IMG/VR virus record: IMGVR_UViG_3300023174_000045
Coordinates: 1 to 64,000 of that record
Length of the DNA stretch: 64,000 bases
Reading direction: 5' to 3' (one strand)
Of this stretch, positions 1 to 64,000 are shown one piece after another. Position 1 is the first letter of the stretch. Each line of letters begins with the position of its first letter. The notes beneath the pieces were generated by a model. It saw only the letters and a list, made by a program, of their open reading frames with translations. It was not told where the DNA came from and did not search any database. A program made the translations under genes and the position numbers.

Positions 1-2
1 TG

Positions 3-218
3 CAGCCCGACTCGATACCCAGGATGGCTGCTTTTATATCAATTATTAGACCGGGCAAAGCACACTTGCAAAGGAAGCCCTGGTCAGAAGTGTTTGCTAG
101 TGTATGGGATGGGGATGAATCGCGTGGATATACATTTAAAAAGTCACACGCTGTGAGTTATGCGGCCTTGGTGGCCCTGCACATGAACTTGCTTAATCAA
201 GCCGGCGTACAAGTGTAA
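3..218 (+). CDS. C-terminal part of a small DNA polymerase III alpha (DnaE)-like protein, 5' truncated by window edge
   Basis: Frame is open to the window edge (QPDSIPRMAAFISIIRPGK...). YTFKKSHAVSY resembles the DnaE F-N/K-K-S-H-A-x-x-Y motif. Confidence 0.6.
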   Translation, partial: QPDSIPRMAAFISIIRPGKAHLQRKPWSEVFASVWDGDESRGYTFKKSHAVSYAALVALHMNLLNQAGVQV

Positions 219-570
219 TTGATTTGCGCTTGCTCTTTTTGCGGGCAATATCTATTAGGCTGCACACAGGCCCATGCAAAATTTCTAAATCTTTGTTGCT
301 GAATGTGCGTAGTGTAAATTTGAATTGATCCCATTCTCCACGCAAGAATATGTTGATGGGTATGCTGCGATTGCTTTCCCACCACCAGGTGTTGGCAAGC
401 TCTAAAAATTCCAGTTTATCTTGTTGTGCAAGCACAGCACCAAAGTCGTAGATGGTTGTAACAGCATCGTCTCTATTTTGCACCACACCCACATACTCTT
501 GACTGGCGTACACGCACAGAGTTATAAAGGGATATTTTTCCGCCAATTTTTCAAAGATGTTATTACCCAT
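193..570 (-). CDS. hypothetical phage protein
   Basis: 125-aa ORF with protein-like composition, convergent with the DnaE-like gene. Confidence 0.7.
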   Translation of the reverse strand: MGNNIFEKLAEKYPFITLCVYASQEYVGVVQNRDDAVTTIYDFGAVLAQQDKLEFLELANTWWWESNRSIPINIFLRGEWDQFKFTLRTFSNKDLEILHGPVCSLIDIARKKSKRKSITLVRRLD

Positions 571-590
571 AAATACGTTTTGAGGATCCT

Positions 591-1670
591 ATGTATTCAA
601 CCACCATTTACTTATATCAACAAATCATTCGGGTATTATTGATTGACACCAGTGGTGGATACTTTACTGCGAGGTATGACCCAGTGTATGCAAAAACTTT
701 AACTGTTAACAAAGGCGTGGACAACGTGCTGTTGTTTGAGTTCATCAACCAAGATGAAAAACCTGTGAATATTACAGGCAGCAACTTTAAATTTAGACTG
801 CTAAACCAAGCAGGTGACAGATTGTTGATCGAAAAAGACATGATTGTACTTAGCGCCGCTTTGGGCCGAGTCAAAGTTGTGCTGGACACAGCTGATACCA
901 TCAATATTCTTGCACAACCCGGCAGCTACAGCATACAACGCACAGCCGGCAACTATGTGCAGGCAGCATTTACAGATGCCAACTCAGGTGCCAGAGCTGA
1001 CTGCAACATTGTGGACAGCATATTGCCCGAATTCATGGCCAGCCAACCTGTGACAATTCCCACAATAAATGGCAAAAATTCTTGGCCACAGCCAGGCCCA
1101 CAATCATGGCCAGACTGGGCACTGCAACCACAACCACAGTCACGCAACTATTTGACTGAGTACTATTCCAGCCACATCAACACCACTGGATCAAGCCTGA
1201 CCACCATCAAGTATGACCTGGTACACTATACAGGCACAGTCAAAGTGCAGGCTGCACAAGACTACGAAGCACTTTGGGTGGATGTCACAGAAAGTCGCGA
1301 ATACTTTGACGAAACCAGCACTCAGTATATCAATGTTGTGGGATTCCATCCCCTGCTGAGATTGGGACTGAATAACAGCCAAGGCTATGGTGCATCAGCA
1401 ACTGCCACTGTGGTTGATGGTGTGGTCACCAGTGTGTCAATTACCAATGCAGGCACAGGTTACATGGCTGCACCTTGTGTGCAATTATTGGGCAATGGTG
1501 CTGGTGCCACAGCCGTTGGTGAACCATTTGTCGGTCCCAGTGGTATTGGTGCTATTACTGTGACCAATGGTGGATCTGGATACTTGCCACTAAACTTTGG
1601 TGGCACAGAGAACCAAGCAGTCACAGTGTTGATCACAACTGGTTACGTTACCAATATCTTTTATCGTTAA
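591..1670 (+). CDS. putative virion structural protein (Ig/beta-rich, C-terminal GxGY repeat domain)
   Basis: TAAATA at 570-575 upstream. SITNAGTGY/VTNGGSGY repeats are typical of phage tail/baseplate proteins. Confidence 0.6.
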   Translation: MYSTTIYLYQQIIRVLLIDTSGGYFTARYDPVYAKTLTVNKGVDNVLLFEFINQDEKPVNITGSNFKFRLLNQAGDRLLIEKDMIVLSAALGRVKVVLDTADTINILAQPGSYSIQRTAGNYVQAAFTDANSGARADCNIVDSILPEFMASQPVTIPTINGKNSWPQPGPQSWPDWALQPQPQSRNYLTEYYSSHINTTGSSLTTIKYDLVHYTGTVKVQAAQDYEALWVDVTESREYFDETSTQYINVVGFHPLLRLGLNNSQGYGASATATVVDGVVTSVSITNAGTGYMAAPCVQLLGNGAGATAVGEPFVGPSGIGAITVTNGGSGYLPLNFGGTENQAVTVLITTGYVTNIFYR

Positions 1671-1673
1671 GCA

Positions 1674-1702
1674 TTGCATTTGCGTGACAAATCTGTTACA
1701 CT
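1674..1702 (+). promoter_or_regulatory. sigma70-type promoter for primase (leaderless)
   Basis: TTGCAT-N17-TACACT; ATG 6 nt after -10. Confidence 0.7.
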
Positions 1703-1708
1703 GTACAG

Positions 1709-2695
1709 ATGCTTGACATCCTTGCTTACCTACCTGCAAAAAAGAAACCCACACCTTCGGGTTGGTTGAGTTTCAATGCGGTATGCTGTCAACACAATGG
1801 CAGCACACGAGACACACGTGGCCGTGGTGGACTCAAAGCCAGTGAAGCTGGTTGGAGTTATCACTGTTTCAATTGCAGTTACACAGCCAGTTTTATCCTA
1901 GGTCGTACTGTAAGTTACAAAGCTCGAAAACTATTAGGTTGGATGGGTGTTCCAGAAGCCGAAATAGAAATGTTGAATCTAGAAAGCCTGCGGCATCGTA
2001 GCATACATGGCATCTTGGAAGATCGACAACAAACATGGAATATACTAAATGATATTTCTTTTGAAGAACGAGACTTGCCACCATATGCTGAGTTGTTGAT
2101 GCCCGAGCATGAAACATATTGGGAATACGTGCGTAGAAGACATATACCCGAAGACTTTCCTGCCATGGTGCAGATAGAAAATGACGGGGTACATTGGATT
2201 AGACCGCACGTGGTAATACCATTCACACACAATGACAAGATTGTGGGATATACCTGTAGATTTTTAGATAACCGGCAGCCCAAGTTCATCAGCGACAGTC
2301 AACCAGGATATGTGTTTGGCATAGACTTGCAACACTCAGACTGGCAGCACATGATAGTTGTGGAAGGCATATTCGATGCTCTCAGTATTGGTGGTGTGGC
2401 TGTGATGCACAACACTGTCAGCGATGCACAAGCTAGATTGATACGCAGTCTTGGTCGAGAAATAACTGTAGTACCAGACCAAGATCGGGCAGGCGTTGAA
2501 TTAATTGACCGAGCGGTGGAACTGGGCTGGGCAGTGAGCATACCAGACTGGCCTGAAGGCTGCAAAGATGTCAACGATGCTGTGATAAAGTTGGGACGAT
2601 TGGCCACCTTGCTAACTATAATGCAATCAAGAGAGACCAGTAAAATCAAAATAGAGTTAAGGAAGAAAGCACTTGTTAAAAGAATACGGACTTGA
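1709..2695 (+). CDS. DNA primase (T4 gp61/DnaG-like)
   Basis: N-terminal Zn-binding Cys motifs (CC...HCFNC), TOPRIM motifs VEGIFD and PDQD, adjacent to helicase. Confidence 0.9.
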   Translation: MLDILAYLPAKKKPTPSGWLSFNAVCCQHNGSTRDTRGRGGLKASEAGWSYHCFNCSYTASFILGRTVSYKARKLLGWMGVPEAEIEMLNLESLRHRSIHGILEDRQQTWNILNDISFEERDLPPYAELLMPEHETYWEYVRRRHIPEDFPAMVQIENDGVHWIRPHVVIPFTHNDKIVGYTCRFLDNRQPKFISDSQPGYVFGIDLQHSDWQHMIVVEGIFDALSIGGVAVMHNTVSDAQARLIRSLGREITVVPDQDRAGVELIDRAVELGWAVSIPDWPEGCKDVNDAVIKLGRLATLLTIMQSRETSKIKIELRKKALVKRIRT

Positions 2696-4091
2696 CGTTC
2701 AACGATTATTTTTAGAAATGATGTTGGAAGACGCACAAAGCTACGTGCGTGTGCAGAACATCTACAACCCGCAGAACTTTGACAAGAGTTTGCGATCAGC
2801 GGCTGAGTTCATCAAAGAACATTCTGACAAGCACAAGACCTTGCCTGACCGTATGCAAATTAGTGCCACCACAGGCATAAAATTACAAGCGGTGCCCGAC
2901 TTGAACGAAGGTCACTTTGACTGGTTCATGGGCGAGTTTGAACAGTTTACCAAACGACAAGAACTTGAACGTGCTATTTTAAAAGCCGCAGACATGCTGG
3001 AAAAGGGTGACTTTGAACCCGTAGAAAAGTTAATTAAAGATGCTGTGCAAATATCATTGACCAAAGACATGGGCACAGATTACTTTGCTGATCCCAAGGC
3101 ACGTATTGAAAAATACTTTAACTCAGGTGGACAAGTATCAACAGGCTGGCCACAGCTGGACAGATTGTTGTATGGTGGATTCAGTCGCGGTGAACTCAAC
3201 ATCTTTGCTGGTGGATCAGGGTCGGGTAAGTCACTGGTTATGATGAACATTGCCTTGAACTGGCTGCAACAGGGCTTGAGCGGTGTATACATTACGCTGG
3301 AGTTGAGTGAAGAACTCACAAGTTTGCGTACAGATGCCATGCTCACAAACATGAGCACAAAAGATATTCGCAAGGACATTGACACCACAGAACTCAAAGT
3401 CAAATTGGTGGCCAAGAAGAGCGGCAACTATCAAGTCAAAGGCTTGCCAGCACAAAGCAACATCAACGACATACGTGCATACTTGAAAGAGTATCAAATA
3501 CAAACAGGCAAGCGTGTGGATTTTGTGATGATTGATTATTTGGACTTGTTGATGCCGGTCAGTGCAAAAGTTTCACCCAATGATTTGTTTGTCAAAGACA
3601 AGTATGTGAGTGAAGAACTTCGCAACTTGGCCAAAGAACTGGGATTCTTGATGGTCACAGCATCACAGTTGAACCGAAGTGCTGTGGAAGAAATTGAATT
3701 TGATCACAGTCATATTTCAGGTGGCATATCTAAAATCAACACAGCAGATAACGTGTTTGGTATCTTTACAAGCCGTGCCATGAAAGAGCGTGGCAAGTAT
3801 CAGATACAGTGTATGAAGTCTCGAAGCTCGACCGGCGTTGGTCAAAAAATTGATTTGGAGTACAACATTGAAACCATGCGCATTACTGACGAAGGCGGAG
3901 AAGATGGAGACACTTATTCAAAGAAACCATCTGCATCAATCATGGACTCAATCAAAGCCCGCAGCCAAGTTAGCCCGGCTAGTGATGACGCAAACAGCCC
4001 TCCATGGGACAGTGCGGAACCTGCCAAAGTCACAGCAGATGTTCAAAGCGCCAAACTAAAACAACTGCTGGGCAAGATCAAAACTGGATAA
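2673..4091 (+). CDS. replicative DNA helicase (T4 gp41/DnaB family)
   Basis: Walker A GGSGSGKS, YITLE, Walker B IDYLD, TASQLNR. Confidence 0.93.
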   Translation: MLKEYGLDVQRLFLEMMLEDAQSYVRVQNIYNPQNFDKSLRSAAEFIKEHSDKHKTLPDRMQISATTGIKLQAVPDLNEGHFDWFMGEFEQFTKRQELERAILKAADMLEKGDFEPVEKLIKDAVQISLTKDMGTDYFADPKARIEKYFNSGGQVSTGWPQLDRLLYGGFSRGELNIFAGGSGSGKSLVMMNIALNWLQQGLSGVYITLELSEELTSLRTDAMLTNMSTKDIRKDIDTTELKVKLVAKKSGNYQVKGLPAQSNINDIRAYLKEYQIQTGKRVDFVMIDYLDLLMPVSAKVSPNDLFVKDKYVSEELRNLAKELGFLMVTASQLNRSAVEEIEFDHSHISGGISKINTADNVFGIFTSRAMKERGKYQIQCMKSRSSTGVGQKIDLEYNIETMRITDEGGEDGDTYSKKPSASIMDSIKARSQVSPASDDANSPPWDSAEPAKVTADVQSAKLKQLLGKIKTG

Positions 4092-5083
4092 TGAATAATT
4101 GTATTGATGCTTTTAAAAGTTTAAATGTTGTAGACTACAACGGTTCTATTCTTGTATCACCTTGTTGTATATCTCCGCCAGTTGAATTTAAAAAAACGAT
4201 AGATTTTAAAAATGTTCAATATTTAAAAAACATTAGAGATTCATGGAGCGAGGGAATTTCTCCTGAACCATGCAGTGCCTGTAAATCGGCCGAGTCCACA
4301 GGGATCAGCAGTCGTCGATTAGGTGCCAACCAATGGTATCAAGACAACGGATATGACAATAACGATGTTGAATTAGTGCGATTTGATTATTGGGTTGGTG
4401 ACACATGTAATTTACGTTGCACAATATGTTTGCCTGAATTCAGCAGTGCTTGGAAACAAGAATTAGGTGTTTCGCCTAAACTTAAGAAATCTGTTGTAAA
4501 TCATTTTTGGGAAACAATGGATTTATCAACATTAAAATGGGTGCATTTCAATGGTGGCGAACCGTTGTTGAGTAAAACGCATGTGGAATTTTTACAAGCT
4601 CTGCCCAGCAAACATCAGATACACATCAATTACAATACCAATGCAACCATACTGCCAGATCAAACATTGTTAGATCTGTGGCAGCAGTTTAAATTGGTAC
4701 AACTGGATTTTAGTATCGACGATGTTGAACATCGATTTGAATATCAACGATACCCAGCCAATTGGAATCAAGTAACAAATAATTTGCAATGGTACATCGA
4801 TCAAGCCCCACACAACTGTATGTTTGCAGTTAATACATCGGTGGGAATTTTAAATCATGCAAACTTAGACAATTTAAATAAGTGGTTAACACAAAATTTC
4901 TATGTGTCTAGATTTACTGATCCTATAGAACATAGACAACAGTTGACACAAGGAACATTTGCATTGGCTGGTGCTAAACAAAAAACAAAACAAATCAAAC
5001 GATTTTTAGATGCCTGCGACCTACGTCGCGGCACAGACTGGCGTACAACTTTTCCAGAATTAACTTGGATAGATCATGACTAG
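4091..5083 (+). CDS. radical SAM protein with N-terminal SPASM/twitch-like Cys domain
   Basis: CNLRCTIC (CX3CX2C), GGEP motif, N-terminal PCC...CxxC. Start re-assigned to the ATG overlapping the helicase stop. Confidence 0.88.
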   Translation: MNNCIDAFKSLNVVDYNGSILVSPCCISPPVEFKKTIDFKNVQYLKNIRDSWSEGISPEPCSACKSAESTGISSRRLGANQWYQDNGYDNNDVELVRFDYWVGDTCNLRCTICLPEFSSAWKQELGVSPKLKKSVVNHFWETMDLSTLKWVHFNGGEPLLSKTHVEFLQALPSKHQIHINYNTNATILPDQTLLDLWQQFKLVQLDFSIDDVEHRFEYQRYPANWNQVTNNLQWYIDQAPHNCMFAVNTSVGILNHANLDNLNKWLTQNFYVSRFTDPIEHRQQLTQGTFALAGAKQKTKQIKRFLDACDLRRGTDWRTTFPELTWIDHD

Positions 5084-6152
5084 AATTGTTTCAAATTGGC
5101 GAATCAATACAAAAAATACCAAACTTGAACATATTGATCAATTTCAGCCCGGCGATATTTTTTTTGTTCCCGGCTATGTTCCGCCGTTGGTGCTAAAACA
5201 TTGGATACAAGTGTATGGTACCCCAGATTTTATTGTTTGTGATCATGCAGGCGAAGTCAATATAGATGGTTTAAAAATTTATTCAGCGCCGTTGAGGGGG
5301 TTAGCATACGCATTTGAAAAATTTGAAAAATTTAACCAAGTAGATTTGCCAAGAGAAGTAAACACAAAATTTTGTTTTAATTTTTTTATCAACAACAGCA
5401 TGGGACGAACAAACAGGCATGTGTTGCTTAAATTAGTTGAATATTTTAAACTTGAATGCTTTGACTACATTTTAAATGATACTGCAAAGTATCATGACAT
5501 GCAGTATGTAATCAATGAATTAAATGCCATTGCCAATGATAAATTTTCAGCTGACTTTAGGAATAAATTGTTAGCACCAGCAACGCTGGCCACAAAACAC
5601 AACAAAAACTTTTCTCATGATCCATTTGACGAATTGTCATCGTATAAAAGTCATATATGGAAAGATGATGTCGAATTAATTTTTAATAATAGTGCAGTAT
5701 CTTTGGTCAGTGAGTTTTGGTATGGATGGCAATTGGCGTCAGTTTTTAGTGAAAAAACTATACTTGCAATAATGGGGCTGACTTTTCCTATTTTTGTAGG
5801 GGGATACGGACATGCAAATTGTCTCAAACAAGCAGGATTAGATGTATTTGATGATGTGATTGATCACAGTTATCAATATCGTACAACTTTGATAGAACAA
5901 TGCTTTTACGCCTTCAAGGATAATTTGCACATTTTAACTGATTTGCAATTGGCTAAAAATTTGAGAGAGACACATTTAAACCGATTGTTAAAAAATCGAG
6001 ATCTGTTGTACGAACATATTTTGACCAAACATGTTTATAATGTTGTAGATACTTGGCCTGAACCGTTACGATCATCTATTAACTCTTACTGGTACTTTAT
6101 ACAAAATTTGCAAGTTGGCAAAGTTATGAGACAAGATTTTTACGCAGATTAA
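5076..6152 (+). CDS. putative glycosyltransferase-like protein
   Basis: C-terminal SEKT...FPIFVGG...GLDVFDDVIDHSY motif shared with ORF 43330-44565; AT-rich insert. Confidence 0.45.
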   Translation: MTRIVSNWRINTKNTKLEHIDQFQPGDIFFVPGYVPPLVLKHWIQVYGTPDFIVCDHAGEVNIDGLKIYSAPLRGLAYAFEKFEKFNQVDLPREVNTKFCFNFFINNSMGRTNRHVLLKLVEYFKLECFDYILNDTAKYHDMQYVINELNAIANDKFSADFRNKLLAPATLATKHNKNFSHDPFDELSSYKSHIWKDDVELIFNNSAVSLVSEFWYGWQLASVFSEKTILAIMGLTFPIFVGGYGHANCLKQAGLDVFDDVIDHSYQYRTTLIEQCFYAFKDNLHILTDLQLAKNLRETHLNRLLKNRDLLYEHILTKHVYNVVDTWPEPLRSSINSYWYFIQNLQVGKVMRQDFYAD

Positions 6153-7348
6153 GACGCAGTGGTCACAGCAGTCCAGGTAGTTGATCCATTGGTATTGACG
6201 TACATGCGATTGTTTGTTGTGGTTCCATCTGTACGCAAATACAAACTTCCTTGTGCTGCACTCAATGTTGGCGCACCAGATCCAAAGAACACGCCAAGAT
6301 TGGTAGTACTAGAAAATTTGTAACCAGCACCAGCAGTTCCGCCAGCAGGCACAGCAGTTCCGCTTAATATTGCGGCAGTGCCTGCAGACAATACGTTACC
6401 ACCAGTGATGTTGCCCGATACCGATACTGTGGTACCTGTGTGTGTGGTGGCATTGACATTGGCTCCACCTAGAACATTACCACCAGTGATGTTGCCTGTT
6501 GTAGAGAATGAAGAGGCAATCAATGTACCAATGATATTACCGCCAGTGATGTTGCCCGTGGCACTGATCAACCCTGGTGTATGTAAATTACCGCCGGTGA
6601 CATTGCCGGTGACGTTGAGAGCCGAAACAACATTGGAACTCAAACTCAGTCCAGCTGCGTTTAAGTTACCTGCTGTGATATTACCAGTATAGCTGAGGTT
6701 GCCAGAAGTAGAAACATTTCCGGCCACAGACAAATTGCCCAACATGGTCACATCATTGGTGTAATAACTCAGAGGACGATTCAAATCAAACATGGTGATA
6801 TTACTGCCGCCAGTGGTGGTCAAAAACCCAAATTCATATGTGCCAGCTTGAGCAAATGTGATCACATTGCTGGAAAAACCTTGAATGCCAGTGATGCCGT
6901 TGCTGACTGCCAAGGGCAAGGCCATGGTGCGTCCAGCTTGGTCCACAGTGATTTGAGTGCGTACCATGCCTGCTGTGCCCGCTGTAGGCCAAGTGTTGGA
7001 ATCAAATCCCAGGCTGATGTTGCCGGCCATGTAAATGCTTTGATAATGCCCTGCATTGCAATCTATGTTGATGGTGCCCGAAGTGTTGGCAATGGCCACT
7101 GTGGTGCCAGAAAATCCGCGGATTTGTGCATTGTAAATTACATTGTTGGCCAAGTTGTTGTCCAATGTAGTACCGGTCAATGCAGCCTTTAACAGGGCTT
7201 TGCTTTGTAGGTCAGTTATTTCATCGGCTGCGTATTGAAAATTTGTTTTTGTATTGGTAAAATTATCACGCATGCCTTGGGTGTTATTGCTCACGCCTGC
7301 AATAGGGTAGTTTCCGTCAATGTCGTTGGGGTTAATCTGGCTGGTCAT
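6149..7348 (-). CDS. tail fibre / tail-associated structural protein
   Basis: Repeated GNITGGN motifs; TAAATA plus SD (AAGGAA) upstream. Confidence 0.7.
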   Translation of the reverse strand: MTSQINPNDIDGNYPIAGVSNNTQGMRDNFTNTKTNFQYAADEITDLQSKALLKAALTGTTLDNNLANNVIYNAQIRGFSGTTVAIANTSGTINIDCNAGHYQSIYMAGNISLGFDSNTWPTAGTAGMVRTQITVDQAGRTMALPLAVSNGITGIQGFSSNVITFAQAGTYEFGFLTTTGGSNITMFDLNRPLSYYTNDVTMLGNLSVAGNVSTSGNLSYTGNITAGNLNAAGLSLSSNVVSALNVTGNVTGGNLHTPGLISATGNITGGNIIGTLIASSFSTTGNITGGNVLGGANVNATTHTGTTVSVSGNITGGNVLSAGTAAILSGTAVPAGGTAGAGYKFSSTTNLGVFFGSGAPTLSAAQGSLYLRTDGTTTNNRMYVNTNGSTTWTAVTTAS

Positions 7349-7417
7349 ACTGGTTCCTTGTATTAGATATTTATTGTAACTGCGTTTCCGCTAAATAATC
7401 CAAAGGCCCTTGAGCAA

Positions 7418-7666
7418 ATGCAAAAGAAGACTAAAAGTATATTAGAAGAACTGGACAGTTTGTACATAGAACGCGATCGCCAGTCGGTGATCGAAACTCG
7501 TGCCAGTAATTTGATTGAAACAGCCATTCGTTTGATGGAACAAATCGACGCTGAGTACAGCCCTGAGCAAGCAGAAAATCTGCAACGCAAACTGCTGAAT
7601 GCTATCAAACATCGTGACACCGGCAAATTCTCAAGGTCTGTAAGGAGAACTCATGCAGATCTTTGA
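7418..7666 (+). CDS. hypothetical protein (head gene region)
   Basis: TAAATA upstream; helical 82-aa ORF coupled to next gene. Confidence 0.7.
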   Translation: MQKKTKSILEELDSLYIERDRQSVIETRASNLIETAIRLMEQIDAEYSPEQAENLQRKLLNAIKHRDTGKFSRSVRRTHADL

Positions 7667-8702
7667 AATCACACAACCTAGAAAAAAATTAGATGAGATA
7701 GACTTTGGTGCTGTCAAAGCACCTGCGGCCCGGGGTGTTGCTGCGGCTGGAGGATTTGCTTCAGCACTGGGCAAGGCCATAACTAATGCACCACTCAAAG
7801 CACTGGGAGCAAAAACTGGCGCTGATTTAGTGCCTGATCCCGATGCGGGCAAAAGCCGCGCATCCGTTGCTGCCAGAATGGATGCAGCAACCAAGGCTGC
7901 CATGCCGGTAATCACTCAACAGGCTGATCAACAACAAAAGATGTGGGCAGCCAGTGTAGCTAACATGATGAAAAAAGCCGGCGTGACCACGATGACCGAG
8001 CTAGATCCTGCTCAACTGCGCGAACCATTGATGAAACAAATTGAGACCATGGGCAAACCTTATGGACTCAGCAACTATAAAAATCTACCCAATGCAGTTG
8101 ACCCAGAAAGTTTTGGCGGTGCAGGCAAAGAAGAAGCCATGAACACAGTCGAAGCCATTGACGCTGCCATTGCGGCAATCCTGAGTCCAGATCCAAAACA
8201 ACAAACCGGTGCTCAAGCAAGAAACAACTGGATCAATTTATCCAAAGAAATTTACGCAGCCGGTCAACAGGCTCAATTTAGAGAGAAAAGTTATGCTTCA
8301 GGTCATGACCTTGCTGCACCTGAAGTTGTGGATGGATTAGCCCAGAGGCTTGACGCTGCTGGGCTGACGGCTGGCAAATTACGCTTGCCATCTGGAGTGG
8401 TTCGCCCCACCGGCGATCCGCGAGTTAACAACTTTTTGTCAGCTCTGGGATTGATTCCCAAAGCAGTCACACCTGCACCTGCGCCAAAGACAGCACCAGT
8501 TGCTGTCCCAGCACCAGTCACAGCTGAAGCGGTTGGTACTGGAATCAATGTGGCAGCGCTGGCACAAAAAGCCGCCAGCGCCAAGCTCACAGCACAAGCA
8601 TTGGGCTTGCCATCAGGCAAAGTGGCGTTGACCAATGATCCCAATATAAATGCTTTGCTTCAGGCAGTTGGCCTTGTTCCAATGCAAGCAGGCGCCAAAT
8701 GA
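7653..8702 (+). CDS. Ala-rich putative internal head protein with duplicated C-terminal module
   Basis: N-terminus MQIFEI...LDE; two copies of an LTAxxLxLPSG...TxDPxxNxxLxAxGL motif. Confidence 0.6.
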   Translation: MQIFEITQPRKKLDEIDFGAVKAPAARGVAAAGGFASALGKAITNAPLKALGAKTGADLVPDPDAGKSRASVAARMDAATKAAMPVITQQADQQQKMWAASVANMMKKAGVTTMTELDPAQLREPLMKQIETMGKPYGLSNYKNLPNAVDPESFGGAGKEEAMNTVEAIDAAIAAILSPDPKQQTGAQARNNWINLSKEIYAAGQQAQFREKSYASGHDLAAPEVVDGLAQRLDAAGLTAGKLRLPSGVVRPTGDPRVNNFLSALGLIPKAVTPAPAPKTAPVAVPAPVTAEAVGTGINVAALAQKAASAKLTAQALGLPSGKVALTNDPNINALLQAVGLVPMQAGAK

Positions 8703-10621
8703 AAAGTCTACGCACACTCTTAGAAGGCGGCAATGTATTCAAAGATGCCGAAGGCCAACCACTCACAGGTCGTATCAATCAAAGCGATGTGCCTGCCACT
8801 GTGGCCTGGATTGAACAACTCACAGGCTTGCAATTCCCACGTGAACGTTGGCTGGGTAGCACAGGCAAAGCACCCACATCAGGCGACATGGATCTTGCTG
8901 TGGACACCAGTGAGATGACCAAGGACCAATTGGCCGCAAAACTCATGTCATGGATTGCCAGTCACAAACTGCCTCCTGCAGAGTGGATCAAAAAGGGCGG
9001 CGAAGTACACCTGCGCACACCCATACAGGGACGTCCTGAACTGGGCTATGTGCAAACAGACTTCATGTTCTTCCCTAACTTAGATTGGGGCACATTCTTC
9101 TACTCAGGTGGCGAAGGTTCAGCATACAAAGGCATGAACCGCAATGTGTTGATGAGCAGTATTGCCAAACAACTGGGACTCAAAGTGGGGGCCAATGGCA
9201 TGTTCAGTCGTGCCACAAATCAGTTAGTGGATGGTGGCATGGATCCAGACTATGTGGCACAGGTGTTATTGGGTCGTGAACGCACAAGAAAAGATCTCAA
9301 AAACGTAGAAAGCATTTTTGCTGCCTTGGCCAAAGACAAAGACAAAGAAGCCAAGGTCAAGGACTTTCGTGACTACTTGAACAAAGAAGGCCTGCAACAA
9401 CCAGACGCTGTGAAAGAAGATACAGACACTTATTTCTTGGCACGACTGCGTGATAGAATTGTGAACCAAGGCATGCAACCGCTGGTAGAACGTGAAACGG
9501 CCAATCCGTATCAAATCTACGAAGCTGAAGAAGCTGGAGTGGGTGGCAAGGCCAAGGGCATTGAACACCTGGAAGATTATGTTTTTCGCAATGGCTTGCC
9601 AGGTGTTACCAAAGCCTTGCAAATTGTGGCAGCGGCAGCTGATGCTCCTGCCAAGACCACCACAGTAAAATGGGACGGCAAACCTGCTGTGATATTTGGA
9701 CGCAAGCCTGACACCGGTGAGTTTGTGCTCACAGACGGATCTGGATTTGAAGCCAAGGGCTATGACGGCTTGGCAACAAGTCCACGCATGATGGCTGACA
9801 TACAGCGTACACGTTCAGGCGCTAGAGACGAGCTAATTCAATTGTATGCTGATCTGTGGCCCAAGCTGGAAGCAGCCACCCCACAAAACTTTCGTGGCTA
9901 CGTCAAAGGCGACTTGCTGTACATGTCAACACCGCCACTGGAAGCTGGCAACTATGTGTTCAAACCCAACACAGTGCAGTACAGAATCCCGGCCAAGACT
10001 TCCTTGGGTCAACGTATAGGTGCCAGTGACACAGGTATTGCCATGCATTCCATGTACGCAGATGCAGGTGATTCACGCCAGCCACTGAGTGGTGTGCGCT
10101 TCAATGACGTACCTGGTTTGTTGTTGATTGAACCCATTGGCGGCAAGGAAATTGTACCTGATGCCAACTTGATCAAGCAAATCAAATCTGTGGCCAATAG
10201 CCCAGATGGTCGTGCCATGGCCACACTGTTCAACCCTGCAGAACTGCGAGCACAACAAATCACAGATCTAGCAAAACTGTGTGTGGACTACATCAACTAC
10301 AGAATCAAAACCAGTGGCAACTTTGACAACTTGTTGCCAGGGTTTGGCGACTGGTTGCAAACCAAAGTCACTCCCAAGAAATTTGGCAACATTGTAGAAT
10401 ACTTGAACAGTCCAGCCAGCAACACAGGTGCGCTGTCAGCGGCATTTACCCTGTTCTTGCTGTTGCACGATTTAAAGCTGGACATACTGCGCCAGTTGGA
10501 TTTGAAGGATCCAGGGCACGAAGGCTGGGTCATGGCCACTGATTCGGGCTATGCCAAAGCTGTGAATAGATTTGATTTTACAGCAAGAAATGCAGCCCAA
10601 AACAATCCGCAACAGGCGTAA
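8699..10621 (+). CDS. fusion of Pol-beta-type nucleotidyltransferase-like domain and ATP-dependent ligase-like (KxDG) domain
   Basis: GSTGK..SGDMDLAVD and VQTD in N-half; KWDG, GDLL, EGWV, KAVNR in C-half. Confidence 0.55.
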   Translation: MKSLRTLLEGGNVFKDAEGQPLTGRINQSDVPATVAWIEQLTGLQFPRERWLGSTGKAPTSGDMDLAVDTSEMTKDQLAAKLMSWIASHKLPPAEWIKKGGEVHLRTPIQGRPELGYVQTDFMFFPNLDWGTFFYSGGEGSAYKGMNRNVLMSSIAKQLGLKVGANGMFSRATNQLVDGGMDPDYVAQVLLGRERTRKDLKNVESIFAALAKDKDKEAKVKDFRDYLNKEGLQQPDAVKEDTDTYFLARLRDRIVNQGMQPLVERETANPYQIYEAEEAGVGGKAKGIEHLEDYVFRNGLPGVTKALQIVAAAADAPAKTTTVKWDGKPAVIFGRKPDTGEFVLTDGSGFEAKGYDGLATSPRMMADIQRTRSGARDELIQLYADLWPKLEAATPQNFRGYVKGDLLYMSTPPLEAGNYVFKPNTVQYRIPAKTSLGQRIGASDTGIAMHSMYADAGDSRQPLSGVRFNDVPGLLLIEPIGGKEIVPDANLIKQIKSVANSPDGRAMATLFNPAELRAQQITDLAKLCVDYINYRIKTSGNFDNLLPGFGDWLQTKVTPKKFGNIVEYLNSPASNTGALSAAFTLFLLLHDLKLDILRQLDLKDPGHEGWVMATDSGYAKAVNRFDFTARNAAQNNPQQA

Positions 10622-10634
10622 TTTTTACCGATTG

Positions 10635-10642
10635 TATAAATA
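10635..10642 (+). promoter_or_regulatory. T4-like late promoter TATAAATA
   Basis: Exact T4 late consensus upstream of a structural gene; TAAATA core recurs before many genes in the window. Confidence 0.75.
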
Positions 10643-10685
10643 AAAGCAGGTCCACCGAGACCACTTAACTTTAAAGGAAAAAATC

Positions 10686-11126
10686 ATGGCACAGTTTACA
10701 AAAGTAAATGGAACTACACAACCAGTATTTGCACTGGATGTTGCAAACGGTTCAATCGCAGGTACAGCTAACGTTGCGGCCCAAGGCCCAGTGATGCTGT
10801 CTGGTCCAAAACTGGACTTCTTCTTATTGACAGCCAACGGCGCTCTTACCAATGCTGGTAACGTCAACGGTTACTTGAACAATGTGATCCAGGCTGTTCA
10901 GTCTGGTGCAGGCATTACAGGTGGCGGTGCAGGCGGTACAGTTGCTTTCTATCAAGCAGGCGCAACAGCCGGCACAATCAACTTGGCTATCTATCCAAGT
11001 GGTGCTTACACCACAGCTACTTTGGTTGCTGCTGCTCAAACAGCCAATGCCACAGGTGGTTTGAACATTGGTATCCCAACTGGTAACGTCAGCAATGCTG
11101 CCACATTCACCAGCTTGGTCAGCTAA
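10686..11126 (+). CDS. probable abundant virion protein (head decoration-like)
   Basis: Ala/Gly/Thr-rich 146 aa, own late promoter, SD and terminator. Confidence 0.6.
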   Translation: MAQFTKVNGTTQPVFALDVANGSIAGTANVAAQGPVMLSGPKLDFFLLTANGALTNAGNVNGYLNNVIQAVQSGAGITGGGAGGTVAFYQAGATAGTINLAIYPSGAYTTATLVAAAQTANATGGLNIGIPTGNVSNAATFTSLVS

Positions 11127-11145
11127 TAACTAGATAGTTGAACTC

Positions 11146-11179
11146 AACCCTGGACGTAAAAAATCCAGGGTTTCTTTTT
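11146..11179 (+). terminator. intrinsic terminator
   Basis: AACCCTGGA/TCCAGGGTT stem followed by T-run. Confidence 0.8.
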
Positions 11180-11198
11180 GGCATTAAATATGCACATA

Positions 11199-11642
11199 AT
11201 GAAAGTCATGTGCCGCACCCTTTTTGATTGTACCCATACTGGTGTCACAGGACATTTTCGTCCCCAACAACTACCTTACACCACCAAGTCGGGTGTGAGA
11301 CTTGAAACTCCTGAACACTGGAATCTAGCTAGAAACCAACAACGCAACTGGGAGAGCATATTGCAAATCATCAGTTTGCGAACACAACCCATGAATGTGG
11401 TATTGCCCAAAAAACAACCAGACGGCTGGCACTTTGAATTTGAAGTAGAAGCCGAAGGCGTACTCAGCAGTAACATTGACAGTGACGACCTAGCAGGACT
11501 TGTGGCCGACTGCGAAGGTGTGCCCATGGTCACGGGCCTGGGCGAACTCACCCTTGATACTGCCACACTGCATGCTCAAGGCACAGATCAAAACATTTGG
11601 TTTACTGCCATAAATAAGCCATTGGAGCCCCACAATGGTTGA
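11199..11642 (+). CDS. hypothetical protein
   Basis: ORF; TAAATA 8 nt before ATG. Confidence 0.7.
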   Translation: MKVMCRTLFDCTHTGVTGHFRPQQLPYTTKSGVRLETPEHWNLARNQQRNWESILQIISLRTQPMNVVLPKKQPDGWHFEFEVEAEGVLSSNIDSDDLAGLVADCEGVPMVTGLGELTLDTATLHAQGTDQNIWFTAINKPLEPHNG

Positions 11643-11901
11643 TACCACTGACATCGAAAAGAAAAGCCTTGAAGCTCACGTTGAACTGTGTGCAGAACGT
11701 TACCGCATGCTGGAACTCAAAGTAGAAACAGTAGAAAAAGAAATTTCAGAAGTCAAAAGCATGGTCTCAGACGTACATGGTATTGTGCGCAACATGGGCG
11801 AAAAACGCAACGACCAACTGATTGCCTGGGGTATAGGCATCATAGGTACATTGCTGGCCGTGGTTGGTTGGCTCACAGCCCACTACATCAAGACATTATG
11901 A
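11635..11901 (+). CDS. small coiled-coil protein with C-terminal transmembrane helix (holin-like topology possible)
   Basis: Heptad N-terminus, hydrophobic LIAWGIGIIGTLLAVVGWL. Confidence 0.6.
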   Translation: MVDTTDIEKKSLEAHVELCAERYRMLELKVETVEKEISEVKSMVSDVHGIVRNMGEKRNDQLIAWGIGIIGTLLAVVGWLTAHYIKTL

Positions 11902-12353
11902 CCCGTGATCAAAAATTAGAACGATTTGCCGAGCGTGAACTCAAACGTGTGTACACCGAACTCATCATCGATGACGAGCAAGGTGGGTACGTTGCGTTTG
12001 GACGTTATCATGTAAAACCACAGCCTGCAGGATTTGCTGTGTATTATCACAGTGACGATCTTGTGAGCACATTCAGCAGTAAAAAAACTGCAATGAGCTG
12101 GTGTGTAGCAGATCATTTGCAACAGCATAAATTAGCACAAAACATTCGCATATTAGATAACAAAAAACAAACACTCACTGCTGACATCCATTGCCGTCGT
12201 GGACAAGCAGATCGTAGCACAAAACCTGAATTCCGAGAAATGGTGCGTACAAAACTTGCACCCAAAATTGAGAACCTTACACTGCTGAATCAAGAACTTG
12301 AAAAATGTTTAAATTCGGCTAAATATCTACAACTAAGAGGATTTGCCAAATGA
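11898..12353 (+). CDS. hypothetical protein
   Basis: ATGA overlap with upstream stop. Confidence 0.7.
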   Translation: MTRDQKLERFAERELKRVYTELIIDDEQGGYVAFGRYHVKPQPAGFAVYYHSDDLVSTFSSKKTAMSWCVADHLQQHKLAQNIRILDNKKQTLTADIHCRRGQADRSTKPEFREMVRTKLAPKIENLTLLNQELEKCLNSAKYLQLRGFAK

Positions 12354-13264
12354 AATTAACCGAACTGGCCACACCAAAAAAGAGCCGCCAAGTAACCCAA
12401 GTATTTGAAAGTTACTTTGGTACTAAGATGCCTGTGAACAAGCTCACAGTGCGCGAAGCACAGGCCATGCTGAAACGTGTGCGTGGTGTGATTGCTGAAC
12501 ATCAGCGTAGCCCCAGCCGTCATACCAGTGAGCGCAATCCTGCGTATCTCAAATTGGTCATGATGGAACAAGCACTTGCTCACCGCGTGAGTGAAGACAT
12601 GGTTCCATCTACCACTCCCGCCCCTGGCGCTCAACAAAACACTGCTGCCAATGCAGCCTCAGTGATTGCAACAACAAAAGATCCTGAACTCAAAGCAGCA
12701 TTACAAAAATCTGCCAAAGGTCAGTCATTGAATCCTGATGAACAAAAACTTGTTGCTGGTGCTGCCTTGATGAAGACTGAAGCACGTTTGCGCAATGCAT
12801 ACCGTGTGTTGAGAGAATCAGAAGTACAACAAGCTCAAGTTGTTTTGGCTGCGCAAGACATGGTAGACAAAATGCAATCAATGTTGGAAGACACCACAGA
12901 GATGCAATTCAAAGAACTGCCTGCATTAGTAGATTCAATTCGCAATCAAATTGGTATTGAACAAGCCACACAATTCAACAGTGATGTCACTGCGGCATTG
13001 CAAGGTCTTGTGCAAAATTTGCAAGGTTCCAAACAACAACTGGAAACAGCACTGGGTGTTGTAACAGGCCAACCTGCACCACTTGACGCCAGCATGGCGG
13101 CCAGTGGCATGCCAGGTGCTGCCCCTGCTCCAGTACCTGGTGCTGAAGCTGGTGCTGAAATGGGCGCCGAAGTTGGTGCTGACGTTGGCGCAGACATTGG
13201 TGCTGAAATAGGTGCCGAAGAACCTGCACCAGCAGGAGCCGCGTTGGGCCGAGCACGTAGATAA
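12350..13264 (+). CDS. putative prohead core/scaffold-like protein
   Basis: Helical, internal LxE sites, acidic Ala/Gly/Glu-rich tail, TAAATA upstream. Confidence 0.5.
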   Translation: MKLTELATPKKSRQVTQVFESYFGTKMPVNKLTVREAQAMLKRVRGVIAEHQRSPSRHTSERNPAYLKLVMMEQALAHRVSEDMVPSTTPAPGAQQNTAANAASVIATTKDPELKAALQKSAKGQSLNPDEQKLVAGAALMKTEARLRNAYRVLRESEVQQAQVVLAAQDMVDKMQSMLEDTTEMQFKELPALVDSIRNQIGIEQATQFNSDVTAALQGLVQNLQGSKQQLETALGVVTGQPAPLDASMAASGMPGAAPAPVPGAEAGAEMGAEVGADVGADIGAEIGAEEPAPAGAALGRARR

Positions 13265-13617
13265 TGAGAATCGACGAAGTCGAAAACTCAAATTCACTAG
13301 ATCCAAATAAGTTAATGGGTCTGGTGAATTTTCTTTCTGGCAGAGCCGATGACGAAAACGCACAAAAACAAATCAGCACCGACGCATTCATATCAACTGC
13401 TCAAAGTCTAGGATTCCCGGTCAACCAACGAAACGTAGTGAGTGTGGTAAGCCAGTCTCCACTGGATTCAGTATTAGAGCCAATTGACCCAAACAACCCT
13501 GGTGTGATCATGTACAAAGGCGCCAACACTGGTGCGACCCAAATGCCTGTAAACAAGGCGCAAGACATTGTGGCCGCCTCGGCCAAACAAGCTGCCGGCA
13601 AAGACCGCGGCGTATAA
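13264..13617 (+). CDS. hypothetical protein (head region)
   Basis: Translationally coupled ORF beginning MRIDEV. Confidence 0.65.
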   Translation: MRIDEVENSNSLDPNKLMGLVNFLSGRADDENAQKQISTDAFISTAQSLGFPVNQRNVVSVVSQSPLDSVLEPIDPNNPGVIMYKGANTGATQMPVNKAQDIVAASAKQAAGKDRGV

Positions 13618-13672
13618 CCATTCTCATTGACATCTATCAGTAAATACGCTATAATCAGCGAAGGAATATCAC

Positions 13673-14044
13673 ATGGCCTATTCAGAAAAAGTAATTGATC
13701 ACTATGAAAATCCACGCAACGTGGGCAAATTTGAAATCGATGACACCATTGGTACAGGCATGGTAGGAGCACCAGCCTGTGGTGATGTGATGAAATTGCA
13801 AATCAAAGTCGAAAACGGAGTTATAACCGATGCCAGGTTCAAAACATACGGATGCGGAAGTGCCATTGCCTCATCCTCTCTTGTTACCGAGTGGGTTAAA
13901 GGACGAACGCTTGACGAGGCCGCAGCTCTTAAAAATTCAGAGATTGCTCAAGAACTCGCATTGCCACCAGTCAAGATTCATTGTTCTATTCTTGCTGAAG
14001 ATGCTATAAAAGCCGCAGTGGAAGATTATCGAAAGAAACACTAA
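13673..14044 (+). CDS. iscU: Fe-S cluster scaffold protein IscU
   Basis: MAYSEKVIDHYENPRNVG, GAPACGD, GCGSAIASSS, LPPVKIHCS. Confidence 0.95.
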   Translation: MAYSEKVIDHYENPRNVGKFEIDDTIGTGMVGAPACGDVMKLQIKVENGVITDARFKTYGCGSAIASSSLVTEWVKGRTLDEAAALKNSEIAQELALPPVKIHCSILAEDAIKAAVEDYRKKH

Positions 14045-14047
14045 TTC

Positions 14048-15745
14048 ATGGTGGATCACCGATTTCGCATATTGATCTATCATGCTGGCGGTGCAAACTC
14101 TTGGTTATATCCGGCAGTATTGCATTTAAAAACATATATTGATGTAACTTATCCTGAGCTGGCCGATCAACTTGAATGGTTAATTCCTATTCAACAAACA
14201 ATGACCAACTCAGAATTGTTGGACTATATCCATCAACATGAACCAGATGCGCTTTGCACCAGTCATTACATATGGAATCATGAATATCTAATCAATCAAC
14301 TTAGTCAAATTAGATCACAGTTGCCTGAACACATCAAAGTCATTGCTGGTGGCCCTAGCATCGACGTCAATCTTGACCCAGACTTCTTCAGCAAACATTC
14401 TTATATTGATTACGCTGTATACGGCGCAGGTGAACATGCATTTGCAGACATTATCAAAAGTTTAGTTAATAAAACACCATTGGTTGCATTTAATACATCC
14501 AATTGTGGTTGGATCAATCACAAAACTGGCTTTCCTATTGTGGCAGAGTACAAATTTGTAAAAATGATCAGCACCAGTCCCTTTACTCACAATCGAGAAT
14601 TATTTGCCGAAATGACTCGTACTTTGCTGGAACGCAATGGATCATTGCACTTGCCTTATACGTTGACCAGGGGGTGTCCGTACTCGTGTACCTTTTGTGA
14701 TTGGAACAGTGGGTTAGGAAACAAACTGTCAAGACGAAAAAATACCTATCAAGAAGAAATTGATTTGTTTCACGAATTAGGTATCAAACAAATTTATTTG
14801 TCTGACGCCAATGTTGGACAGTATGATGAAGATGTTGCTATGATAGAATATTTTGCACAAAAAAATCTGCAACACAATGCTGGATTCAAAATCAGCGGCA
14901 ACTATAGCAAACTGCGCAAAGATGTGAATTTAAAAATCTTCAACATCATGGCCGAAAGTGGATTGGTGAAAAAAACATTGAATTTTTCCATACAAGATAC
15001 CAACGAACAGATATTAAAAAATATCGATCGGCCAGATGTTGGATGGGAGACTCACGCTGCCATGGCCAACGAGCTTGTGACCAAGCATCCGCAATTGACT
15101 GTAAAAGCACAATTGATTTATGGCTTGCCTGGACAAACGCCGTCGACCTGGCGGCACACACTGCGCCAGGTCACTGAGGAAAACATACTGCCTATTGTGT
15201 TTTTAAATGAACCATTGCCGGCCAGCCCTGCCATGTACGATCCCGAATACCAACGTCAATTTCAATTTGAGTACGTAAAGTCCACACGTATTACGTATGA
15301 TACTGATTTTTATATTAGTGAAATTCCAAAAAAATGTATATCTTTTGATCAACGACAATTGGTAGAAATGACAGTGTTATCTGGAGTCTACTATGCCTTG
15401 AGTACAATAAAGTTTTTAATGATTCGACAGGCAGAGTTACATATAAACATCGAACCAATAGTTGATAATTTTTTAATCAGTTCTCAATATCACGATTCTT
15501 GTGAAAATCTTTACACCAACTGGTCTACTAAACAAAAATTCTATTTTACAAGAAATTTTTCGGGTAATCCTGTTATGTTATCTTGTGATCCTATGTCATA
15601 TGGTAGTGCGTTAGTTGTTGACAATAATTTCATTGCGTACATTGCAAAATTGCTGCCACACGATGTATCAAAAAAACTCATGCAATTAACACTGCAAGAT
15701 AATCTTAAAGATATTGTGGCCAACTTGTCCAGCGAAATTGATTAG
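14048..15745 (+). CDS. cobalamin-binding radical SAM protein (class B methyltransferase-like)
   Basis: N-terminal B12-binding-like region (IAGGP, GAGE), TRGCPYSCTFC, LIYGLPGQT. Confidence 0.8.
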   Translation: MVDHRFRILIYHAGGANSWLYPAVLHLKTYIDVTYPELADQLEWLIPIQQTMTNSELLDYIHQHEPDALCTSHYIWNHEYLINQLSQIRSQLPEHIKVIAGGPSIDVNLDPDFFSKHSYIDYAVYGAGEHAFADIIKSLVNKTPLVAFNTSNCGWINHKTGFPIVAEYKFVKMISTSPFTHNRELFAEMTRTLLERNGSLHLPYTLTRGCPYSCTFCDWNSGLGNKLSRRKNTYQEEIDLFHELGIKQIYLSDANVGQYDEDVAMIEYFAQKNLQHNAGFKISGNYSKLRKDVNLKIFNIMAESGLVKKTLNFSIQDTNEQILKNIDRPDVGWETHAAMANELVTKHPQLTVKAQLIYGLPGQTPSTWRHTLRQVTEENILPIVFLNEPLPASPAMYDPEYQRQFQFEYVKSTRITYDTDFYISEIPKKCISFDQRQLVEMTVLSGVYYALSTIKFLMIRQAELHINIEPIVDNFLISSQYHDSCENLYTNWSTKQKFYFTRNFSGNPVMLSCDPMSYGSALVVDNNFIAYIAKLLPHDVSKKLMQLTLQDNLKDIVANLSSEID

Positions 15746-15756
15746 TAAATATTAAC

Positions 15757-16080
15757 ATGATAACCATAACTGATCAGGCTCGAACCAAAATTCAAAAACT
15801 AGTCACTACCAAAGGCTATGCTGGCATACGACTTGGCGTAAAAACCACAGGTTGCTCAGGGCTTGCTTATGTGTTAGAATATGTTAAAAAGTATGAGCCC
15901 GATGACAGCACTATAAATTATGCCCAAAATGAATTTTGTGTGTTAGTAGACAAAAAACATGATGTGTATTTGAAAGGCACACAAGTAGACTATGTGCGCC
16001 AAGGCCTCAACGAAGGCTTTGAATTCACCAACCCCAATGAACGTGACCGCTGTGGATGCGGAGAAAGTTTTAGAGTTTAA
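15757..16080 (+). CDS. iscA: A-type Fe-S carrier IscA/HesB
   Basis: GVKTTGCSG and CGCGESF motifs. Confidence 0.93.
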   Translation: MITITDQARTKIQKLVTTKGYAGIRLGVKTTGCSGLAYVLEYVKKYEPDDSTINYAQNEFCVLVDKKHDVYLKGTQVDYVRQGLNEGFEFTNPNERDRCGCGESFRV

Positions 16081-16082
16081 CA

Positions 16083-16799
16083 TTGTATAATCCAAAATTC
16101 AACTATCAACCCATTCCCCGGGAAAACGTCAATGGCCGCAGACTGTATGCCACTCCAGATGGCAACCGGTTGCCATCAGTTACTACAATCTTAGAAGCTA
16201 CCAAAAGCGAGGAAAGCAAAAAGGCCTTGCAGAACTGGCGCAACAGCATTGGTGCTGAAAAAGCACAGGCCATCACAACAGAAGCAGCCAACCGTGGCAC
16301 ACGTATGCACACGTATCTTGAACAGTATGTTCGAGAAGGCGCTATTAAAGAACGTGGTACAAATCCGTTCTCATGGGCCAGTCATGCCATGGCACACAAG
16401 GTTGTGGAGCATGGCTTAAAGAACGTGTCAGAATTCTGGGGTATCGAAGTTCCGTTGTATTTCCCCAAGGTATACGCAGGCACCACAGATGGTGCAGGCA
16501 TACATTTGAATGATCAAGCCATCTTGGACTACAAGCAAACCAACAAGCCCAAAAAACGTGAGTGGATTGATGACTACTTTGTGCAGTTGTGCGCCTATGC
16601 AGAAGCACACAACGAACTGCATGGTACAAAGATCAAAAAAGGCGTAGTTTTGATGTGTGTCAAGCCCACACTAGATGCGCAAATGAACATGGTCACGCAG
16701 CCAGAATATCAGGAATTTGTGCTAGAAGGTCGGGAGTTTGAAAAGTATCGCAACTTGTGGTGGAAAAAGGTCGAACAGTATTACTTGCTAAATATGTGA
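16083..16799 (+). CDS. PD-(D/E)XK exonuclease
   Basis: LPSVTTIL, GTRMH, GTTD...DYK motifs. Confidence 0.8.
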   Translation: MYNPKFNYQPIPRENVNGRRLYATPDGNRLPSVTTILEATKSEESKKALQNWRNSIGAEKAQAITTEAANRGTRMHTYLEQYVREGAIKERGTNPFSWASHAMAHKVVEHGLKNVSEFWGIEVPLYFPKVYAGTTDGAGIHLNDQAILDYKQTNKPKKREWIDDYFVQLCAYAEAHNELHGTKIKKGVVLMCVKPTLDAQMNMVTQPEYQEFVLEGREFEKYRNLWWKKVEQYYLLNM

Positions 16800-16818
16800 T
16801 ACCCTAAGGAATCACACT

Positions 16819-18558
16819 GTGGCAATCGTACAAATATCAAGAATCACCAACCGCAAAGGTCTAGCAGTAGACCTACCGCAACCTTTAGCCGGCGCTGAAC
16901 TGGGATGGGTTGTCGACGAGCGCAGATTGTTCATTGGCAACGGCACACTGGAAGAAGGTGCTCCTGTTGTAGGCAACACAGAAGTTCTCACTGAATTTTC
17001 AGATATTTTGAGTTTCGCTGACCAGTACACCTACCAAGGCACAGCAGCAGGGTACATTGTGCAAACTGGCCCAACACCAGGATCTCCTGTCACACAAAGC
17101 CTTCAAAACAGATTGGACAGTTTTGTTGTGGTCACAGACTTTGGGGCCACTGGCGATGGTGTCACAGACGACACTGCTGCCATCAATCGTGCATTGTATC
17201 AATTGTACTGTGTGCAAAACAACACACAAACACGCCGTGGATTGTTTTTTCCAGCAGGTACTTACATTGTAACTGATACTATCAACGTTCCAAGTTTTGC
17301 CAAGTTATACGGTGAAGGACTTGAAGGGTCTATTATTAGTTTTAATGTACAGAATTGGGCAGCCAACACTGCATACGCATCTGGAGTATTGGTATACAAC
17401 ACATCCAACACCACATATTATCGAAGCATCGCCACAGTTCCAGCCACTGGAATTTCTGTAACCGACACTCTATATTGGACAGCGACCACTTTGCCCACTT
17501 ATGTCATGCGCACGGCAGACAGCATGCAACAAACTGGTGCCAACATTGCCACCAATGGTGCCACACCACCACAAAACATTGATGTGTCAGAGATCAGCAT
17601 TGTTACCAACAAATCAAATCATGGCATGCTGGTAGAGAAAGCCAATCAATGTTATTTCAATGTAAACATTGCTGGTACGTTGACCACTGCTGATCTTACC
17701 ACCACTGCCAACGCCACAGTTGCAGTGGAATTCAGTAGCACAGCAAGTTTACCATGCACTCAAATTGAATTCAACGGTTTTGCATTTTCTGGATTTACAT
17801 ATGGCGTGAATACTGCCCAACAAATTAAAAGCGCACTCTTTACCGGTGGTTCATTTGACACATTGTATCAAGGCATATTGTTGGGTGGCGCCAGTCTCAG
17901 CAACGGCGGGGCACAAGGTGTTCGCATTACCAACAACATATTCGACAACATCTACGAAGAAGGTGTTTATTTTTATGGTGTGGGCATGAACGCCACAGGA
18001 TATAATATTTTTTATGACGTGGGCAATCACTTCAATGGTGCAGGTAATCCAGCATCCGCAGTGATGACCATTGATTCGGCCAGCAATGTCAGCATGGGAG
18101 ACATGTTCCAACGCAGCCTAGCACAGGCCGCTGTATATCCCAGAATAAAATTATACAACATAGCTACCAGTACCATTCCTGCTGCCATTGCCATTGACAA
18201 TTCTGCTCAAATACAAATGGGAAGTTTCATTAGAGAAACTGGTCAACAAGCCACCATCACTGCCGGTGCTACCAACACCACATTATTCACAGTGAATACT
18301 GTGTTTATCAAAGCATTCAAGATGGAGTATACCATTGTGGTAGATACATCAGTGCGCACAGGCACCATGACCATTGTCAACGATCCAGACGACTCAGCAG
18401 GAGACACGTTGCAGTCCGTGGACGATTACGTAGAAAATTCTACAACAGATGTCACACTGTCAGTCACAGACGTTGATGGTACCATCACAGTATCTTATGC
18501 CGCTGGTCGTGCTGGTTTAATTTATTACAGTTTGACACATCTAGGACGTAGCACTTAA
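16819..18558 (+). CDS. virion tail/baseplate protein with pectate-lyase-like beta-helix
   Basis: VTDFGATGDGVTDDTAAINRAL and LFFPAGTY motifs; late promoter upstream. Confidence 0.7.
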   Translation: MAIVQISRITNRKGLAVDLPQPLAGAELGWVVDERRLFIGNGTLEEGAPVVGNTEVLTEFSDILSFADQYTYQGTAAGYIVQTGPTPGSPVTQSLQNRLDSFVVVTDFGATGDGVTDDTAAINRALYQLYCVQNNTQTRRGLFFPAGTYIVTDTINVPSFAKLYGEGLEGSIISFNVQNWAANTAYASGVLVYNTSNTTYYRSIATVPATGISVTDTLYWTATTLPTYVMRTADSMQQTGANIATNGATPPQNIDVSEISIVTNKSNHGMLVEKANQCYFNVNIAGTLTTADLTTTANATVAVEFSSTASLPCTQIEFNGFAFSGFTYGVNTAQQIKSALFTGGSFDTLYQGILLGGASLSNGGAQGVRITNNIFDNIYEEGVYFYGVGMNATGYNIFYDVGNHFNGAGNPASAVMTIDSASNVSMGDMFQRSLAQAAVYPRIKLYNIATSTIPAAIAIDNSAQIQMGSFIRETGQQATITAGATNTTLFTVNTVFIKAFKMEYTIVVDTSVRTGTMTIVNDPDDSAGDTLQSVDDYVENSTTDVTLSVTDVDGTITVSYAAGRAGLIYYSLTHLGRST

Positions 18559-18564
18559 CAATCA

Positions 18565-18990
18565 ATGTGGCCTAGAAACTTCAGTGAGCGGCTGGAGAGT
18601 TGGGCACAGTTAAGACAGCAATGTCAGACACTGGACTCAGAGCCTGCTTTAATCAAAATCAACGCCTGGTGGTTCCAGACTCCTTGGACTGCCTATCATT
18701 TGCACTGGGACGACCAGGCAGATTGGCCTGATCCTTGGCAATTATTGGGAGACGACCAATATTGTCCGGTTGCAAGAGGGCTGGGAATACTGTATACTAT
18801 TGCTATGCTAGACCGTGAAGACTTGCAGGATGCCTGCATGATCGAGTATCAAAGCGACAATTTAGTCCTGGTCAACAAAGAGAAATATATACTGAATTGG
18901 GATCCAGATCAAGTGTTAAATATCAGCCTGGGGCGATCAAAACCCAGGCGGCGTGTCAGTCAAGAAGAAATAAAACAAAAAATTCGTTAG
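18565..18990 (+). CDS. hypothetical protein
   Basis: Trp-rich conserved-looking ORF between structural gene and nrdA. Confidence 0.7.
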   Translation: MWPRNFSERLESWAQLRQQCQTLDSEPALIKINAWWFQTPWTAYHLHWDDQADWPDPWQLLGDDQYCPVARGLGILYTIAMLDREDLQDACMIEYQSDNLVLVNKEKYILNWDPDQVLNISLGRSKPRRRVSQEEIKQKIR

Positions 18991-18996
18991 GAAGAG

Positions 18997-21312
18997 ATGA
19001 AAAGCATTACAGTTGTAAAGCGCAGTGGCCTTCGTGAGCCGCTGGCATTGGAGAAATGGCAAACCCAAATTGCCAAAGTATGCGCAGGCATAGCAGATGT
19101 TAGCCAGAGCATGGTAGAGATCAAAGCACAGTTGCACTTTTATGATGGTATTACCACTAAAGAAATTGATGGTATTACCCTACGTGCCATTGTGGACTTG
19201 ATTGACGTAGAGTCCAACCCTGATGTTGGGCACACCAACTATCAGTACGTGGCAGGCAAACAGCGACTATCAATGCTACGCAAAGATGTCTATGGCAGTT
19301 ATGATCCTCCCCACTTGTACGAGATCGTAAAGACCAATGTGGCCACTGGCTTGTACACTCCTGAACTCCTGGAGTGGTACTCAGAGGACGACTGGAACAA
19401 GATGAACGACATGATTGATCATGCCAAGGATGAGTCATACAGTTATGCCGCAGTAGAACAGTTGATTGAAAAATACCTAGTAAAGAATCGTAGCACAGGA
19501 CAAACATATGAAACTCCGCAAGTTAGATACATGGTGGCAGCGGCCACTGTATTCCACAAAGAAGAACCTAACACAGCTCGCATGCGCTATATCAAAGAAT
19601 ACTACACAGCAGCCAGCGACGGACTTTTCACTCTGGCAACACCTGTGTTGGCTGGGCTTGGTACTCCTACTAAGCAGTTTAGCAGTTGTGTTCTTATTAG
19701 ATCAGACGATGACCTGGATAGTATATTTGCCAGCGGTGAGATGATGGCCAAGTATGCGAGCAAACGTGCTGGCATTGGTTTAGAGATAGGACGACTGCGT
19801 CCACTAGGCAGTCCTATTCGTGGTGGCGAAATCATGCACACCGGCATGATTCCTTTTTTGAAAAAGTGGTTTGGTGATTTACGTAGTTGTAGTCAAGGAG
19901 GTATTCGCAATGCAAGTGCTACTGTTTTCTATCCTATTTGGCACCTTCAGTTTGATGATCTTATTGTGCTTAAAAATAACCAAGGCACAGAAGAGACTCG
20001 AGTCAGACACATGGACTACGGTGTGGTCCTTTCGGCGTTCTTCTGGAGACGTTTCAAGAACAAAGAGAACATAACATTCTTTGATCCCAACCAAGTACCT
20101 GATCTGTATGAAGCCTTTTATAGCAACACTGCGCTGTTTGAGGAACTGTATGTAAAATACGAAAAAGATCCTACCTTGCGTAAGAAAACCATGAACGCAG
20201 AAGATGTGTTCAAGTCAGGCATCTTGAAAGAACGCACTGACACTGGACGCATTTATCTTGTGTTCATTGACAATGTAATGAACCAAGGCCCATTCAATCC
20301 TGAATATCATACCATTTACCAGAGTAACCTTTGCTGTGAAATACTTCTTCCTACTAAACCCTTTAAACGTCTGGATGACCGTGATGGTCGTATCGCTCTT
20401 TGCACACTGGGCTCAATCAACTGGGGTGCGTTCCGTAATCCAGAAGACATGCGTCGTGCTTGCCGCATACTTCAGCGTAGCCTGTGTAACATTCTTGACT
20501 ATCAAGACTTTCTCTCCATCCAGTCTCAACTCTCAAACGACGAGATCCAGCCCTTGGGCATTGGAATCACAAACCTCGCCTACTGGCACGCCAAACGCAG
20601 CCTCCGGTACGGAGAACAAGACGCCTTGGCTGAAGTCAAGGCGTGGATGGAACATCAAGCCTACTACTTAACCGAAGCCACAGTAGAACTGGCCTGTGAA
20701 CGTGGTCCATGTTTGGACAGTGCAAAGACACGTTATGGACAAGGTGTTTTTCCTTGGGAACTACGTGCTCAAGGTGTAAATGAACTCACAGACTTTGCTC
20801 CAGAACTTGACTGGGAAACTCTGCGTACAAATATGAAACAGTATGGTGTACGCAATGCCACACTGATGGCGGTGGCACCTGTAGAGTCTAGTAGCGTTGT
20901 TATCAACTCAACCAATGGCATTGAAATGCCCATGAGCTTGATCTCAGTCAAAGAAAGCAAGGCAGGTAGCCTTACACAAGTTGTACCCGAGTATCACAGA
21001 CTCAAAAACAAGTATCAAATGATGTGGCAACAAAAAGATTGCGTGGGATATTTGAAAACAGCCGCTGTGTTGGCAGCCTACATTGATCAGTCAATTTCTA
21101 CAAACACTTTCTACAATCCTGCACACTGGCCAGATCGCAAAGTACCTACCACCTTGATTGCCAAGAACTTGATGCAAGCACATCACTGGGGCATCAAGAC
21201 ATTTTACTACAGCCTAATCAACAAACAAGGTGCCCGAGCAGACAAAGAAACTGCACCATTGGAAGTCATAGACTTTGATGATGCGGAAGACTGCGAATCT
21301 TGTAAACTGTAA
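18997..21312 (+). CDS. nrdA: ribonucleotide reductase class Ia alpha subunit
   Basis: ATP cone, QFSSC, SNLCCEI, LCTLGS, APVESSS, C-terminal CESC. Confidence 0.97.
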   Translation: MKSITVVKRSGLREPLALEKWQTQIAKVCAGIADVSQSMVEIKAQLHFYDGITTKEIDGITLRAIVDLIDVESNPDVGHTNYQYVAGKQRLSMLRKDVYGSYDPPHLYEIVKTNVATGLYTPELLEWYSEDDWNKMNDMIDHAKDESYSYAAVEQLIEKYLVKNRSTGQTYETPQVRYMVAAATVFHKEEPNTARMRYIKEYYTAASDGLFTLATPVLAGLGTPTKQFSSCVLIRSDDDLDSIFASGEMMAKYASKRAGIGLEIGRLRPLGSPIRGGEIMHTGMIPFLKKWFGDLRSCSQGGIRNASATVFYPIWHLQFDDLIVLKNNQGTEETRVRHMDYGVVLSAFFWRRFKNKENITFFDPNQVPDLYEAFYSNTALFEELYVKYEKDPTLRKKTMNAEDVFKSGILKERTDTGRIYLVFIDNVMNQGPFNPEYHTIYQSNLCCEILLPTKPFKRLDDRDGRIALCTLGSINWGAFRNPEDMRRACRILQRSLCNILDYQDFLSIQSQLSNDEIQPLGIGITNLAYWHAKRSLRYGEQDALAEVKAWMEHQAYYLTEATVELACERGPCLDSAKTRYGQGVFPWELRAQGVNELTDFAPELDWETLRTNMKQYGVRNATLMAVAPVESSSVVINSTNGIEMPMSLISVKESKAGSLTQVVPEYHRLKNKYQMMWQQKDCVGYLKTAAVLAAYIDQSISTNTFYNPAHWPDRKVPTTLIAKNLMQAHHWGIKTFYYSLINKQGARADKETAPLEVIDFDDAEDCESCKL

Positions 21313-21314
21313 TC

Positions 21315-22229
21315 ATGGACTTTTTAGATCGCGTTGATTTTGAAAATCACGATGGGGTATATCTCTCCATGTTAAATGATGTCTCACGAAATCATTTTTA
21401 TGATCAAATGTTAACTGAAGTTCGAGATCATGATTGTGTGGAAATCGGATTTGGTACTGGGTTGCTGAGCATGTTGGCCTTGAAGCATGGTGCCCGTAGC
21501 ATTGTGGCCTACGAGTCGGATCCTGATCGTTATCGCCTGGGTTGCGAAGTAATCAAAGTACTAAAACTACAAGATCGCGTCACCTTGATCAATCAACGCT
21601 ATGATCATACCTGTGAACATGAGCAAGAGGTAGTGTTCACTGAAACTGTGGATGACAACATCTGGGGCGAAGGTTTATACAACAGTTTGCCTAGACAGCC
21701 AGGTAAAAGATTTTTGCCAGGGCAGTATTTTTTAGAAATATATGCTGTACCAATATCCGCAGCCATTGCCAATGGTTTGATTCAAGCACATGAAGAAAAT
21801 TATTTCTCTCCAGGAGTAGATGTTGATCCCGGGTTTGTGTCATATGTCAACTTGTTGCTGTCAAAAAAATACAACAAACCCGTCAAATCAAAGGTAGGGT
21901 TGCCCAAGGGTGTGACAGAACTAACACCTATGTCGACCTACATAGACTGGACCAACAACAACACTTATGCCGGTCGATATATGGTTGATGCCAACGCATC
22001 TTTTGTGGATCAACCTATTCGTCAACTGCAAGTTGACACAGTCAAGCAGCCAGTGTTGATTGTACCCAGAGCAGGCATGCAACACGGTAGTGAACGTCTT
22101 TACTTGGATACCGGGCATTGGAAACCATCAGCAAATCCTGCTGTGATAAATGCACCCAATAGCCGAGTAATAGTGGAACATGATTTCCGCACTGGAAAAA
22201 TAACATATAAAATAGAGGAGTTAAAATGA
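21315..22229 (+). CDS. SAM-dependent methyltransferase, PRMT-like
   Basis: MLNDVSRNHFY, VEIGFGTGLLS, double-E loop E-TVDDNIWG-E. Confidence 0.7.
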   Translation: MDFLDRVDFENHDGVYLSMLNDVSRNHFYDQMLTEVRDHDCVEIGFGTGLLSMLALKHGARSIVAYESDPDRYRLGCEVIKVLKLQDRVTLINQRYDHTCEHEQEVVFTETVDDNIWGEGLYNSLPRQPGKRFLPGQYFLEIYAVPISAAIANGLIQAHEENYFSPGVDVDPGFVSYVNLLLSKKYNKPVKSKVGLPKGVTELTPMSTYIDWTNNNTYAGRYMVDANASFVDQPIRQLQVDTVKQPVLIVPRAGMQHGSERLYLDTGHWKPSANPAVINAPNSRVIVEHDFRTGKITYKIEELK

Positions 22230-23326
22230 GCCAAGCACAATACAACCTAGCCACCAAAACAGATTACTTACATCGCAAAATGTTTCTTGACCCAGCAGGT
22301 CCAGTCACAATTCAACGATTTGAAGAAGTCAAGTACAACAAACTTGTCAAGTTCGAACAAGAGGCACGTGGCTTTTTTTGGATTCCTGAAGAAGTGTCTT
22401 TGACCAAAGATGCCAACGACTTCAAGGAAGCAAGCGACACTGTGAAGCATATCTTTACATCAAACTTGTTGCGTCAAACAGCCTTGGACAGTTTGCAAGG
22501 ACGTGGTCCTGCACAGGTGTTTACTCCTGTGGTGGGCATTCCTGAACTGGAAGCCTTGATGTACAACTGGAGTTTCTTTGAAACCAACATCCACAGCCGC
22601 AGTTACAGTCACATCATTCGCAACATCTACAACGTGCCCAAGGATGTGTTCAACACTATCCATGACACCAAAGAGATTGTGGACATGGCATCAAGTGTGG
22701 GCAACTACTATGATCACTTGCACATGGTCAACTGTGAAAAGGAACTAGAAGTTCCTGTTAAAGAATCAGCACACATCAAAGCAATTTGGTTGGCACTGAA
22801 TGCGTCATATGCACTGGAAGCATTCCGCTTCATGGTGAGTTTTGCCACGTCATTGGCCATGGTTGAGAATCGCATCTTTATTGGCAATGGCAACATCATT
22901 AGTCTGATCCTGCAAGATGAAATCTTGCACAAGGACTGGACTGCTTGGATCATCAATCAAGTTGTGAAAGAAGATCCACGCTTTGCCGCAGCCAAAGCAG
23001 AATGTGAAGCTGAAGTGTATCAAATGTACCTGGATGTGATACGTGAAGAAAAGGCCTGGGCAGACTACTTGTTCCAGAAAGGTCCTGTGATTGGACTCAA
23101 TGCACAGATTCTCAAAGACTTTGTGGATTACACAGCAGTGGGCGCACTCAAAGAAATTGGTATCAAGTATCAAGAACCTGCACCACGTAGCACACCCATA
23201 CCTTGGTTCATGAAGCATGTGGACACAAGCAAGAAACAGTCGGCTCTTCAGGAAACAGAGAGTACCAATTATGTTTTGGGAGTTATGTCGGAAGAGTTAG
23301 ATTACGATGATTTACCTGATCTTTGA
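22226..23326 (+). CDS. nrdB: ribonucleotide reductase class Ia beta subunit
   Basis: [20 protein letters not shown] di-iron motifs, QETE tail. Confidence 0.96.
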
Positions 23327-23843
23327 TCAATGACCATCCTTTAACTGATTTTTGACGAGGATTAACACCAAATAATGAATGAACATTGACTTTACAAAGA
23401 TTATATTTTGTATATAATTCACATTTGGTGCAATATTCAACAGCACCAGTGGCATGTTGAAAGCCATGTATAGTATGATCATATTGTCCATTCTGTTCTC
23501 CTTTAGTTTTACTCACTCGTCCTTTCATTTTAGATCGTTGTGCTTCTTTCTGAGTTTGGGTTCTAATTATTCCAGCAGAACCTTCGCCACCATCAGTTAA
23601 ATTTCTCAATATGCCAGTACCATTATCTTTACGGCCATACCAGCGTATCAGTCTTCTTTCAAGTGCTAACGCACCAATATCACTTAAATTTTGTTCAACT
23701 AAAACAATGCGAGATCTATCTTTGGGGACAGAAATGATTTTTTGATTTGTCCAGGCACGATATCCTTTGCCTTTACCAATATAATACGGAGTTCCATCTT
23801 TGCGCAAATATGCATAGACGTAAAAGTTTGTTGTTAAATACAT
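23283..23843 (-). CDS. free-standing GIY-YIG homing endonuclease
   Basis: FYVYAY...[24 protein letters not shown]; NUMOD-like basic linker; convergent, overlapping nrdB end by 44 nt. Confidence 0.88.
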
Positions 23844-23910
23844 GGCTGATGCCCTCCACGGCATTAGAGTAGTTGGGAATTTCCGTTCCGCGAACTACAC
23901 CTATATTTAT
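23844..23910 (-). promoter_or_regulatory. late promoter plus two-hairpin leader of the endonuclease gene
   Basis: TAAATA, GTAGTT/AACTAC stem with inner GGAA/TTCC, and ATGCC/GGCAT hairpin covering SD GGAGG. Confidence 0.7.
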
Positions 23911-23924
23911 ATAAAAGGAAAAAT

Positions 23925-24152
23925 ATGTATAAACCCAATCCTGCAATAAGAGATTCTGAAGACTTTCAGAACATTCGCACTGTGATGCAAAAGTTTGAAC
24001 GCATTAAAGAAAAGAATCGCTGCTTGCGAGTGCAATTTTTAGACTGGTTGTCAGTGAAAATGCACACCTGGGCAGATGGTGTCAAAGCCATGTCGGATCG
24101 TATCGATTCACCATGTATTATTAAAATTGAACCCAAAGGAAAACAAAAATGA
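23925..24152 (+). CDS. hypothetical protein
   Basis: SD AAGGA upstream; coupled to glutaredoxin. Confidence 0.65.
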   Translation: MYKPNPAIRDSEDFQNIRTVMQKFERIKEKNRCLRVQFLDWLSVKMHTWADGVKAMSDRIDSPCIIKIEPKGKQK

Positions 24153-24370
24153 AAGCCATAGTATGGAGCAAAGACCAATGTGCCTTTTGCGAACAAGCCA
24201 AGGCCTTGTTGGAAAGTCGGGGCATTGAATACGAAGTCCGCAACATCATGCATGACTGGACACGTGAACAATTATTAGAAGCAGTGCCCACTGCAAGATC
24301 AGTACCGCAGATCTTCTTGGATGAAGAATACGTGGGTGGATTTCAAGAACTGCGCCAAAGGTTGCAATAA
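24149..24370 (+). CDS. glutaredoxin
   Basis: CAFC, SVPQIF, VGG motifs. Confidence 0.92.
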   Translation: MKAIVWSKDQCAFCEQAKALLESRGIEYEVRNIMHDWTREQLLEAVPTARSVPQIFLDEEYVGGFQELRQRLQ

Positions 24371-24975
24371 TGACACAGTTCACATCTGACTGGTTCACCA
24401 ATGCACTGGTAAATTTTGAATACATTAAAAATTATCTCAGAGACACACAACCAATCAATGATATTCTTGAAATTGGCAGTCACGAAGGACGCAGTACTTG
24501 TTGGATGTTGGAAAACATGCTGACTGATACAGGCACAATTACTTGCGTAGATCCATTTGCTGACCGTCCTGTCACCGCATTCAGTTACGACACCATCCCA
24601 GAAGATCGCAGTATAGAACAACGTTTTAGATCCAACACAGCAGAATTCAAAAAGCCCAACCAAACTTTGGAAGTGCATGCCAACTTGAGTTTTTTTGCCT
24701 TGGCAGAATTGATTGTGCAAAAACGACAATATGATTTCATCTATGTAGATGGCAGTCACAGTGCTGACGATGTGTTGGCAGATGCAGTGATGTGTTTTGG
24801 CATGTTGCGTCCCGGAGGTGTGATGTTGTTTGATGATTATCTATGGGAAGATGGTGTTCAGGTTTACTTAGGGCGTCCCAAACAAAGCATAGATGCCTTT
24901 GTAAACATGTTCTATCACAGGCTCAAGTTGGGCCTGGTAAATTATCAGTTGGCAATAGTTAAAAAGGAAATATAA
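24370..24975 (+). CDS. class I SAM-dependent methyltransferase (Methyltransf_24-like)
   Basis: LEIGSHEGRS, FIYVDGSH, FDDY. Confidence 0.85.
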   Translation: MTQFTSDWFTNALVNFEYIKNYLRDTQPINDILEIGSHEGRSTCWMLENMLTDTGTITCVDPFADRPVTAFSYDTIPEDRSIEQRFRSNTAEFKKPNQTLEVHANLSFFALAELIVQKRQYDFIYVDGSHSADDVLADAVMCFGMLRPGGVMLFDDYLWEDGVQVYLGRPKQSIDAFVNMFYHRLKLGLVNYQLAIVKKEI

Positions 24976-25271
24976 TGATTGAAGCAGGAAAAACATACAC
25001 CTTGCGCATGGGCTATGGTGAAGAGATTGTGGCAAAAATTACATCATTTGACAGCAGTACTTACACGCTGAGCAAGCCTGTAGCAGTGGTGCCCGGGCAA
25101 CAGGGTATACAGTTGATGAACTCATTGTTTACCGCAGATCCCGAGTCGGATGTCACGGTAAATATATCTAGCGTGGCCATGATCGCCCCTGTGCGTGAAG
25201 ACGTTGGGGACAGTTATTTGGAAGCCACAACAGGTATCAAGCCTGTGCGCAGTAAAATTTTAATGGGATAA
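24975..25271 (+). CDS. small conserved phage protein (Sm-like beta fold suspected)
   Basis: GEEIVAK...TLSKP pattern. Confidence 0.6.
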   Translation: MIEAGKTYTLRMGYGEEIVAKITSFDSSTYTLSKPVAVVPGQQGIQLMNSLFTADPESDVTVNISSVAMIAPVREDVGDSYLEATTGIKPVRSKILMG

Positions 25272-25272
25272 C

Positions 25273-25557
25273 ATGCCAGCAGTACAACGACAAGGAGATC
25301 CAAACTCATCAGGAGGAGTTAACTCTTCGGGCATAGCATCTGTGCGAGTAAATGGGCGTCCTGTGGTCGTGCCTGGGATCTCAGTCTCGCCACATCCTTG
25401 TTGTGGTGGCGACGGCTGCGGCGTACATTGTTCAGCAGTGACCTCAGGCGGTTCAGGATCAGTACGTGCTGGTGGTCGCCCTGTCATACGAGACGGCGAT
25501 TCGGACACTTGTGGACATCCTAGGGTAGCTGGCAGCACCACGGTGAGGGTAGCATAA
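25273..25557 (+). CDS. PAAR-domain spike tip protein (T4 gp5.4-like)
   Basis: VRVNGRPV, VRAGGRPVIRDGD..TCGH, Zn-ligand His/Cys; implies contractile tail. Confidence 0.85.
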   Translation: MPAVQRQGDPNSSGGVNSSGIASVRVNGRPVVVPGISVSPHPCCGGDGCGVHCSAVTSGGSGSVRAGGRPVIRDGDSDTCGHPRVAGSTTVRVA

Positions 25558-26711
25558 TGGCCGAATCCATAGCAACACCACTGCAACTCACAGCAGGTCT
25601 AGGATTCTACGCAGGCAATGCTATCACGGCCAACACCGACTTGTCCAATAACATTTCCAGTTACAATGCATTGGCTCCTATTGCCAATTTGTTGTACACA
25701 ATCAATGCGGCTGCCAGCAATGTCAGTCTCAGCATTGGTGCTGGCACGTTGGCCAACTTGAAAACACTGGGTGCCAATGTGTCAGGCAACTATTGTCCTG
25801 CCCTGGGCGATTCAGTTCCTAGCAATATATCATGGACCGTGGGCAACGCTGGTTATGCCTCTACCATTACCACATCGGCCAGCACGTATTTGGGCTCAGG
25901 AGACTTTAGCAAATTTGCACAGGCATTTGGTGCCGCACAAGGTTACATCAGTTTTACCAACGGAATTATCAACAGTGCAGTCAATGCCAACAGCACTGAT
26001 TATCTTGGTCCAACATTTACCAACATGGACAATTTGATCACTGGGGATCTTGCACAGGTTAATTTGGCATTGGGTGCTCTTGGTGCTGACCTTGCACTGT
26101 GTGGAGATTTATTTGCCTTGGACAACATTGAACAATTTGGAACTCCGGCCGCATTGCTACAACAACTTGCAATCAAAGGCAACATGTTGAATGGTACCAC
26201 ACCGTGTGTGACCACGGCACTGAAAGCTCAAGGCCTAACTGATGCGGCCATTGCAGCCTTGGTCAACAACGATGTTCAAAGTTTGTACAAACCCAACGGA
26301 TTGACTCCAAATCAATTCGACACTTTACAAAAAGCCGCTTATCCAGCATTGACCAATGTTAGAGGTGATTGTTTGCAAAATGTGTTGGACATTTTGGATT
26401 GTACTTTGCCCAACATTGAAACCATGGCTGACTTGTTGGATCCTGTGATGATTTTCCCCACCAGTTATTCCAGTCTCACATTGCCCACGCCCGACGGGCC
26501 TGTGCTGATCTACAACGTAGATGGCAGTGTCAACAGTGCAGTTGAACCCATATTAAATTCAGGTGCATTGACCCCAGTTGGATGTGACCAATTGGCAAAA
26601 ATCATACCTGCGGCCAACGCCGCGGCCAATCGTGCTTTGCAAATTGCATTCCAACAGGTCAAAGGTATCAGTAATACCACAGTACCAAAATTGGCAGCTA
26701 TATTACAATGA
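25557..26711 (+). CDS. putative baseplate/tail structural protein
   Basis: Ala/Asn/Thr-rich, directly after PAAR gene. Confidence 0.55.
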   Translation: MAESIATPLQLTAGLGFYAGNAITANTDLSNNISSYNALAPIANLLYTINAAASNVSLSIGAGTLANLKTLGANVSGNYCPALGDSVPSNISWTVGNAGYASTITTSASTYLGSGDFSKFAQAFGAAQGYISFTNGIINSAVNANSTDYLGPTFTNMDNLITGDLAQVNLALGALGADLALCGDLFALDNIEQFGTPAALLQQLAIKGNMLNGTTPCVTTALKAQGLTDAAIAALVNNDVQSLYKPNGLTPNQFDTLQKAAYPALTNVRGDCLQNVLDILDCTLPNIETMADLLDPVMIFPTSYSSLTLPTPDGPVLIYNVDGSVNSAVEPILNSGALTPVGCDQLAKIIPAANAAANRALQIAFQQVKGISNTTVPKLAAILQ

Positions 26712-27553
26712 CCACCATCACACAAACAGCCGCAGAAACCGCAGCCTATTCACAAAAAATGGGCACACTAAAAGGTCTAGACCTAGCGGCCAATACTACC
26801 ACACCTATACCTGCCGCAGTGGCCACATACTATGCCACCAACATAGCCAAAGGATCAGGGCCCAATGGCACATACTTGACCACAGACTTTTTTGGATCAG
26901 CCGCTGGCATTCCTTACAACACAGATTTGACCACAGTGATCAGCACTATCAATGCTCAACTCACTGCTGGCACACTCACAGCACTCAATACCATATACTC
27001 ACAAATGAAAAGTGTAGTAACATCAGCCTATGGCGCACCACCCACAGTTGTAATACCATCAGGTCCTGCGGCCGGTACCTATGCCACATATGATGCAGCC
27101 ATTGCAGCCTTGGTCACTGCGGCTGACGCGGCCATTGGCACAGCCATCACCGCCATGGGCACTGCTACCACAACACTGAACACTGCCTGGACTGAAATGG
27201 TTCAGCACAGTGTGAACGAAAGTACTTTTCAAACTCAGGCCAGTATTGACTACGCCACGCTCACAGCTGGTGCACAGTTGCCTATCACTGCATTTATCCC
27301 TGCACTGGGTGGGTACGGCCAAGAAACACAAACTGGCATGGCAGCACAGTTTTTAGAAAGCATTGCCAACACCGCCAATGAATATGGTCAGGCCATGGTA
27401 GGTGCGTTACGTGAAGGACGCAACACCGCAGGACTCAACGCTGCCGGACTAATACCTGACAACGATGTGCCTAGCCAACCCAATGCAGTGCCACCGCAGG
27501 CCACACTCAGCAACTCAGAATACACAGTGGCCGAAGCCCGGGCACAAGTGTAA
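26708..27553 (+). CDS. putative baseplate/tail structural protein
   Basis: Ala/Thr-rich helical ORF coupled to previous gene. Confidence 0.55.
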   Translation: MTTITQTAAETAAYSQKMGTLKGLDLAANTTTPIPAAVATYYATNIAKGSGPNGTYLTTDFFGSAAGIPYNTDLTTVISTINAQLTAGTLTALNTIYSQMKSVVTSAYGAPPTVVIPSGPAAGTYATYDAAIAALVTAADAAIGTAITAMGTATTTLNTAWTEMVQHSVNESTFQTQASIDYATLTAGAQLPITAFIPALGGYGQETQTGMAAQFLESIANTANEYGQAMVGALREGRNTAGLNAAGLIPDNDVPSQPNAVPPQATLSNSEYTVAEARAQV

Positions 27554-27575
27554 AAAAGTAGTACTTTTGTAGTAC

Positions 27576-27604
27576 TTGACCAATAATTCCCAAAATGCTA
27601 TAAT
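27576..27604 (+). promoter_or_regulatory. early sigma70 promoter
   Basis: TTGACC-N17-TATAAT, preceded by 11-bp-period GTAGTACT repeats. Confidence 0.85.
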
Positions 27605-27610
27605 AACAGC

Positions 27611-27754
27611 ATGAACCGGGTAAACCAATTTAAACAAAAAGTATTACTAGCATACTATCGTACTAAGTTCACGGTGGTGGAATTGCTGGTGATTGCAATG
27701 CTGATATTTTGGTTGACCAAAAATTCCATTTTGTATATAATAGAGTTATTGTAG
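27611..27754 (+). CDS. 47-aa membrane peptide with prepilin-like N-terminal helix (not in ORF track)
   Basis: MNRVNQFKQKVLLAYYRTKFTVVELLVIAMLIFWLTKNSILYIIELL; ATG 6 nt after TATAAT. Confidence 0.5.
   Translation: MNRVNQFKQKVLLAYYRTKFTVVELLVIAMLIFWLTKNSILYIIELL
27713..27741 (+). promoter_or_regulatory. early sigma70 promoter
   Basis: TTGACC-N17-TATAAT. Confidence 0.85.
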
Positions 27755-27771
27755 TAAAAAAGGAGCCAAAG

Positions 27772-28047
27772 ATGTATTACATTGTTTCTAGAGGTACTGG
27801 GATGATTGTCACAGATGGTCCCAACAGAACCCGTGCTTACAAAACTTTTGGTGCGGCCCGTGCAACACGGACTCGCCTGTGCAACAAAGCAGGGTGGAGC
27901 GTGGACCAACTCAGCATCATTGCCACCAGGTATTACACACCCAAGATGGTTGTGCGTACCAATCTCATGACTGGCAAAGAATTCCTGGAAGATGTCAACA
28001 CCCCCAACTGTTGCTCGCCAGCCAGCGAAACTTTTTGGAGCATGTAA
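27772..28047 (+). CDS. early hypothetical protein
   Basis: SD AAGGAG; ends TPNCCSPASETFWSM. Confidence 0.75.
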   Translation: MYYIVSRGTGMIVTDGPNRTRAYKTFGAARATRTRLCNKAGWSVDQLSIIATRYYTPKMVVRTNLMTGKEFLEDVNTPNCCSPASETFWSM

Positions 28048-28072
28048 TACTTGAGTATTACCGTTTTGGTGG

Positions 28073-28101
28073 TTGACCAATAATTACCAAAATGCTATAA
28101 T
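28073..28101 (+). promoter_or_regulatory. early sigma70 promoter
   Basis: TTGACC-N17-TATAAT; palindrome GTAATACT-TG-AGTATTAC upstream at 28044-28061. Confidence 0.85.
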
Positions 28102-28125
28102 ATGGACATATTGTAACAAAAGGAG
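28090..28125 (+). repeat. 36-bp direct repeat (-10 box through SD), copy 1
   Basis: AAATGCTATAATATGGACATATTGTAACAAAAGGAG identical at 57248-57283. Confidence 0.9.
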
Positions 28126-28131
28126 CCTGAG

Positions 28132-28413
28132 ATGACATACGCAACAATCCAAGAAATTAACACTGCCATCATGTTTGGCAATTTTACAAACGATCAACTC
28201 ACCAGCATTGTGAATGCGGTGCAGTATGCTCGTGCCCAGTTAGGCAAGCAAAAGATCCGCACATTCACCAAAGGTGACACAGTCAAATTCCACAGCACCA
28301 AACGTGGTGTCACTGTCACAGGCACAGTAACCAAGGTTGCCATCAAGTATGTCACAGTCAAAGACGGTGTTATGCTGTGGAAAGTTCCTGCTAACATGTT
28401 GGAGGCCGCATAA
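28132..28413 (+). CDS. early hypothetical protein (SH3-like C-terminus)
   Basis: SD AAGGAG; KGDTVKF..GTVTKV..KYVTV. Confidence 0.75.
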   Translation: MTYATIQEINTAIMFGNFTNDQLTSIVNAVQYARAQLGKQKIRTFTKGDTVKFHSTKRGVTVTGTVTKVAIKYVTVKDGVMLWKVPANMLEAA

Positions 28414-28550
28414 TGAAAGTGGTATACAACAACGTCTTAGGTGGTTGGTACATTGTGCGTGGCGCACATCAAACACCCATCAGTGGCAGATTTGACAGCA
28501 AAGAATCTGCTCTAGCACATCTGCGCAGACGCAATCCTTTGCATTACTAA
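28413..28550 (+). CDS. 45-aa hypothetical protein (not in ORF track)
   Basis: TAATG overlap; MKVVYNNVLGGWYIVRG... Confidence 0.6.
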   Translation: MKVVYNNVLGGWYIVRGAHQTPISGRFDSKESALAHLRRRNPLHY

Positions 28551-28562
28551 CAGGAGAGAAAC

Positions 28563-28988
28563 ATGGGACTTGACATGTACGCATACGTGGCCGCCCGAGC
28601 AGGCCAACAAGAAGAATTTTACGAAGGCTCTGAGTGGGATCCAGATCATAAAGAGCACCGCAATCCCAATGTCAACCGGCCAAGAGAAATTGCATATTGG
28701 CGCAAACATCCCAACCTACACGGCTGGATGGCTGAACTGTGGATGGTGCGTGAAACTGGTGGCGAAGGCGATGTTGACAAGTTCAATGGTGTTGAACTAG
28801 AACTCACTGCCGAGGACTTAGATGACTTGGAGTATGCAGTACAAAACGATCAACTGCCCGCAACGTCAGGATTCTTTTTTGGCGACGGTGCGGATGATTA
28901 CTACAAGCCCAGTGATCTAAAATTTATTCAAGAAGCCCGAGCAGAAATGTTCTTGGGACTAAAAGTATTCTACAACAGTTCATGGTAA
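28563..28988 (+). CDS. conserved hypothetical phage protein
   Basis: MGLDMY, YWRKHPNLHGWM, FFFG, YNSSW; SD AGGAG. Confidence 0.8.
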   Translation: MGLDMYAYVAARAGQQEEFYEGSEWDPDHKEHRNPNVNRPREIAYWRKHPNLHGWMAELWMVRETGGEGDVDKFNGVELELTAEDLDDLEYAVQNDQLPATSGFFFGDGADDYYKPSDLKFIQEARAEMFLGLKVFYNSSW

Positions 28989-29000
28989 CACTGTAAATAT

Positions 29001-30377
29001 ATGCATGACATCGATTTCACACACAAACAATTCAACGGTATTCCTGTGGCGGCTGATTGGATAAGAGATCTTGAAAGTTCTGACAGCCGCCTGCACAAGG
29101 AAAAGGTGATTGAAAAAGCCTTGATGGCCTCAAAGTTGGGCAGTGCCAATGCACAGTGTTTCTTGTTCAACTGCTACCAAGCATACAATCCTTTCTACAC
29201 ATTCCATGTCAAACAAGTGCCTGAGAGCAGTGGCATTGAACACGCACCCAATCCTTGGCCTGTGTTTTGGGGCTTGCTGGAAGGCCTGCGCACAAGAACA
29301 TTCACTGGACATCGTGCCAGAGATGCTATTGTGGAATGCATGAAGCAGTTTGACAGTTTAGAGTGGAACAATCTCTGCAGACGTGTTATCACCAAAGACC
29401 TGAGATGCGGCATCAGTGAGAAAACACTGAACAAAGTACTAGGTAACACAGAGTGGAAGATTCCTGTGTTTACTTGCCAACTGGCACAAGATTCTACAGA
29501 CCAACCAAAGAAACTCAAAGGCATTAAACGCCTAGAGTGCAAACTGGATGGTGTGCGTGTGTTGGCAGTGGTGCAAGGCACAGATGTCACGCTGTACAGT
29601 CGCAATGGCAAACAGTTTGAAAACTTTCCGCAGATTGTGCAAGCCATTGAAGACAATCGCAAGGCATTGGGCGTACCAAACCACACCAGCTATAGTTTTG
29701 TGCTAGATGGCGAGATTGTGGGCGAGAGTTTCCAGAAGCTGATGAAACAAGCACACCGCAAATCGGATGCTGTCACAGACGGCATGGTGTATCACGTGTT
29801 TGATATCATACCGTTTGACAGTTTTATCGAAGGTCACTACAACGCACAACAACACAAACGCATTGAAATGTTGGAACGTGTACGTGCCAAATTGCCTGCG
29901 GATGGTCCCATCCAAATCATGAACGGACTTGAAGTGGACCTGGACACAGCCCAAGGACATGACATCATGCAACGCTATGCCGAAGCCGCTGTGGAAGGTG
30001 GCTTTGAAGGCATCATGATCAAGAGCATGGACGCACCCTATTTGTGCAAACGCACTGATTACTGGATGAAATGGAAACCCACAATCACAGTTGACCTGAG
30101 CATTGTGGGATTTGAAGAAGGTACTGGTCGCAATCTAAACCGACTGGGTGCTATAATCTGTGAAGGAGATGACAATGGACGACATATACGAGTCAATGTT
30201 GGTAGTGGTTTGTCTGATAGCGATCGTGATGAGTATTGGCACAGCAGGGACACTCTTCTTGGTCACTTGGTGGAAGTGCAAGCTGATGCAGTTACGCAAA
30301 ACCAAGACGGATCATACAGCCTGAGATTCCCAAGATTTTTACGTTTCAGAGATTTTGAAGCCGGCGAAAAAGTATGA
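29001..30377 (+). CDS. ATP-dependent DNA ligase
   Basis: KLDG, DGE, EGIMIK, KWKP, VGSG, SLRFPRF. Confidence 0.93.
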   Translation: MHDIDFTHKQFNGIPVAADWIRDLESSDSRLHKEKVIEKALMASKLGSANAQCFLFNCYQAYNPFYTFHVKQVPESSGIEHAPNPWPVFWGLLEGLRTRTFTGHRARDAIVECMKQFDSLEWNNLCRRVITKDLRCGISEKTLNKVLGNTEWKIPVFTCQLAQDSTDQPKKLKGIKRLECKLDGVRVLAVVQGTDVTLYSRNGKQFENFPQIVQAIEDNRKALGVPNHTSYSFVLDGEIVGESFQKLMKQAHRKSDAVTDGMVYHVFDIIPFDSFIEGHYNAQQHKRIEMLERVRAKLPADGPIQIMNGLEVDLDTAQGHDIMQRYAEAAVEGGFEGIMIKSMDAPYLCKRTDYWMKWKPTITVDLSIVGFEEGTGRNLNRLGAIICEGDDNGRHIRVNVGSGLSDSDRDEYWHSRDTLLGHLVEVQADAVTQNQDGSYSLRFPRFLRFRDFEAGEKV

Positions 30378-30646
30378 TTCATATTAGATTTGGATTGAGC
30401 AATCCTTGGGGTCGGCCCTTTGAGAACCTGTGGAATAGATCAGGACCAATTGCCCGCTACACGGCCTGGGAAGCAGAACTACTGCAAACCAGCCAATTGA
30501 TAGGATTTGAATTCAGTTACACTCGACGTCAAAGCCATGCTGGTCTGACTGTGGAACTGGCCGTGTTGGGTCGTAGTTTGTCCTTTATGATATACGACAC
30601 TCGACACTGGGATTACAAAACCAGCACCTGGGAGAAATATGACTAA
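30374..30646 (+). CDS. hypothetical protein
   Basis: Coupled ORF. Confidence 0.65.
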   Translation: MIHIRFGLSNPWGRPFENLWNRSGPIARYTAWEAELLQTSQLIGFEFSYTRRQSHAGLTVELAVLGRSLSFMIYDTRHWDYKTSTWEKYD

Positions 30647-31535
30647 GAAATTTAATACAGCAGGAAGATTGTTCACATTTGGAAGCAGTGATACTCGGTA
30701 TTATTGGCCAACGTGGGCCGACATCATTGGGACCTGTTGGAATACCTTTGAAAATTGGGGAAAAATAGGCGTAGGTAATCTATATATTTTTAACTCTATA
30801 ATTGAGTGCGATGCTAGAAACAATTTCAATGAAAACGACACAATTATAATTCATTGGGCACCGATAGCACGTATTGATTATTATCAATACAACGATTGGG
30901 GCACGGTGATTAATAAATTTCCAACAAAAAATCAACCAGATTATCCAGCATCTTGCATCAAGGGCTATGAAATTATAAACTATGCATACATCCGAGCAAT
31001 TGATGTTTTCCTAAAATCAAAAAAAGTTGAATTTAACATGTGGAGACCAGCGGGCTCCGAAACGGAAATTACAAAATTTTATTCGTCAGGCATTGATAAT
31101 TTAGAAGAAATCAAATTCATTACCAAACATTCAATACAGAATACTCCAAAAAATTTAAAAGAATCGATGTTTGCGATGTTCAAAGATGATGTCAATAACT
31201 TACAAAAAAAATTATACAACAGGCTTGCCGGCCCATCTTGGCCACCTTTAGAAGATATACTGAATAATTCTTACAGTGCTACTACTGCTATTCAAATTGA
31301 AATAGATGAATTTTTAAAAATTTTAGAAGACGATAAAAATGTAAATTCTTTAAAGTTCAAGCATGACCTTCACCCCGGCCCATTGGGATTCCTTGAACTT
31401 TTAAAAAGTTCAGATTATTTCAAAGATTTAGAAATACCAGACACCACAATTCAGTGGGTAAAAGATCTTGATCAAAAATTAAATCAAGGCGAAAAAATTA
31501 ATTTTAAACCTAATATTCCCAAAGATCGATTATAA
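30639..31535 (+). CDS. AT-rich hypothetical protein (SGNH-like N-terminus)
   Basis: FTFGSSDT...WPTWAD...GxGN resembles an SGNH block; DLHP near C-terminus. Confidence 0.5.
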   Translation: MTKKFNTAGRLFTFGSSDTRYYWPTWADIIGTCWNTFENWGKIGVGNLYIFNSIIECDARNNFNENDTIIIHWAPIARIDYYQYNDWGTVINKFPTKNQPDYPASCIKGYEIINYAYIRAIDVFLKSKKVEFNMWRPAGSETEITKFYSSGIDNLEEIKFITKHSIQNTPKNLKESMFAMFKDDVNNLQKKLYNRLAGPSWPPLEDILNNSYSATTAIQIEIDEFLKILEDDKNVNSLKFKHDLHPGPLGFLELLKSSDYFKDLEIPDTTIQWVKDLDQKLNQGEKINFKPNIPKDRL

Positions 31536-31552
31536 ACACTAATGGTGTATCT

Positions 31553-32020
31553 ATGACCAAGAAAATCTATTACGAAAAACGTGGACGTAGGTATGTGCCT
31601 GTGTCAGAATACGATAGTGAATACCTGGACAGTTTCTCTAAGGGCACACACATTGTGATGTGCTACCCAGGCGGTCAAAGCCGCCGATACAACATCGATC
31701 CCAACTACGCCGCAATGATTGCCGCAGGGCGTGTTGCTGAAGATGCTATCTGTCGAGCCATATCCAAATCTAGCGAAATGCGTCCGCAACGAACTCCTCT
31801 CACTCTAGGACAACAACGGGCCTGGAAAAAGTTAGCCAAAGAGTTTGGCGATGATTTGGCCACACTGAGTCTGGGCTGTGCCAGAGATCATGCCGAAGCC
31901 GGCGTACAGGCCATGCAAGCGGAAGCGGACAAACTGCTAACCAATCCCGCTGTGCGGCTGGCCTACGAGCAGTTTCTCCTGGTGTGCGAATTAACTAAAA
32001 AACAAGTTGACAACGCCTGA
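31553..32020 (+). CDS. conserved hypothetical phage protein
   Basis: 155-aa ORF. Confidence 0.7.
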   Translation: MTKKIYYEKRGRRYVPVSEYDSEYLDSFSKGTHIVMCYPGGQSRRYNIDPNYAAMIAAGRVAEDAICRAISKSSEMRPQRTPLTLGQQRAWKKLAKEFGDDLATLSLGCARDHAEAGVQAMQAEADKLLTNPAVRLAYEQFLLVCELTKKQVDNA

Positions 32021-32035
32021 CTTTTACAGTATAAT
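32007..32035 (+). promoter_or_regulatory. perfect-consensus sigma70 promoter
   Basis: TTGACA-N17-TATAAT. Confidence 0.9.
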
Positions 32036-32041
32036 TACTGT

Positions 32042-32212
32042 GCATGACCAGGGAGATTGGGTGGCTTAATGGGCATGGTAGGAAGAGATCTTTAACCGGT
32101 CCTGCTGTGTGCCGTGGCATCAGAAGCAGAAATCCCGTAGGATGAGACACTGGCTAGATCTGGCAACAGATCAAAACACTGGCTGGTACCCAGTGGAGTA
32201 TGCCTTGTAGAT
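32042..32212 (+). ncRNA. candidate highly structured ncRNA / long leader
   Basis: About 190 nt ORF-free after a consensus promoter; several hairpins including a GCAA tetraloop, plus long-range pairings. Confidence 0.5.
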
Positions 32213-32234
32213 AAAAACAGTGAGAAGGATAGCA

Positions 32235-32552
32235 ATGTCTGTTGAAATTGAAACCTCTGCGTTGAGCACGTTTGAATCCCTTGACTCTCTTAGATCAACG
32301 CCCTTGGTCATGCACCGTATTCAGATCGAGTTGCGTACTGTCAAAGACTGGTATGCAGTAATACGTGAACTCAATCAAATTGTTGGCGTCAACAATTGGA
32401 AGGGCCAACATCATGTCAAACGCCGATTGGAAAATCTGATCTGGGACGATAGCAAGACCATATGGGTTTGGTTTGATGTGCCTGATGAGAAGATTGCCAC
32501 ATGGTTGGCAGTTAAACTAGCCGTCACTGTCCGTATAACACCCAATAAATAA
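32235..32552 (+). CDS. hypothetical protein
   Basis: SD GAAGGA. Confidence 0.7.
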   Translation: MSVEIETSALSTFESLDSLRSTPLVMHRIQIELRTVKDWYAVIRELNQIVGVNNWKGQHHVKRRLENLIWDDSKTIWVWFDVPDEKIATWLAVKLAVTVRITPNK

Positions 32553-32556
32553 ATCT

Positions 32557-34065
32557 ATGTTCCTCAGTTATTTTACATTGTTAACCGCTCTTTCATTGAG
32601 CGTGGTTGCGGCCTGGTACAGTATACTAGGCCTTACTGCTATTTTTGCCTCAGCAGTGATACCTATTATTATTATGGGATCCATCTTGGAAGTGGCCAAA
32701 GTCACCGTCACAGTATGGTTGCACGAATACTGGCACCGTTGTAGACTGTTGATGAAAATATACCTGGTGCCAGCAGTGGGCATGCTTATGGTGATCACAT
32801 CAATGGGCATTTTTGGTTTTTTAAGCAAAGCACACAGTGATCAAAATTTAATCAGCGGTGACGCACAAAGCAAGATTGCAATATATGATGAAAAAATCAA
32901 AACCCAAAAGGATAATATTGAAGCAAACCGTAAGGCACTTAAACAGATGGATGAGGGCGTGGACTCTGTATTGGGCCGCTCAACAGATGAAAAAGGTGCC
33001 GACAAAGCTGTGGCTCTGCGAAAAGCCCAGCAGAAAGAGCGTGTTAGACTTCAAAATGAAATACTACAGTCGCAGAAGTCCATTGCGGAACTTAACGAAG
33101 CCCGTGCGCCTATTGCCGCCGAGGTACGTAAAGTCGAAGCAGAAGTTGGGCCAATTAAGTATATCGCGGCGTTCATCTACGGAGACAACCCAGACGCCAA
33201 TCTACTAGAACGTGCTGTACGTTGGGTCATCATCATACTTGTGGTGGTGTTTGATCCACTGGCCATCATGATGGTGCTGGCCGCCACAGAGAGCATGAAG
33301 TGGGAACGTGATGCACGTCGTCAACTGGCCTATGAGCCCGATGATGGGGCATTGACAGAGCAACAACTTGAACAACTACGTGCAACAGCAGAACTACCCA
33401 CAGGTGAGGCCATTGAAACCAGTTCATTGTTTGACAAAGACCCTCCCAAGGATCCGCATCCGCCAGGCTGGATGTATGATGAACTACAAACAAACGCACT
33501 CAGCGAAGAGGACGTGGAACAAGTCATTGCTGAATTTGATCAAGTACGACACACCGAACCCACTGTGTTTAACAATGATTATCTGAAAGAGCTCGACAAG
33601 CCCACAGTTGAATACCAAATACTCGAAGATGTCGATGAAGACCTCGACGACAACGATCCATTAAAAGCCGCAATTAAACAATGGAAAGATGAGAACCCCG
33701 ACGGAACCCTCAAGGAAGAACGATATAAACTTGCTCGTGGAAAAATTGATGAACTACCTTGGATGCGTTTGTTAGCAGACAATGACGATCTGGGCAGAGA
33801 ACCATTGACAGGATTTGGCATTGCTTTCCCGGAACAAGCTGTCAAGGGAGACACATTCATGCGTGTGGATCGCATGCCCAGTGTGCTGTACAAGTACAAT
33901 GGTCAGAACTGGATTATTGTGGACAAAACTTTAACAGATAACTACACATACGATGATGCGTATATCGAGCATTTGATCACACAACTGACATCTGGAGAAT
34001 ACGATCCAGACATGTTGAGTGATGCTGAAGCTGATGCTATTGCTCGTCGTGTAAAACCAATTTAA
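32557..34065 (+). CDS. multi-pass membrane protein with coiled coil and acidic cytoplasmic domain
   Basis: 3-4 TM helices, long heptad region; TAAATA 5 nt before ATG. Confidence 0.75.
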   Translation: MFLSYFTLLTALSLSVVAAWYSILGLTAIFASAVIPIIIMGSILEVAKVTVTVWLHEYWHRCRLLMKIYLVPAVGMLMVITSMGIFGFLSKAHSDQNLISGDAQSKIAIYDEKIKTQKDNIEANRKALKQMDEGVDSVLGRSTDEKGADKAVALRKAQQKERVRLQNEILQSQKSIAELNEARAPIAAEVRKVEAEVGPIKYIAAFIYGDNPDANLLERAVRWVIIILVVVFDPLAIMMVLAATESMKWERDARRQLAYEPDDGALTEQQLEQLRATAELPTGEAIETSSLFDKDPPKDPHPPGWMYDELQTNALSEEDVEQVIAEFDQVRHTEPTVFNNDYLKELDKPTVEYQILEDVDEDLDDNDPLKAAIKQWKDENPDGTLKEERYKLARGKIDELPWMRLLADNDDLGREPLTGFGIAFPEQAVKGDTFMRVDRMPSVLYKYNGQNWIIVDKTLTDNYTYDDAYIEHLITQLTSGEYDPDMLSDAEADAIARRVKPI

Positions 34066-34067
34066 AT

Positions 34068-35276
34068 ATGAAATCACCTGAAACCCTAGACAACTGTAGT
34101 TTCTGCGGCAAACACAAAGATTCAGTGGCCAAACTTATTGTGGGCAATGAAGTCTCAATTTGCAACGAGTGTGTGGACCTGTGTCAGACCTTGCTAGTAG
34201 AAGAACTTCCCGAAAAATCAAAAGAAGTCACAGACGACACCCTGGATCCCAGAGCCATCAAAGATCACCTAGATCAGTATGTGATTGGACAGGATCATGC
34301 CAAAATGGTGCTGAGTGTGGCCATTGCCAATCATTACAAACGCATAGCCAATGCTGATGCCAACATAGAAATTGAAAAAGCCAACATCCTCATGCTTGGC
34401 CCAACAGGCTCGGGCAAAACATTGTTGGCACGTACTGTGGCACGTTATTTGGATGTACCATTTGTCATAGCTGATGCCACCAGTTTGACCGAAGCAGGGT
34501 ATGTGGGCGATGATGTGGAGAGCCTGATCACCAGACTGTACACAGCCGCAGGCAGTGATGTGGCCAAGACACAACGTGGTATTGTGTTTGTGGATGAAAT
34601 TGACAAGATCAGCCGACGCAGTGAGAGTGCCAGTATCACCCGAGATGTGTCGGGAGAAGGTGTGCAACAGGCCTTACTCAAGTTGGTCGAAGGAACCAAG
34701 TGCAGAATCACTCCACAAGGTGGCCGCAAGCATCCTTCAGGTGAGACAGTGGAAATTGACACAGCCAACATACTGTTCATTGCCGGTGGTGCATTTGTGG
34801 GCCTAGACAACATTGTCAAAAGCCGGATAAAAGGCACCAGCATAGGATTCAACGCCAAGGTGGGCAATGACAAGACCGCGCACTTAGATCAAACCACTCC
34901 CGAAGACTTGATCAAGTTTGGTATGATACCTGAGTTTGTGGGACGTTTCCCCAGCTGGGTTGCATTGGAAGAACTCACCAAAGAAGATTTGATACGCATC
35001 TTGCAAGAAGTCAAACACAGTTATGTGAGCCAGTACAAATGGCTGTTTCAACGAGATCAAGTTGAACTCAAGTTCAGCACCGACAGTCTGGAATTGATTG
35101 CAGAACGCACCATTGCCAGTAAAACTGGCGCACGTGGTCTGCATTCAGAATTGGAACGTGTGTTGTTGCCCCATATGTATAACCTAGCTCGTTACCGCAA
35201 TCACGGAATCAAAACGGTTTCTATTGACACCCAACAGGTAAATATTCCCAAGGAGCTCAAAGAAATAAATGAATAA
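34068..35276 (+). CDS. clpX: ATP-dependent Clp protease ATPase ClpX
   Basis: C4 Zn finger [34 protein letters not shown] loop, GARGL. Confidence 0.95.
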
Positions 35277-35493
35277 GTCGCATGCTAGATCAGTGTTGGT
35301 ACAAGACAACAACATAGAAAAAGCTCTTCGCAAATTCAAGAAAAAAGTTCAGAATTCTGGGGTATTAGAAGATCTCAGGGCACGTGAATTTTACATCAAA
35401 CCCACCACAGCTCGTAAACTCAAACACAGTGCCGCAAAAAATCGTTGGCGCAAAAAACTTGAAAGTCAACAACTCCCTCCCCGCACACACTGA
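35269..35493 (+). CDS. rpsU: 30S ribosomal protein bS21
   Basis: ALRKFKK, LRAREFYIKPT, SQQLPP tail like Burkholderiales S21. Confidence 0.9.
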   Translation: MNKSHARSVLVQDNNIEKALRKFKKKVQNSGVLEDLRAREFYIKPTTARKLKHSAAKNRWRKKLESQQLPPRTH

Positions 35494-35729
35494 TGTACAT
35501 TGAGTTTGATTTGTCGGGAATTAAAACCAGTGGTGAATTTTTATTGTTACGCAAAGAATTACTGGAGTGGGGCAAACGATACAGCATCGAATATCGTGAA
35601 AAAACTATCAAACGCACACATCGTGTGACTTTTGACCAAGACGAAAATTATTCTTTTTGGGCAATAACTTGGAATCCACACTATAATTTCCAATATCGCA
35701 TTGTGTCTGACCTAAATAACAAAATATAA
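35493..35729 (+). CDS. hypothetical protein
   Basis: Coupled to rpsU. Confidence 0.65.
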   Translation: MYIEFDLSGIKTSGEFLLLRKELLEWGKRYSIEYREKTIKRTHRVTFDQDENYSFWAITWNPHYNFQYRIVSDLNNKI

Positions 35730-35819
35730 TTCTGGGTTGTGTTATAATAAATACTGATGTAGTGCCCATGGTGGGGCTACAATTCAAAATGTCATCTTGC
35801 TTAATAAAGGAGAAAACAA

Positions 35820-36278
35820 ATGACAAAAACTCTAACCCTTCGCAGTTTCGATCTTCCCGCACTTCACAAATTTGGTATTGGTTTTGATAACATGTTTGAT
35901 GAGATCATGCGTGTCAACGCTCAACAAAGCAACAGCAACTATCCACCTTATGACATTGTGCAAATCAACGATGATGAGTACATGATCTCAGTGGCTGTGG
36001 CCGGCTTTGGAGCAGATGACCTCACAGTGACCAAGGACAAGAAAACCTTGATCATTGAAGGCAAGCACAGCCGTGAGACGGTGGACAACGAAGACGCCAC
36101 TGCAAAATATTTGCACAAAGGCATAAGCGAACGCAGTTTCCGTAGAGAGTTTACATTAGCCGACTATGTAGAGATCAGCAATGCTCATCTTGAACTGGGC
36201 ATACTCAGCGTACATTTAAAACGCGAAGTACCCGAACAAGACAAGCCAAAGACCATTGCAATTACCTACAAAGAGTAA
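35820..36278 (+). CDS. small heat shock protein (Hsp20/IbpA family)
   Basis: YPPYDI, VAGF, YLHKGIS.RSF.REF.L, A.L..GIL. Confidence 0.93.
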   Translation: MTKTLTLRSFDLPALHKFGIGFDNMFDEIMRVNAQQSNSNYPPYDIVQINDDEYMISVAVAGFGADDLTVTKDKKTLIIEGKHSRETVDNEDATAKYLHKGISERSFRREFTLADYVEISNAHLELGILSVHLKREVPEQDKPKTIAITYKE

Positions 36279-36343
36279 TATAATGTAAATACAGTGACAG
36301 CAATCCTGCTGTCACTAATTGAGTAGCAAAGCAAGGAATAGAA

Positions 36344-36655
36344 ATGGCACACAGCGATACCCGCACACGAATCAAACCATCAGAGGCCGTAATAGAGCCG
36401 CCTATGTTTAAAGTTATCTACTTGAACGATAACCAAACCACAATGGAATTTGTTGTGGACAGCCTGGTCGAATATTTTGACTACACACCGGCCACTGCCG
36501 AACAAATCACCATAGACATTCATCAAGCAGGACAAGCCACAGTGGCAGTGTTGCCTTACGAAGTTGCCGAACAAAAAGGCATCGAAGTCACAATCAGCGC
36601 AAGATCACAAAGTTTTCCACTGCAAATCAAGCTGGAACCTGAAACTGTAAATTAA
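36344..36655 (+). CDS. clpS: Clp adaptor ClpS
   Basis: FKVIYLNDNQTTMEFVV, IHQAG, FPLQI. Confidence 0.9.
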   Translation: MAHSDTRTRIKPSEAVIEPPMFKVIYLNDNQTTMEFVVDSLVEYFDYTPATAEQITIDIHQAGQATVAVLPYEVAEQKGIEVTISARSQSFPLQIKLEPETVN

Positions 36656-37440
36656 TCGTCTACAACAATGCGCAAGGGATGGTATACATGTTGTTTCCAC
36701 TCAGTATCACCTCGACCTCTGCAGTTGTTGACAAACCGCACACCTTGACGTATTTGATCCACTGATCCATGATAGTGACCAAAACACCAGGTGTGCAATT
36801 TCTTCTCTGTGTCTGCACTCAAGGCCTGCATCATAAAACTGTTGCCCATGGTATTGAATCTTAGAGTTTCTGCCAATCCGATGTCGTGTGCAACCAAACT
36901 TGCATTGGGCACCGTGTGCGTGACACACACAATCTTGTTGACGTCATTGTGAGTTTGCAGACGTTTCACACTGCCAATCATGTAAGTACTGTCGGTTCGG
37001 GCCATGCGTCCCACAGTTTTGGCCACGGTGCCGTTGACCTTGGCATAATCTTGAAACCAAAGCGATGACTGCTCTGCATCAATACTGAGATCGAAATCAT
37101 AAGTCCACCAACCATTTGTGCCTATGATTGCTACCCCGTCAACCACTGCAACATTGTCTTGCAAGTATACCACATTGGGTATTCTTCTTATTTTTTTAGC
37201 AAGATCTGCATAACTGCTGTTTAAATCGTTAAGATAATATCTGTGTTCGTCATTGCCGTCTACGTAAAACACCGCCTGATAACATTGTCCAAGATGCCTT
37301 AACGAATCAACAACCACTGTGCGGTCACGTGCAATATCACCAGCTACAACGCAATAAGGACTGGTGGCCAGGCCTGACCAATCAAATCCGGGCCAGGTTT
37401 CAGTGTGTAAATCAGAAATTAAATCAAACGCAAAACTCAT
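36652..37440 (-). CDS. calcineurin-like metallophosphoesterase
   Basis: SDLH, GDI, GNDEH, THTVP, FGHYH. Confidence 0.85.
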   Translation of the reverse strand: MSFAFDLISDLHTETWPGFDWSGLATSPYCVVAGDIARDRTVVVDSLRHLGQCYQAVFYVDGNDEHRYYLNDLNSSYADLAKKIRRIPNVVYLQDNVAVVDGVAIIGTNGWWTYDFDLSIDAEQSSLWFQDYAKVNGTVAKTVGRMARTDSTYMIGSVKRLQTHNDVNKIVCVTHTVPNASLVAHDIGLAETLRFNTMGNSFMMQALSADTEKKLHTWCFGHYHGSVDQIRQGVRFVNNCRGRGDTEWKQHVYHPLRIVVDD

Positions 37441-37464
37441 GATACATATTTAAAAGGAAAATGT

Positions 37465-37821
37465 ATGAACATTATATTTGGAGACGCATTAGATAAACTG
37501 CCAGACAACTATACAGTGTTGGAATTAGATACATTTGTATTTCCTCCCAACAGCGACAAACGCACCAGTTATTGTGTGATTGAAAAAGTTCCGCTTACTG
37601 ACTTCCCTTTGATGGAGGCATACATCAAAGTTCACACTGACATGATGCAGGCCTATAGAGATCAAAATTGGGAGTATTGTCTGCATGCCATCAAAGGGCT
37701 GATAGGACATTGGAATGGAGAGTTAGACAGTTTTTATTCTAACTTGTTGCAACGTGTGGAAAAATATCAAGCCAATCCACCAGGTGACTACTGGACTGGC
37801 TACATCGACAAGACGGTTTAA
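37465..37821 (+). CDS. protein resembling the C-terminal helical tail of class III adenylate/guanylate cyclases
   Basis: AYRDQNW...RVEKY..NPP..WTG pattern; no catalytic cyclase domain. Confidence 0.5.
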   Translation: MNIIFGDALDKLPDNYTVLELDTFVFPPNSDKRTSYCVIEKVPLTDFPLMEAYIKVHTDMMQAYRDQNWEYCLHAIKGLIGHWNGELDSFYSNLLQRVEKYQANPPGDYWTGYIDKTV

Positions 37822-38108
37822 ATTTCAGGTTTGCTTGAAGTTTCGCCGGCACCCAACACGCAGGCCATGCTGGCGTCATATTCAATCATGGTCCATGATC
37901 GTTTTTCCCGGTTGACCAACAGTGTGATATGTGTGCCTGTGTTGGTTTTGCCCACCCATAATGGTGTTTCTTGAAAGTTAATTGAAAAATAACTCATCAC
38001 GCTTTGTGCGTCAGAACATTTGATCTGCTTTTGCATGTCGACAATTTGTTGGGCGTGGGCTATAGAGCTGATTAGGCAGAATAACAACGCCACTGCTGTG
38101 TTTTTCAT
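37818..38108 (-). CDS. small secreted protein
   Basis: Signal peptide MKNTAVALLFCLISSIAHA; TAAATA plus SD. Confidence 0.7.
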   Translation of the reverse strand: MKNTAVALLFCLISSIAHAQQIVDMQKQIKCSDAQSVMSYFSINFQETPLWVGKTNTGTHITLLVNREKRSWTMIEYDASMACVLGAGETSSKPEI

Positions 38109-38133
38109 AGTGGCTTCTCCTGTGTGATATTTA

Positions 38134-39132
38134 TTACACAACAGGTACCAGATTGTCTCTAAAAATTTCCCATGCTGTTTGCCATGACCAGCGTTGACTG
38201 CCGTCCCACACACGATGTCTGGGCAAGAACAAGCAATCGGTGACAGCTTGTTTCAAGTAAGGATTCATGCATCCTGTGATGCCTTCGTCTATGACATCCA
38301 GTGGTCCTGTAGCAGGATAAGCAGCCACTGGAGTTCCGCAGGCCATGGCTTCAATCATCACAATGCCAAATGTTTCCCACTGACTGGGAAACACAAATAC
38401 ATCTGCTAGGTTGTAGTAGTAGGCTAGATCAGCACCAGTTTTGAATCCCACATACTCTACGTCTGGATAACGTGATTGCAATTCTGCACGATACGGTCCA
38501 TCGCCTACCAAAATCTTGCGTGAGTTGGGATAGCTCATGCCGCAGAAATCATCCAAGTTCTTTTCTTTGCTGACTCTGCTGACACACACCAAGACAGTCT
38601 TATCATTGGGCAAGCGTTCTCTGGGATAAAATATTTCACGGTCTACACCGCGAGTCCATGGCACAATGTCGCCGTCAAATCCATGCTCACGTAACTCTTG
38701 CACCATAGTTTCGGTTGTAGTCAACACCTTACCGCTATGCTTATGAAACCAACGCACTAGAGGCCAAGTAATGGCTTCAGGTATGCCAAACAGTTTTCTA
38801 AGTCCTTCTGGAAATTTAGTATGATAAGCAGTGTTGTAGCGATAATGATGTTTGTCAAGATATTGTCTAACACGCAGACCAACAGGACCTTCTGTGGCGA
38901 TGTGGATATGATCCGGACGGATCTCCTCAAGTATCGCGCCCACATTCCGGGGAATGGCAATCTTGACTTGGTGGTAGCCAGGGCAATCAAAGTAGCGGAA
39001 CCGCCCGGGATCAAGATATACAACACGATAGTTGTCCAGAATCGCATGCGCCTCAATATTTTTATAGGTTGTAACCACGCCATTGATTTGATCCGGTAAG
39101 TTGTCTGTAACGATCAAGATTGTTTTTGACAT
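38134..39132 (-). CDS. agt: GT4 glycosyltransferase, Agt-like diacylglycerol glycosyl/glucuronosyltransferase
   Basis: ILIVTD...QINGVVTT, PDHIHIATEGPVG, TAYHTKFPE, RVSKEKN, ETFGIVMIEAMACG; downstream of plcP-like gene. Confidence 0.78.
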   Translation of the reverse strand: MSKTILIVTDNLPDQINGVVTTYKNIEAHAILDNYRVVYLDPGRFRYFDCPGYHQVKIAIPRNVGAILEEIRPDHIHIATEGPVGLRVRQYLDKHHYRYNTAYHTKFPEGLRKLFGIPEAITWPLVRWFHKHSGKVLTTTETMVQELREHGFDGDIVPWTRGVDREIFYPRERLPNDKTVLVCVSRVSKEKNLDDFCGMSYPNSRKILVGDGPYRAELQSRYPDVEYVGFKTGADLAYYYNLADVFVFPSQWETFGIVMIEAMACGTPVAAYPATGPLDVIDEGITGCMNPYLKQAVTDCLFLPRHRVWDGSQRWSWQTAWEIFRDNLVPVV

Positions 39133-39287
39133 TGCCCTGTTACCTTGAATGTTTTAAACTTTAAATCATATTTCATAGTCGCCAGCACCTGCTCGCAACT
39201 GATTTGATTTGGGAAAACTAATTCTATTCTTCCGGGTTGATCTTGCGGGTTCGTTGTGTGTACTGCTATCAATATCATCAACCACAT
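39114..39287 (-). CDS. 57-aa hypothetical protein nested in the plcP 3' extension (not in ORF track)
   Basis: MWLMILIAVHTTNPQDQPGRIELVFPNQISCEQVLATMKYDLKFKTFKVTGQCQKQS; overlaps the agt start. Confidence 0.55.
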   Translation of the reverse strand: MWLMILIAVHTTNPQDQPGRIELVFPNQISCEQVLATMKYDLKFKTFKVTGQCQKQS

Positions 39288-40038
39288 TGTCGCTCTCCTG
39301 TGTCCAAGTTACAATTTCCCATGTGCCATCATGCCGCTCTACCAAGGCTGTGCATGACTCTACCCAGTCACCGTCATTCATGTACACAATGCCATCTATA
39401 TCTTTGATTTCTGCGTGATGTATGTGTCCACAGATCACACCGTCAAATCCACGTTTCTTGCAGTATTGAGCAAGATTGTGTTCAAAGTGAAATATAAAGT
39501 CTACTGCTTTTTTGACCCGATGTTTAAGGAACAGGCTAAGGCTAAAGTACCCAAAACCGAAACGATGACGAATCCAATTGATCCGAGTATTGAGGCCAAG
39601 AATGAAATCATATGCTTTGTCTCCTAACATTGCCAACCACGGCGCCAGTCTAGTAATACCGTCAAATAAATCTCCATGCACTACTAGATAGTGTCGGCCG
39701 TCTGCACCTATATGCTCTGTTTGATTTACCAATTCAATTATGCCAAACCCAATGCCATAGTGCATGAAAGGTCTTAAAAACTCGTCATGATTACCAGCCA
39801 CATATACAACCCTAGTACCACGCTTGCTATGGCCCAGAACGCGGCGGATGACATTGGTGTGACTTTGTTTCCATCGCCACTTGTTTTGTTTGATTTTCCA
39901 GGCATCTATTATGTCTCCTACAAGATATAGTGTTTCGCAGGTGTTGTGTTTGAGAAAGTTGTTGAGTTTGTCAGCCTGGCAGTCTTTGGTGCCAAGATGA
40001 ACATCGCTGATAAAAATACTGCGATAAGTTTTTTGCAT
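39166..40038 (-). CDS. plcP: PlcP-type Mn-dependent phospholipase C (LpxH-like metallophosphoesterase)
   Basis: SDVHLG, GDIID, GNHD (not LpxH GNRD), HGD, GHIHH, NDGDWVES; membrane-binding insert LAMLGDKAY...FSLS. Confidence 0.82.
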   Translation of the reverse strand: MQKTYRSIFISDVHLGTKDCQADKLNNFLKHNTCETLYLVGDIIDAWKIKQNKWRWKQSHTNVIRRVLGHSKRGTRVVYVAGNHDEFLRPFMHYGIGFGIIELVNQTEHIGADGRHYLVVHGDLFDGITRLAPWLAMLGDKAYDFILGLNTRINWIRHRFGFGYFSLSLFLKHRVKKAVDFIFHFEHNLAQYCKKRGFDGVICGHIHHAEIKDIDGIVYMNDGDWVESCTALVERHDGTWEIVTWTQESDNVVDDIDSSTHNEPARSTRKNRISFPKSNQLRAGAGDYEI

Positions 40039-40060
40039 GTATTATTTAAATCTATATGTG

Positions 40061-40078
40061 TTACAGTAACATTACAAA
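40061..40078 (-). promoter_or_regulatory. Pho box upstream of plcP-agt
   Basis: TTGTAAT-GTTA-CTGTAAC vs consensus CTGTCAT-N4-CTGTCAY; followed by N9-TTTAAATAAT. Confidence 0.75.
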
Positions 40079-40122
40079 CTGCCATCACATAAATGTGTAA
40101 TATGTTGGCACATAAATACCCA

Positions 40123-40764
40123 GTGAAACCCACCATAGCCCTGTTCATATACGATCCCAAATGCTCAGTCCAATGCGGAAATGGCATGATACAGGCATTG
40201 AGTCCCTACTACAACTTCAAACTGTTCTCAAAGAATCGTGTGGAGAATGTGTTCTTTGATGATGTGGACATGGTTGCTGTGCCCGGGGGCATAGGTGACG
40301 CAGATGTCTTTAAACAACTGTTCAAAAATAATGGCGACCGTGTGCGTAAATTTATTGCTGACGGGGGCAGGTACCTGGGCATTTGCATGGGTGCGTACTG
40401 GGCAGGAAGCCACTATCTCAATGTATTACAAGATGTAGATGCTGTGCAATACTTGAAACGTCCAGGTGCAGACACACGCAGACCGCATGCCAAAAACATG
40501 TCTATTACCTGGCGCGGCCGACCTGATCACATGTTCTGGTATGATGGATGTGCTCTAGTAGGAGACAACACCAAGTTTGAAACTGTGTCAACTTATGTCA
40601 ACGGTGATGCCATGGCCATCATACAAAACAGAATTGGTTTGATAGGATGTCATCCTGAAGCAGATAAATTTTGGTATGATGGCTATTCCTGGATGCGCCG
40701 ACATTGGACCGGTAATCGTCATGCAGAACTGGTAGAGTTTACCGACCAAATCATGCGGTCATAA
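40123..40764 (+). CDS. class I glutamine amidotransferase-like / BPL_N-like protein
   Basis: VPGG.GD, YLGICMGAY nucleophile elbow, GCHPE; GTG 4 nt after TAAATA. Confidence 0.7.
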   Translation: MKPTIALFIYDPKCSVQCGNGMIQALSPYYNFKLFSKNRVENVFFDDVDMVAVPGGIGDADVFKQLFKNNGDRVRKFIADGGRYLGICMGAYWAGSHYLNVLQDVDAVQYLKRPGADTRRPHAKNMSITWRGRPDHMFWYDGCALVGDNTKFETVSTYVNGDAMAIIQNRIGLIGCHPEADKFWYDGYSWMRRHWTGNRHAELVEFTDQIMRS

Positions 40765-40787
40765 AAAAAAGGCCCTTCTGGGCCTTT
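40763..40787. terminator. intrinsic terminator between convergent genes
   Basis: AAAGGCCC-TTCT-GGGCCTTT with flanking A-run. Confidence 0.75.
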
Positions 40788-40839
40788 AGTACTGGTTACG
40801 AGTTCCAGTGCCGCTCTATCGTTGCGGTCGATTTTTCTA

Positions 40840-41976
40840 TTAGAAGCGATGTTGGATACCAACTGCCACAGCATTCTGCTTGTATTTGCTGTCGCTGAAA
40901 GTTGATGTGTCCTGGCTGGGAACCCAACGATCATACACAGTAAACGGAGCAGTAGCACCTGATGCACGAGTTGCAACCACATAGTCGGCAAACACTTGTG
41001 TGCGCTTGCTGAAATCATAAGTCACGCCAACAGCAGTCATTTTGACATTGTTAATGCCAGCAGTGACTTTGTCTTTGACCATGTAGTAACCGCCATTTAC
41101 GCCAAGATTGGCATTGACTTTGTACTTGGCGCCAACAAATGTTGTTTCAGCATCAGTCTTGCCATCGGCCTTGGTTGAGCTGGCATAGTAGTTGGTTTGT
41201 GCTGTGGGATTGTCAGTCTTAGCATAGCCTGCATTTACAGTTAATGCAGGCGTAACATCATATTTCACAGCATACAAATCAATCTTTTCACTGATAACTG
41301 AACTGCTCAAACGCACTTCTTCGTGTGTGTATGCCAAGTCCAACGGGCCTGCGGTGTAACGAACACCTACGTTGGTACCAGATTTATAAGCAGTGTCATC
41401 GGGCTGGTTGCCAAATGCTTTGGCGTAGTCAAACTTGAAACCGCTGTAGTCTTTGCTGGACCAGCGAACCATGTTGTCAAAGCGGCTCACACCTGAACCT
41501 GAGTAGAAACCAGCATAACGAGCAATGGGTTTCATACCACCAAAGTTCCAGTTGCCACGGCTATCAAATTCATCTAGCACGTTGTACAAAAAGTTTTTGC
41601 CACGACCCAATTTGACTTCACCAAAGCTGCCGCTGAGGCCCACATTGGCTTCGCGGTCAAACAACACAGTACCATTGGTGCCTGTGCCTGCTGAGTCTTT
41701 GCCAGCAGCGCCAGTGCGCAAACTCATGTTGCCTTCCAATTGGAAATTGGCTTTCAAACCATCACCAAGGTCTTCTGAACCTTTGATACCAAAGCGATTG
41801 CTGTTGTGAGCTTGGTCTGCAACACCAGTGAAATCACTGTTACTGCTGGTAAAGCCACTGCCACTGACAATGCCAGCGCCAACCACACCATACACTTGTG
41901 TGTTGTTTTGTGCTTGAGCAGTGCCAGCAACGCCGACAGCAACCAATGCCGCAATTAAAATATTCTTAAATTTCAT
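40840..41976 (-). CDS. outer-membrane porin (Betaproteobacterial general porin family)
   Basis: Signal peptide; SNRFGIKGSEDLGDGLKANFQLE, LFDREANVGLSG.FG...GR; C-terminal Phe. Confidence 0.9.
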   Translation of the reverse strand: MKFKNILIAALVAVGVAGTAQAQNNTQVYGVVGAGIVSGSGFTSSNSDFTGVADQAHNSNRFGIKGSEDLGDGLKANFQLEGNMSLRTGAAGKDSAGTGTNGTVLFDREANVGLSGSFGEVKLGRGKNFLYNVLDEFDSRGNWNFGGMKPIARYAGFYSGSGVSRFDNMVRWSSKDYSGFKFDYAKAFGNQPDDTAYKSGTNVGVRYTAGPLDLAYTHEEVRLSSSVISEKIDLYAVKYDVTPALTVNAGYAKTDNPTAQTNYYASSTKADGKTDAETTFVGAKYKVNANLGVNGGYYMVKDKVTAGINNVKMTAVGVTYDFSKRTQVFADYVVATRASGATAPFTVYDRWVPSQDTSTFSDSKYKQNAVAVGIQHRF

Positions 41977-42006
41977 AGTTTCTCCTTTGTAAATTACTAT
42001 GGGTTT

Positions 42007-42035
42007 ATTATATAGTATTTCTACTAACAATACAA
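42007..42035 (-). promoter_or_regulatory. sigma70 promoter for porin
   Basis: TTGTAT-N17-TATAAT. Confidence 0.7.
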
Positions 42036-43052
42036 CTATTTCTTGACCTGTGTCCAAACTTCGCTACGAATGCGATCCGTAACAGCTTTTGGCAATGGCA
42101 CATAGTCAAGATCTGCAGCCATTTTACCACCGTTTACAAAACTCCAGTCAAAGAATTTGATGACTTCTTGACCAGTCTTTGCATTTTTGGGTTCACGATA
42201 CATCAGCACAAACACAGCACCTGTGATGGGCCATGATTGCGCACCCTTTTGATTTACCAAACTGATGCCCATGCCCGGAACACTGAACCAATCAGCACCG
42301 GCAGCCGCTGCCGCAAATGTCAGATCATCGGGCTCGACCCATTTGCCGTCGCGATTTTGCAAACGTGCATAGCTGATTTTGTTTTTCTTGGCATAAGCAT
42401 ATTCTACGTAGCCAATGGAATTTTTGATACGTGTTACATTGGCAGCAACACCTTCATTGCCTTTGCCGCCCACACTGCTGGTGGCAGGCCATTTCACAGC
42501 GGCGCCTTTGCCAACTTCGTCTTTCCACAGTGGGCTGACTTCAGTCAAGTAGTCTGTGAAAATAAATGTTGTACCTGACCCATCCGCACGATGCACCACT
42601 GTGATGGGTTCGGCAGGCAATTTAACCTTGGGGTTCAAGTCTTGGATACGCTTGTCGTTCCACGTCACAATGTGTCCCACAAAGATCTTGGCCAGTACTT
42701 CACCGGTCAACTGCAACTCGCCAGGTTTGATGCCTTCTACATTGATGATTGGCACCACGCCGCCCAGCACAGCAGGAAACTGGATCAAGCCAGCGGCTGT
42801 TAATTCATCACCTTTCATGGGTGCATCACTGGCACCAAAATCCACTGTACCTGCTTTGATTTGCTTGATGCCGCCGGAACTACCAATGCTTTGATAGTTT
42901 AGTTGCACATCAGATTTTTCTCTGTAAGCTTCTGACCATTTAGAGAACATGGGAAAGGCAAATGTTGAACCTGCCCCTGTGATTGTTTCTGCATTTGCTT
43001 GTGGACTCATCAAGTACAATGATGCCGCAATTATTACCAAGATTTTTTTCAT
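42036..43052 (-). CDS. pstS: phosphate ABC transporter substrate-binding protein PstS
   Basis: GAGSTF, YQSIGSSGG, DFGASD, RADGSGTT, IGYVE, WPI. Confidence 0.95.
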   Translation of the reverse strand: MKKILVIIAASLYLMSPQANAETITGAGSTFAFPMFSKWSEAYREKSDVQLNYQSIGSSGGIKQIKAGTVDFGASDAPMKGDELTAAGLIQFPAVLGGVVPIINVEGIKPGELQLTGEVLAKIFVGHIVTWNDKRIQDLNPKVKLPAEPITVVHRADGSGTTFIFTDYLTEVSPLWKDEVGKGAAVKWPATSSVGGKGNEGVAANVTRIKNSIGYVEYAYAKKNKISYARLQNRDGKWVEPDDLTFAAAAAGADWFSVPGMGISLVNQKGAQSWPITGAVFVLMYREPKNAKTGQEVIKFFDWSFVNGGKMAADLDYVPLPKAVTDRIRSEVWTQVKK

Positions 43053-43104
43053 GTGTTTGTTCCTTTGTGAATGTGCGATGCACAAATTATTTAAACACAA
43101 AGAT

Positions 43105-43122
43105 GTTACAGTAGTATTACAG
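43105..43122 (-). promoter_or_regulatory. Pho box upstream of pstS
   Basis: CTGTAAT-ACTA-CTGTAAC; followed by N9-TTTAAATAAT, same geometry as at plcP. Confidence 0.82.
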
Positions 43123-43269
43123 TGATTTGACTTTTTTCTTCTTTTTGTCTGGGCCAGAGGCTTTGGCTTCTTCCAGCATGCGTTCTGTAGCTGGGGTATT
43201 TTGGGGAGGATGATATACGTGGGGTTTTTGGGGTTCGTTTCGTCGCGGTGCTCGTTTAAACCAACTCAT
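43117..43269 (-). CDS. 50-aa basic hypothetical protein (not in ORF track)
   Basis: MSWFKRAPRRNEPQKPHVYHPPQNTPATERMLEEAKASGPDKKKKKVKSL; SD AAGGAAG; stop lies inside the Pho box. Confidence 0.6.
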   Translation of the reverse strand: MSWFKRAPRRNEPQKPHVYHPPQNTPATERMLEEAKASGPDKKKKKVKSL

Positions 43270-43329
43270 ATGTGCTTCCTTTGCAGGTTAAAATACTTAT
43301 GGAATGAAAGAAATTTATATAACAATAGA

Positions 43330-44565
43330 TTATTTTTTGAGCAGTATCTCATGAATTTTTCTTAGATGTTTCCCAGTTCGATTTTGATCCATAATAGTCA
43401 TGGCATGATCTAAATTTGTTTTGTATTCTTGTATTACTTGATCAAAAAACTTGTTAAAAAAATGTTGTCGATTGTGTTGGCAAATTCTGTCAAGATCAAT
43501 CATGAGTTGTTGTTTTGTTGATGTGTCAAGTTGGCTGATTCTTTGCATTTCTTTAACTATGGCCTGTAATCTCAAGTGCGGCTCAGTTATTGAATCATAT
43601 GACTCATTGATATAGTCTGAGAATGTTTCAAAACCATAGTTTCTAAGATATTGCAAACTGCCTGGAGTGGCTGCCAATATAAAAGGTTTGCCACAGGCAA
43701 TGGGCCTTAAAGTTTTTTCTGTGAGATGCCACCGTTGATCATCAAACACAGTTTCTAATACTATTTCAATGGCTGACTCGCTGTAGTCCGTTGAGTTGTA
43801 ATCCGCACTGTATGAACTGTCAGTGGTGTTGCTTGGCAAATAGGTGTGTAAGTCAACACTGGTTATGCGTAAATTGTTGTTGACAAAGGCATGATTACGA
43901 TAGTCTACTTGATTGTCAGTGATACTAAAGCTGGTATTTGCACAGGTTTGCAGTCCATGATTGCACAACAGTTCAGTAAAAAACAAACGATATTCTCTAG
44001 TGCCACTCCATGCTCGATTATAAATTAAAAAATCTTTTTTTATTTTATGCCAGCTGAAACCAAGACTTGGATCATGCTCAGCATATCTAAACCAATCTTG
44101 AGAGATCACAGCATGGCTCCAGTAGTAAACAGGTACAAATCCATGTTTGGCAAATACCTCAACATTGGCGCTGTTTTGTTCTGAGTGCAACAACAATGTG
44201 AGATCGTATTGATTGATACAAGCTGTGAGTGATCGCAAATATTGATCGGCAGTGTATTCAAGCACTGCATCATCAGTTAACCAATCAGGATTGTAGCCTT
44301 CTATTCTGGTGGCACTATTTTGATTCAAATAGTTGTTTTTGGTTTGAGTTTTGATTTGTTCTCTGGTGTAGTAGTTCCAAATCAAGGGTTCTTGATCATG
44401 GCAGATCATTGGTGCATCAGTCACCGTTTGCCGCCCAAAATAAATGGTCAGTTGATTTAAATCTTCAAGTTTTCTTGAGCCGTGTGGCGCCCAGCGATAA
44501 ATTATTAGATCGTGGTTGACAATGTCCGCCAAGTAATGATATAATCTGTCTAAGGGAACGCTCAT
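43330..44565 (-). CDS. putative glycosyltransferase-like protein
   Basis: HDQEP, YNR..SG.REYR, IVLET...HLTEKTLRPI...PFI...L..YGFETF...ESYD. Confidence 0.55.
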   Translation of the reverse strand: MSVPLDRLYHYLADIVNHDLIIYRWAPHGSRKLEDLNQLTIYFGRQTVTDAPMICHDQEPLIWNYYTREQIKTQTKNNYLNQNSATRIEGYNPDWLTDDAVLEYTADQYLRSLTACINQYDLTLLLHSEQNSANVEVFAKHGFVPVYYWSHAVISQDWFRYAEHDPSLGFSWHKIKKDFLIYNRAWSGTREYRLFFTELLCNHGLQTCANTSFSITDNQVDYRNHAFVNNNLRITSVDLHTYLPSNTTDSSYSADYNSTDYSESAIEIVLETVFDDQRWHLTEKTLRPIACGKPFILAATPGSLQYLRNYGFETFSDYINESYDSITEPHLRLQAIVKEMQRISQLDTSTKQQLMIDLDRICQHNRQHFFNKFFDQVIQEYKTNLDHAMTIMDQNRTGKHLRKIHEILLKK

Positions 44566-45819
44566 ATGAAGAAAAAAATTGGGTTTATTGGAATTGGTAA
44601 ATTGGGCCTTGATTGTGCTGAAGTCATGGCCGAAAAACACGAAGTGCGCGGTTACGATATTTACCCACGAGTCAGTAGCTCAGTAAAAGTTTGCGACATT
44701 GATGAACTTGTAAACAAAAGTGAATGGATCTTTATTGCTGTGCCCACACCACATGCCAAAGGTTACGATGGCAGTGCGCCCAGCAGTCATTTAGAACCCA
44801 GAGACTTCGAATATGATGCTGTGATCGATGCCATCAACAACGTGAACAAATACGCCAAAACTTCTAAAAAAGTTGTGTTGATCAGTACTGTGCTGCCAGG
44901 CACCACACGCAAAAAGTTTGTTCCACTGCTAGATAAAAAACATCAGTTCTTGTACAACCCTTATTTGATTGCCATGGGGTCAGTGAAGTGGGACATGGTC
45001 AATCCTGAAATGGTCATGATTGGTACCGAAGACGGCAATCCCAATGCATTGGCTGGCGAGTTGATTGACTTGTACAAAACCATGATGCAAAACGATCCAC
45101 GTTATGAAATTGGCACCTGGGATGAGTGTGAAGCCATCAAGATCTTCTACAACACATTCATTTCAGCCAAGATTGGTCTTGTTAACATGGTTCAAGACTT
45201 TGCACTCAAAATTGGCAACATCAATGTTGATGTGGTCACTGACGCTCTCAGCAAGAGTACCATGCGCATCATGGGACCAAAATACATGACAGCAGGCATG
45301 GGCGATGCAGGTGCTTGTCATCCCCGAGACAACATTGCCCTGCGCTGGTTGGCCAAGGAATACAAAATTGGTTACGACTTGTTTGACACTGTGATGACTG
45401 CTAGAGAAGCACAAGCCAAGAACATGGCACTGTTTTTGATATATCATGCAAACAATCATGCAGTGGGAAAAGTTTTGCCCATTGTGATTCACGGCAAAGC
45501 GTACAAACCTGACGTTGAATACTGCATTGGATCCTACAGCACATTGGTAGGCCATACCATCAAAGAAATGGGTTATCATCTCATGTATGTGGATCCATTG
45601 GCTGATGACAGAACTGATGTGGTTGACTTAGTAGGCGTGCCAGCAGTTTATTTGTGGGCGCACAATCGCAAGATCACTTATGACTACACCGGTGATCAAG
45701 AAGAAACCACAGCCTATTGTCACATACTGCCGGGCAGTGTGATTGTTGATCCATGGCGCACACTTGAGCCAATCGAAGGCATTGATGTAATTCATTATGG
45801 TGACACACGCGGTTGTTAA
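44566..45819 (+). CDS. ugd: UDP-glucose/GDP-mannose 6-dehydrogenase
   Basis: GIGKLG Rossmann, AVPTP, ISTVLPGT, YNP, EAIKIFYNTF, G.GDAGACHPRD. Confidence 0.88.
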   Translation: MKKKIGFIGIGKLGLDCAEVMAEKHEVRGYDIYPRVSSSVKVCDIDELVNKSEWIFIAVPTPHAKGYDGSAPSSHLEPRDFEYDAVIDAINNVNKYAKTSKKVVLISTVLPGTTRKKFVPLLDKKHQFLYNPYLIAMGSVKWDMVNPEMVMIGTEDGNPNALAGELIDLYKTMMQNDPRYEIGTWDECEAIKIFYNTFISAKIGLVNMVQDFALKIGNINVDVVTDALSKSTMRIMGPKYMTAGMGDAGACHPRDNIALRWLAKEYKIGYDLFDTVMTAREAQAKNMALFLIYHANNHAVGKVLPIVIHGKAYKPDVEYCIGSYSTLVGHTIKEMGYHLMYVDPLADDRTDVVDLVGVPAVYLWAHNRKITYDYTGDQEETTAYCHILPGSVIVDPWRTLEPIEGIDVIHYGDTRGC

Positions 45820-46315
45820 GTCACATATCCCCAAGTTCTGGGATGATGAATTCAAGGACCTGGTATATGTCAACGAATCATTCAATGACAATGTCAACGT
45901 TGAACGTTGGTTGGCGCAAGGCTATGCCAACAAGTTCACTGGATCCATGTGTGACATGCGGTATCCACAGCCTAGTTGGAATCATTTGTTTGTGAAAATA
46001 TTTGAACAGCAAGGCTGGCAAGACGTGGGTACTAGCTATTATAGAATGAGCACTGGAACAATCCTCCCCACACATCAGGACTTGTATCTGCGTTATATTG
46101 ATGTGTTCAAGTTACACGGACAAGAACAACGCATACGCAGAGCTGTGGTATTCTTGGAAGATTGGCAACCGGGGCATTATGCAGAATACATGAATCGGCC
46201 CTACACAGCTTGGCAAGCAGGCAATGTAGTGGAGTGGCCTTATGACACCCCGCATATGGCAGCCAACCTGGGACCAACTCCAAGATACACACTACAAATA
46301 ACAGGATGGGTATGA
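45797..46315 (+). CDS. 2OG-Fe(II)/cupin-type oxygenase-like protein
   Basis: LPTHQD (HxD) and distal H (PHMAAN), R..LQITG. Confidence 0.65.
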   Translation: MVTHAVVKSHIPKFWDDEFKDLVYVNESFNDNVNVERWLAQGYANKFTGSMCDMRYPQPSWNHLFVKIFEQQGWQDVGTSYYRMSTGTILPTHQDLYLRYIDVFKLHGQEQRIRRAVVFLEDWQPGHYAEYMNRPYTAWQAGNVVEWPYDTPHMAANLGPTPRYTLQITGWV

Positions 46316-47229
46316 TTTCAACATACAACGAGTGGGATCCACTGAAACGAATTGTGGTAGGTCGAGCAGACACGGCCAATTGGCCCATCAACGATCCTGT
46401 GTTCAAGAACGAGGGCGATAAAACCACTTGGAAAGAAACACCTGTGCCGTCAGGACCTGTAGACCAATGGATCATTGACGAAGCCAACGAAGACCTTGAA
46501 ATATTGACTCAAACTTTGCAAGGTCTAGGTGTAGTAGTCGAACGTCCAGATCCTTGTCTAAACTTTCAAACACATGACGGACTCAGTGCCTACTGCCCCC
46601 GAGACCGCTTGTTGGTGTATGGTTCAACCATTGTGAACCCTGTGATGATGTACCCTTGCCGGGACATGGAAGCACAGTGCTACTATGACATCATTGATGA
46701 AGCTGAACACTATTTGCACATGCCCAGACACGAAGGCATGGTGCTGGAAGCAGCCAATGTGTGCAGACTCAATGACTCATGGTTGGTGCTGGAGAGCTCA
46801 GGATGCAACGCCGCTGCCTTGGCCTGGCTACGTGTGCAGTTTCCAGATGTCAAGATAGAATCTTGCAATTTCTATGCTGGCGTACATATTGATTCAACCA
46901 TTGTACCCATACGTGAAGGGCTTGTGCTGTTAAATGGTACTAGAGTAAATGAATCCAACTGTCCCAAAGTATTTGAGAACTGGGACAAGATCTATGTGGA
47001 TGATGTTGTGGCACAAGGATTCCACAATTATCCATATGCATCAAAATGGGTGGGCATGAACATGCTGGCTGTGAGTCCCGATACTGTGATCATGGATCGG
47101 AACCAAACCAACCTAATTGCCCAGCTAGAACAACGAAACTTCACAGTGATTCCGTTGGAATTGCGCCACAGTCGCACCTTGGGTGGAGGTTTTCACTGTG
47201 TTACCTTGGATTTGGTGCGATCAAATTAG
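46306..47229 (+). CDS. amidinotransferase (glycine/inosamine-phosphate amidinotransferase family)
   Basis: NEWDPL, CPRD, HIDST, N(M)L.VSP, RTLGGGFHC(V)T. Confidence 0.88.
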   Translation: MGMISTYNEWDPLKRIVVGRADTANWPINDPVFKNEGDKTTWKETPVPSGPVDQWIIDEANEDLEILTQTLQGLGVVVERPDPCLNFQTHDGLSAYCPRDRLLVYGSTIVNPVMMYPCRDMEAQCYYDIIDEAEHYLHMPRHEGMVLEAANVCRLNDSWLVLESSGCNAAALAWLRVQFPDVKIESCNFYAGVHIDSTIVPIREGLVLLNGTRVNESNCPKVFENWDKIYVDDVVAQGFHNYPYASKWVGMNMLAVSPDTVIMDRNQTNLIAQLEQRNFTVIPLELRHSRTLGGGFHCVTLDLVRSN

Positions 47230-47258
47230 TTGACCAATAAACACAATTCATGTATACT
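47230..47258 (+). promoter_or_regulatory. early sigma70 promoter (leaderless uvsE)
   Basis: TTGACC-N17-TATACT; ATG 6 nt later. Confidence 0.8.
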
Positions 47259-47264
47259 ACACAC

Positions 47265-48293
47265 ATGAACACACCTCGAATTGGCTTTTGTTGCAAATGG
47301 CTCAATGACCCCAGTGAAACTGGCGGCATGAAGGTCAATGCAAAGGACCGTGACTTAAACGGCAGATCAACCACCATGCGATGGCTGCGAGAACACGCAG
47401 ATGAAGCCGAGCAACGTCAGTGGGACATTATGAACCACAATGCTGCCGCGGCTGTACGACTGATTGAACGTGTGGGCACACTGCCACCTGAACGGCGCAT
47501 GGTACGTCTGGGTAGCGAAATGCTACAAGGCTACACTGAACCAAGCTGGATTGACTGGTGGCAACGACCAGAGATCCAAGAACACTGTGCAAAGATCTTT
47601 GCTCCTGTAGGTGAAGCCGCAAGACGACTGGGTGTGCGTATATCTTTCCATCCCGGACAGTTCTGTGTACTGGCCAGTGAGTCAGATGAAATTGTTCAAC
47701 GCAGTATTTTAGAATTTGAATATCATGTGGACATGGCTCGTTGGATGGGCTTTGGTGCTGGCTGGCATGATCATGGTTTTAAAATTAATGTGCATTTGTC
47801 AGGCAAAGGCGGGCCTGCCAAGTTCCTACGCACTCTGGGCAAACTTACCCCAGAAGCAAGGAACTTAATCGCTATTGAGAATGATGAGATAAGCAATGGT
47901 TTGGACGTTACTCTTGCTGTGGCTGATAGTGTGGCTCTTACTCTGGATATTCATCACCATTGGATCAACACCGGAGAATATATTCAACCCATGGATCCAC
48001 GTGCTCAACGGGTTGTTGAGTCTTGGCGTGGTGTGCGCCCTGTTTGTCACTACAGTGTTAGCCGTGAAGATGTTGTTATGGGACACAGTACCTTTGTTAG
48101 ACCCGACTTATCAGCACTACTCAGTCAAGGTTACAAGAAACAAAAGCTAAGAGCACATTCTGATTTTATGTGGAACACTGCTGTGAATGACTGGGCTTTG
48201 CAATTTGCTGGTCAGTGGGACATACAGGTCGAAGCCAAAGGCAAAAATCTTGCCAGCGAAATGTTATACAACCAATGGAAAGCCAATGCCTGA
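47265..48293 (+). CDS. uvsE: UV-damage endonuclease
   Basis: RIGFCC, RLGS, SFHPGQF, IENDE, LDIHHH, HYS, RAHSD, VEAKGK. Confidence 0.92.
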   Translation: MNTPRIGFCCKWLNDPSETGGMKVNAKDRDLNGRSTTMRWLREHADEAEQRQWDIMNHNAAAAVRLIERVGTLPPERRMVRLGSEMLQGYTEPSWIDWWQRPEIQEHCAKIFAPVGEAARRLGVRISFHPGQFCVLASESDEIVQRSILEFEYHVDMARWMGFGAGWHDHGFKINVHLSGKGGPAKFLRTLGKLTPEARNLIAIENDEISNGLDVTLAVADSVALTLDIHHHWINTGEYIQPMDPRAQRVVESWRGVRPVCHYSVSREDVVMGHSTFVRPDLSALLSQGYKKQKLRAHSDFMWNTAVNDWALQFAGQWDIQVEAKGKNLASEMLYNQWKANA

Positions 48294-48576
48294 TATTTTA
48301 ACTGGAATTTTTAAATGGATACAAGATGATTATCGCACTAATCGCTTTAGGTTTGTTGTTGAGCTCTTGGCTTGGTCTATCAGTATTGGCTGCTCAATTA
48401 CCATGGCACTCACCGTACCAACCCCTCCTCTTTTGTACATGTATCCTGTGTGGATCAGTGGTTGTGCCATGTATGCTTGGGCTGCCTACTCTCGAAAGAG
48501 TTTTGGCATGCTGGCCAACTATATCTTGTTGACAACAATAGATTCAGTTGGCCTAGCCCGGATGCTGTTAAACTGA
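48286..48576 (+). CDS. small multi-pass membrane protein
   Basis: Three hydrophobic segments. Confidence 0.7.
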   Translation: MPDILTGIFKWIQDDYRTNRFRFVVELLAWSISIGCSITMALTVPTPPLLYMYPVWISGCAMYAWAAYSRKSFGMLANYILLTTIDSVGLARMLLN

Positions 48577-48909
48577 TTTCTTTTTGGCAGGTGCTTTTTT
48601 AGCGGCAGCTGGTTTGGCTGCCGTTTTCTTGGCAGCTGGCTTTTTAGCAGGTGCTTGTTCCACAACTGGTGCAGGTGCTTCTACACGATTTTCACTGCCT
48701 GTAGGCTCTGCGGGTGCCACTGGTGCAACATCGGCAACTTTGACGTGAATTTTGCCCTCACCGACTTCACCGCCGGGAAATGGCCAAGAAGTTTTTGGCT
48801 TGGTTGCGGCGTCCAAAGGATGTGACCCATCAGACTTTTCTTTGTTCATGGTTTGGTATGCCCAATATCCTGCAACGCCCAAAACTGCAATAATGATGAT
48901 AATTTCCAT
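48568..48909 (-). CDS. membrane-anchored protein with Lys/Ala/Pro histone-H1-like tail
   Basis: N-terminal TM; PAKKPAAKKTAAKPAAAKKAPAKKK. Confidence 0.75.
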   Translation of the reverse strand: MEIIIIIAVLGVAGYWAYQTMNKEKSDGSHPLDAATKPKTSWPFPGGEVGEGKIHVKVADVAPVAPAEPTGSENRVEAPAPVVEQAPAKKPAAKKTAAKPAAAKKAPAKKKSV

Positions 48910-48966
48910 TGTAAATCTCCTATGAAATATTTAGTAGTCATTTACTAAAAAAGAATAAAAAAAATG

Positions 48967-48995
48967 TTGCACTGCCAGGTAAATAATGCTACAAT
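48967..48995 (+). promoter_or_regulatory. sigma70 promoter with embedded TAAATA for phasin-like pair
   Basis: TTGCAC-N17-TACAAT; TAAATA at 48980-48985. Confidence 0.7.
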
Positions 48996-49059
48996 AGATC
49001 AACAAGATGCCGCATGGGGCGGGTCTTGTATCTAGTAACTCGCTGTCAAGGAGAACACG

Positions 49060-49365
49060 GTGATCAAGCAAGCAAGTCTAACCATAGACACAATACAAAA
49101 TGGTAAAAAACAGTTTATCGACAAGTACATTGACAATCCAATCTTGAACAAAGCCTGGCACAATTTTGTGGCCAAACAAACGGCTTTTTGTCAAGCCGCA
49201 CTGGAAACTCAATTGGAAATGGTTTCTGAAGTCAGCAAAACGCTGATGGACACCAAAGTACGCAAATTGGTAAACCCATTCAACATTGACTGGTTCGATG
49301 CTGGCTGGGAAGCACTGGTTCAACAAAGCATAGCCGAAACAAACAAGGAGAAAAAACATGTTTAA
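49060..49365 (+). CDS. phasin-like helical protein
   Basis: IDTIQNGKKQFI...FVAKQTAF pattern, paralogous to next ORF; SD AAGGAG. Confidence 0.5.
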   Translation: MIKQASLTIDTIQNGKKQFIDKYIDNPILNKAWHNFVAKQTAFCQAALETQLEMVSEVSKTLMDTKVRKLVNPFNIDWFDAGWEALVQQSIAETNKEKKHV

Positions 49366-49621
49366 TTCTGTAATCGACACTGTGCAAACTGCACAAAAAA
49401 CTTTCATCAATACCGTTGTCACCAACGAAGAAATCGCCAAGCCCATGATCCGCATGATCGATGCACAAAGCGAAACTGCCAAATTGACTGCCAAGGCCAT
49501 TTTGGACATCACCACCACCATGGCATCGGCCACCACTGAAAAAGTGCAGGAAGCAATGAAGTTCGACTTCACCAAATTTGCTGACACATTCAAGCCAGCA
49601 ACTGCCACTGCCAAAAAGTAA
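49358..49621 (+). CDS. phasin-like helical protein
   Basis: IDTVQTAQKTFI...MIDAQSETAK; amphipathic helix; SD AAGGAG. Confidence 0.55.
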   Translation: MFNSVIDTVQTAQKTFINTVVTNEEIAKPMIRMIDAQSETAKLTAKAILDITTTMASATTEKVQEAMKFDFTKFADTFKPATATAKK

Positions 49622-49642
49622 TACTCAAGTACTACTTTTGAT

Positions 49643-49666
49643 AACCCTGCTGAGTGCAGGGTTTTT
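49643..49666 (+). terminator. intrinsic terminator
   Basis: AACCCTGC/GCAGGGTT plus T-run. Confidence 0.75.
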
Positions 49667-49667
49667 C

Positions 49668-49696
49668 TTGACCAGAATTTGCCGATCTGCTATAAT
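49668..49696 (+). promoter_or_regulatory. early sigma70 promoter
   Basis: TTGACC-N17-TATAAT. Confidence 0.85.
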
Positions 49697-49702
49697 TTGG
49701 AC

Positions 49703-49939
49703 ATGAAAACAAAAAAGGAGAACAAAGTGGAAGCATTCGTAACAGTAGCAGACATGATAGCGGCATTGAGTGCATTGCCCCCAGACGCACAATTAGTAGT
49801 GACCGAAAGCGGTTATTACAGTTATGGTGAGTTGTCCCGTTTATGCTTGCCCGAAGCTTACACCATGGACGGAGACGAGGATGACATTCCCCGTGGCACC
49901 GTGGTGTATCGCATTGGTCACAGCCACCAAAGTTATTGA
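49703..49939 (+). CDS. early hypothetical protein
   Basis: ORF after promoter; TVADMIAALSALP.DA. Confidence 0.7.
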   Translation: MKTKKENKVEAFVTVADMIAALSALPPDAQLVVTESGYYSYGELSRLCLPEAYTMDGDEDDIPRGTVVYRIGHSHQSY

Positions 49940-49943
49940 TTGG

Positions 49944-49972
49944 TTGACTAGTAATCGCCAATCTGCTATAAT
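49944..49972 (+). promoter_or_regulatory. early sigma70 promoter
   Basis: TTGACT-N17-TATAAT. Confidence 0.85.
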
Positions 49973-49978
49973 TACATC

Positions 49979-50128
49979 ATGAAAACACTCAGCTTCACTC
50001 TACAACTTCCTCGCCAGCGCCGTCGTGCGGTGGAGTTGTACAGCCGTGACACTCCGTTCAAGCCAAAAGTTGAACGGTCAAAGACAGTGTACAACCGCAA
50101 AGCCAAACATCGGAACCGTGATGAATAA
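49979..50128 (+). CDS. 49-aa basic peptide, ArfA-like (not in ORF track)
   Basis: MKTLSFTLQLPRQRRRAVELYSRDTPFKPKVERSKTVYNRKAKHRNRDE; leaderless. Confidence 0.55.
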   Translation: MKTLSFTLQLPRQRRRAVELYSRDTPFKPKVERSKTVYNRKAKHRNRDE

Positions 50129-50369
50129 ACTTTTAGCAGTGTTATTGACTGTGACTGTGGTTGGCTGTGCAAGTCAACCATATCGTCCACCCCTGGACAT
50201 CAGTACAATACCCAATGACTGCGGCAACAGAAATTCTATCACGGCCTGGCTGGAACGTCAGGCCGCCATCCCACCACAACCCATGGAATCCAATGAAGAC
50301 TACACAAGAAGTCGTGGACAAATTCGCTCGCGTATTTGGAGTCTGCGTTATACTTGTCAGCCTGTGTAG
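50121..50369 (+). CDS. small lipoprotein
   Basis: MNKLLAVLLTVTVVG-C lipobox. Confidence 0.7.
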   Translation: MNKLLAVLLTVTVVGCASQPYRPPLDISTIPNDCGNRNSITAWLERQAAIPPQPMESNEDYTRSRGQIRSRIWSLRYTCQPV

Positions 50370-50595
50370 CGGATGTGCCACAGGTACACCAGCGGCGCGG
50401 CCTATGCTGGCTGAGGATCTCAATCATTTTCAAGTCGATTGTCGAATCAAAGATCAACAACGAGCTTTTTTAGAAAGCATGCGACTCACTCGAGAGGATG
50501 TGTTTTTTAACCGGATGAATGTTTTTGAAGAAAAATACGGAGACGTTAATTCAAAAGTCAACTTCTATTTGTTTCACCTGAGGTACTGCCCATGA
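50293..50595 (+). CDS. small lipoprotein
   Basis: ...VILVSLCSG-C lipobox. Confidence 0.55.
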   Translation: MKTTQEVVDKFARVFGVCVILVSLCSGCATGTPAARPMLAEDLNHFQVDCRIKDQQRAFLESMRLTREDVFFNRMNVFEEKYGDVNSKVNFYLFHLRYCP

Positions 50596-51152
50596 AAAGA
50601 TTACTAGCCCTTGCACTTATTCCTGCCACTGTGCTGGCCGGTGAATGTGTGCTACAAGATCGCACAGTGAGTCGTTCAGCTGTGACCATCTCAGAACGTA
50701 GCAAGATCACACCTGAGGTTGTGCCCAGCATCAACAACGGCAAGACATGCATGGTGTCATTCCGTGTGCGCATTGGCTCAGACTGGCACAGTGCGCATGG
50801 CGAATATGAGTGGGCAGGTGACCGTCCCCGAGAAGAAGCCTGTGCTGTGGCGGTGAGTCGTGCCGAAGATGAAGTACGTGCTCGAGTGGGTCGAACTCAA
50901 ACTGTGAGTGAAAAGACCATGATATGCAGTGATCGTCCAGACTTGGATGCATTGCGTAGCACCAATCCAGGAACCATTGCTGAACTGCATCAGTTCAGAC
51001 CGCATCCAGACTTCCCTCGAGAATTTTGGCACAATGGTGCACCTTGTAGATATTTTTTGGACAGTGCATACATTCGGACGGATGTGCGTACCTTTCAAGG
51101 AGTGATTTGCAAAGTACACGACTCAAAATGGGTTGTGGTGGATAAATGGTAG
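50592..51152 (+). CDS. secreted Cys-containing protein
   Basis: Signal peptide MKRLLALALIPATVLA; paired Cys. Confidence 0.7.
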   Translation: MKRLLALALIPATVLAGECVLQDRTVSRSAVTISERSKITPEVVPSINNGKTCMVSFRVRIGSDWHSAHGEYEWAGDRPREEACAVAVSRAEDEVRARVGRTQTVSEKTMICSDRPDLDALRSTNPGTIAELHQFRPHPDFPREFWHNGAPCRYFLDSAYIRTDVRTFQGVICKVHDSKWVVVDKW

Positions 51153-51181
51153 TTGACCAATTATTCACTTTGTGTTAAACT
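51153..51181 (+). promoter_or_regulatory. sigma70 promoter
   Basis: TTGACC-N17-TAAACT. Confidence 0.75.
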
Positions 51182-51212
51182 TGTGTTATTGTAAACTGTT
51201 CAAAGGAACATC

Positions 51213-51923
51213 ATGAAAAAAGTATTTGCGATTTTGCCCTTGGTAGCGCTTGTGGCGTGTAGTTCAATCAAGCCTGCACCTATTGGCCAGGCCCCAGTAG
51301 TCAGTGCTCCGGTGGTATTGCCCACAGAGCAATACGACAATCGTGTGGCAGTGGCACAGGTCAATCGGGAAGCACAGGTCAATCAATCTATCACACAGGC
51401 TCCTGCGTGGATGACCAAATTGCCAGAAAGCAATTCAGCAGTCTACGCCAATGGCTCGGCAGTGAGCTCAGACATGAGCATGGCTGACTACAAGGCCAAG
51501 TTATTTGCATTTGGCAAGATCTGTATGGCAGCCGGTGGTAAGGTCAGTCAGCAGGCCAAAGTGTTCATGCAAGACACCACAGAAGCCAGCATGGAAATTT
51601 CTGAATTGGCCATCAAGTCAATGTGTCCAAGTGTAGACATCACAGGTGTGGAAATCAAAGAGATCAAACGCATTGCTGAGGGCGGTAGATTCCGCAGTTA
51701 TGCATTGGTTGTATTGCCCACAGGCGACGCCAATGTACTGCAACGCCGCAAAGATGTGCTCAAGCTGAAAGATCGTGCTGATCAACGCAGTGTAGAGGTG
51801 TTCAAAGAAATGGACAAGAATGCTGAGCCAGCGCCGGTAAAAACCACACCAAGTGTGCAGTTGTATCCTGACACAATTTCCTCCCCAGGAGAACGTGTTG
51901 TGATCAAGGAAACGCTGAACTAA
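51213..51923 (+). CDS. lipoprotein (LPP20-like)
   Basis: LVALVA-C lipobox; QAPAWM...YANG...D.SMA..KA. Confidence 0.65.
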   Translation: MKKVFAILPLVALVACSSIKPAPIGQAPVVSAPVVLPTEQYDNRVAVAQVNREAQVNQSITQAPAWMTKLPESNSAVYANGSAVSSDMSMADYKAKLFAFGKICMAAGGKVSQQAKVFMQDTTEASMEISELAIKSMCPSVDITGVEIKEIKRIAEGGRFRSYALVVLPTGDANVLQRRKDVLKLKDRADQRSVEVFKEMDKNAEPAPVKTTPSVQLYPDTISSPGERVVIKETLN

Positions 51924-51940
51924 TAAACGGCGTATAAATA

Positions 51941-51964
51941 AAAGCGGCTTTCGGGCCGCTTTTC
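51941..51964 (+). terminator. intrinsic terminator (UUCG loop)
   Basis: AAAGCGGCT-TTCG-GGCCGCTTTTT. Confidence 0.8.
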
Positions 51965-51973
51965 TCACCTTAT

Positions 51974-52543
51974 ATGAACACAGAAAACGAAACAATCCAA
52001 ACTCACAGCCAGGCTCTGCAAGAAAATGGCATGTATGTTTTCATGGGCGAAGTCAACAACGAAAACATCGCACCCATTGTGGAATGGATCTTGCACGAAA
52101 ACTTTGTGGTCAAAAAGAAACGCAAAGAATTGCTGTTGATGATTTGCTCGGAAGGTGGTGACATGGGTGCTGCCTTTGCCCTGATAGATGTCATGCGTAG
52201 CAGTCTCATACCTGTCAAAACAGTGGGGCTAGGCATGATAGCCAGCGCAGGCCTGTTGATCTTTATTTCTGGCACTCCAGGACGCAGGGTGCTCACACCC
52301 AATACGTCAATACTGAGCCATCAATTCTCCTGGAGCAATGAAGGCAAGGCACATGAACTGTTTGCCACCATGCGAGAGTTTGAACTCACCCAACAACGCA
52401 TGTTGGCGCACTATCAACTGTGTACAGGATTATCGGAAGATGAAATTAGGAAGAACTTGTTGCCACCACATGACATTTGGCTATCGGCAATAGAAGCCAT
52501 GGGTCTCAAAGTGTGTGACCACATTTCAGAACTTGTACGTTAA
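51974..52543 (+). CDS. divergent ClpP-family protease subunit
   Basis: ICSEGG, GMIASAG (catalytic Ser), SHQ (His), D.WLSA.EA. Confidence 0.8.
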   Translation: MNTENETIQTHSQALQENGMYVFMGEVNNENIAPIVEWILHENFVVKKKRKELLLMICSEGGDMGAAFALIDVMRSSLIPVKTVGLGMIASAGLLIFISGTPGRRVLTPNTSILSHQFSWSNEGKAHELFATMREFELTQQRMLAHYQLCTGLSEDEIRKNLLPPHDIWLSAIEAMGLKVCDHISELVR

Positions 52544-54141
52544 CTGCCGCGGCGTTCTCTGCCCAGTACTTCGGCAGTCATCTGTGGCTGTGTGGGTTTT
52601 CTAGCTGCCTTCACACCTGGACCAGTTAATCTACCAGCAGGCGCTTCAGCCGGAGTAACAGGGGATGCCGGGGCAGGCGCCGCGGCAACAGGAGTTTGCA
52701 CTACACCCAATGGAGCAGGAGGTTTTACTGTAGTTGTTGCTAGTTTATCTAAAAAAGTGCCGCCCTCGATAATTGTTCTAACTACATTACCAGCTGGACT
52801 AAAATAACTTCTTGCTTTGAATAGCAAATTGTCTTTGACATTTTTGATAGGTTGACCATTTATGCTACCAGTGACTTGGATACCAAGACCATTAGCAGTA
52901 GGCTCACCAAAAAGATCAACCTTCTGTAACGCATCGGTAAGTTTAGAATCAATTCTAAGCAATTCGTAACCGGGACTTCCGGGACTGGTGAGTAATTTAA
53001 CAACGTCGATGGTTTCGCTCTGGCCGGTTTCAGGATTGAAGTTATTAGAATATCTAATCAGTCCATTGGAAATACTTGTTACTAATTCTTTTTCTTTTTG
53101 TACACTAGCACCGCCAGTTAATTTCAGTATCTTGGGAATAACTAATGTGGACCAAATTCCTTGTAATGCTTTCATATGGGATTCATTATCAGTACCCCAC
53201 ATTGTTTGATATTTAGATACATCTACGCCAAATACGGTTTTGAAAAAATTGACTTGTTTTTGCCAATCATGCCCACTAGCTTGTCCAAGTTGACTTGGCC
53301 CAGTTTTAGCACTAATAAGATTGACACGTTCGCCATCTATGCTCATGACCAAATCGGCCTTTGTGCCTTTTTGATCACTAATACCATCACAAACAACTTC
53401 AATCATGTTGGTATTTGGATCATTGGCTGTTTTTTCAATACCAGCATCAATTTTTTGTGCATTGTTGGCATATTCCAAAGCTGATAAAATTGTTCCTTTA
53501 ATGTCATCGGGCAATGCATTTGCGTCAGACATGAAATTCATAAATTCTCTAACACTGCGACCTGGTGCCAAAACAGTAATTGTTACTTCATCCGCTTTGC
53601 CGTTGCCATGAACAAATGGACTAGACCATGACATTTCTAAACTATTTCCCACTTCGCCTTTTTTATTAAATGATTGGTCAACTGTCATCTGATTGGACAA
53701 TAATACAAAATCATTGAAATCAGCAACATCACCACCAACAAAAAATCTTGCACCAGCAGCAACTCCCAATGCAATTTCTCCAATGTCTCCAATGTTATAA
53801 TCTTGTTCAACCCCTTTGACTTCTTTGCCTTTGTCAATCAAGGTCAACGGAATTGCAGTACCATCTTTGGTTATTAATTTAGGAAAGTCCTGGATATCCA
53901 TGTAACCACTTTTATTTTTGGTATCTTTGTACTGCGCCAACAACTGTTTTAATTCACGGGCTACAGATTTTTTAAATATTGCAGCCTCGCCATATTTTGC
54001 ATGGGCACTTCCCACAAGAGGGACAGGTTTGTCATTTGAAATCAAATCTATTAAATTTTGCAAATATTGCGGGCGTAATTTAGATGGTTGAAGAGACGCT
54101 TCAGCCAGTACATTATCGAGTAAATTGAGTAAATCGCGCAT
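52540..54141 (-). CDS. hypothetical protein, possible PD-(D/E)XK nuclease with virion-targeting N-terminus
   Basis: GEIALG, TKAD...ISAK motif; AT-rich, inverted between the two clpP genes. Confidence 0.45.
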
Positions 54142-54192
54142 TGGTGTTTTCCAAGAATTATGCTATACTTATGCAATCAACAAGGAGACCCT

Positions 54193-54777
54193 GTGCCAAA
54201 TTTAGTACCCATAGTTTTAGAACACACCATGAAAGGTGAACGCAGTTACGATATCTACAGCAGATTATTACGAGATAGAGTGATCATCATGGACGGCGAA
54301 GTCAACTCAGCTACCAGCAGTTTGATCACTGCACAGTTGTTGTTTTTAGAGGCAGACAATCCGGACAAAGCCATCAGCTTGTACATCAACAGTCCGGGCG
54401 GCAGTGTCACAGCAGGCATGGCCATTTACGACACCATGAACTTTATCAAACCAGACATTCACACCATTGTGATGGGACAGGCTGCTTCGATGGGTAGCCT
54501 ATTGGCCACAGCAGGTACCAAGGGGCATCGTTACATACTGCCCAATGCCCGACACATGATTCACCAACCCTTGGGCGGAGCATCAGGACAGGCCACTGAT
54601 GTGGAAATTCAAGCCCGAGAACTGTTGCGTTGGAAAAAGGTATTGACTGATATCTATGTACAGCATACCGGCCGGGACTTTGAAACCCTGCGCACTGACA
54701 TGGAACGTGACAACTTCATGACTGCACAGGAAGCAGTTGACTATGGCCTAGCCGACAAGGTCATAGACAAACGTTAA
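54193..54777 (+). CDS. clpP: ATP-dependent Clp protease proteolytic subunit
   Basis: DIYSRLL.DR, YINSPGG, GQAASMG, MIHQP, RDNFM...EA.DYG; GTG start with SD AAGGAG. Confidence 0.95.
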
Positions 54778-55250
54778 TCTATGGGCCAGATCCAGCCCAT
54801 GTTTTCCAGTTGATGTATCCAGGAAAACACAGGAGCATCAAACTTCAACTGCCATCTGCCATTCCACCCCAGATGTGTTTCCCCGGCTTGAACAGGATTC
54901 GGTCGGGGATTTTGCTGACTGTACCAGGGTTCAGGAAACACAGGCTCATACGTGGCCAGCCAGTTAAAACGCGGCAAGTGTATGCCATTGATTCGCACAG
55001 CACCAATGGTGATGTATTTGTCCAAGCCCTGATCAGGCACACAGTCAGCATCAGTTTTGTTCAGCAGATCCACAAACACTGAATGTGTCCCAGGTGTTAG
55101 ATCAAATGCAAATCTCAAGGTACACAGTTGACTCAAGGTAATGTGATTGATCACTGTGTTGTCATGACCATATGCAATACGTGGAGCATCCTGATGATAC
55201 GTGGGAACAACATCTATTTCAATGTCAGTTTGATATTTTTTCATATCCAT
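54774..55250 (-). CDS. hypothetical protein coupled to radical SAM gene
   Basis: Overlaps the radical SAM stop. Confidence 0.65.
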
Positions 55251-56586
55251 ATTGATCTAAAAAGTTGCCCCATTCAGGATAGTAATCTTTGGCATTGAGA
55301 TTGCACAATTTATCCCATTTGTTTAACCAACCAACCAGTTCTACTTTGAGTGCTTCGGCATTGGGCAATTCGGGAATCTGAATCATTTTGTACACACTGT
55401 TGAGTTCATTGTAGAGATTCAGTGCATTCTTTCCGTGCTCTCTTGACTGCGGCATGTCTGGATGTTGGTCTTGTTTGATATATTCAGCCAACTTGCTCAA
55501 CACACGCTCGTATTCAGCAAAGTAACTTTGTCTGATCGTCAAGGGCAATGCAGCCGCACGTAAGTATGCAGGATTCCAACAAGTATTGTTTTCTGTCACA
55601 ATGTTGTTGTCAAACATCCATTCAGTCAGGGCAGGGAATGTAGGCACTGTGAGTGCTGTGATGGTAGGTTTCAAACACACGCAGAATGTTTCACTTTGGT
55701 GCGACAAGAACGAACGAATGTTGTTCCAATACAGTTCTTTGTCTAGTCCTTGGCGAATGTAGAAGTTGTTGTCAGACACAGACTCAATGCTGATGTCGAT
55801 GTCTGCACGGAAGAATTTGGCAAACTTTTCAGCAATCTCCCGGCTGTATATGGTGCCATTGGTGATCAGGCTCACAGCAAAGTCAGTGCGGTTGTTTTGA
55901 ATAAAGAAATCCAAGAACTCTTCCAGTTTTGGACTCATAAAAGGCTCGCCGCCCATGAAGTGAACACTGCGTAGGTTCTTCATGCCCAGCAGTTCATTCA
56001 GGAACCGTTGCCAAACTTCTTCGTCGTCCATCCAGTTCATTCTGGTATGGTAATCTTCTTTGCTGAGTATGCCCCAGATTTTGTATTTGGTTGCAATCTG
56101 TGTGCTGTAACTGGGATTGCAATGTTTGCAGTAGAGATTGCATTCGTTGCCCATGTCAATGTGCAGGTCCACAGGCATGCCATCATAGTGTTCATCCAGG
56201 GCCTGGCCAGATTGCTCGCTGACAAACACATCATGGTGTGGACTTTGTTCAAAACTTTGCTGGAAGTTTTGCTGTGTGAATATCACACTGCGCCAATTTT
56301 GTGTGTTGCGATAACTGTCGTTGCCATACTGCTCGTCTTGATAGCAACCGGCACATTCGGCCAAGGGTTGATCGGCCAGCATGGACTCACGGTATCGTTT
56401 CATCTTTTCACCACGGTACCAGTCACGAATGCTGGTGGTTTTGATATTGGGTTTGATTGATTCGGGTTGTTTTGCGTAGCCATCAAACACCGGCGCTCGC
56501 TCACTGCAACACAGTCCATAACTACCGTCATGGTAAAGTTGCATGTGGAACCAAGGCACATTACAGAATATTTTGGGATTTGGCAT
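55225..56586 (-). CDS. radical SAM protein with N-terminal SPASM/twitch-like domain
   Basis: CNVPW..GLCC..CAGC; CNLYCKHC; FMGGEPF. Confidence 0.88.
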   Translation of the reverse strand: MPNPKIFCNVPWFHMQLYHDGSYGLCCSERAPVFDGYAKQPESIKPNIKTTSIRDWYRGEKMKRYRESMLADQPLAECAGCYQDEQYGNDSYRNTQNWRSVIFTQQNFQQSFEQSPHHDVFVSEQSGQALDEHYDGMPVDLHIDMGNECNLYCKHCNPSYSTQIATKYKIWGILSKEDYHTRMNWMDDEEVWQRFLNELLGMKNLRSVHFMGGEPFMSPKLEEFLDFFIQNNRTDFAVSLITNGTIYSREIAEKFAKFFRADIDISIESVSDNNFYIRQGLDKELYWNNIRSFLSHQSETFCVCLKPTITALTVPTFPALTEWMFDNNIVTENNTCWNPAYLRAAALPLTIRQSYFAEYERVLSKLAEYIKQDQHPDMPQSREHGKNALNLYNELNSVYKMIQIPELPNAEALKVELVGWLNKWDKLCNLNAKDYYPEWGNFLDQYGYEKISN

Positions 56587-56624
56587 TAATAATATTTATT
56601 GCTACATGCCTGAGTCAGTGTAAA

Positions 56625-56717
56625 TCAGTAATAGTAGCGATAACCACTGCGATATGCCTGTGCTTGACGTTCGCGATTTTTGATCATTGCCTCATAAATG
56701 GCTCGAAGATATTTCAC
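56625..56717 (-). CDS. 30-aa peptide (not in ORF track)
   Basis: GTGA overlap; VKYLRAIYEAMIKNRERQAQAYRSGYRYYY. Confidence 0.4.
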   Translation of the reverse strand: MKYLRAIYEAMIKNRERQAQAYRSGYRYYY

Positions 56718-56875
56718 ACTAGACCTCTTTGTTGGTCTTGAAAGTACTGACGTTCCCAGTGTTCCACATCAGCGGCATTTTGCGGATTGCGACTGGCAAT
56801 GTAACGTTCCAGTCTGCTTTGGTAATCGCTGTCCGGGAACATTTCGGCCAGGCGTTCTAGTAGTTTTTCTAACAT
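56714..56875 (-). CDS. small hypothetical protein
   Basis: TAAATA plus SD AAGGA; MLEKLLERLAEMFP. Confidence 0.65.
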   Translation of the reverse strand: MLEKLLERLAEMFPDSDYQSRLERYIASRNPQNAADVEHWERQYFQDQQRGLV

Positions 56876-56951
56876 GGTTTTTCCTTGATTTGCACTGATA
56901 TTTATCTCATGGTTTCTACTGAGTACTACTTTGGTACTACTTTTGGGGTGG

Positions 56952-56980
56952 TTGACCAATAATTCGCCAAATGCTATAAT
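56952..56980 (+). promoter_or_regulatory. early sigma70 promoter
   Basis: TTGACC-N17-TATAAT; 11-bp-period GTACTAC repeats upstream. Confidence 0.85.
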
Positions 56981-57009
56981 TGTGGCATACAAACAAAGAA
57001 AGGTAATTT

Positions 57010-57234
57010 ATGAATCTCAAAGTCAAAGCAGCCGCAATCGTAGCAGGTATTCTTGCATTTACTATTGTTGCACAAGGTGTGATTGCAGTGGCCGCAGAAA
57101 CATACGGGGGTCAGGCAGTTGTTAATACTTTTGTAGGCGGTATACTTTTGTTTTTGATCTATCAAATGTATACTATGGTATTAGCAACTTTGGAACGCAA
57201 CAAAGAAATTGAAAAATTGGCAAAAAAGGATTGA
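57010..57234 (+). CDS. small two-TM membrane protein
   Basis: Two hydrophobic helices; SD AAGG. Confidence 0.7.
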   Translation: MNLKVKAAAIVAGILAFTIVAQGVIAVAAETYGGQAVVNTFVGGILLFLIYQMYTMVLATLERNKEIEKLAKKD

Positions 57235-57259
57235 CCAGAAATTGCCCAAATGCTATAAT
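57231..57259 (+). promoter_or_regulatory. early sigma70 promoter
   Basis: TTGACC-N17-TATAAT. Confidence 0.85.
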
Positions 57260-57283
57260 ATGGACATATTGTAACAAAAGGAG
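57248..57283 (+). repeat. 36-bp direct repeat, copy 2
   Basis: Identical to 28090-28125. Confidence 0.9.
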
Positions 57284-57288
57284 TTGAG

Positions 57289-57558
57289 ATGCGTAAACAG
57301 CGACTGATACAAGGCTTGAACAACAGCCAAAAAATCCGTTTTATTGTGGACAATGTTGGCATGTACTGCCGAATCTCAGACGTTGAGAATTTTGCTACCT
57401 ACTCTGCCCAGCAGGCAGTGATCACAGCTCTGCAAAATCTGCAGGCTCAACGTGAGCTGGCGTTTGCCATGTGCCGACAACAGCCCACTGGCTGGGGCAC
57501 CAACAGCATTTTTGCCGGCAAGCAACACAATGTTCAAGTTGATTTACTCAAGGACTAA
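57289..57558 (+). CDS. early hypothetical protein
   Basis: SD AAGGAG. Confidence 0.7.
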   Translation: MRKQRLIQGLNNSQKIRFIVDNVGMYCRISDVENFATYSAQQAVITALQNLQAQRELAFAMCRQQPTGWGTNSIFAGKQHNVQVDLLKD

Positions 57559-57560
57559 TT

Positions 57561-57722
57561 ATGGAAAACAATTCAATCCGTTGGGAATGGACACAACCAT
57601 ACACTGCCTGGCAGCCCATGGCCAATTATGCTCACACACACAATGAGACAATTGAGCAAGCACTTGAAACCGAAGATCTTGTTGAGGCTCGTGCCGTACT
57701 AGCAAGGATCATGGCCAAATGA
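57561..57722 (+). CDS. 53-aa hypothetical protein (not in ORF track)
   Basis: SD AAGGA; MENNSIRWEWTQPY...; ATGA overlap with next gene. Confidence 0.55.
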   Translation: MENNSIRWEWTQPYTAWQPMANYAHTHNETIEQALETEDLVEARAVLARIMAK

Positions 57723-58069
57723 AATGGTTTGCTGAAACTACAGAATGGGCTGATGCCAAAAGTGACAACCACATCTACTTGTTGGACGACAGCAAGAGCA
57801 AGATGTATGCGTATGTCCGACATGGTCGCGGCCTGCCCCAAAAGTTCAGCAAACCCATTCGCATTGACATTCGTGGACGCAAGTTCAAACTCAATCCCGA
57901 GCAGTTCAAAATTGACGTTGAGGCCGAAGTGCCAGAAGGGCGTGTGATTGAAGTGCAAGGCAGCAAGGGTGACGTTTATCGAGTAACCGAACTACGTGGT
58001 GAATACTCATGCACTTGCTCAGGCTTCAAGTTCCGTGGTGATTGTAAACATGTCAAAGGTGTACAATGA
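57719..58069 (+). CDS. SWIM-type zinc finger protein
   Basis: VQGSKG..Y.V...CTCSGFKFRGDCKH. Confidence 0.75.
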   Translation: MKWFAETTEWADAKSDNHIYLLDDSKSKMYAYVRHGRGLPQKFSKPIRIDIRGRKFKLNPEQFKIDVEAEVPEGRVIEVQGSKGDVYRVTELRGEYSCTCSGFKFRGDCKHVKGVQ

Positions 58070-58410
58070 TAGATTGGCGAACCAAAGACCTGCGAAACAT
58101 GGGTATGGAATTGTCCTTGGAAACGCAAGAAGCCATTGAGAACTATTTGCTTCGGGGATGGGCTCCTGGCGGCTATTTGGAAAGTATGCTGGCACACGAT
58201 TATGAACGTGCGTTTGCCTGTGCAGACACTGCCAATCGACAGACCATCTGGGCATTACAGCGTTGGATTTCGGAATCGGCACCACCACAGTGCCACGGCA
58301 GTTATGAGGCTGTTGGCATGTGGCGTGATGATGTTGGCTATTGCAGAACGGATTATATACGCAAAATTGAGCAGGCAGCAATTTGGCGCAAATTAAGCAC
58401 AGTTGCCTAA
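58066..58410 (+). CDS. hypothetical protein
   Basis: Coupled ORF. Confidence 0.7.
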   Translation: MIDWRTKDLRNMGMELSLETQEAIENYLLRGWAPGGYLESMLAHDYERAFACADTANRQTIWALQRWISESAPPQCHGSYEAVGMWRDDVGYCRTDYIRKIEQAAIWRKLSTVA

Positions 58411-58505
58411 AACAACCAAAAAACCCGGGAAATATACTGGGTTTGTATAGTACTCCTTAAATATTTGTCCACAAACTAAGAAGTTTGTTTTTAAAGGAGT
58501 CTTAA

Positions 58506-58736
58506 ATGGACAAAGCGTTTGAAATGGCCTCAGGCCTGTTGGGTCACGTAGTTGACCTTGGTATTAAGTTGATTGCAGTTGGTGTTGTGCTCCAAATCTT
58601 GTTTGGTGCCGCAGTGCCTTTCTTGGCAATTGATGTTGTTTCCAGCATAGTCAAATTGGTAACTGCACTAGGCAGCCAAGGTTTGGTTGGCTTGGTTTCA
58701 ATTGCAGTGATCTATTGGGCCTTCAACAAGAAATAA
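58506..58736 (+). CDS. small hydrophobic membrane protein
   Basis: Nearly all hydrophobic; TAAATA plus SD AAGGAG. Confidence 0.75.
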   Translation: MDKAFEMASGLLGHVVDLGIKLIAVGVVLQILFGAAVPFLAIDVVSSIVKLVTALGSQGLVGLVSIAVIYWAFNKK

Positions 58737-58755
58737 ATTTCTTGCCGGACTCATA

Positions 58756-58779
58756 AAAAACCACCCTAGGGTGGTTTTT
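58756..58779. terminator. bidirectional intrinsic terminator
   Basis: AAAAACCACCC/GGGTGGTTTTT between convergent genes. Confidence 0.8.
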
Positions 58780-58785
58780 CTTTGG

Positions 58786-59013
58786 TTACGCCGCGTCTAC
58801 GAACTTTTTAAGTTCTTCGGCCTTGGCCACAATATCCGTGCTGGACGGAAAATCAGGCAAGGTTGGGAACGGATGACTTTCCCGGTTGGCATCAGTTAAC
58901 TTGGAATGGTATTCCTGTAACTTGGCTTCGCGGGTTTGGTAAATTGGCGTTTGAAGAATTTCTTTGGCCAGGTTCAGAAGTTCGAGACGGATCTCGTAAG
59001 GTGTTTTGCTCAT
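58786..59013 (-). CDS. small conserved phage protein
   Basis: MSKTPYEIRLELL...PSSTDIVAKAEEL..FV; TAAATA, 5' hairpin and SD. Confidence 0.75.
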   Translation of the reverse strand: MSKTPYEIRLELLNLAKEILQTPIYQTREAKLQEYHSKLTDANRESHPFPTLPDFPSSTDIVAKAEELKKFVDAA

Positions 59014-59105
59014 ATTTTTCTCCTTTGTGTGTATGTGTGTCTAACACGAGCTGTGACTTTCATCACAATAATATTTAGTCTGGCAAAACTGATACTCAAA
59101 ATTTG

Positions 59106-59134
59106 TTGCATTGTAATACAAACCCGTGTATACT
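59106..59134 (+). promoter_or_regulatory. sigma70 promoter
   Basis: TTGCAT-N17-TATACT. Confidence 0.75.
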
Positions 59135-59184
59135 TGTGGAATGCTGTGATGCAACAGCTAATTTTTTATTTAAAGGAGTATTTT

Positions 59185-59454
59185 ATGATGCATTTCAATC
59201 CCGAAACCAAGACCTACAAACTGTTCCATGCCTTGTACAATGGCGAAACAGTGACTGCCAGCCAAGCTGAAAAGCGTTTTGGCATCAAGAACATCAGCGC
59301 TGAAGTCAGCCGTGTTCGCCAAGCTGGTTATGCAGTTTATGCCAACAGCCGCAAAGCTGGCAATGGCGTTAAAGTCACAGAGTATGTGATTGGCAAACCC
59401 AGCCGCAAATTGGTTGCCGCTGGTTACAAAGCAATGGCACTTGGTTTGGTCTAA
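59185..59454 (+). CDS. winged helix-turn-helix protein
   Basis: L..G.TVT..QA..RFGIKN.SA.VS.VR..GY; SD AAGGAG. Confidence 0.7.
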   Translation: MMHFNPETKTYKLFHALYNGETVTASQAEKRFGIKNISAEVSRVRQAGYAVYANSRKAGNGVKVTEYVIGKPSRKLVAAGYKAMALGLV

Positions 59455-59492
59455 ACCAACTCGCTGTCCAATTCACACTGGACACACATGAC

Positions 59493-59520
59493 AAAAGCCC
59501 TACAACTGGTAGGGCTTTTT
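59493..59520 (+). terminator. intrinsic terminator
   Basis: AAAAGCCCTAC/GTAGGGCTTTT. Confidence 0.8.
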
Positions 59521-59521
59521 C

Positions 59522-59550
59522 TTGACCGATAATTCTGTATCGTGTATAAT
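59522..59550 (+). promoter_or_regulatory. early sigma70 promoter (leaderless)
   Basis: TTGACC-N17-TATAAT; ATG 5 nt later. Confidence 0.85.
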
Positions 59551-59555
59551 ACACT

Positions 59556-60014
59556 ATGATTAAAGAACTCTTCCAACGTTGGGATCGGCACCGTGTGATC
59601 ATGGACCGTGTGAATGGCGAACCTTATTTGGAACGCTACTACGTGTTTCTTAAGGATAGAAAACGATTCCCATTCAACATCTTTGTGCATAAATTTTTGA
59701 AGTCGGATCCAGACGATGTGCATGATCATCCCTGGCCTTACTTTACTATTATATTGAAGGGTGGTTACTGGGAATGGATTCCGGTGTTTAACACACGTGG
59801 TCAAAAGATACACGAGTATTGTGTGTGGCGCAAGCCCGGCAGTTTTAGATGGGCCAGTGCCAACACCTATCACAGAATTGAATTGGATCCAGCAGTGACA
59901 TGTTGGACACTGTTCATGCCCGGCATCAAACAACGCGACTGGGGCTTCCTGGTCAAGAACAAGTGGGTGCAGTGGCAAGAATACTTGACCATGCGCCGAA
60001 GTCAATCAACCTGA
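59556..60014 (+). CDS. cupin-fold protein
   Basis: H.F..SD.DD.HDHPW, GGY.E, HRIEL, WTLF. Confidence 0.75.
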   Translation: MIKELFQRWDRHRVIMDRVNGEPYLERYYVFLKDRKRFPFNIFVHKFLKSDPDDVHDHPWPYFTIILKGGYWEWIPVFNTRGQKIHEYCVWRKPGSFRWASANTYHRIELDPAVTCWTLFMPGIKQRDWGFLVKNKWVQWQEYLTMRRSQST

Positions 60015-60024
60015 AAGTAAATAT

Positions 60025-60432
60025 ATGACAGACATAGGACAGTTTCTCATGGAATTCGGTGACTTTTTAATTTGGTTTGGACTGATATACTTTGCAGTTA
60101 CCATAGCATTTGGCCTGCTGGAAGCCTGGTTGATACACCGGTTTTCTCAAGAACTCACTGAAGAATTGTCTTCAGTGGGGCAGGCCTTGGATGAAGAACG
60201 GCTGATTGCACTCACAGTGGAACACGAGCATGATCAATATTTCTGTTATAATAGTGTCACCAACGACTTTGTTTGTCAAGGGCGTGATTTGAAGGAAATA
60301 CGTGAACGGTTTCGTGAGAGGTATCCCAACAAGGATGCGGCCATTTATGATGGTGACAAGACAGCAGTGGCCACGCTGAAATCGCAACTCAAAGAATTAA
60401 AGAAACAAAATGAAAATAGCATTGGTATCTGA
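60025..60432 (+). CDS. N-terminally membrane-anchored hypothetical protein
   Basis: TM helix followed by E.....YCY...TN.FVCQG. Confidence 0.7.
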   Translation: MTDIGQFLMEFGDFLIWFGLIYFAVTIAFGLLEAWLIHRFSQELTEELSSVGQALDEERLIALTVEHEHDQYFCYNSVTNDFVCQGRDLKEIRERFRERYPNKDAAIYDGDKTAVATLKSQLKELKKQNENSIGI

Positions 60433-61237
60433 CGTACACCTAGAGTTTGGTGACCTAGACTTTGACAACGACAGCGGCGCTGACGTCCTAATCCTGGGTG
60501 GTGACATTTGCATTGCCAACGATATGACGCAACGTGATCTTTACAACACCATGGGTGAAGAATATCGCAGTAACCGATTTCATGCGTTCTTCCAACGATG
60601 CAGTGAGAGATTTCCGCATGTGATTTTCATTGTGGGCAATCACGAACACTATCATGGTGACTTTGCCAAGACTGTGCCGCACTTCAAAGATGTCCTGAGA
60701 TATTTGCCCAACTTGCACATACTTGAAAAAGAAACTTTTGTGCTGGATGACATCACATTCATTGGTGGCACATTATGGACTGACATGAATAAGCGTAGTG
60801 TTCGTACCTTGCATGAGATTTCACGCATGATGAATGATTTTCGTTGTGTAGACAATACGGCCAAAGACAATGATCAATGGGGCAGTCGGTTTACCACCAC
60901 AGATGCTGCCAATGACCATGATGCCATGTTGGCATTTGTTCGAACCACTGTGGAGTCCAATCCTGCCGGACGCTATGTTGTGGTAGGGCATCATGCACCC
61001 AGCAGGCTCAGCACCCATCCAAAATATGCCCATGAGGCCATAATGAATGGTGGGTACAGTAGTGAACTGGATGACTTTATTTTGGATCACCCACAGATCA
61101 AGTTATGGACACACGGGCACACGCACGAGGACTTTGACTACCGAATTGGGTCATGTCGAATCTTGTGCAACCCAAGAGGTTATGTCAACTATGAAGAAAG
61201 GGCAGATACATGGCGCCTGGTCACAGTGGAAGTATAA
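60410..61237 (+). CDS. calcineurin-like metallophosphoesterase
   Basis: SDVHLE, GGDI, GNHEHY, GHHAP, HGHTH, NPRGY. Confidence 0.9.
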   Translation: MKIALVSDVHLEFGDLDFDNDSGADVLILGGDICIANDMTQRDLYNTMGEEYRSNRFHAFFQRCSERFPHVIFIVGNHEHYHGDFAKTVPHFKDVLRYLPNLHILEKETFVLDDITFIGGTLWTDMNKRSVRTLHEISRMMNDFRCVDNTAKDNDQWGSRFTTTDAANDHDAMLAFVRTTVESNPAGRYVVVGHHAPSRLSTHPKYAHEAIMNGGYSSELDDFILDHPQIKLWTHGHTHEDFDYRIGSCRILCNPRGYVNYEERADTWRLVTVEV

Positions 61238-61244
61238 AAAACTG

Positions 61245-61274
61245 GTTGCGTTATTCGGGATTTTGTGTTATAAT
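61245..61274 (+). promoter_or_regulatory. sigma70 promoter (extended -10)
   Basis: TTGCGT-N18-TATAAT with TGn. Confidence 0.7.
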
Positions 61275-61280
61275 AAAGGG

Positions 61281-61384
61281 AAATCCTTGTCATTGGAGTT
61301 TGTTGCCCTGGGCACGCCGAGAACCCAATGACGGATGGCCCAGTCCCAACGAACGCACGTGGAGTGTGGGTTGGATCTTTTTAA
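61281..61384 (+). ncRNA. candidate ~100-nt structured small RNA or attenuator
   Basis: Long stem ATCC-TT-GTCATTGG/CCAATGAC-GGAT, then hairpin CCAAC/GTTGG followed by T-run. Confidence 0.5.
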
Positions 61385-61399
61385 CCTTGAGAATATGGA

Positions 61400-61612
61400 T
61401 TGATGATGGAAGCTGGTAAAACAAAAACTCGTTTTGACATGGAACAAGAGATCATGCAGGCATGGCAAGTGCTGGATGATATCAAAATGTTGAGCGCCCG
61501 TGAAGGCACCGAAAAGGAAGACTGGGACGCAGTAGTCCGACTGTATCAAATTCGTTTTGAAACTTTGTTTGAAACATTTGAACAACTGATCAAAGCCGGC
61601 ACCATTCTTTGA
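61400..61612 (+). CDS. small hypothetical protein
   Basis: RFDMEQEIMQAW...Y..RF..L...FE. Confidence 0.7.
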   Translation: MMMEAGKTKTRFDMEQEIMQAWQVLDDIKMLSAREGTEKEDWDAVVRLYQIRFETLFETFEQLIKAGTIL

Positions 61613-62151
61613 TGTTTACAGAATCCATTGACACTGATCGATTTGTTTTGAGAGTGCCAAGATCCACTGATGGTGTGGCAGTGTATGCGGCTGTGGCAGA
61701 TGTAATTAAACAACTTCGCACATGGCCAGAATCATGGCCTTGGGCCAAGCAGGCACAAAGCCTGGCAGTTTCTACAGCATATTGTGAACGAGCACGTGAG
61801 AATTTTGAACGTGAACAACAATGGAGCCTGTTTGTGTTTGATCGACTCACTAAACAGGTGGTTGGCAATTTAGAATTTCACACTCTACACACAGAGTTGA
61901 ACATGTGGGAACTGGGGTTTTGGACCCGAACATCGCTGCAACGTTGTGGCTTGATGTATGAGTCAATGATTGCATTGTTTGACTGGATGAAACAACACAA
62001 TCCTGACATCGAAATGCTGACCAAACACAACATCAACAATGGTGCCAGTATGCAAATAATGGAAAAAGTGGGATTCAAGTCAGTTGGCGAATATGTGTTT
62101 GACTCAGTGGCATACAAAATGTATTCCAGCAATCCAAGAGGAGTTGAATGA
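61612..62151 (+). CDS. GNAT acetyltransferase, RimJ/RimL family
   Basis: IDTDRFVLR, ELGFW......G.M.E, N.AS..I.EKVGF. Confidence 0.82.
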   Translation: MFTESIDTDRFVLRVPRSTDGVAVYAAVADVIKQLRTWPESWPWAKQAQSLAVSTAYCERARENFEREQQWSLFVFDRLTKQVVGNLEFHTLHTELNMWELGFWTRTSLQRCGLMYESMIALFDWMKQHNPDIEMLTKHNINNGASMQIMEKVGFKSVGEYVFDSVAYKMYSSNPRGVE

Positions 62152-62390
62152 TGATTAGTGCAGTATTATTTGTCGTTGCCTTAATAGGATGGGGGTGGCT
62201 GGTGTTTGGAAATCATTTCACATGGCTGGAACGCCGCCGAGAACTATGCAGTATTGGTGACCATTGGTTGACCAATAAGGGATTTACTTGGCATAACAAG
62301 CACGGTGAATACTTTAGCGAGCATCATTGCAGAGCTTGCGATTACATGAAGGTACACAATGAGCCCAGAGCAACAGATCCGAGTACATGA
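62148..62390 (+). CDS. small membrane-anchored protein with Cys/His motif
   Basis: TM N-terminus; C..GDH...HHC..C. Confidence 0.55.
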   Translation: MMISAVLFVVALIGWGWLVFGNHFTWLERRRELCSIGDHWLTNKGFTWHNKHGEYFSEHHCRACDYMKVHNEPRATDPST

Positions 62391-62592
62391 AGAATGGTGC
62401 CGACTGCGAGTAGAGGCCGCTGAGGCTGATCGTGACTATGCACTGGGCTTGGCCGGTGCCGCACATTTGGAATTGATGCAAGCCTTGAAATATGGATTCA
62501 ATCCTGCCTCAGCACACAGCACACTGATCAGCATTGGCAAGTTGAGTCCAAGACTAAATCAAATAAGAGAAGAATATGAACGAAAAGTTTAA
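62359..62592 (+). CDS. hypothetical protein
   Basis: Coupled ORF. Confidence 0.55.
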   Translation: MSPEQQIRVHEEWCRLRVEAAEADRDYALGLAGAAHLELMQALKYGFNPASAHSTLISIGKLSPRLNQIREEYERKV

Positions 62593-62815
62593 ACAGTTGG
62601 CCCTCGAGGCCAAGATGGCGACTGCGGACTTTGATGTAGGCAGTTACTATGTGGCCACACCAGATCGGATGCAGAAACTTTGCGAATTGATTGTGCGGGA
62701 ATGTGCCAAAGCCTGTATCAATATGGGCAATGACTATGAAATAAAATCTGCTGGTCAGTATCAAGCAGAAATGTTTGCTTTTGCGATTAAAAAACATTTT
62801 GGAGTTGAACAATGA
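62576..62815 (+). CDS. hypothetical protein
   Basis: MNEKFKQLALEA...ELIVREC...IKKHFGVE. Confidence 0.7.
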   Translation: MNEKFKQLALEAKMATADFDVGSYYVATPDRMQKLCELIVRECAKACINMGNDYEIKSAGQYQAEMFAFAIKKHFGVEQ

Positions 62816-63537
62816 AAATTTACATCAGCGGATATAGAGATCATTGGATCTCACCTTACACCATGCTGGACTATGTGTTCTTCTGGACTGACTGGTCCAA
62901 GTGTGCTCGTTGGACTGTGGAACAAAGTCTTGAAGATCATCGTAGAGAAAAATCTCAGTTTGTGGAACGTCCAGACTGGTGTGAAAAGTGGAGTGACCGT
63001 CTTACACCCATCAGCCGGGGCATCATGTGGGTACTGGATCGTGTGCATCCGCCCATCAACTACATCAAGATTGACCGCTACGATACCTGGAGCATGGACC
63101 ATACATTGAGTCCAATTATCTTGCCCATGCTGAAACAACTCAAAGAAAAAAAGCATGGCGCACCGTTTGTGGATGACGAGGATGTGCCTGAAGAACTGAA
63201 GTCAACATCTGCACCGCCCAAAGAAAATGACTGGGACACTGATGCCAATCACTTTGCTCGTTGGGACTGGGTCATGGATGAAATGATCTTTGCGTTTGAG
63301 TGCAAGGTAGATGACTCCTGGGAAGAAGCGTTTCGTTCAGGCGAACATGACCTGCTTTGGATACCAGTAGACAAAGAAGGCAATGAAGTGCCCAAAGGTG
63401 AACACAAATACTATCAAATGGGCAAAGGTCCCAAAGATACCTACCAGTGCGATTACGAAGGAATGAAAGTGGTAGAAACTCGCATCCAAAACGGCTTCCG
63501 CTTGTTTGGAAAATATTTTTCTTCGCTCTGGGACTGA
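62812..63537 (+). CDS. conserved hypothetical phage protein
   Basis: IDRYDTWSMDHTL, GAPFVDD.DVP, RWDWVMDEMI.AF, GF.LFGKY...LWD. Confidence 0.8.
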   Translation: MKIYISGYRDHWISPYTMLDYVFFWTDWSKCARWTVEQSLEDHRREKSQFVERPDWCEKWSDRLTPISRGIMWVLDRVHPPINYIKIDRYDTWSMDHTLSPIILPMLKQLKEKKHGAPFVDDEDVPEELKSTSAPPKENDWDTDANHFARWDWVMDEMIFAFECKVDDSWEEAFRSGEHDLLWIPVDKEGNEVPKGEHKYYQMGKGPKDTYQCDYEGMKVVETRIQNGFRLFGKYFSSLWD

Positions 63538-63809
63538 TGCTCGGTCACAACTACAACGATCACAGAGCCAGTTTAGGCTATTCAATTAAAAGTCTAAAAG
63601 AAGCGGATCAGGCATTTCATTCTCGAGCTAAGTGGGCCGTGGAGTTTGCATGGTGGCCACACCGCTGTGAAATCACTAGAAAAATTATTTGGTTGCAACA
63701 TGCTTACCGTGGTTGTGTTAGGTGGTCTGATGGCTGGGCCACACCTGATTATCGTTGGCATGATCGCCATGAACATTTGATTTGGGTATTAAAAGGACCA
63801 TATGGGTAA
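63537..63809 (+). CDS. Trp-rich hypothetical protein
   Basis: TGATG overlap; FAWWPHRC..T...IWL..AY. Confidence 0.65.
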   Translation: MLGHNYNDHRASLGYSIKSLKEADQAFHSRAKWAVEFAWWPHRCEITRKIIWLQHAYRGCVRWSDGWATPDYRWHDRHEHLIWVLKGPYG

Positions 63810-64000
63810 TGATGCGTTTGAAAACATGACAGCAGACTTGATGAACATGGCCGAAGGAGTAGAACGTCAGCACAGCATTACTGAAGCAGCCTACGAGGCT
63901 TGGCGACTGGAATTCACGTTTGATGGCATTCGAGGTCTTAGATACGGACAGAGTTTTTGCAATCATTTCGACATAACAGATTACGTGCTGTTTTACAAAA
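63802..64000 (+). CDS. hypothetical protein, truncated by window end
   Basis: SD AAGGA; MGNDAFENM...GLRYGQSFCNHF. Confidence 0.6.
   Translation, partial: MGNDAFENMTADLMNMAEGVERQHSITEAAYEAWRLEFTFDGIRGLRYGQSFCNHFDITDYVLFYK

What the first reader, a model, noticed from the sequence alone, without database searches (positions are those of the whole stretch)
8699..10621. Nucleotidyltransferase + ligase-like fusion embedded among head genes
Seen: Pol-beta-superfamily signature (GS...GDMD...TD) fused to a domain with covalent-NTase motifs (KWDG, GDLL, EGWV, KAV). The N-terminus MKSLRTLLE and an internal VKE/LVE linker resemble prohead-protease sites. Inference: a virion-packaged, injected RNA end-healing/sealing or tailing enzyme (e.g. 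countering anticodon/rRNA nucleases), or a nucleotide-signal enzyme.
Basis: partly seen in the sequence, partly recalled or inferred. Interest (0 to 1): 0.65.

Follow-up and report, generated by a model that had tools for sequence, protein, structure and literature searches.

The report
Phage Pol X–ligase fusion enzyme
A jumbo-phage gene joins a small DNA-polymerase-beta/X-like domain to an uncharacterised ligase-like domain (DUF6267), most likely making a single protein that fills gaps and seals nicks in nucleic acid; the same ligase-like family is the only ligase-type gene found in six marine T4-like cyanophages.

Summary

The two domains are linked in about 48 of 150 representative proteins, in either order, and sit as adjacent genes when split. 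A Pol X-like gene plus a ligase-like gene also lies downstream of primase and DnaB in PA5oct, Atu_ph07 and Phosso.

Best reading: a fill-and-seal polynucleotide repair or maturation enzyme, probably acting on DNA. RNA end-healing is not supported. The "prohead-protease sites" are at chance level. Flanking "head genes" are not shown, although a PA5oct Pol X-like homologue was detected in virions. No description was found in the literature searched. I rate it a new variant of a known kind.

The parts
8699..10621 (+). Whole gene, 640 aa plus stop: Pol X-like domain, linker, DUF6267 ligase-like domain
8699..9403 (+). N domain (residues 1-235): minimal family X polymerase-like palm plus thumb; no 8-kDa domain, no full fingers domain
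8855..8893 (+). G53-S-x8-D63-M-D65: triphosphate-binding Gly/Ser and the two metal-binding Asp of the palm
   Evidence: G53 98%, D63 98%, D65 100% conserved in 60 homologues
9050..9070 (+). V118-Q-T-D121-F-M-F: strand carrying the third catalytic Asp
   Evidence: D121 98%, Q119 98% conserved
9404..9553 (+). Inter-domain linker (residues 236-285); holds the VKE and LVE tripeptides
   Evidence: pLDDT 57-67; poorly conserved
9554..10618 (+). C domain (residues 286-640): DUF6267, an OB-less ligase-type lysine nucleotidyltransferase
9668..9703 (+). Motif I, K324-W-D-G ... G334-R335: predicted nucleotidyl-lysine
   Evidence: K324, D326, G327, G334 100% and R335 96% conserved
9908..9922 (+). Motif III-like, G404-D405-L-L-Y
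   Evidence: D405 100% conserved
9959..9982 (+). Motif IIIa-like, F421-x-P-N ... Y428 (aromatic residues)
   Evidence: Y428 100%, F421 96% conserved
10163..10507 (+). All-helical module (residues ~489-603) inserted between motif IIIa and motif IV; holds invariant K593
   Evidence: Secondary structure of the model; conservation
10520..10579 (+). Motif IV E608-G-W-V and motif V K620-x-V-x-R624-x-x-F627, forming a beta-hairpin
   Evidence: E608, G609, R624, F627 100% and K620 99% conserved; strands 334-339 and 342-346 of the model
7418..7666 (+). Small conserved upstream gene (82 aa) that travels with the module
   Evidence: Present in 22 of 22 related loci. phrog_11854 E 3.5e-15. Homologues lie near the Pol X-like genes of PA5oct and Phosso.
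7653..8702 (+). Variable Ala-rich ORF whose stop overlaps the start of the fusion gene; not a conserved partner
   Evidence: Only weak hits (27-32% identity) in 6 of 22 loci, and absent in several; no phage hit
1709..4091 (+). Primase (1709-2695) and DnaB-like helicase (2673-4091): conserved upstream anchor of the module
16083..16799 (+). PD-(D/E)XK exonuclease: conserved downstream anchor, 40% identical to PA5oct gp240
29001..30377 (+). Canonical ATP-dependent DNA ligase of the same phage, so the fusion is a second, specialised ligase
   Evidence: PF01068 E 1.7e-21

Best explanation
The gene encodes a bifunctional 'fill-and-seal' enzyme for nicked or gapped nucleic acid.

The N-terminal domain is a minimal family X-type polymerase. 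It has palm and thumb, as in ASFV Pol X, and predicted catalytic residues Asp63, Asp65 and Asp121. It would add one or a few nucleotides at a 3'-OH in a gap.

The C-terminal DUF6267 domain is a ligase of the covalent lysine-nucleotidyltransferase superfamily. It would charge Lys324 with AMP, transfer the AMP to the 5'-phosphate, and seal the resulting nick. It has no OB domain; a helical insert may take the OB domain's place in clamping the duplex.

The substrate is most likely phage DNA, possibly with ribonucleotide patches. The role would be repair of single-strand interruptions or maturation of replication intermediates. The gene belongs to a conserved jumbo-phage module that lies between primase/DnaB and an exonuclease.

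Shown here: the two folds, the conserved catalytic-type residues, the evolutionary linkage of the two domains, and the gene neighbourhood. Inferred: polymerase and ligase activity, the nucleotide donor, DNA versus RNA as substrate, and the biological role.
For: Folds and residues:
- BFVD also returns giant-virus family X polymerases and the entomopoxvirus AP-endonuclease protein Q9YVX5.
- The Asp triad and the GS loop are 98-100% conserved. DNA_pol_B_palm is the only Pfam family hit by more than one member at E<0.01 (2 of 60).
- The C model (pLDDT 95): the first 34 VIA rows are all ligases, capping enzymes or proteins with their fold. About 45 of the 50 Foldseek rows are DNA or RNA ligases.
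- Motifs I, III, IIIa, IV and V are collinear and invariant.

Linkage of the two domains:
- Among 150 representatives, 43 are N-C, 5 are C-N, 53 are C only and 37 are N only.
- When split, N and C are adjacent genes (L014, L018).
- In Atu_ph07, Phosso and PA5oct a Pol X-like gene sits beside or near a ligase-like gene. That gene gives a weak PF09414 hit (E 0.002). The three ligase-like genes are mutually homologous (E 8e-29 and 3e-12). They share EK[LI]DG and [VI]EG[VY]V...K[VI]VDK..F with DUF6267.

DNA context:
- The same order, primase - DnaB - w7418-like - ... - PolX/ligase - ... - exonuclease, is found in 22 related loci and in PA5oct and Phosso.
- In six cyanomyoviruses DUF6267 sits after gp41 and MazG in the replication module. 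It is the only ligase-type gene found there: no PF01068, PF01653, PF09414 or PF09511.

Precedent: phage ligase-dependent repair of nuclease breaks (bioRxiv 10.64898/2026.09.21.753257).
Against: - No activity was measured.
- No sequence profile links DUF6267 to known ligase families.
- The best ligase matches are RNA ligases, and the OB domain typical of DNA ligases is missing.
- Motif V is K-x-V-x-R rather than K-x-K.
- The Pol X-like domain lacks the 8-kDa lyase domain and the helix-hairpin-helix fingers.
- The phage already has a canonical DNA ligase.
- Cyanophage DUF6267 genes have no Pol X-like partner. Instead they have a constant cytidylyltransferase-like (NMNAT-like) neighbour whose role in a fill-and-seal scheme is unexplained.
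- Fusions with HAD nucleotidase, superoxide dismutase, ART-PolyVal and amidoligase domains could point to other chemistry.
Confidence: 0.55

Rival explanations
1. RNA repair or tailing enzyme. The Pol-beta-type domain would add nucleotides to damaged RNA 3' ends or fill gaps in duplex RNA, and the ligase domain would reseal RNA, for example tRNA or rRNA cut by host ribonuclease defences. This would resemble editosome RET2 plus REL1, or T4 Rnl.
For: - There is no OB domain, as in RNA ligases.
- The Atu_ph07 partner gene weakly hits Pfam RNA_ligase.
- The phage has a separate canonical DNA ligase.
- Some relatives carry a HAD phosphatase-type domain that could heal 3'-phosphates.
Against: - The N domain matches DNA-templated family X polymerases including the thumb, not TUTases, CCA-adding or poly(A) enzymes.
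- This protein has no kinase or phosphoesterase healing domain. No clear Pnkp was found in the record; there are only generic P-loop hits.
- The Z difference between RNA and DNA ligases is only 1-2 units.
- The neighbourhood is primase, helicase and exonuclease.
- In cyanomyoviruses the family sits in the DNA replication module and is the only ligase-type gene.
Confidence: 0.2
2. Virion-packaged, injected enzyme. The protein would be carried in the capsid and enter with the genome, as proposed for polyvalent proteins. It would act before phage gene expression, for example resealing or filling the incoming DNA or countering host nucleases. This is a claim about location and can coexist with either substrate.
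For: - The PA5oct Pol X-like homologue gp231 and most genes of the syntenic block gp226-gp241 are flagged 'structural protein, ESI-MS/MS'. They are among 93 virion-linked products in that study (PMC7318152).
- The upstream gene w7418 and the gene at 12350-13264 carry PHROG 'virion structural protein' labels.
- The Pol X-like domain occurs with ART-PolyVal in a multidomain protein. Such proteins are predicted to be delivered with the DNA (PMC5512222).
Against: - The PA5oct homologue is distant: 35% identity over about 105 aa, N domain only.
- The same study lists 7 'virion-unrelated enzymes' among its hits.
- The PA5oct ligase-like gp228 is not flagged.
- No capsid, portal, MuF or protease gene lies nearby.
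- The supposed cleavage sites are at chance level and lie in conserved fold elements.
- Cyanophage copies lie in the replication module.
Confidence: 0.25
3. Enzyme of small-molecule nucleotide chemistry, such as NAD+-related or signalling nucleotides. The lysine nucleotidyltransferase and the Pol-beta-type domain would act on mononucleotides or protein targets rather than on polynucleotide ends.
For: - DUF6267 is repeatedly fused or adjacent to an NMNAT-like HIGH-motif nucleotidyltransferase.
- There are fusions with HAD 5'-nucleotidase-like domains, with ART-PolyVal (an NAD+ user), with amidoligase and with Cu/Zn superoxide dismutase.
Against: - The thumb subdomain and overall match to templated polymerases.
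- The best ligase-fold matches are nick-sealing enzymes.
- The pairing with primase, helicase and exonuclease.
- The NMNAT-like hits are far below family cut-offs. They could equally mean that the ligase uses NAD+ as AMP donor.
Confidence: 0.08

Closest known systems
African swine fever virus Pol X plus AsfvLIG (viral base-excision gap-filling and sealing pair)
   Different: Here the two activities are in one polypeptide. The ligase has no OB domain or N-terminal DNA-binding domain, and is not detectably related in sequence to ATP-dependent DNA ligases. The host is a bacterium.
Bacterial LigD (NHEJ polymerase-phosphoesterase-ligase fusion)
   Same: A single chain combines a repair polymerase with a ligase. 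Domain order varies between lineages, and an optional end-healing module may be present. Some relatives here carry a HAD phosphatase-type domain.
Nick-sealing RNA ligases Rnl5 (Naegleria NgrRnl), T4 Rnl2 and trypanosome REL1; editosome RET2 TUTase plus REL1
   Different: There is no sequence-profile membership: PF09414 is not hit by any of 68 members. DUF6267 has a helical module of about 115 aa inserted between motifs IIIa and IV, and motif V is K-x-V-x-R. The polymerase partner resembles DNA Pol X, not a TUTase.
Entomopoxvirus AP endonuclease protein Q9YVX5; giant-virus family X polymerases
   Same: These are viral family X polymerase folds, returned by the N model in BFVD (E 7e-5 to 5e-4). 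The 603-aa entomopoxvirus protein is named 'Probable AP endonuclease', so it may join a Pol X fold to another repair activity; that reading rests on the name and length only.
   Different: The fusion partner there would be an AP endonuclease, not a ligase. They are eukaryotic viruses.
Polyvalent proteins of phages and conjugative elements (Iyer et al. 2017, PMC5512222)
   Same: Relatives of the N domain occur in long multidomain proteins with ART-PolyVal, HAD, amidoligase and DUF5661 domains.
   Different: The window protein has only two, functionally matched, domains. The Pol-beta NTases described in that paper are a different minimal family from firmicute elements. No MuF or portal linkage was seen.

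Membership tests
Pfam DUF6267 (PF19782) | Score above the curated cut-off (27 bits) | tested here: met
   94.7 bits, E 1e-26, residues 288-631; all 68 aligned homologues hit it
Family X DNA polymerases | Pol-beta-type palm with a G-S loop, D-x-D, and a third Asp on the next-but-one strand | tested here: met
   G53-S54 ... D63-M-D65 ... D121, 98-100% conserved; palm superposes
Family X DNA polymerases | Thumb (nascent base-pair binding) subdomain directly after the palm | tested here: met
Family X DNA polymerases | 8-kDa dRP-lyase domain and helix-hairpin-helix fingers (present in cellular members, absent in ASFV Pol X) | tested here: not met
   The domain is only about 235 aa. Alignments start at Pol beta residue 103-142, and nothing lies N-terminal of the palm.
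Family X DNA polymerases | Sequence-profile membership (PF14792 DNA_pol_B_palm, PF14791 thumb) | tested here: inconclusive
   The window protein has no hit. 2 of 60 homologues hit DNA_pol_B_palm at E 0.002, below the cut-off. The PDB profile search found no polymerase.
Family X DNA polymerases | Templated DNA synthesis activity | not testable with these tools
   Needs enzyme assays
Covalent nucleotidyltransferases (ATP/NAD+ polynucleotide ligases, capping enzymes) | Motif I K-x-D-G with the nucleophilic lysine | tested here: met
   K324-W-D326-G327, 100% conserved. hhalign places it on EKLDG of an Atu_ph07 protein that weakly hits Pfam RNA_ligase, although that alignment itself is not significant (E 0.043, probability 1.2%).
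Covalent nucleotidyltransferases (ATP/NAD+ polynucleotide ligases, capping enzymes) | Collinear motifs III, IIIa, IV (E-G-h-h) and V (K-x-K), with IV and V on a beta-hairpin | tested here: met
   D405, Y428, E608-G609 and K620/R624 are invariant and in the right order; IV and V lie on adjacent strands. Motif V deviates (K-x-V-x-R). Residue-level superposition could not be inspected.
Covalent nucleotidyltransferases (ATP/NAD+ polynucleotide ligases, capping enzymes) | Nucleotidyltransferase fold | tested here: met
ATP-dependent DNA ligases / capping enzymes | C-terminal OB domain with motif VI | tested here: not met
   The model ends just after motif V. The only extra module is an inserted helical bundle. 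No PF01068, PF04679 or PF14743 hit.
Rnl1 / Rnl2 / Rnl5 RNA ligase families | Sequence-profile membership (PF09511, PF09414) | tested here: not met
   No hit for the protein or for any of 68 homologues even at E<=10
Covalent nucleotidyltransferases | Formation of an enzyme-NMP adduct and strand joining | not testable with these tools
   Needs adenylylation and ligation assays
Prohead-protease-processed virion proteins | Enriched or conserved cleavage motifs outside folded domains, and a cognate protease gene | tested here: not met
   [LI]xE count is 5 against 4.3 +/- 1.9. The N-terminal site lies in a conserved fold element. No S77 protease was found, but the record is incomplete and the control was silent.
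Polyvalent proteins | Many unrelated effector domains in one chain, linked to MuF/portal or T4SS genes | tested here: not met
   The window protein has two domains. No MuF or portal gene lies nearby. Only some distant relatives have such architectures.

The most novel reading that the evidence does not exclude
DUF6267 is a new, OB-less family of polynucleotide ligases confined to phages. It would be the long-missing DNA ligase of marine T4-like cyanophages. It may draw on NAD+ through its constant NMNAT-like neighbour or fusion partner. In jumbo phages it has been fused to a minimal Pol X, giving a single-chain gap-filling and sealing machine: a functional analogue of LigD or of the ASFV Pol X/ligase pair, built from different parts. 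That machine may even be carried in the virion to mend the incoming genome.
Probability: 0.3. Interest if true: 0.8.

Novelty: new variant of a known kind. Interest (0 to 1): 0.66.

Why it matters
Family X polymerases are listed for eukaryotes, bacteria, archaea and ASFV in a recent review of phage DNA polymerases, which names no phage example (PMC8775771). No paper in the searched library mentions DUF6267, or Pol X in jumbo phages or cyanophages.

The family is large and essentially phage-only:
- 1379 clusters at 50% identity.
- At least 600 IMG/VR loci.
- 220 isolate phage records, about 197 of them cyanophages.
- Only 14 contigs, all from metagenome bins, among 185,579 species genomes.

If DUF6267 is a ligase, it fills a known gap. 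T4 gp30-type ligase is among the genes missing from marine cyanophages (PMC2993671). Six of six cyanomyoviruses tested here have no other ligase-type gene.

A one-chain polymerase-ligase would also be a compact reagent candidate. It would be a new example of phage-encoded repair that may blunt nuclease-based defences (compare).

Tried and rejected
Searches that gave nothing useful:
- Sequence searches of the whole protein and of both domain profiles against PDB found no meaningful hit.
- NCBIfam gave nothing.
- Pfam scans of every aligned homologue at E<=10 showed no ligase family for the C domain, and only 2 of 60 weak DNA_pol_B_palm hits for the N domain.

Ideas tested and dropped:
- The gene just upstream of cyanophage DUF6267 might be a hidden Pol X-like partner. 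BLASTP and hhalign found nothing. The A1 profile finds no N domain in P-TIM40 or S-RSM4.
- PA5oct gp227 or gp237 might be DUF6267. hhalign rejected this. The weak ligase-like match is gp228.
- PA5oct gp230 might be the w7418 homologue. It is not. The homologue is gp225.
- The fusion might be this phage's only ligase. It is not: a canonical ATP-dependent ligase lies at 29001-30377.

Head-gene context:
- ORFs 7653-8702 and 10686-11126 have no phage hits and no informative Atlas neighbours.
- T4-type capsid, portal and protease families were not found, but the record is incomplete and two of the three controls were silent.
- The promoter/terminator scan of 7000-14200 was near chance and uninformative for this gene.
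- The PA5oct supplementary proteomics table is not held.

Not done:
- The word search returned only near-identical proteins because of its listing limit and its length window of 0.55-1.75x. Domain-level kin were therefore taken from the exhaustive representative search, used once because the family scans left the N domain open.
- Reads tools and complex prediction were not used.
- Only genetic code 11 was used.
Full report
**1. The object**

The window is the first 64 kb of a 225-kb IMG/VR virus record estimated to be 65% complete. Near-identical proteins occur on metagenome contigs of up to 356 kb, so this is a jumbo phage. The ORF 8699..10621 (+) encodes 640 aa. More than 100 relatives of 86-96% identity are full length and intact. 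The only family hit is Pfam DUF6267, at residues 288-631 with E 1e-26, together with PHROG 455 of unknown function. The first ~280 residues match no Pfam or NCBIfam model.

**2. Relatives and architecture**

An exhaustive search of representatives clustered at 50% identity found 1379 clusters with E<=1e-3. I cut the best 150 into domains with phmmer:

| Architecture | Count |
|---|---|
| N-C (as here) | 43 |
| C-N | 5 |
| C only | 53 |
| N only | 37 |
| Fragments | 12 |

When the domains are separate genes they are adjacent, in the order N then C (L014 and L018). So the two halves are independent modules that evolution keeps together.

**3. The N domain**

The alignment of 60 homologues (A1) shows high conservation of G53 (98%), G56, S61, G62, D63 (98%), D65 (100%) and D121 (98%). 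From my own knowledge of Pol beta (not a tool result), the stretch G-S-x8-S-G-D-M-D closely recalls the Pol beta palm loop ending in S-G-D-M-D.

The AlphaFold model is confident (pLDDT 90.4). Fold searches gave:
- Foldseek against PDB: 167 hits with E<=1e-3. The top 50 listed are all Pol lambda, beta, mu or Thermus PolX.
- In the viral structure library the model finds uncharacterised phage proteins, then giant-virus family X polymerases and the entomopoxvirus protein Q9YVX5, named 'Probable AP endonuclease'.

The domain therefore has the palm plus thumb of a family X polymerase, in the minimal format known from ASFV Pol X. It lacks the 8-kDa lyase domain and the fingers.

**4. The C domain**

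In 68 homologues (A2) the following are conserved:

| Conservation | Residues |
|---|---|
| 100% | E292, D293, K324, D326, G327, G334, D405, Y428, H450, K593, E608, G609, R624, F627 |
| 99% | K620 |

These give collinear ligase-type motifs:
- Motif I: K-W-D-G...G-R
- Motif III: G-D-L-L
- Motif IIIa: F...Y
- Motif IV: E-G-[YW]-V
- Motif V: K-x-V-x-R

The model is very confident (pLDDT 94.6). It puts motifs IV and V on a beta-hairpin. A helical module of about 115 residues is inserted before them, and nothing follows motif V, so there is no OB domain.

Fold searches gave:
- Foldseek hits are weak (best E 7e-3), but about 45 of 50 rows are DNA or RNA ligases.

**5. Gene neighbourhood**

In 22 related IMG/VR loci the gene order is constant:
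1. a structural-like ORF
2. primase
3. DnaB
4. variable genes
5. an 82-aa gene (w7418)
6. sometimes a variable Ala-rich ORF
7. the Pol X-ligase gene
8. six small conserved unknowns
9. IscU
10. sometimes a radical-SAM gene
11. a PD-(D/E)XK exonuclease
12. a pectate-lyase-like tailspike protein
13. RNR

The same skeleton exists in distant isolated jumbo phages:
- **PA5oct:** DnaB (52% identity), a w7418-like gene (gp225), the ligase-like gp228, the Pol X-like gp231, an exonuclease (40% identity) and a tailspike-like N-terminus.
- **Phosso:** primase, DnaB, a w7418-like gene, gp446, and the Pol X-like gp447.
- **Atu_ph07:** primase/helicase, then a 324-aa protein, then the Pol X-like gene.

The Atu_ph07 324-aa protein weakly hits Pfam RNA_ligase (E 0.002). 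It is homologous to Phosso gp446 (E 8e-29), which in turn is homologous to PA5oct gp228 (E 3e-12). PA5oct gp228 also matches the motif IV-V end of the DUF6267 profile (E 3e-4). These proteins share EK[LI]DG and [VI]EG[VY]V...K[VI]VDK..F with DUF6267.

So a Pol X-like gene paired with a ligase-like gene, downstream of primase and helicase, is an old and conserved jumbo-phage module. The window clade has fused the pair.

The window phage also has a canonical ATP-dependent DNA ligase at 29001-30377. It has no NAD+ ligase and no Rnl1- or Rnl2-type RNA ligase in the available record.

**6. Cyanophages**

DUF6267 alone occurs in about 197 cyanophage records. I examined six cyanomyoviruses from five genera. 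In all of them the gene follows gp41 helicase and MazG in the replication module. It is immediately followed by a cytidylyltransferase-like gene. None of the six has a detectable ATP or NAD+ DNA ligase, an Rnl1/Rnl2 RNA ligase, or a Pol X-like domain.

This fits the published remark that T4 quasi-core replication genes, a list that includes gp30 ligase, are missing from marine cyanophages (PMC2993671). It makes DUF6267 the obvious candidate for their ligase.

The cytidylyltransferase-like partner is also fused to DUF6267 in metagenomic proteins. It weakly resembles NMN adenylyltransferases, far below family cut-offs. One possible reading is NAD+ supply to an NAD+-using ligase. This is speculation.

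**7. How it most likely works**

*Shown:* two confident folds, conserved catalytic-type residues, domain linkage, and neighbourhood.

*Inferred:* the polymerase domain extends a 3'-OH across a short gap. The ligase domain forms Lys324-AMP, activates the 5'-phosphate and seals the nick. The helical insert may provide the duplex clamp that the OB domain provides elsewhere.

DNA is the more likely substrate. The polymerase half resembles templated DNA polymerases, and the genomic company is primase, helicase and exonuclease. However, RNA or RNA/DNA junctions are not excluded, because the ligase half looks most like nick-sealing RNA ligases. The biological role could be any of these:
- repair of single-strand damage;
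- processing of replication intermediates;
- mending of nuclease damage. Ligase-dependent tolerance of CRISPR and restriction cuts was recently reported for phiKMV-like phages (bioRxiv 10.64898/2026.09.21.753257).

**8.

*'Among head genes' is not shown.* Only w7418 (phrog_11854, E 3.5e-15) and the gene at 12350-13264 (phrog_14154, E 2e-12) carry generic 'virion structural protein' labels. The other flanking ORFs have no match.

*The protease-site idea fails.* [LI]xE tripeptides occur at chance frequency. The N-terminal L-x-E-G-G-N-x-F-K is a conserved, well-folded element that is kept when the domain is internal.

*Virion association remains an open lead.*
- For: PA5oct gp231 and most of its syntenic neighbours are flagged as detected by ESI-MS/MS in virions (93 products in all, PMC7318152). 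One relative combines the Pol X-like domain with ART-PolyVal, a hallmark of polyvalent proteins that are proposed to be delivered with the DNA (PMC5512222).
- Against: the homology is distant, gp228 is not flagged, and the PA5oct study itself counts 'virion-unrelated enzymes' among its hits.

**9. Novelty**

No paper in the searched library mentions DUF6267, or Pol X in cyanophages or jumbo phages in this sense. A review of phage DNA polymerases lists family X only for cells and ASFV (PMC8775771). The family is essentially phage-only: 14 metagenome-bin contigs among 185,579 species genomes.

Both halves belong to known superfamilies. The arrangement, however, is a new variant rather than a new kind: a minimal Pol X fused or paired with an OB-less ligase that has a helical insert and cannot be recognised by sequence.

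Noticed in passing
window 29001-30377 (+): A canonical ATP-dependent DNA ligase (PF01068, E 1.7e-21; 458 aa) is encoded 18 kb downstream. The phage therefore carries two ligase-type genes.
   Followed up: partly
L002, L003, L103-L106 (cyanophages P-TIM40, S-RSM4, S-RIM44, Syn1, S-WAM1, S-RIM8): A conserved cassette runs gp41 - MazG - small ORF - unknown ORF of 260-500 aa - DUF6267 - cytidylyltransferase-like gene. None of the six genomes has any canonical DNA or RNA ligase family. The unknown upstream ORF has no detectable family.
   Followed up: partly
P0140, P0145, P0146, P0237, P0256 (metagenomic relatives); Atlas clusters: Either domain is repeatedly fused to an NMNAT-like HIGH-motif nucleotidyltransferase. 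Other fusions involve HAD/NT5C-like domains, Cu/Zn superoxide dismutase (a cluster of 65 members), ART-PolyVal, Amidoligase_2 and DUF5661. The logic of these combinations is unexplained. NAD+ coupling and oxidative-damage links are guesses.
   Followed up: partly
window 13627-13655 (+), upstream of 13673-14044: A perfect sigma-70 consensus (TTGACA, 17 nt, TATAAT) lies directly upstream of an IscU/NifU-like gene. That gene is followed by a B12-binding radical-SAM gene (14048-15745). A second radical-SAM gene lies at 4004-5083.
   Followed up: no
window 6149-7348 (-): This is the only minus-strand gene in the block. It has a tail-fibre-like N-terminus and many G-N-[IV]-[TS]-G-G-N repeats, and it is variable among relatives (50-61% identity, absent in some loci).
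   Followed up: no
window 7653-8702 (+): This is an Ala-rich ORF whose stop overlaps the start of the fusion gene. By eye it contains an internal duplication of about 35 aa (L-T-A-x-x-L-x-L-P-S-G-x-V ... N-x-L-L-x-A-x-G-L-[IV]-P). It is poorly conserved or absent in related loci.
   Followed up: partly
window 21315-22229 (+): A 304-aa ORF of unknown function sits between the RNR large (18997-21312) and small (22226-23326) subunit genes. It has no Pfam or PHROG hit. Its absence from the 22 related loci says little, because most of those loci end before this point.
   Followed up: no
window 10686-13617 (+): Six small genes downstream of the fusion are conserved in order in nearly all related loci, but have no annotated homologues. 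They occupy the position of PA5oct gp232-gp239, most of which were detected in virions. The ORF at 12350-13264 ends in a G-A-[ED]-x repeat tail.
   Followed up: partly
L115-L119 (genome contigs): The closest cellular-bin matches to DUF6267 (58-69% identity) lie on contigs binned with Haliscomenobacter, Flavobacterium, other Bacteroidota and Terrimicrobiaceae. This is a weak hint about the host range of this phage clade, or simply mis-binned phage contigs.
   Followed up: no
L101 1199-2527 (-): The contig that carries the protein with cytidylyltransferase-like, ART-PolyVal and Pol X-like domains (P0256) also encodes a CCA-adding/poly(A)-polymerase family enzyme nearby.
   Followed up: no

What the first reader, a model, noticed from the sequence alone, without database searches (positions are those of the whole stretch)
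32007..32234. ~170-190 nt ORF-free, densely structured RNA behind a perfect TTGACA-N17-TATAAT promoter
Seen: GACC/GGTC and GGAGATT/GATCTTT stems; CTGCT...TGC-CGTG-GCA...AGCAG hairpin; ATCC-CGTA-GGAT; GATCTG-GCAA-CAGATC (GNRA loop); CACTGG/CCAGTG. Two crossing long-range pairings are possible (TGGGTG 32058-63 with TACCCA 32187-92; GGGCATG 32071-77 with TATGCCT 32199-205). CACTGGCT occurs twice (32148 and 32177), allowing alternative folds. Non-coding space is otherwise scarce in this genome. Inference: an abundant early phage ncRNA (ribozyme, decoy/sponge, anti-defence RNA) or a switchable leader. It does not match tRNA, tmRNA, SRP, RNase P or group I cores by eye.
Basis: partly seen in the sequence, partly recalled or inferred. 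Interest (0 to 1): 0.72.

Follow-up and report, generated by a model that had tools for sequence, protein, structure and literature searches.

The report
New structured phage leader RNA
A roughly 165-nucleotide RNA fold, conserved and covarying in over 130 sequence variants and matching no known RNA family, starts the transcript of a ClpX/S21/Hsp20 operon in freshwater jumbo phages and most likely controls translation of that operon's first gene.

Summary
The 12/12 TTGACA-N17-TATAAT promoter (32007-32035) is confirmed. It is conserved in 106 of 114 distinct relatives, and its -10 hexamer ends exactly 6 nt before an invariant GCAUG. The 214-nt gap (32021-32234) has no conserved ORF. Thermodynamic stability alone is unremarkable (z +0.75). 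Comparative evidence is strong: 138 unique homologues from lake viromes and metagenomes, 93.6% of cells paired, and 30 of 43 pairs with compensatory changes. The fold is a four-way junction (P1, P2-P3, P4, P5) plus a covarying pseudoknot. That pseudoknot joins junction 32148-32156 to the tail 32208-32222, ending 2 nt before the Shine-Dalgarno sequence. The element is single-copy and always lies directly 5' of a 105-aa gene, which is followed by a membrane protein, ClpX, bS21, Hsp20 and ClpS. Rfam 15 has no match. Lake metatranscriptome contigs cover the leader. The best reading is a cis-acting regulatory leader that gates translation, with the effector unknown. One unexplained extra is that the P3 apical loop carries hexamers that change between clades but stay palindromic, which suggests RNA-RNA kissing.

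The parts
32007..32012 (+). -35 hexamer TTGACA; it overlaps the last codons of the upstream gene p4 (stop at 32018-32020)
   Evidence: 12 of 12 match; conserved as TTGACN in 106 of 114 distinct upstream sequences
32030..32035 (+). -10 hexamer TATAAT, 17-nt spacer
   Evidence: spacer is 17 nt in 104 of 106; the -10 ends 6 nt before GCAU in 102 of 106, which puts the expected transcription start at about 32042
32042..32046 (+). P1 5' strand GCAUG, at the predicted first nucleotide of the transcript
   Evidence: invariant in 84 of 85 representatives; pairs with 32199-32203; no covariation, so the pairing is inferred
32047..32058 (+). J1/2, a conserved purine-rich joiner (consensus A-Y-C-A-R-G-G-A-G-A-U-K) that resembles a Shine-Dalgarno sequence
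   Evidence: alignments A2, A3 and A5
32059..32067 (+). P2 5' strand (G32059, GGU 32060-62, GCUU 32064-67)
   Evidence: pairs with 32124-32136, with U32133 bulged; 7 of 8 pairs show compensatory changes
32070..32082 (+). P3 5' strand
   Evidence: pairs with 32101-32114; 11 of 13 pairs show compensatory changes
32083..32100 (+). P3 apical loop (about 18 nt) with palindrome AGAUCU 32086-32091 and a second palindrome ACCGGU 32095-32100
   Evidence: the loop site stays palindromic while its sequence changes (AUCGAU, GUCGAC, CUCGAG, UUCGAA, UAGCUA, GAUCGAUC and others)
32101..32114 (+). P3 3' strand
32115..32123 (+). Conserved internal-loop strand UGGCA plus variable nucleotides. GGCA 32116-32119 could alternatively pair with UGCC 32201-32204 (P1')
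   Evidence: G-C 99, A-U 16, G-U 12, one mismatch. This pairing competes with P1
32124..32136 (+). P2 3' strand
32137..32147 (+). J2/4 conserved core (G)UAGG-N-UG-M-G-R
   Evidence: UAGG, UG and G are invariant across all alignments
32148..32156 (+). Pseudoknot 5' strand: helix a CACUG 32148-32152, helix b CUA 32154-32156. In other clades this segment is pyrimidine-rich and resembles an anti-Shine-Dalgarno sequence (UCCUU, CCUC)
32157..32172 (+). P4 hairpin GAUCUG-GCAA-CAGAUC. Relatives cap it with GCAA, GAAA or UUCG tetraloops
   Evidence: 5 of 6 pairs compensatory
32172..32177 (+). Invariant CAAAAC: the last C of P4, the AAAA joiner J4/5, and the first C of P5
   Evidence: invariant in all alignments
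32177..32195 (+). P5 hairpin CACUGG-CUGGUAC-CCAGUG
   Evidence: 4 of 6 pairs compensatory
32196..32203 (+). J5/1 (GAG) and P1 3' strand UAUGC 32199-32203
   Evidence: GG-N-GUAUGC is invariant
32208..32222 (+). Tail: pseudoknot 3' strands UAG 32208-32210 (helix b) and CAGUG 32218-32222 (helix a)
   Evidence: The native junction:tail duplex beats swapped partners in 32 of 32 unique combinations. Compensatory sets are UCCUU/AAGGA, UCCAA/UUGGA, CCUC/GAGG, AGA/UCU and AGG/CCU
32225..32229 (+). Shine-Dalgarno sequence AAGGA of p5, 2 nt after pseudoknot helix a
   Evidence: A-AGG is invariant; the ATG is at 32235
32235..32552 (+). p5, a 105-aa protein: first gene of the operon and always directly 3' of the element
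32557..36655 (+). Rest of the operon: p6 membrane protein 32557-34065, ClpX 34068-35276, bS21 35269-35493, ORF78 35493-35729, Hsp20 35820-36278, ClpS 36344-36655

Best explanation
This is the structured 5' leader of the p5-p6-clpX-(rpsU)-hsp20 operon of a lineage of freshwater jumbo phages. Host sigma-70 RNA polymerase should start at about G32042, so the first transcribed nucleotides already form P1. The first ~165 nt fold into a four-way junction (P1, P2-P3, P4, P5) with highly conserved joining strands. The 3' tail folds back onto the junction strand between P2 and P4, forming a two-part pseudoknot that ends 2 nt before the Shine-Dalgarno sequence. I propose that the fold acts in cis on translation initiation of p5 and, through coupling and mRNA decay, on the operon. 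The pyrimidine-rich junction strand either pairs with the Shine-Dalgarno-like decoy in the tail, leaving the real Shine-Dalgarno sequence free, or pairs with the real Shine-Dalgarno sequence and masks it. An effector bound by the conserved core would set this balance. The effector is unknown: it could be a small molecule, an operon product such as p5 or phage bS21, the ribosome, or a second copy of the RNA. Shown: the promoter, the fold, the pseudoknot, the strict linkage to p5, and transcription of the leader. Inferred: the switch and its effect on expression.
For: The promoter is a 12/12 match and is conserved in position. 138 unique homologues were collected. In every one of the 57 unique instances from the first two scans the element lies directly 5' of a p5 homologue, even where the upstream gene differs. 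It is single-copy in the 225-kb record. Covariation on 85 representatives: 93.6% of cells paired against 79.8% in shuffles and 29-41% in slid registers; 30 of 43 pairs have changes on both sides. Invariant G-U pairs fix the RNA strand as +. P4 is capped by GNRA or UUCG tetraloops. The pseudoknot was not part of the covariance model, yet its helix a is 88-90% paired with 3 compensatory pairs. Native junction:tail duplexes average -7.7 kcal/mol against -5.5 for swapped partners and are better in 32 of 32 cases; they average -6.8 against -3.1 for a shuffled junction strand. In 13 of 64 distinct combinations the junction strand pairs with the true Shine-Dalgarno sequence at -7.9 to -9.2 kcal/mol, with matching changes such as GUCCUU/AAGGAC and GACCUU/AAGGUC. 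Leader nucleotide identity to the window (0.87) exceeds that of p5 (0.81) and of its third codon positions (0.74). There is no conserved ORF and no + strand terminator between the fold and p5. Metatranscriptome contigs cover 32059-32300, 32066-32303 and 32080-32299, with nothing on p4 and lower depth on p6. Other promoters of this genome have leaders of about 25 nt.
Against: No ligand or binding partner is known. The element occurs with only one operon in one phage lineage, and the genes are not metabolic, which is unusual for a metabolite riboswitch. Pairing of the junction strand with the true Shine-Dalgarno sequence is strong in only about a fifth of the distinct variants and is not clearly above shuffles overall (a mean of 23% of shuffles do as well). 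P1 is invariant and so untested by covariation, and a competing P1' has some covariation. The single-sequence fold is not unusually stable. The RNA-seq evidence is assembled contigs from relatives, not reads. Contig ends may be assembly breaks, a deeper run shows similar depth on neighbouring genes, and DNA carry-over cannot be excluded. The CM-fitted alignment leans towards the nested helices.
Confidence: 0.5

Rival explanations
1. It is a stable trans-acting non-coding RNA (decoy, sponge, anti-defence RNA or scaffold) made from the 5' end of the operon transcript. The link to p5 would reflect only a shared promoter. It may act as a dimer or oligomer held together by the palindromic P3 loop.
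For: The fold starts at the predicted +1 and is closed by P1, as in many stable RNAs. In three small metatranscriptomes only the leader plus about 65 nt of p5 was assembled, at depth 6-11. The P3 loop palindromes are kept through compensatory changes. The complexity and the conserved joiners exceed what a simple operator needs.
Against: No terminator or conserved 3' hairpin ends the RNA. The distance from the fold to the Shine-Dalgarno sequence and ATG is fixed, and the tail that pairs with the core runs into the ribosome-binding site. No orphan copy was seen without p5 among the first 57 unique instances, and p6 follows p5 in nearly all later loci. In the deeper run the neighbouring genes have similar depth.
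Confidence: 0.2
2. It is a constitutive structural leader with no switch. It would protect the mRNA 5' end from decay and/or present the Shine-Dalgarno sequence for efficient initiation.
For: P1 at the very 5' end would hinder 5'-end-dependent decay. The pseudoknot leaves the Shine-Dalgarno sequence single-stranded just beyond a helix. Alternative pairing with the Shine-Dalgarno sequence is weak in most clades.
Against: About 40 invariant unpaired nucleotides in the junctions are far more than a protective hairpin needs. Leader conservation equals that of second codon positions.
Confidence: 0.15
3. It is a self-cleaving or otherwise catalytic RNA.
For: It has a compact multi-helix junction with a pseudoknot and invariant joining nucleotides, and it lies in a phage.
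Against: No hit to any Rfam 15 model, the ribozyme families it holds included, in the window or in 13 diverse homologues, even at permissive E-values. Metatranscriptome contigs run uninterrupted through the element from about 32059 to 32300.
Confidence: 0.05
4. It is a DNA-level element (operator, origin or packaging site) or a small protein gene rather than an RNA.
For: There are palindromic hexamers at about +45 to +60, and an AUG is conserved at 32044.
Against: Invariant and frequent G-U pairs are strand-specific. Compensatory changes occur in five helices, and the hairpins carry GNRA or UUCG caps. The palindromes change sequence between clades, and one variant (GAUUGAUC) is self-complementary only through G-U. 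ORFs are not conserved.
Confidence: 0.03

Closest known systems
Riboswitches and orphan riboswitch candidates whose aptamer pseudoknot reaches the ribosome-binding site, such as SAM-II, preQ1-II/III and cobalamin classes (comparison from my own knowledge, not tested here)
   Same: Position in a 5' UTR. Covarying helices around conserved junction nucleotides. A long-range pseudoknot whose 3' strand abuts the Shine-Dalgarno sequence. Size comparable to the large classes.
   Different: No sequence or structure match to any Rfam 15 family. Tied to one operon of proteostasis and translation genes in one phage lineage. No ligand is known, and the expression platform is only partly supported.
manA RNA motif, a putative cis-regulatory 5' UTR element of cyanophages and Photobacterium, reported in 2026 to self-assemble through kissing loops (bioRxiv 10.64898/2026.07.01.735769)
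   Same: A phage 5'-UTR RNA under 200 nt with several hairpins. There is potential for intermolecular loop-loop pairing.
   Different: No Rfam hit to manA. Here the loop is self-complementary (homotypic), whereas manA uses pairs of different loops. Assembly is untested here.
Palindromic dimerisation loops: the HIV-1 DIS (my own knowledge), and HYER1 group II-derived ribozymes and other RNA homodimers reviewed in PMC12990946
   Same: A 6-10-nt palindrome lies in a large apical loop and is flanked by purines. It is kept palindromic while its sequence drifts: N-UCGA-N' occurs with all four Watson-Crick combinations.
   Different: The context is a phage mRNA leader. About a quarter of distinct loops keep only a 4-nt palindrome. 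No dimer has been shown.
Autogenous control of ribosomal-protein operons, and the Shine-Dalgarno-based feedback on rpsU (bS21) in Flavobacterium johnsoniae (PMC9976891, abstract seen)
   Same: The operon contains a bS21 gene. The leader carries sequences that resemble Shine-Dalgarno and anti-Shine-Dalgarno elements. A protein product could close a feedback loop.
   Different: bS21 lies 3 kb downstream and is absent from about a third of related loci (58 of 87 have it). No binding has been tested, and no rRNA mimicry has been demonstrated.

Membership tests
Any described RNA family (Rfam 15: riboswitches, ribozymes, sRNAs, leaders) | Match to a family covariance model at or near its gathering score | tested here: not met
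   No hit in the whole window at gathering thresholds. Only two chance-level hits at E 3 and 6.2, at 14 and 12 bits against gathering scores of 100 and 47. No hit at E<=5 in 13 diverse homologous loci.
tRNA / tmRNA | ARAGORN-detectable cloverleaf or tmRNA | tested here: not met
   No genes found in the window.
Sigma-70-type promoter | -35 and -10 hexamers with 17-nt spacing, conserved in position in relatives | tested here: met
   12/12 match. 106 of 114 distinct upstream sequences keep it, with a 17-nt spacer in 104. Transcription downstream but not upstream in three metatranscriptomes is consistent with it. The exact start site was not mapped.
Riboswitch (generic) | Conserved aptamer fold supported by covariation, located in the 5' UTR of the regulated gene | tested here: met
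Riboswitch (generic) | Expression platform: mutually exclusive pairing that hides or frees a terminator or the ribosome-binding site | tested here: inconclusive
   There is no terminator. The junction strand pairs with the tail in all clades and can pair strongly with the true Shine-Dalgarno sequence in 13 of 64 variants.
Riboswitch (generic) | Direct, selective binding of a small molecule | not testable with these tools
   Needs in-line probing or ITC. The gene context (p5, membrane protein, ClpX, bS21, Hsp20, ClpS) suggests no metabolite.
Self-cleaving ribozymes (those with Rfam 15 models, e.g. hammerhead, twister, twister-sister, pistol, hatchet, HDV-like, glmS by my own knowledge of Rfam's contents) | Family core motifs, and site-specific self-scission | tested here: not met
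   No covariance-model hits. RNA contigs are continuous through the element. Cleavage itself is not testable here.
Intrinsic-terminator attenuator | GC-rich hairpin plus U-run between the leader and the gene | tested here: not met
   No + strand terminator-like site lies in 32040-32330. The hairpin at 32260-32302 inside p5 is not kept by covariation.
Small-protein gene / leader peptide | ORF conserved in frame and length | tested here: not met
Kissing-loop self-associating RNAs | Self-complementary apical loop maintained by compensatory change | tested here: met
   37 of 49 distinct loops carry a palindrome of 6 nt or more, against about 20% of shuffled loops. AUCGAU, GUCGAC, CUCGAG and UUCGAA all occur at the same site. 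The lineages are not independent, so no formal P value is given.
Kissing-loop self-associating RNAs | Dimer or oligomer formation | not testable with these tools
   Needs native gels, SEC-MALS or cryo-EM.
Autogenous (protein-binding) operon leader | Binding of an operon-encoded protein to the leader | not testable with these tools
   The p5 model has a generic ferredoxin-like fold with a disordered N-terminus and no significant structural relative. bS21 is in the operon. Neither observation demonstrates binding.

The most novel reading that the evidence does not exclude
The leader may be a self-associating RNA. Its P3 apical loop would form a homotypic kissing complex, so that two or more copies of the leader (or of the excised leader fragment) assemble. 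The assembly state, rather than a metabolite, would set the pseudoknot versus Shine-Dalgarno balance, or would build an RNA scaffold. This would be a concentration-sensing or quaternary-structure RNA in a jumbo phage. It may also read ribosome or bS21 status through its Shine-Dalgarno and anti-Shine-Dalgarno mimics.
Probability: 0.2. Interest if true: 0.8.

Novelty: new member of a known kind. Interest (0 to 1): 0.62.

Why it matters
Complex, strongly covarying RNAs with many invariant unpaired nucleotides have repeatedly turned out to be riboswitches, ribozymes or RNA assemblies. This one is absent from Rfam and abundant in lake viromes. It sits behind a consensus E. coli-type promoter and Shine-Dalgarno sequence, so it should be easy to test in standard laboratory strains. 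It heads an operon that combines proteostasis genes (ClpX, ClpS, Hsp20) with a phage ribosomal protein bS21. A regulator there would show when and how jumbo phages retune host protein quality control and translation. The drifting but always palindromic loop is a directly testable prediction of RNA-RNA association in a short natural RNA, a topic opened only recently by the ROOL, GOLLD and manA structures.

Tried and rejected
1. Single-sequence folding gave no signal on either strand (z +0.75 and +0.14).
2. Rfam searches at gathering and permissive thresholds, on the window and on 13 homologues, found nothing.
3. A nucleotide search of deposited phage genomes found no near relative. Only ClpX-like stretches at about 66% identity matched.
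5. Pairing of the P3 loop with the P4 stem was rejected: P4 covaries (GAUCUG to GACCUG) while the loop stays AGAUCU.
6. Pairing of J1/2 with the junction strand was rejected: J1/2 is conserved while that strand covaries with the tail instead.
7. A hairpin at 32260-32302, where the RNA contigs end, is not conserved by covariation.
8. An unfiltered all-against-all covariance scan was too noisy. A stacked-helix filter recovered P2, P3 and P5.
9. p5 function remains unknown: no Pfam or PHROG family, only 'hypothetical' homologues, and a generic ferredoxin-like fold with no significant structural match.
10. Short contigs encoding p5 were DNA-like and said nothing about the transcript 5' end.
11. 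Host: the two hits in a Haliscomenobacter MAG were not taken as host evidence, because sigma-70-type promoters and strong Shine-Dalgarno sequences do not fit Bacteroidota (my own knowledge).
12. I saw a 7-nt resemblance of CCGUAGG to helix 45 of 16S rRNA from memory. Only UAGG is conserved, so I dropped it.
Full report
**Where it is.** The window is the first 64 kb of a 225,080-bp IMG/VR virus record, estimated about 65% complete. Its relatives are 340-365-kb freshwater contigs. The finding lies in the 214-nt gap between a 155-aa gene of unknown function (p4, 31553-32020) and a 105-aa gene (p5, 32235-32552).

Downstream on the same strand are:
- a 502-aa membrane protein (p6);
- ClpX;
- ribosomal protein bS21, whose start overlaps the clpX stop;
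- a 78-aa ORF;
- Hsp20;
- ClpS.

**Checking the observation.** The promoter is as described: TTGACA at 32007-32012, a 17-nt spacer, and TATAAT at 32030-32035. It is the only 12/12 site in the 15 kb scanned. The gap has only short ORFs. The one starting at the conserved AUG (32044) is 6-60 codons long in relatives, with shifting frames. No ORF of 25 or more codons is shared by more than 39% of 85 representatives.

Energy alone does not show 'dense structure'. The + strand MFE is -51.4 kcal/mol against -54.7 for shuffles (z +0.75), and the - strand gives z +0.14. Rfam 15 finds nothing at gathering scores. At permissive thresholds it gives only two chance-level hits. It finds nothing in 13 diverse homologous loci. 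ARAGORN finds nothing.

**Homologues.** Searches with the two flanking proteins and with a degenerate pattern of the invariant core recovered the element in IMG/VR, JGI/ENA metagenomes and two MAG contigs. In all there are 138 unique sequences, almost all from lakes and rivers.

- The element is single-copy in its own genome.
- In every one of the 57 unique instances from the first two scans, a p5 homologue starts about 30 nt after the fold.
- p6 follows p5 in nearly all assessable loci (222 of 224) and ClpX in 152 of 153. Hsp20 follows in 69 of 73 and bS21 in 58 of 87.
- p4 lies upstream in only about 60% of loci. The linkage is therefore with the downstream operon.
- The leader is more conserved than the gene it precedes. 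Its mean identity to the window is 0.87, against 0.81 for p5 and 0.74 for third codon positions of p5.

**The fold.** RNAalifold, a covariance model (R1) and explicit pair counting give a consistent model. In window coordinates:

| Element | 5' strand | 3' strand | Note |
|---|---|---|---|
| P1 | 32042-46 | 32199-203 | invariant |
| P2 | 32059-67 | 32124-36 | U32133 bulged |
| P3 | 32070-82 | 32101-14 | 18-nt apical loop |
| P4 | 32157-62 | 32167-72 | GCAA loop |
| P5 | 32177-82 | 32190-95 | |

On 85 representatives (below 96.5% identity to each other), 93.6% of cells form standard pairs. The figure is 79.8% after shuffling partners and 29-41% when partners are slid by 1-3 columns. Thirty of 43 pairs show changes on both sides.

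P4 is capped by GCAA, GAAA or UUCG in different clades. The invariant G-U pairs in P1 and at the base of P3 would be C-A on the other strand. This fixes the RNA as + strand. The joining strands carry about 40 invariant or nearly invariant nucleotides (GGAG, AUGG, CCGUGGCA, UAGG-N-UG-N-G-N-C, CAAAAC, GG-N-GUAUGC).

The ATCC/GGAT hairpin is replaced by P2, where G32060 pairs with C32135 and shows G-C, A-U and U-A variants. The other proposed stems and both 'crossing' pairings conflict with covarying helices.

**The pseudoknot and the ribosome-binding site.** The junction strand between P2 and P4 (32148-32156) pairs with the tail beyond P1 (32208-32222).
- Helix a is CACUG/CAGUG in the window's class. 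In the other class it is AGAC/GUCU, GGA/UCU or AGG/CCU.
- Helix b is CUA/UAG in the window. Elsewhere it is UCCUU/AAGGA, UCCAA/UUGGA, CCUC/GAGG or CCUU/AAGG.

This helix was not in the covariance model, yet it is 88-90% paired, with three compensatory pairs. In an alignment-free test, the native junction:tail duplex (mean -7.7 kcal/mol) beat the mean of swapped partners (-5.5) in 32 of 32 unique combinations. It also beat shuffled junction strands (-6.8 against -3.1).

Helix a ends 2 nt before the Shine-Dalgarno sequence AAGGA (32225-29). In most clades the junction strand resembles an anti-Shine-Dalgarno sequence, and its tail partner resembles a Shine-Dalgarno decoy. In 13 of 64 variants the junction strand can instead pair with the real Shine-Dalgarno sequence at -7.9 to -9.2 kcal/mol, with matched changes such as GUCCUU/AAGGAC and GACCUU/AAGGUC. 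In other clades this alternative is weak, so the switch is an inference.

P1 is invariant and so untested by covariation. A competing pairing of GGCA (32116-19) with UGCC (32201-04) shows G-C, A-U and G-U variants with one mismatch in 137 sequences scored. It could be an alternative state.

**Promoter and transcript.** In 106 of 114 distinct upstream sequences a TTGACN-17-TAYAAT promoter is present. In 102 of them the -10 ends exactly 6 nt before GCAU, so P1 begins at the expected +1.

The genome has 28 such promoters, all on the + strand. Most belong to a stereotyped family followed by a Shine-Dalgarno sequence within about 25 nt. A 190-nt leader is therefore exceptional here.

Many lake metatranscriptomes hold part of the stretch. 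In three runs the only contigs laid with a good fit were 220-242-nt pieces. They cover 32059-32300, 32066-32303 and 32080-32299 at depth 6-11, with none on p4 and only depth 2-2.5 on p6. A deeper run gave leader pieces at depths similar to neighbouring genes.

This supports transcription from the predicted promoter and a leader somewhat more abundant than the operon body. However, these are contigs of relatives (about 95% identity), their ends may be assembly breaks, and DNA carry-over cannot be excluded. The inverted repeat at the common 3' end (32260-32302) is not maintained by covariation.

**An unexplained extra.** The P3 apical loop carries, at a fixed place, a hexamer to decamer that differs between clades but is nearly always a palindrome. 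Examples are AGAUCU (window, 32086-91), AUCGAU, GUCGAC, CUCGAG, UUCGAA/AUUCGAAU, UAGCUA and GAUCGAUC. One variant, GAUUGAUC, is self-complementary only through G-U pairs.

- N-UCGA-N' occurs with all four Watson-Crick combinations.
- 37 of 49 distinct loops have a palindrome of 6 nt or more, against about 20% of shuffled loops.
- A second palindrome (CCGG, CCCGGG or CCUAGG) often follows.

A 6-nt palindrome cannot fold on itself, so the simplest reading is homotypic loop-loop pairing between two RNA molecules. Palindromic and kissing contacts hold together several natural RNA homodimers and cages (PMC12990946, PMC12286853). The phage-associated manA 5'-UTR motif was recently reported to self-assemble (bioRxiv 10.64898/2026.07.01.735769). 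Nothing here shows that this RNA dimerises.

**The proteins.** p5 has only 'hypothetical' relatives and no Pfam or PHROG family. Its AlphaFold model (pLDDT 77.5, with residues 1-21 below 50) is a generic ferredoxin-like fold. It has no significant structural match: best Foldseek E is 0.02-0.1 and best Z is 7.1, in the background range.

bS21 and ClpS are clear Pfam matches. Hsp20 and Clp genes are the commonest neighbours of bS21 in published phage genomes (PMC9723584).

**Interpretation.** The data best fit a cis-acting regulatory leader whose conserved core receives a signal and whose pseudoknot sets ribosome access to p5 (confidence about 0.5). The effector is unknown.

A metabolite riboswitch is possible. 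It is not favoured by the single, non-metabolic gene context. A protein of the operon (p5, bS21), the ribosome, or RNA self-association are equally open.

The rivals are:
- a stable trans-acting RNA cut from the transcript (0.2);
- a constitutive stabiliser or enhancer (0.15);
- a ribozyme (0.05);
- a DNA-level or coding element (0.03).

**Novelty.** This is a new family of a known kind (structured mRNA leaders and riboswitch candidates). It is restricted, as far as was searched, to one lineage of freshwater jumbo phages. One genome for each of 185,579 prokaryote species yielded only two true hits, both on phage-like contigs of one MAG.

Noticed in passing
window 35269-35493 (+), overlapping the clpX stop at 35274-35276: A phage-encoded ribosomal protein bS21 (Pfam PF01165, E 3e-19) sits in the same operon as ClpX, Hsp20 and ClpS (36344-36655, PF02617). 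It follows clpX in 58 of 87 related loci.
   Followed up: partly
window 27576, 28073, 49668, 56952, 57231 (+); the rest of genome G000: A family of near-identical promoters (TTGACCAATAATTGCCAAAATGCTATAAT, then about 25 nt ending in AAAAGGAG). All 28 TTGAC[AC]-N16-18-TAYAAT sites of the 225-kb record (27 with a 17-nt spacer) are on the + strand. This suggests a phage-specific promoter class with a conserved spacer.
   Followed up: partly
window 27553-28132: Three strong promoters lie within about 500 nt (27576, 27713, 28073). The first is followed by about 140 nt without an obvious gene start before the second. This may be another non-coding transcript or a small gene.
   Followed up: no
window 32083-32100; the same loop in all related loci: The apical loop of P3 keeps a palindrome whose sequence drifts between clades (all four N-UCGA-N' variants, AGAUCU, UAGCUA, GAUCGAUC). 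A second palindrome (CCGG, CCCGGG or CCUAGG) lies next to it. This predicts RNA-RNA kissing.
   Followed up: partly
L195:3613-3807 (+), L196:278-455 (-): Two different variants of the element lie on two contigs (39 kb and 70 kb) of one 'Haliscomenobacter sp.' MAG. These are probably binned phage contigs. The sigma-70-type promoters and strong Shine-Dalgarno sequences of these phages do not fit a Bacteroidota host.
   Followed up: partly
window 32116-32119 with 32201-32204: An alternative four-base pairing (GGCA/UGCC) competes with P1 and shows A-U and G-U variants (16 and 12 sequences). It is a possible second conformational state of the core.
   Followed up: partly
window 32235-32310 (p5 residues 1-25): The N-terminal 25 residues of p5 are predicted to be disordered yet are well conserved (M-S-V-x-I-E-x-S...S-L-x-S-L-x-x-T-P-x-x-M-H). 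The three metatranscriptome contigs end at about 32300, just inside this segment.
   Followed up: no
window 32195-32177 (-): The terminator-like site called on the minus strand is only P5 plus the invariant CAAAAC read backwards. No convergent gene needs it.
   Followed up: yes
L102 and L103 (element at about 5640 and 5475); loci lacking p4 upstream: The gene upstream of the promoter varies: p4 is adjacent in about 60% of loci and is 2 kb away or absent in the rest. The promoter, leader and p5-p6-clpX stay together as a unit.
   Followed up: yes

What the first reader, a model, noticed from the sequence alone, without database searches (positions are those of the whole stretch)
38134..43122. 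Phage-encoded phospholipid-to-glycolipid remodelling module (plcP + agt) inside a Pho-regulated phosphate island
Seen in sequence: co-oriented genes for a metallophosphoesterase (SDVHLG/GNHD/GHIHH/NDGDWVES) and a GT4 enzyme (HIATEGP/TAYHTKFPE), with a Pho box upstream. They lie beside a porin and a Pho-boxed pstS. Established: in Rhizobiaceae, SAR11 and roseobacters the PhoB-controlled PlcP + Agt pair cleaves head groups from PE/PG and rebuilds the diacylglycerol into P-free glucosyl/glucuronosyl lipids. Inference: the phage mines host membrane phosphate for its own DNA synthesis while keeping the envelope intact, and imports extra Pi via porin/PstS. It may also change the cell surface. Phage pstS is well known; I am not aware of a characterised phage plcP-agt lipid-remodelling system, but cannot check the literature here.
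Basis: partly seen in the sequence, partly recalled or inferred. Interest (0 to 1): 0.92.

Follow-up and report, generated by a model that had tools for sequence, protein, structure and literature searches.

The report
Phage-borne membrane lipid remodelling genes
A large freshwater phage carries close copies of the two bacterial enzymes that swap phosphorus-containing membrane lipids for sugar lipids, next to a phosphate-uptake operon with the same starvation-type promoter. This suggests the virus taps the host membrane for phosphorus.

Summary
On the minus strand lie a PlcP-type metallophosphoesterase (39166-40038) and an Agt-type GT4 glycosyltransferase (38134-39132). They are 56% (E 7e-97) and 38% (E 2e-74) identical to the characterised Pseudomonas aeruginosa PlcP/Agt1 pair. 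Identity to E. coli LpxH is only 24%, over the N-terminal 120 residues.

An identical 17-nt tandem Pho-box-like site, followed by the same -10-like element, precedes plcP and a pstS-porin operon. It occurs nowhere else in the 64 kb.

The contig is a 225-kb IMG/VR jumbo-phage contig. 481 viral contigs carry the plcP homologue. In 75 of 77 fetched loci with enough downstream DNA, a glycosyltransferase follows it directly (45 GT4, 30 GT2). dN/dS is 0.02-0.11.

The cultured Pelagibacter phage Mosig also has a plcP homologue beside pstS, annotated as an LpxH-type hydrolase.

One departure: the window's Agt has Glu where characterised Agt/GTcp enzymes have a catalytic Asp.

The enzyme activities, PhoB control and the "phosphorus mining" purpose are inferred, not shown. 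No paper in the searchable library describes phage-encoded PlcP/Agt. Verdict: real, a new phage member of a known pathway, and moderately to highly interesting.

The parts
40041..40076 (-). Pho-box-like promoter of the plcP operon. It has tandem half-sites TGTAAT/CTGTAAC 11 bp apart (40060-40076), then 10 nt, then the -10-like TTAAATAAT ending 2 nt before the plcP ATG. This implies a leaderless or near-leaderless mRNA.
39166..40038 (-). plcP: a PlcP-type phospholipase C of the metallophosphoesterase family, 290 aa. Metal-binding motifs are DVH12-14, GD41-42, GNHD82-85, HGD121-123 and GHIHH204-208.
38134..39132 (-). agt-like GT4 glycosyltransferase, 332 aa, predicted to glycosylate diacylglycerol. 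It has H104, G82/G85, T160-R161, SRVSKEKN, FPSQWETFG (E253 in place of the GTcp Asp256) and W320.
37818..38108 (-). Small secreted or periplasmic protein (96 aa, signal peptide) 26 nt downstream of agt. It is syntenic in related phages and of unknown function.
40123..40764 (+). Class I glutamine-amidotransferase-like protein, divergent from plcP. It has an invariant Cys98-His187-Glu189 triad (numbering from the 40093 start) and is a frequent neighbour of plcP in related phages. Its role is unknown.
40768..40787 (.). Palindromic intrinsic terminator (8-bp stem, 5 G-C pairs, T tract) between the convergent porin and amidotransferase-like genes. It ends the pstS-porin operon.
40840..41976 (-). 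General (GBP/Porin_4) outer-membrane porin, 378 aa, with a signal peptide and a C-terminal Phe. It is co-transcribed with pstS.
42036..43052 (-). pstS: periplasmic phosphate-binding protein, 338 aa, with a signal peptide.
43086..43121 (-). Pho-box-like promoter of the pstS-porin operon. It has the same 17-mer half-site pair and -10-like element as at plcP, followed by a roughly 30-nt leader with an AAGGA ribosome-binding site.
43117..43269 (-). Small ORF (50 aa, lysine-rich C-terminus) whose stop codon lies inside the pstS Pho-box-like site. Its peptide is conserved in the closest related phages.
43330..44565 (-). Unknown 411-aa protein that forms a conserved divergent pair with the sugar dehydrogenase gene. 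There is a weak hint of a GT-B glycosyltransferase fold.
44566..45819 (+). UDP-glucose 6-dehydrogenase-like enzyme, a possible source of UDP-glucuronate. It has its own 12/12 sigma-70 consensus promoter at 44516-44545 and no Pho box.

Best explanation
This is a phosphate-stress island of a freshwater jumbo phage, built from two operons with the same Pho-box-like promoter.

Operon 1 is plcP, agt and a small secreted protein. Its predicted action is as follows. PlcP cuts the phospho-head group off host phospholipids (PE, PG or PC), leaving diacylglycerol. The Agt-like GT4 then transfers a hexose or uronic acid from a UDP-sugar to that diacylglycerol. The bilayer is thereby refilled with phosphorus-free glycolipid.

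Operon 2 is pstS and a porin. It is predicted to raise phosphate capture across the outer membrane and periplasm.

In a phosphate-starved infected cell the host PhoB would switch both operons on. This would free lipid phosphorus and import extra phosphate for replication of a 225-kb genome.

Shown here: homology to characterised enzymes, intact catalytic motifs, near-universal plcP-glycosyltransferase linkage in related phages, the shared promoter motif, purifying selection and phage origin.

Inferred: the substrates and products, PhoB control, and the benefit to the phage.
For: PlcP identity:
- 56% identity over 247 aa (E 7e-97) to the P. aeruginosa PA3219 orthologue. That protein is itself only 46-47% identical to the other validated PlcPs.
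- 59% identity to the Hirschia maritima DSM 19733 homologue, a genome listed as PlcP-containing by Sebastian et al..
- Only 24% identity over 120 aa to E. coli LpxH. PDB LpxH gives E 1e-4, and NCBIfam LpxH gives 44 bits against a cutoff of 134.

Agt identity:
- 38% identity over 329 aa (E 2e-74) to Agt1/PA3218.
- It shares the GTcp functional residues H104, G82/G85, T-R, the R/K of the EKN motif, TFG, E261 and W320.
- Cellular homologues at 37-43% identity sit directly downstream of plcP homologues.

Linkage and selection:
- 75 of 77 viral plcP loci have a glycosyltransferase directly downstream (45 GT4, 30 GT2).
- dN/dS is 0.02-0.11.

Regulation:
- There are two exact copies of the promoter motif, at plcP and at pstS only.
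- The motif is conserved upstream of both genes in relatives.
- Cellular plcP homologues carry canonical CTGTCAT/GTCAC-type boxes.

Phage origin:
- The window comes from an IMG/VR contig of 225 kb.
- The window also encodes primase, DnaB, RNR, ligase, ClpXP and UvdE genes.
- The helicase is 48% identical to that of the jumbo phage PA5oct.
- The same flanking genes recur in independent contigs.
Against: - No activity was measured.
- The window's Agt has Glu253 where GTcp has Asp256, and the D256E mutant of GTcp lost more than 90% of its activity. However, Glu is fixed across a diversified viral clade and is the GT4 norm.
- The half-sites read TGTAAY rather than TGTCAY, so the binding protein could be something other than PhoB.
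- The -10-like element ends 2 nt before the plcP ATG, which requires a leaderless mRNA.
- The module has no identified phosphatase to release phosphate from the cleaved head groups. The two other phosphoesterases in the window (36652-37440 and 60410-61237) are uncharacterised.
- The UDP-glucose dehydrogenase-like gene has a consensus sigma-70 promoter and no Pho box.
- The host is unknown.
Confidence: 0.72

Rival explanations
1. The module acts mainly on the cell surface or membrane properties. The phage changes membrane lipid and porin composition to block superinfection by other phages, or to alter grazing or antibiotic susceptibility. Phosphorus release would be incidental.
For: The island also encodes a porin and a small secreted protein. 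Papers found in the search report that lipid changes alter phage attachment and predation in bacteria (PMC9938194 and PMC9457565, listed). The D-to-E change in the viral Agt could mean a different sugar lipid.
Against: The promoter is shared with pstS, the archetypal phosphate-starvation gene. Glycolipids made by Agt are inner-membrane bulk lipids in the characterised systems. There is no receptor-modifying enzyme signature.
Confidence: 0.15
2. The phosphoesterase is an LpxH-like lipid A enzyme and the GT4 is an LPS or polysaccharide glycosyltransferase, as automatic annotation suggests. The pair would then remodel LPS rather than phospholipids.
For: JGI and GenBank annotations of homologues read 'UDP-2,3-diacylglucosamine pyrophosphatase LpxH'. 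There are weak NCBIfam and PDB LpxH hits to the N-terminal part.
Against: The LpxH hits lie far below the family cutoff and cover only the N-terminal metal-binding half. Identity to characterised PlcP is 56% full-length. The GT4 shares the diacylglycerol-binding residues of GTcp and 38% identity with Agt1.
Confidence: 0.04
3. The module is a membrane-damaging or lysis aid. PlcP would degrade the inner membrane late in infection, and the glycosyltransferase would be unrelated to it.
For: A phospholipase C could in principle weaken the membrane.
Against: A glycosyltransferase follows plcP directly in 75 of 77 related loci. The promoter is a starvation-type one shared with pstS. No holin or endolysin lies nearby.
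Confidence: 0.04
4. The island is host DNA: a chimeric assembly, or a cellular contig mistaken for a virus.
For: All the genes are of cellular type. A few close homologues sit in MAG bins of unrelated phyla.
Against: The same island with the same phage flanks (ClpX, ligase, UvdE, RNR) recurs in many independent viral contigs from different samples, some up to 359 kb. GC content is uniform across the island. The MAG contigs with more than 65% identity carry the same phage genes and come from incompatible phyla, as expected for mis-binned phage contigs.
Confidence: 0.02

Closest known systems
Bacterial PlcP-Agt lipid remodelling pathway (S. meliloti SMc00171; Phaeobacter MED193_17359; Pelagibacter HTCC7211 PB7211_983/PB7211_960 = GTcp; P. 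aeruginosa PA3219/PA3218/PA0842)
   Same: The gene order is the same, plcP followed directly by a GT4 ('type 2' of Sebastian et al.), with a Pho-box-type site upstream. The window proteins are 56% and 38% identical to P. aeruginosa PlcP and Agt1. The metal-binding, UDP-sugar and diacylglycerol-binding residues are shared.
   Different: The genes are carried by a lytic-type jumbo phage rather than a cell. The Agt has Glu for the catalytic Asp (FPSQWETFG against FPSxTDTFG). The half-sites are TGTAAY. The module is followed by a small secreted protein and sits beside a pstS-porin operon with the same promoter.
Phosphate auxiliary metabolic genes of cyanophages (pstS, phoA) with host Pho-box control
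   Same: A phage-borne pstS lies behind a Pho-box-like site. The logic is the same: host starvation signalling boosts the phosphorus supply for the phage.
   Different: The PstS here is of proteobacterial type (50% identity to enterobacterial PstS, 35% to cyanophage PstS). It is co-transcribed with a porin that has no homologue in deposited phage genomes. It is joined by lipid-remodelling genes. That cyanophage pstS is PhoB-controlled is from my own knowledge.
Pelagibacter phage Mosig EXVC030M gene Mosig_00120 (annotated as a putative UDP-2,3-diacylglucosamine hydrolase)
   Same: It is a plcP homologue in a cultured phage. It is 47% identical to the window protein and 47% identical to P. aeruginosa PlcP (E 1e-84). 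It is placed divergently next to the phage pstS.
   Different: No glycosyltransferase lies next to it. The phage is a 141-kb marine T4-like phage, and the gene is not recognised as PlcP in the genome announcement.
LpxH (UDP-2,3-diacylglucosamine diphosphatase)
   Same: It has the same calcineurin-like fold family and the same metal-binding motifs in the N-terminal half.
   Different: Identity is only 24% over 120 residues. The hit is far below the NCBIfam cutoff, and the substrate and pathway differ.
E. coli PhoE (a Pho-regulated general porin)
   Same: It is a general trimeric-type porin placed under a phosphate-starvation promoter.
   Different: It belongs to a different porin subfamily (Porin_4, nearest named relative from a Burkholderiaceae MAG at 39%). 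It is phage-encoded and operonic with pstS. The comparison with PhoE is from my own knowledge.

Membership tests
PlcP (phospholipase C of the lipid-remodelling pathway) | Calcineurin-like metallophosphoesterase with intact metal-binding motifs (DxH, GD, GNHD/E, H, GHxH) | tested here: met
   Pfam Metallophos 3e-10. Motifs are at residues 12-14, 41-42, 82-85, 121-123 and 204-208, and are invariant in 12 viral copies.
PlcP (phospholipase C of the lipid-remodelling pathway) | Full-length BLASTP similarity to an experimentally validated PlcP at the threshold used in the literature (E < 1e-40 against MED193 PlcP) | tested here: met
   Tested against the P. aeruginosa PA3219 orthologue instead of MED193, giving 56% identity and E 7e-97.
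PlcP (phospholipase C of the lipid-remodelling pathway) | A gene for phosphorus-free lipid synthesis directly downstream | tested here: met
   The GT4 lies 33 nt downstream in the window. 75 of 77 related viral loci have a GT4 or GT2 directly downstream.
PlcP (phospholipase C of the lipid-remodelling pathway) | Pho box upstream and induction by phosphate starvation | tested here: inconclusive
   A tandem 11-bp-phased TGTAAT/CTGTAAC site is shared with pstS. It deviates from CTGTCAT at one position. Induction is not testable here.
PlcP (phospholipase C of the lipid-remodelling pathway) | Releases diacylglycerol from PE, PG or PC | not testable with these tools
   Needs an enzyme assay or lipidomics.
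Agt/GTcp clade of GT4 diacylglycerol glycosyltransferases | GT4 (GT-B) domain, about 330-350 aa, with 35-58% identity to characterised members and under 25% to other GT4s | tested here: met
   332 aa with Pfam GT4 domains. 38% identity and E 2e-74 to P. aeruginosa Agt1. The best PDB GT4 hits reach only E 1e-12, on the C-terminal domain.
Agt/GTcp clade of GT4 diacylglycerol glycosyltransferases | Catalytic dyad His104-Asp256 (Asp in place of the usual GT4 Glu), within the FPSxTDTFG motif | tested here: not met
   His104 is present, but position 253 is Glu (FPSQWETFG). 31 of 42 viral copies have WE and 11 have D. The change arose once in the viral clade. I therefore file it as an Agt-like relative, a viral sister clade, and not as a canonical member.
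Agt/GTcp clade of GT4 diacylglycerol glycosyltransferases | UDP-sugar motif GRVAxEKN and diacylglycerol-binding residues Thr162, Arg163, Trp320 | tested here: met
   SRVSKEKN (R186, K191), T160-R161 and W320 are present.
Agt/GTcp clade of GT4 diacylglycerol glycosyltransferases | Makes glucosyl- or glucuronosyl-diacylglycerol | not testable with these tools
   Needs heterologous expression and lipid mass spectrometry.
LpxH | Score above the curated NCBIfam equivalog cutoff, with a full-length match | tested here: not met
   44.5 bits against a cutoff of 134, covering residues 6-124 only. 24% identity to E. coli LpxH.
PstS | Score above the NCBIfam equivalog cutoff, plus a signal peptide | tested here: met
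   402.8 bits against a cutoff of 339. The N-terminal signal sequence is seen in the translation.
Tailed jumbo phage genome | Phage replication genes, relatives among cultured jumbo phages, and recurrence in viral contigs | tested here: met
   No major capsid or terminase gene lies inside this 64-kb window, so virion genes were not checked.

The most novel reading that the evidence does not exclude
Lipid remodelling is a widespread, previously unrecognised class of phage auxiliary metabolism. Large freshwater phages and at least one cultured pelagiphage would actively convert host phospholipid into glycolipid under host PhoB control. This would supply a substantial share of the phosphorus needed for their large genomes. 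The Glu-variant Agt and the alternative GT2 partner would make virus-specific glycolipids that mark infected cells.
Probability: 0.4. Interest if true: 0.8.

Novelty: new member of a known kind. Interest (0 to 1): 0.62.

Why it matters
Phage replication in phosphorus-poor lakes and oceans is limited by phosphorus. Known phage answers are phosphate uptake (pstS) and ester hydrolysis (phoA). A phage-encoded PlcP-glycosyltransferase pair would add a third route, which is recycling the host's own membrane phosphorus.

The pair is common, being found in 481 IMG/VR contigs. It is under strong purifying selection. It is nearly always mis-annotated as LpxH, so it is invisible in current surveys of auxiliary genes.

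It would mean that glycolipid signals used as markers of bacterial phosphorus stress are partly virus-driven. It also gives a testable system, because the cultured Pelagibacter phage Mosig carries a plcP homologue next to pstS.

Tried and rejected
- The search for homologous proteins with the whole phosphoesterase timed out twice. A regional search returned only metagenomic near-copies with automatic LpxH names.
- blastn of the island against deposited phages found nothing.
- NCBIfam has no PlcP or Agt model, so naming by profile was not possible.
- A literature search with virome terms was swamped by unrelated papers. Searches joining plcP with phage, virus or auxiliary-gene terms, and one on LpxH with pstS, found no report of a phage-encoded PlcP.
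- The JBC 2026 PlcP paper gave no active-site information.
- A canonical Pho-box-like site at 60025-60042(-) (1 mismatch) was rejected as functional. It overlaps the start of a plus-strand ORF and faces no credible minus-strand gene. A relaxed hit at 60244-60260 lies inside a coding region.
- The fold of the 411-aa neighbour was poor (pLDDT 63). Foldseek gave no significant match, only weak GT-B glycosyltransferase hits at E 0.04 or worse.
- Host assignment from the porin reached only 'Burkholderiaceae-like'. One named MAG homologue has 39% identity, and the cellular contigs fetched carry no taxon name.
- There are no tRNA genes in the window.
- One dN/dS pair (GT4 against L008) was discarded because an indel shifts the ungapped comparison.


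Full report
**What is there.** Between 37.8 and 45.8 kb the window carries a compact set of cellular-type genes.

On the minus strand, in order of transcription:
- an unknown 411-aa protein (44565-43330)
- a 50-aa ORF (43269-43117)
- pstS (43052-42036)
- a general porin (41976-40840)
- after a convergent plus-strand gene, a metallophosphoesterase (40038-39166)
- a GT4 glycosyltransferase (39132-38134)
- a 96-aa protein with a signal peptide (38108-37818)

On the plus strand:
- a class I glutamine-amidotransferase-like gene (40123-40764)
- a UDP-glucose-dehydrogenase-like gene (44566-45819)

A strong palindromic terminator (40768-40787) closes the pstS-porin unit.

**It is a phage.** The window matches IMG/VR contig UViG_3300023174_000045, which is 225 kb. 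The rest of the window encodes a Toprim primase, a DnaB-like helicase, both ribonucleotide reductase subunits, an ATP-dependent ligase, ClpX, ClpP, UvdE and several radical-SAM proteins. The helicase is 48% identical to that of the Pseudomonas jumbo phage PA5oct and 46% identical to that of Agrobacterium phage Atu_ph07. GC content is even across the island. The island recurs with the same flanks (ClpX, ligase, UvdE, RNR) in many independent viral contigs of up to 359 kb. This excludes a chimera or a host fragment. A few contigs with more than 65% identity sit in MAG bins of unrelated phyla but carry the same phage genes. I read these as mis-binned phage contigs.

**The phosphoesterase is a PlcP homologue, not LpxH.**
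- A PLSDB record of P. aeruginosa holds the plcP-agt1 pair next to cyaB. This matches the description of PA3219/PA3218 in Jones et al. (PMC8528852). That cyaB is PA3217 is from my own knowledge.
- The window protein is 56% identical to this PlcP over 247 residues (E 7e-97). The three validated PlcPs are only 46-47% identical to one another.
- It is 59% identical to the homologue of Hirschia maritima DSM 19733, a genome listed as PlcP-containing in Sebastian et al. (PMC4796936).
- Against E. coli LpxH it shows 24% identity over the N-terminal 120 residues.
- PDB LpxH entries give E 1e-4. The NCBIfam LpxH model gives 44 bits against a cutoff of 134.
- All metal-binding motifs are intact and invariant among viral copies.
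- In a tree of 145 homologues the viral copies form one clade. It lies within a well-supported group (98% SH-aLRT) that also holds the cellular copies followed by an agt-like gene, including Kordiimonas and Caulobacteraceae and Rhodospirillaceae MAGs. The LpxH outgroup branch is saturated, so the root is not reliable.

**The GT4 is Agt-like, with one departure.**
- It is 38% identical (E 2e-74) to P. aeruginosa Agt1. Wei et al. (PMC8231724) report under 25% identity between the Agt/GTcp clade and other GT4 enzymes.
- Of the residues they showed to be essential in GTcp, the window protein has His104, Gly82/Gly85, the Arg and Lys of the GRVAxEKN motif (here SRVSKEKN), Thr-Phe-Gly, Glu261, the diacylglycerol-binding Thr-Arg pair and Trp320.
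- The exception is the catalytic Asp256, which is Glu253 here. The motif reads FPSQWETFG instead of FPSxTDTFG. In GTcp the D256E mutant lost more than 90% of its activity.
- Among 42 viral copies, 31 have the Trp-Glu form and 11 keep Asp. On the GT4 tree the viral copies are monophyletic (99% support), and the change happened once, at the base of a diversified clade. It is therefore a fixed and selected state, not decay. It may alter sugar-donor preference. That last point is inference.

**Linkage and selection.** The search for related loci reported 481 viral contigs that encode a relative of the phosphoesterase. Among the 80 fetched, identity is 76-100%. Of 77 viral loci with enough downstream sequence, 45 have the GT4 directly downstream and 30 have a 240-aa GT2/GT21-type glycosyltransferase instead. 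Only 2 have neither. This mirrors the bacterial arrangements in which plcP is followed by agt or by other lipid glycosyltransferases. It is the strongest contextual argument that the product of the phosphoesterase is a glycosyl acceptor. dN/dS against close relatives is 0.02-0.08 for plcP and 0.04-0.11 for agt.

**Regulation.**
- The string TGTAAT-N4-CTGTAAC-N10-TTAAATAAT occurs exactly twice in the 64 kb on both strands. Both copies are on the minus strand. One is directly upstream of plcP and the other directly upstream of pstS.
- The half-sites are 11 bp apart and lie 10 bp before a -10-like element. This is the geometry of PhoB-dependent promoters (my knowledge). They fit the E. coli-type consensus except for A in place of C in the first half-site.
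- The same arrangement is conserved upstream of plcP and pstS in related phages. Tandem half-sites are present in 25 of 56 distinct upstream regions, against 0.0017 expected.
- Cellular plcP homologues carry canonical CTGTCAT/GTCAC boxes.
- At pstS the promoter is followed by a roughly 30-nt leader with a ribosome-binding site.
- At plcP the ATG follows the -10-like element by 2 nt, so the mRNA would be leaderless. This is unexplained.
- Some related phages have a different conserved element (CGGTCAC-N9-GGTGAC...) upstream of plcP.
- The dehydrogenase-like gene has a 12/12 sigma-70 promoter and no such box.

**Mechanism proposed.** In a phosphate-starved host, active PhoB turns on both phage operons. 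PlcP removes phospho-head groups from phospholipids. The Agt-like enzyme refills the bilayer with glycosyl-diacylglycerol. PstS and the porin raise phosphate capture. The freed head groups would need host phosphatases. A 225-kb genome needs about 450,000 phosphorus atoms per copy, so membrane phosphorus is a meaningful reserve. That estimate is arithmetic from the contig length, and the size of the lipid pool is general knowledge. The identities, linkage, promoter sharing and selection are shown here. The substrates, the regulator and the benefit are inferred.

**Rivals.** A surface-modification or superinfection-exclusion role cannot be excluded. It could coexist with phosphorus recycling. 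The LpxH/LPS reading, a lysis role and host contamination are each contradicted by specific results. See the rival list.

**Comparison and novelty.**
- The enzyme pair is the known bacterial PlcP-Agt pathway, and phage pstS is well known.
- Among 50,697 deposited phage records, only Pelagibacter phage Mosig, Synechococcus phage S-SRM01 (held under two accessions) and two uncultured phage records encode a homologue. All that are annotated are called LpxH-type hydrolases.
- Mosig's copy is 47% identical to P. aeruginosa PlcP and sits next to its pstS. Its genome announcement does not mention it.
- No deposited phage has a close homologue of the GT4 or of the porin.
- All 25 papers in the library that contain both 'plcP' and 'phage' concern other matters.
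- The library lacks most subscription journals, so absence there is not proof of novelty.
- I rate this a new phage member of a known pathway. Two variant features are the Glu-type Agt and the pairing with a pstS-porin operon under one promoter type.

Noticed in passing
window 40123-40764 (+): A stand-alone class I glutamine-amidotransferase-like protein. AF2 pLDDT is 91 and Foldseek TM is about 0.65 to Pdx2/HisH. The Cys98-His187-Glu189 triad is invariant. It lies within 5 kb of plcP in 26 of 48 related loci with full flanks, sometimes directly after agt in the same orientation. No synthase partner is evident and its role is unknown.
   Followed up: partly
L020:10907-11623, L055:8197-8913, L044:901-1608 and 27 other viral loci: Where the GT4 is absent, plcP is followed directly by a roughly 240-aa GT2/GT21-family glycosyltransferase. 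This alternative partner suggests a different glycolipid product in those phages.
   Followed up: partly
window 40840-41976 (-): A phage-encoded general porin (Porin_4) is co-transcribed with pstS. It has no homologue in 50,697 deposited phage records. Viral-type copies are 61-92% identical and cellular relatives 39-56% identical, one of them named as a Burkholderiaceae MAG.
   Followed up: partly
window 43117-43269 (-): A 50-aa ORF with a lysine-rich tail ends inside the pstS Pho-box-like site. Its peptide is conserved in the closest related phages.
   Followed up: no
window 37818-38108 (-): A 96-aa protein with a signal peptide lies 26 nt after agt. It is syntenic in related phages and matches phrog_25396 of unknown function. 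It may be a third member of the operon.
   Followed up: no
window 43330-45819: A divergent, back-to-back pair: an unknown 411-aa protein (weak GT-B hints only) and a UDP-glucose-dehydrogenase-like gene with a perfect sigma-70 promoter at 44516-44545. The pair is conserved next to pstS in the closest phages. It could supply UDP-glucuronate to the Agt.
   Followed up: partly
L028, L033, L035, L052, L055, L057, L063 and others, about 60 nt upstream of plcP: A different conserved upstream element (AATCGGTCAC-N9-GGTGACTCTGGA-N-CCGTAACCAGA) replaces the tandem TGTAAY site in a subset of related phages. It may be another regulator's site or an RNA element.
   Followed up: no
window 36652-37440 (-) and 60410-61237 (+): Two further calcineurin-like phosphoesterases are unrelated in sequence to plcP. 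One matches phrog_1649 at 8e-25 and the other Pfam Metallophos at 5e-8. Their substrates are unknown. They are candidates for head-group or nucleotide phosphatases.
   Followed up: no
window 60025-60042 (-): This is the best match to the textbook Pho box in the window (CTGTCCTATGTCTGTCAT, 1 mismatch). It overlaps the start of a plus-strand ORF and faces no credible gene, so it is probably chance.
   Followed up: yes
window 4004-5083, 14048-15745, 55225-56586: Three radical-SAM proteins, one with a B12-binding domain and one with a SPASM domain, lie in a phage replication region. Their function was not examined.
   Followed up: no
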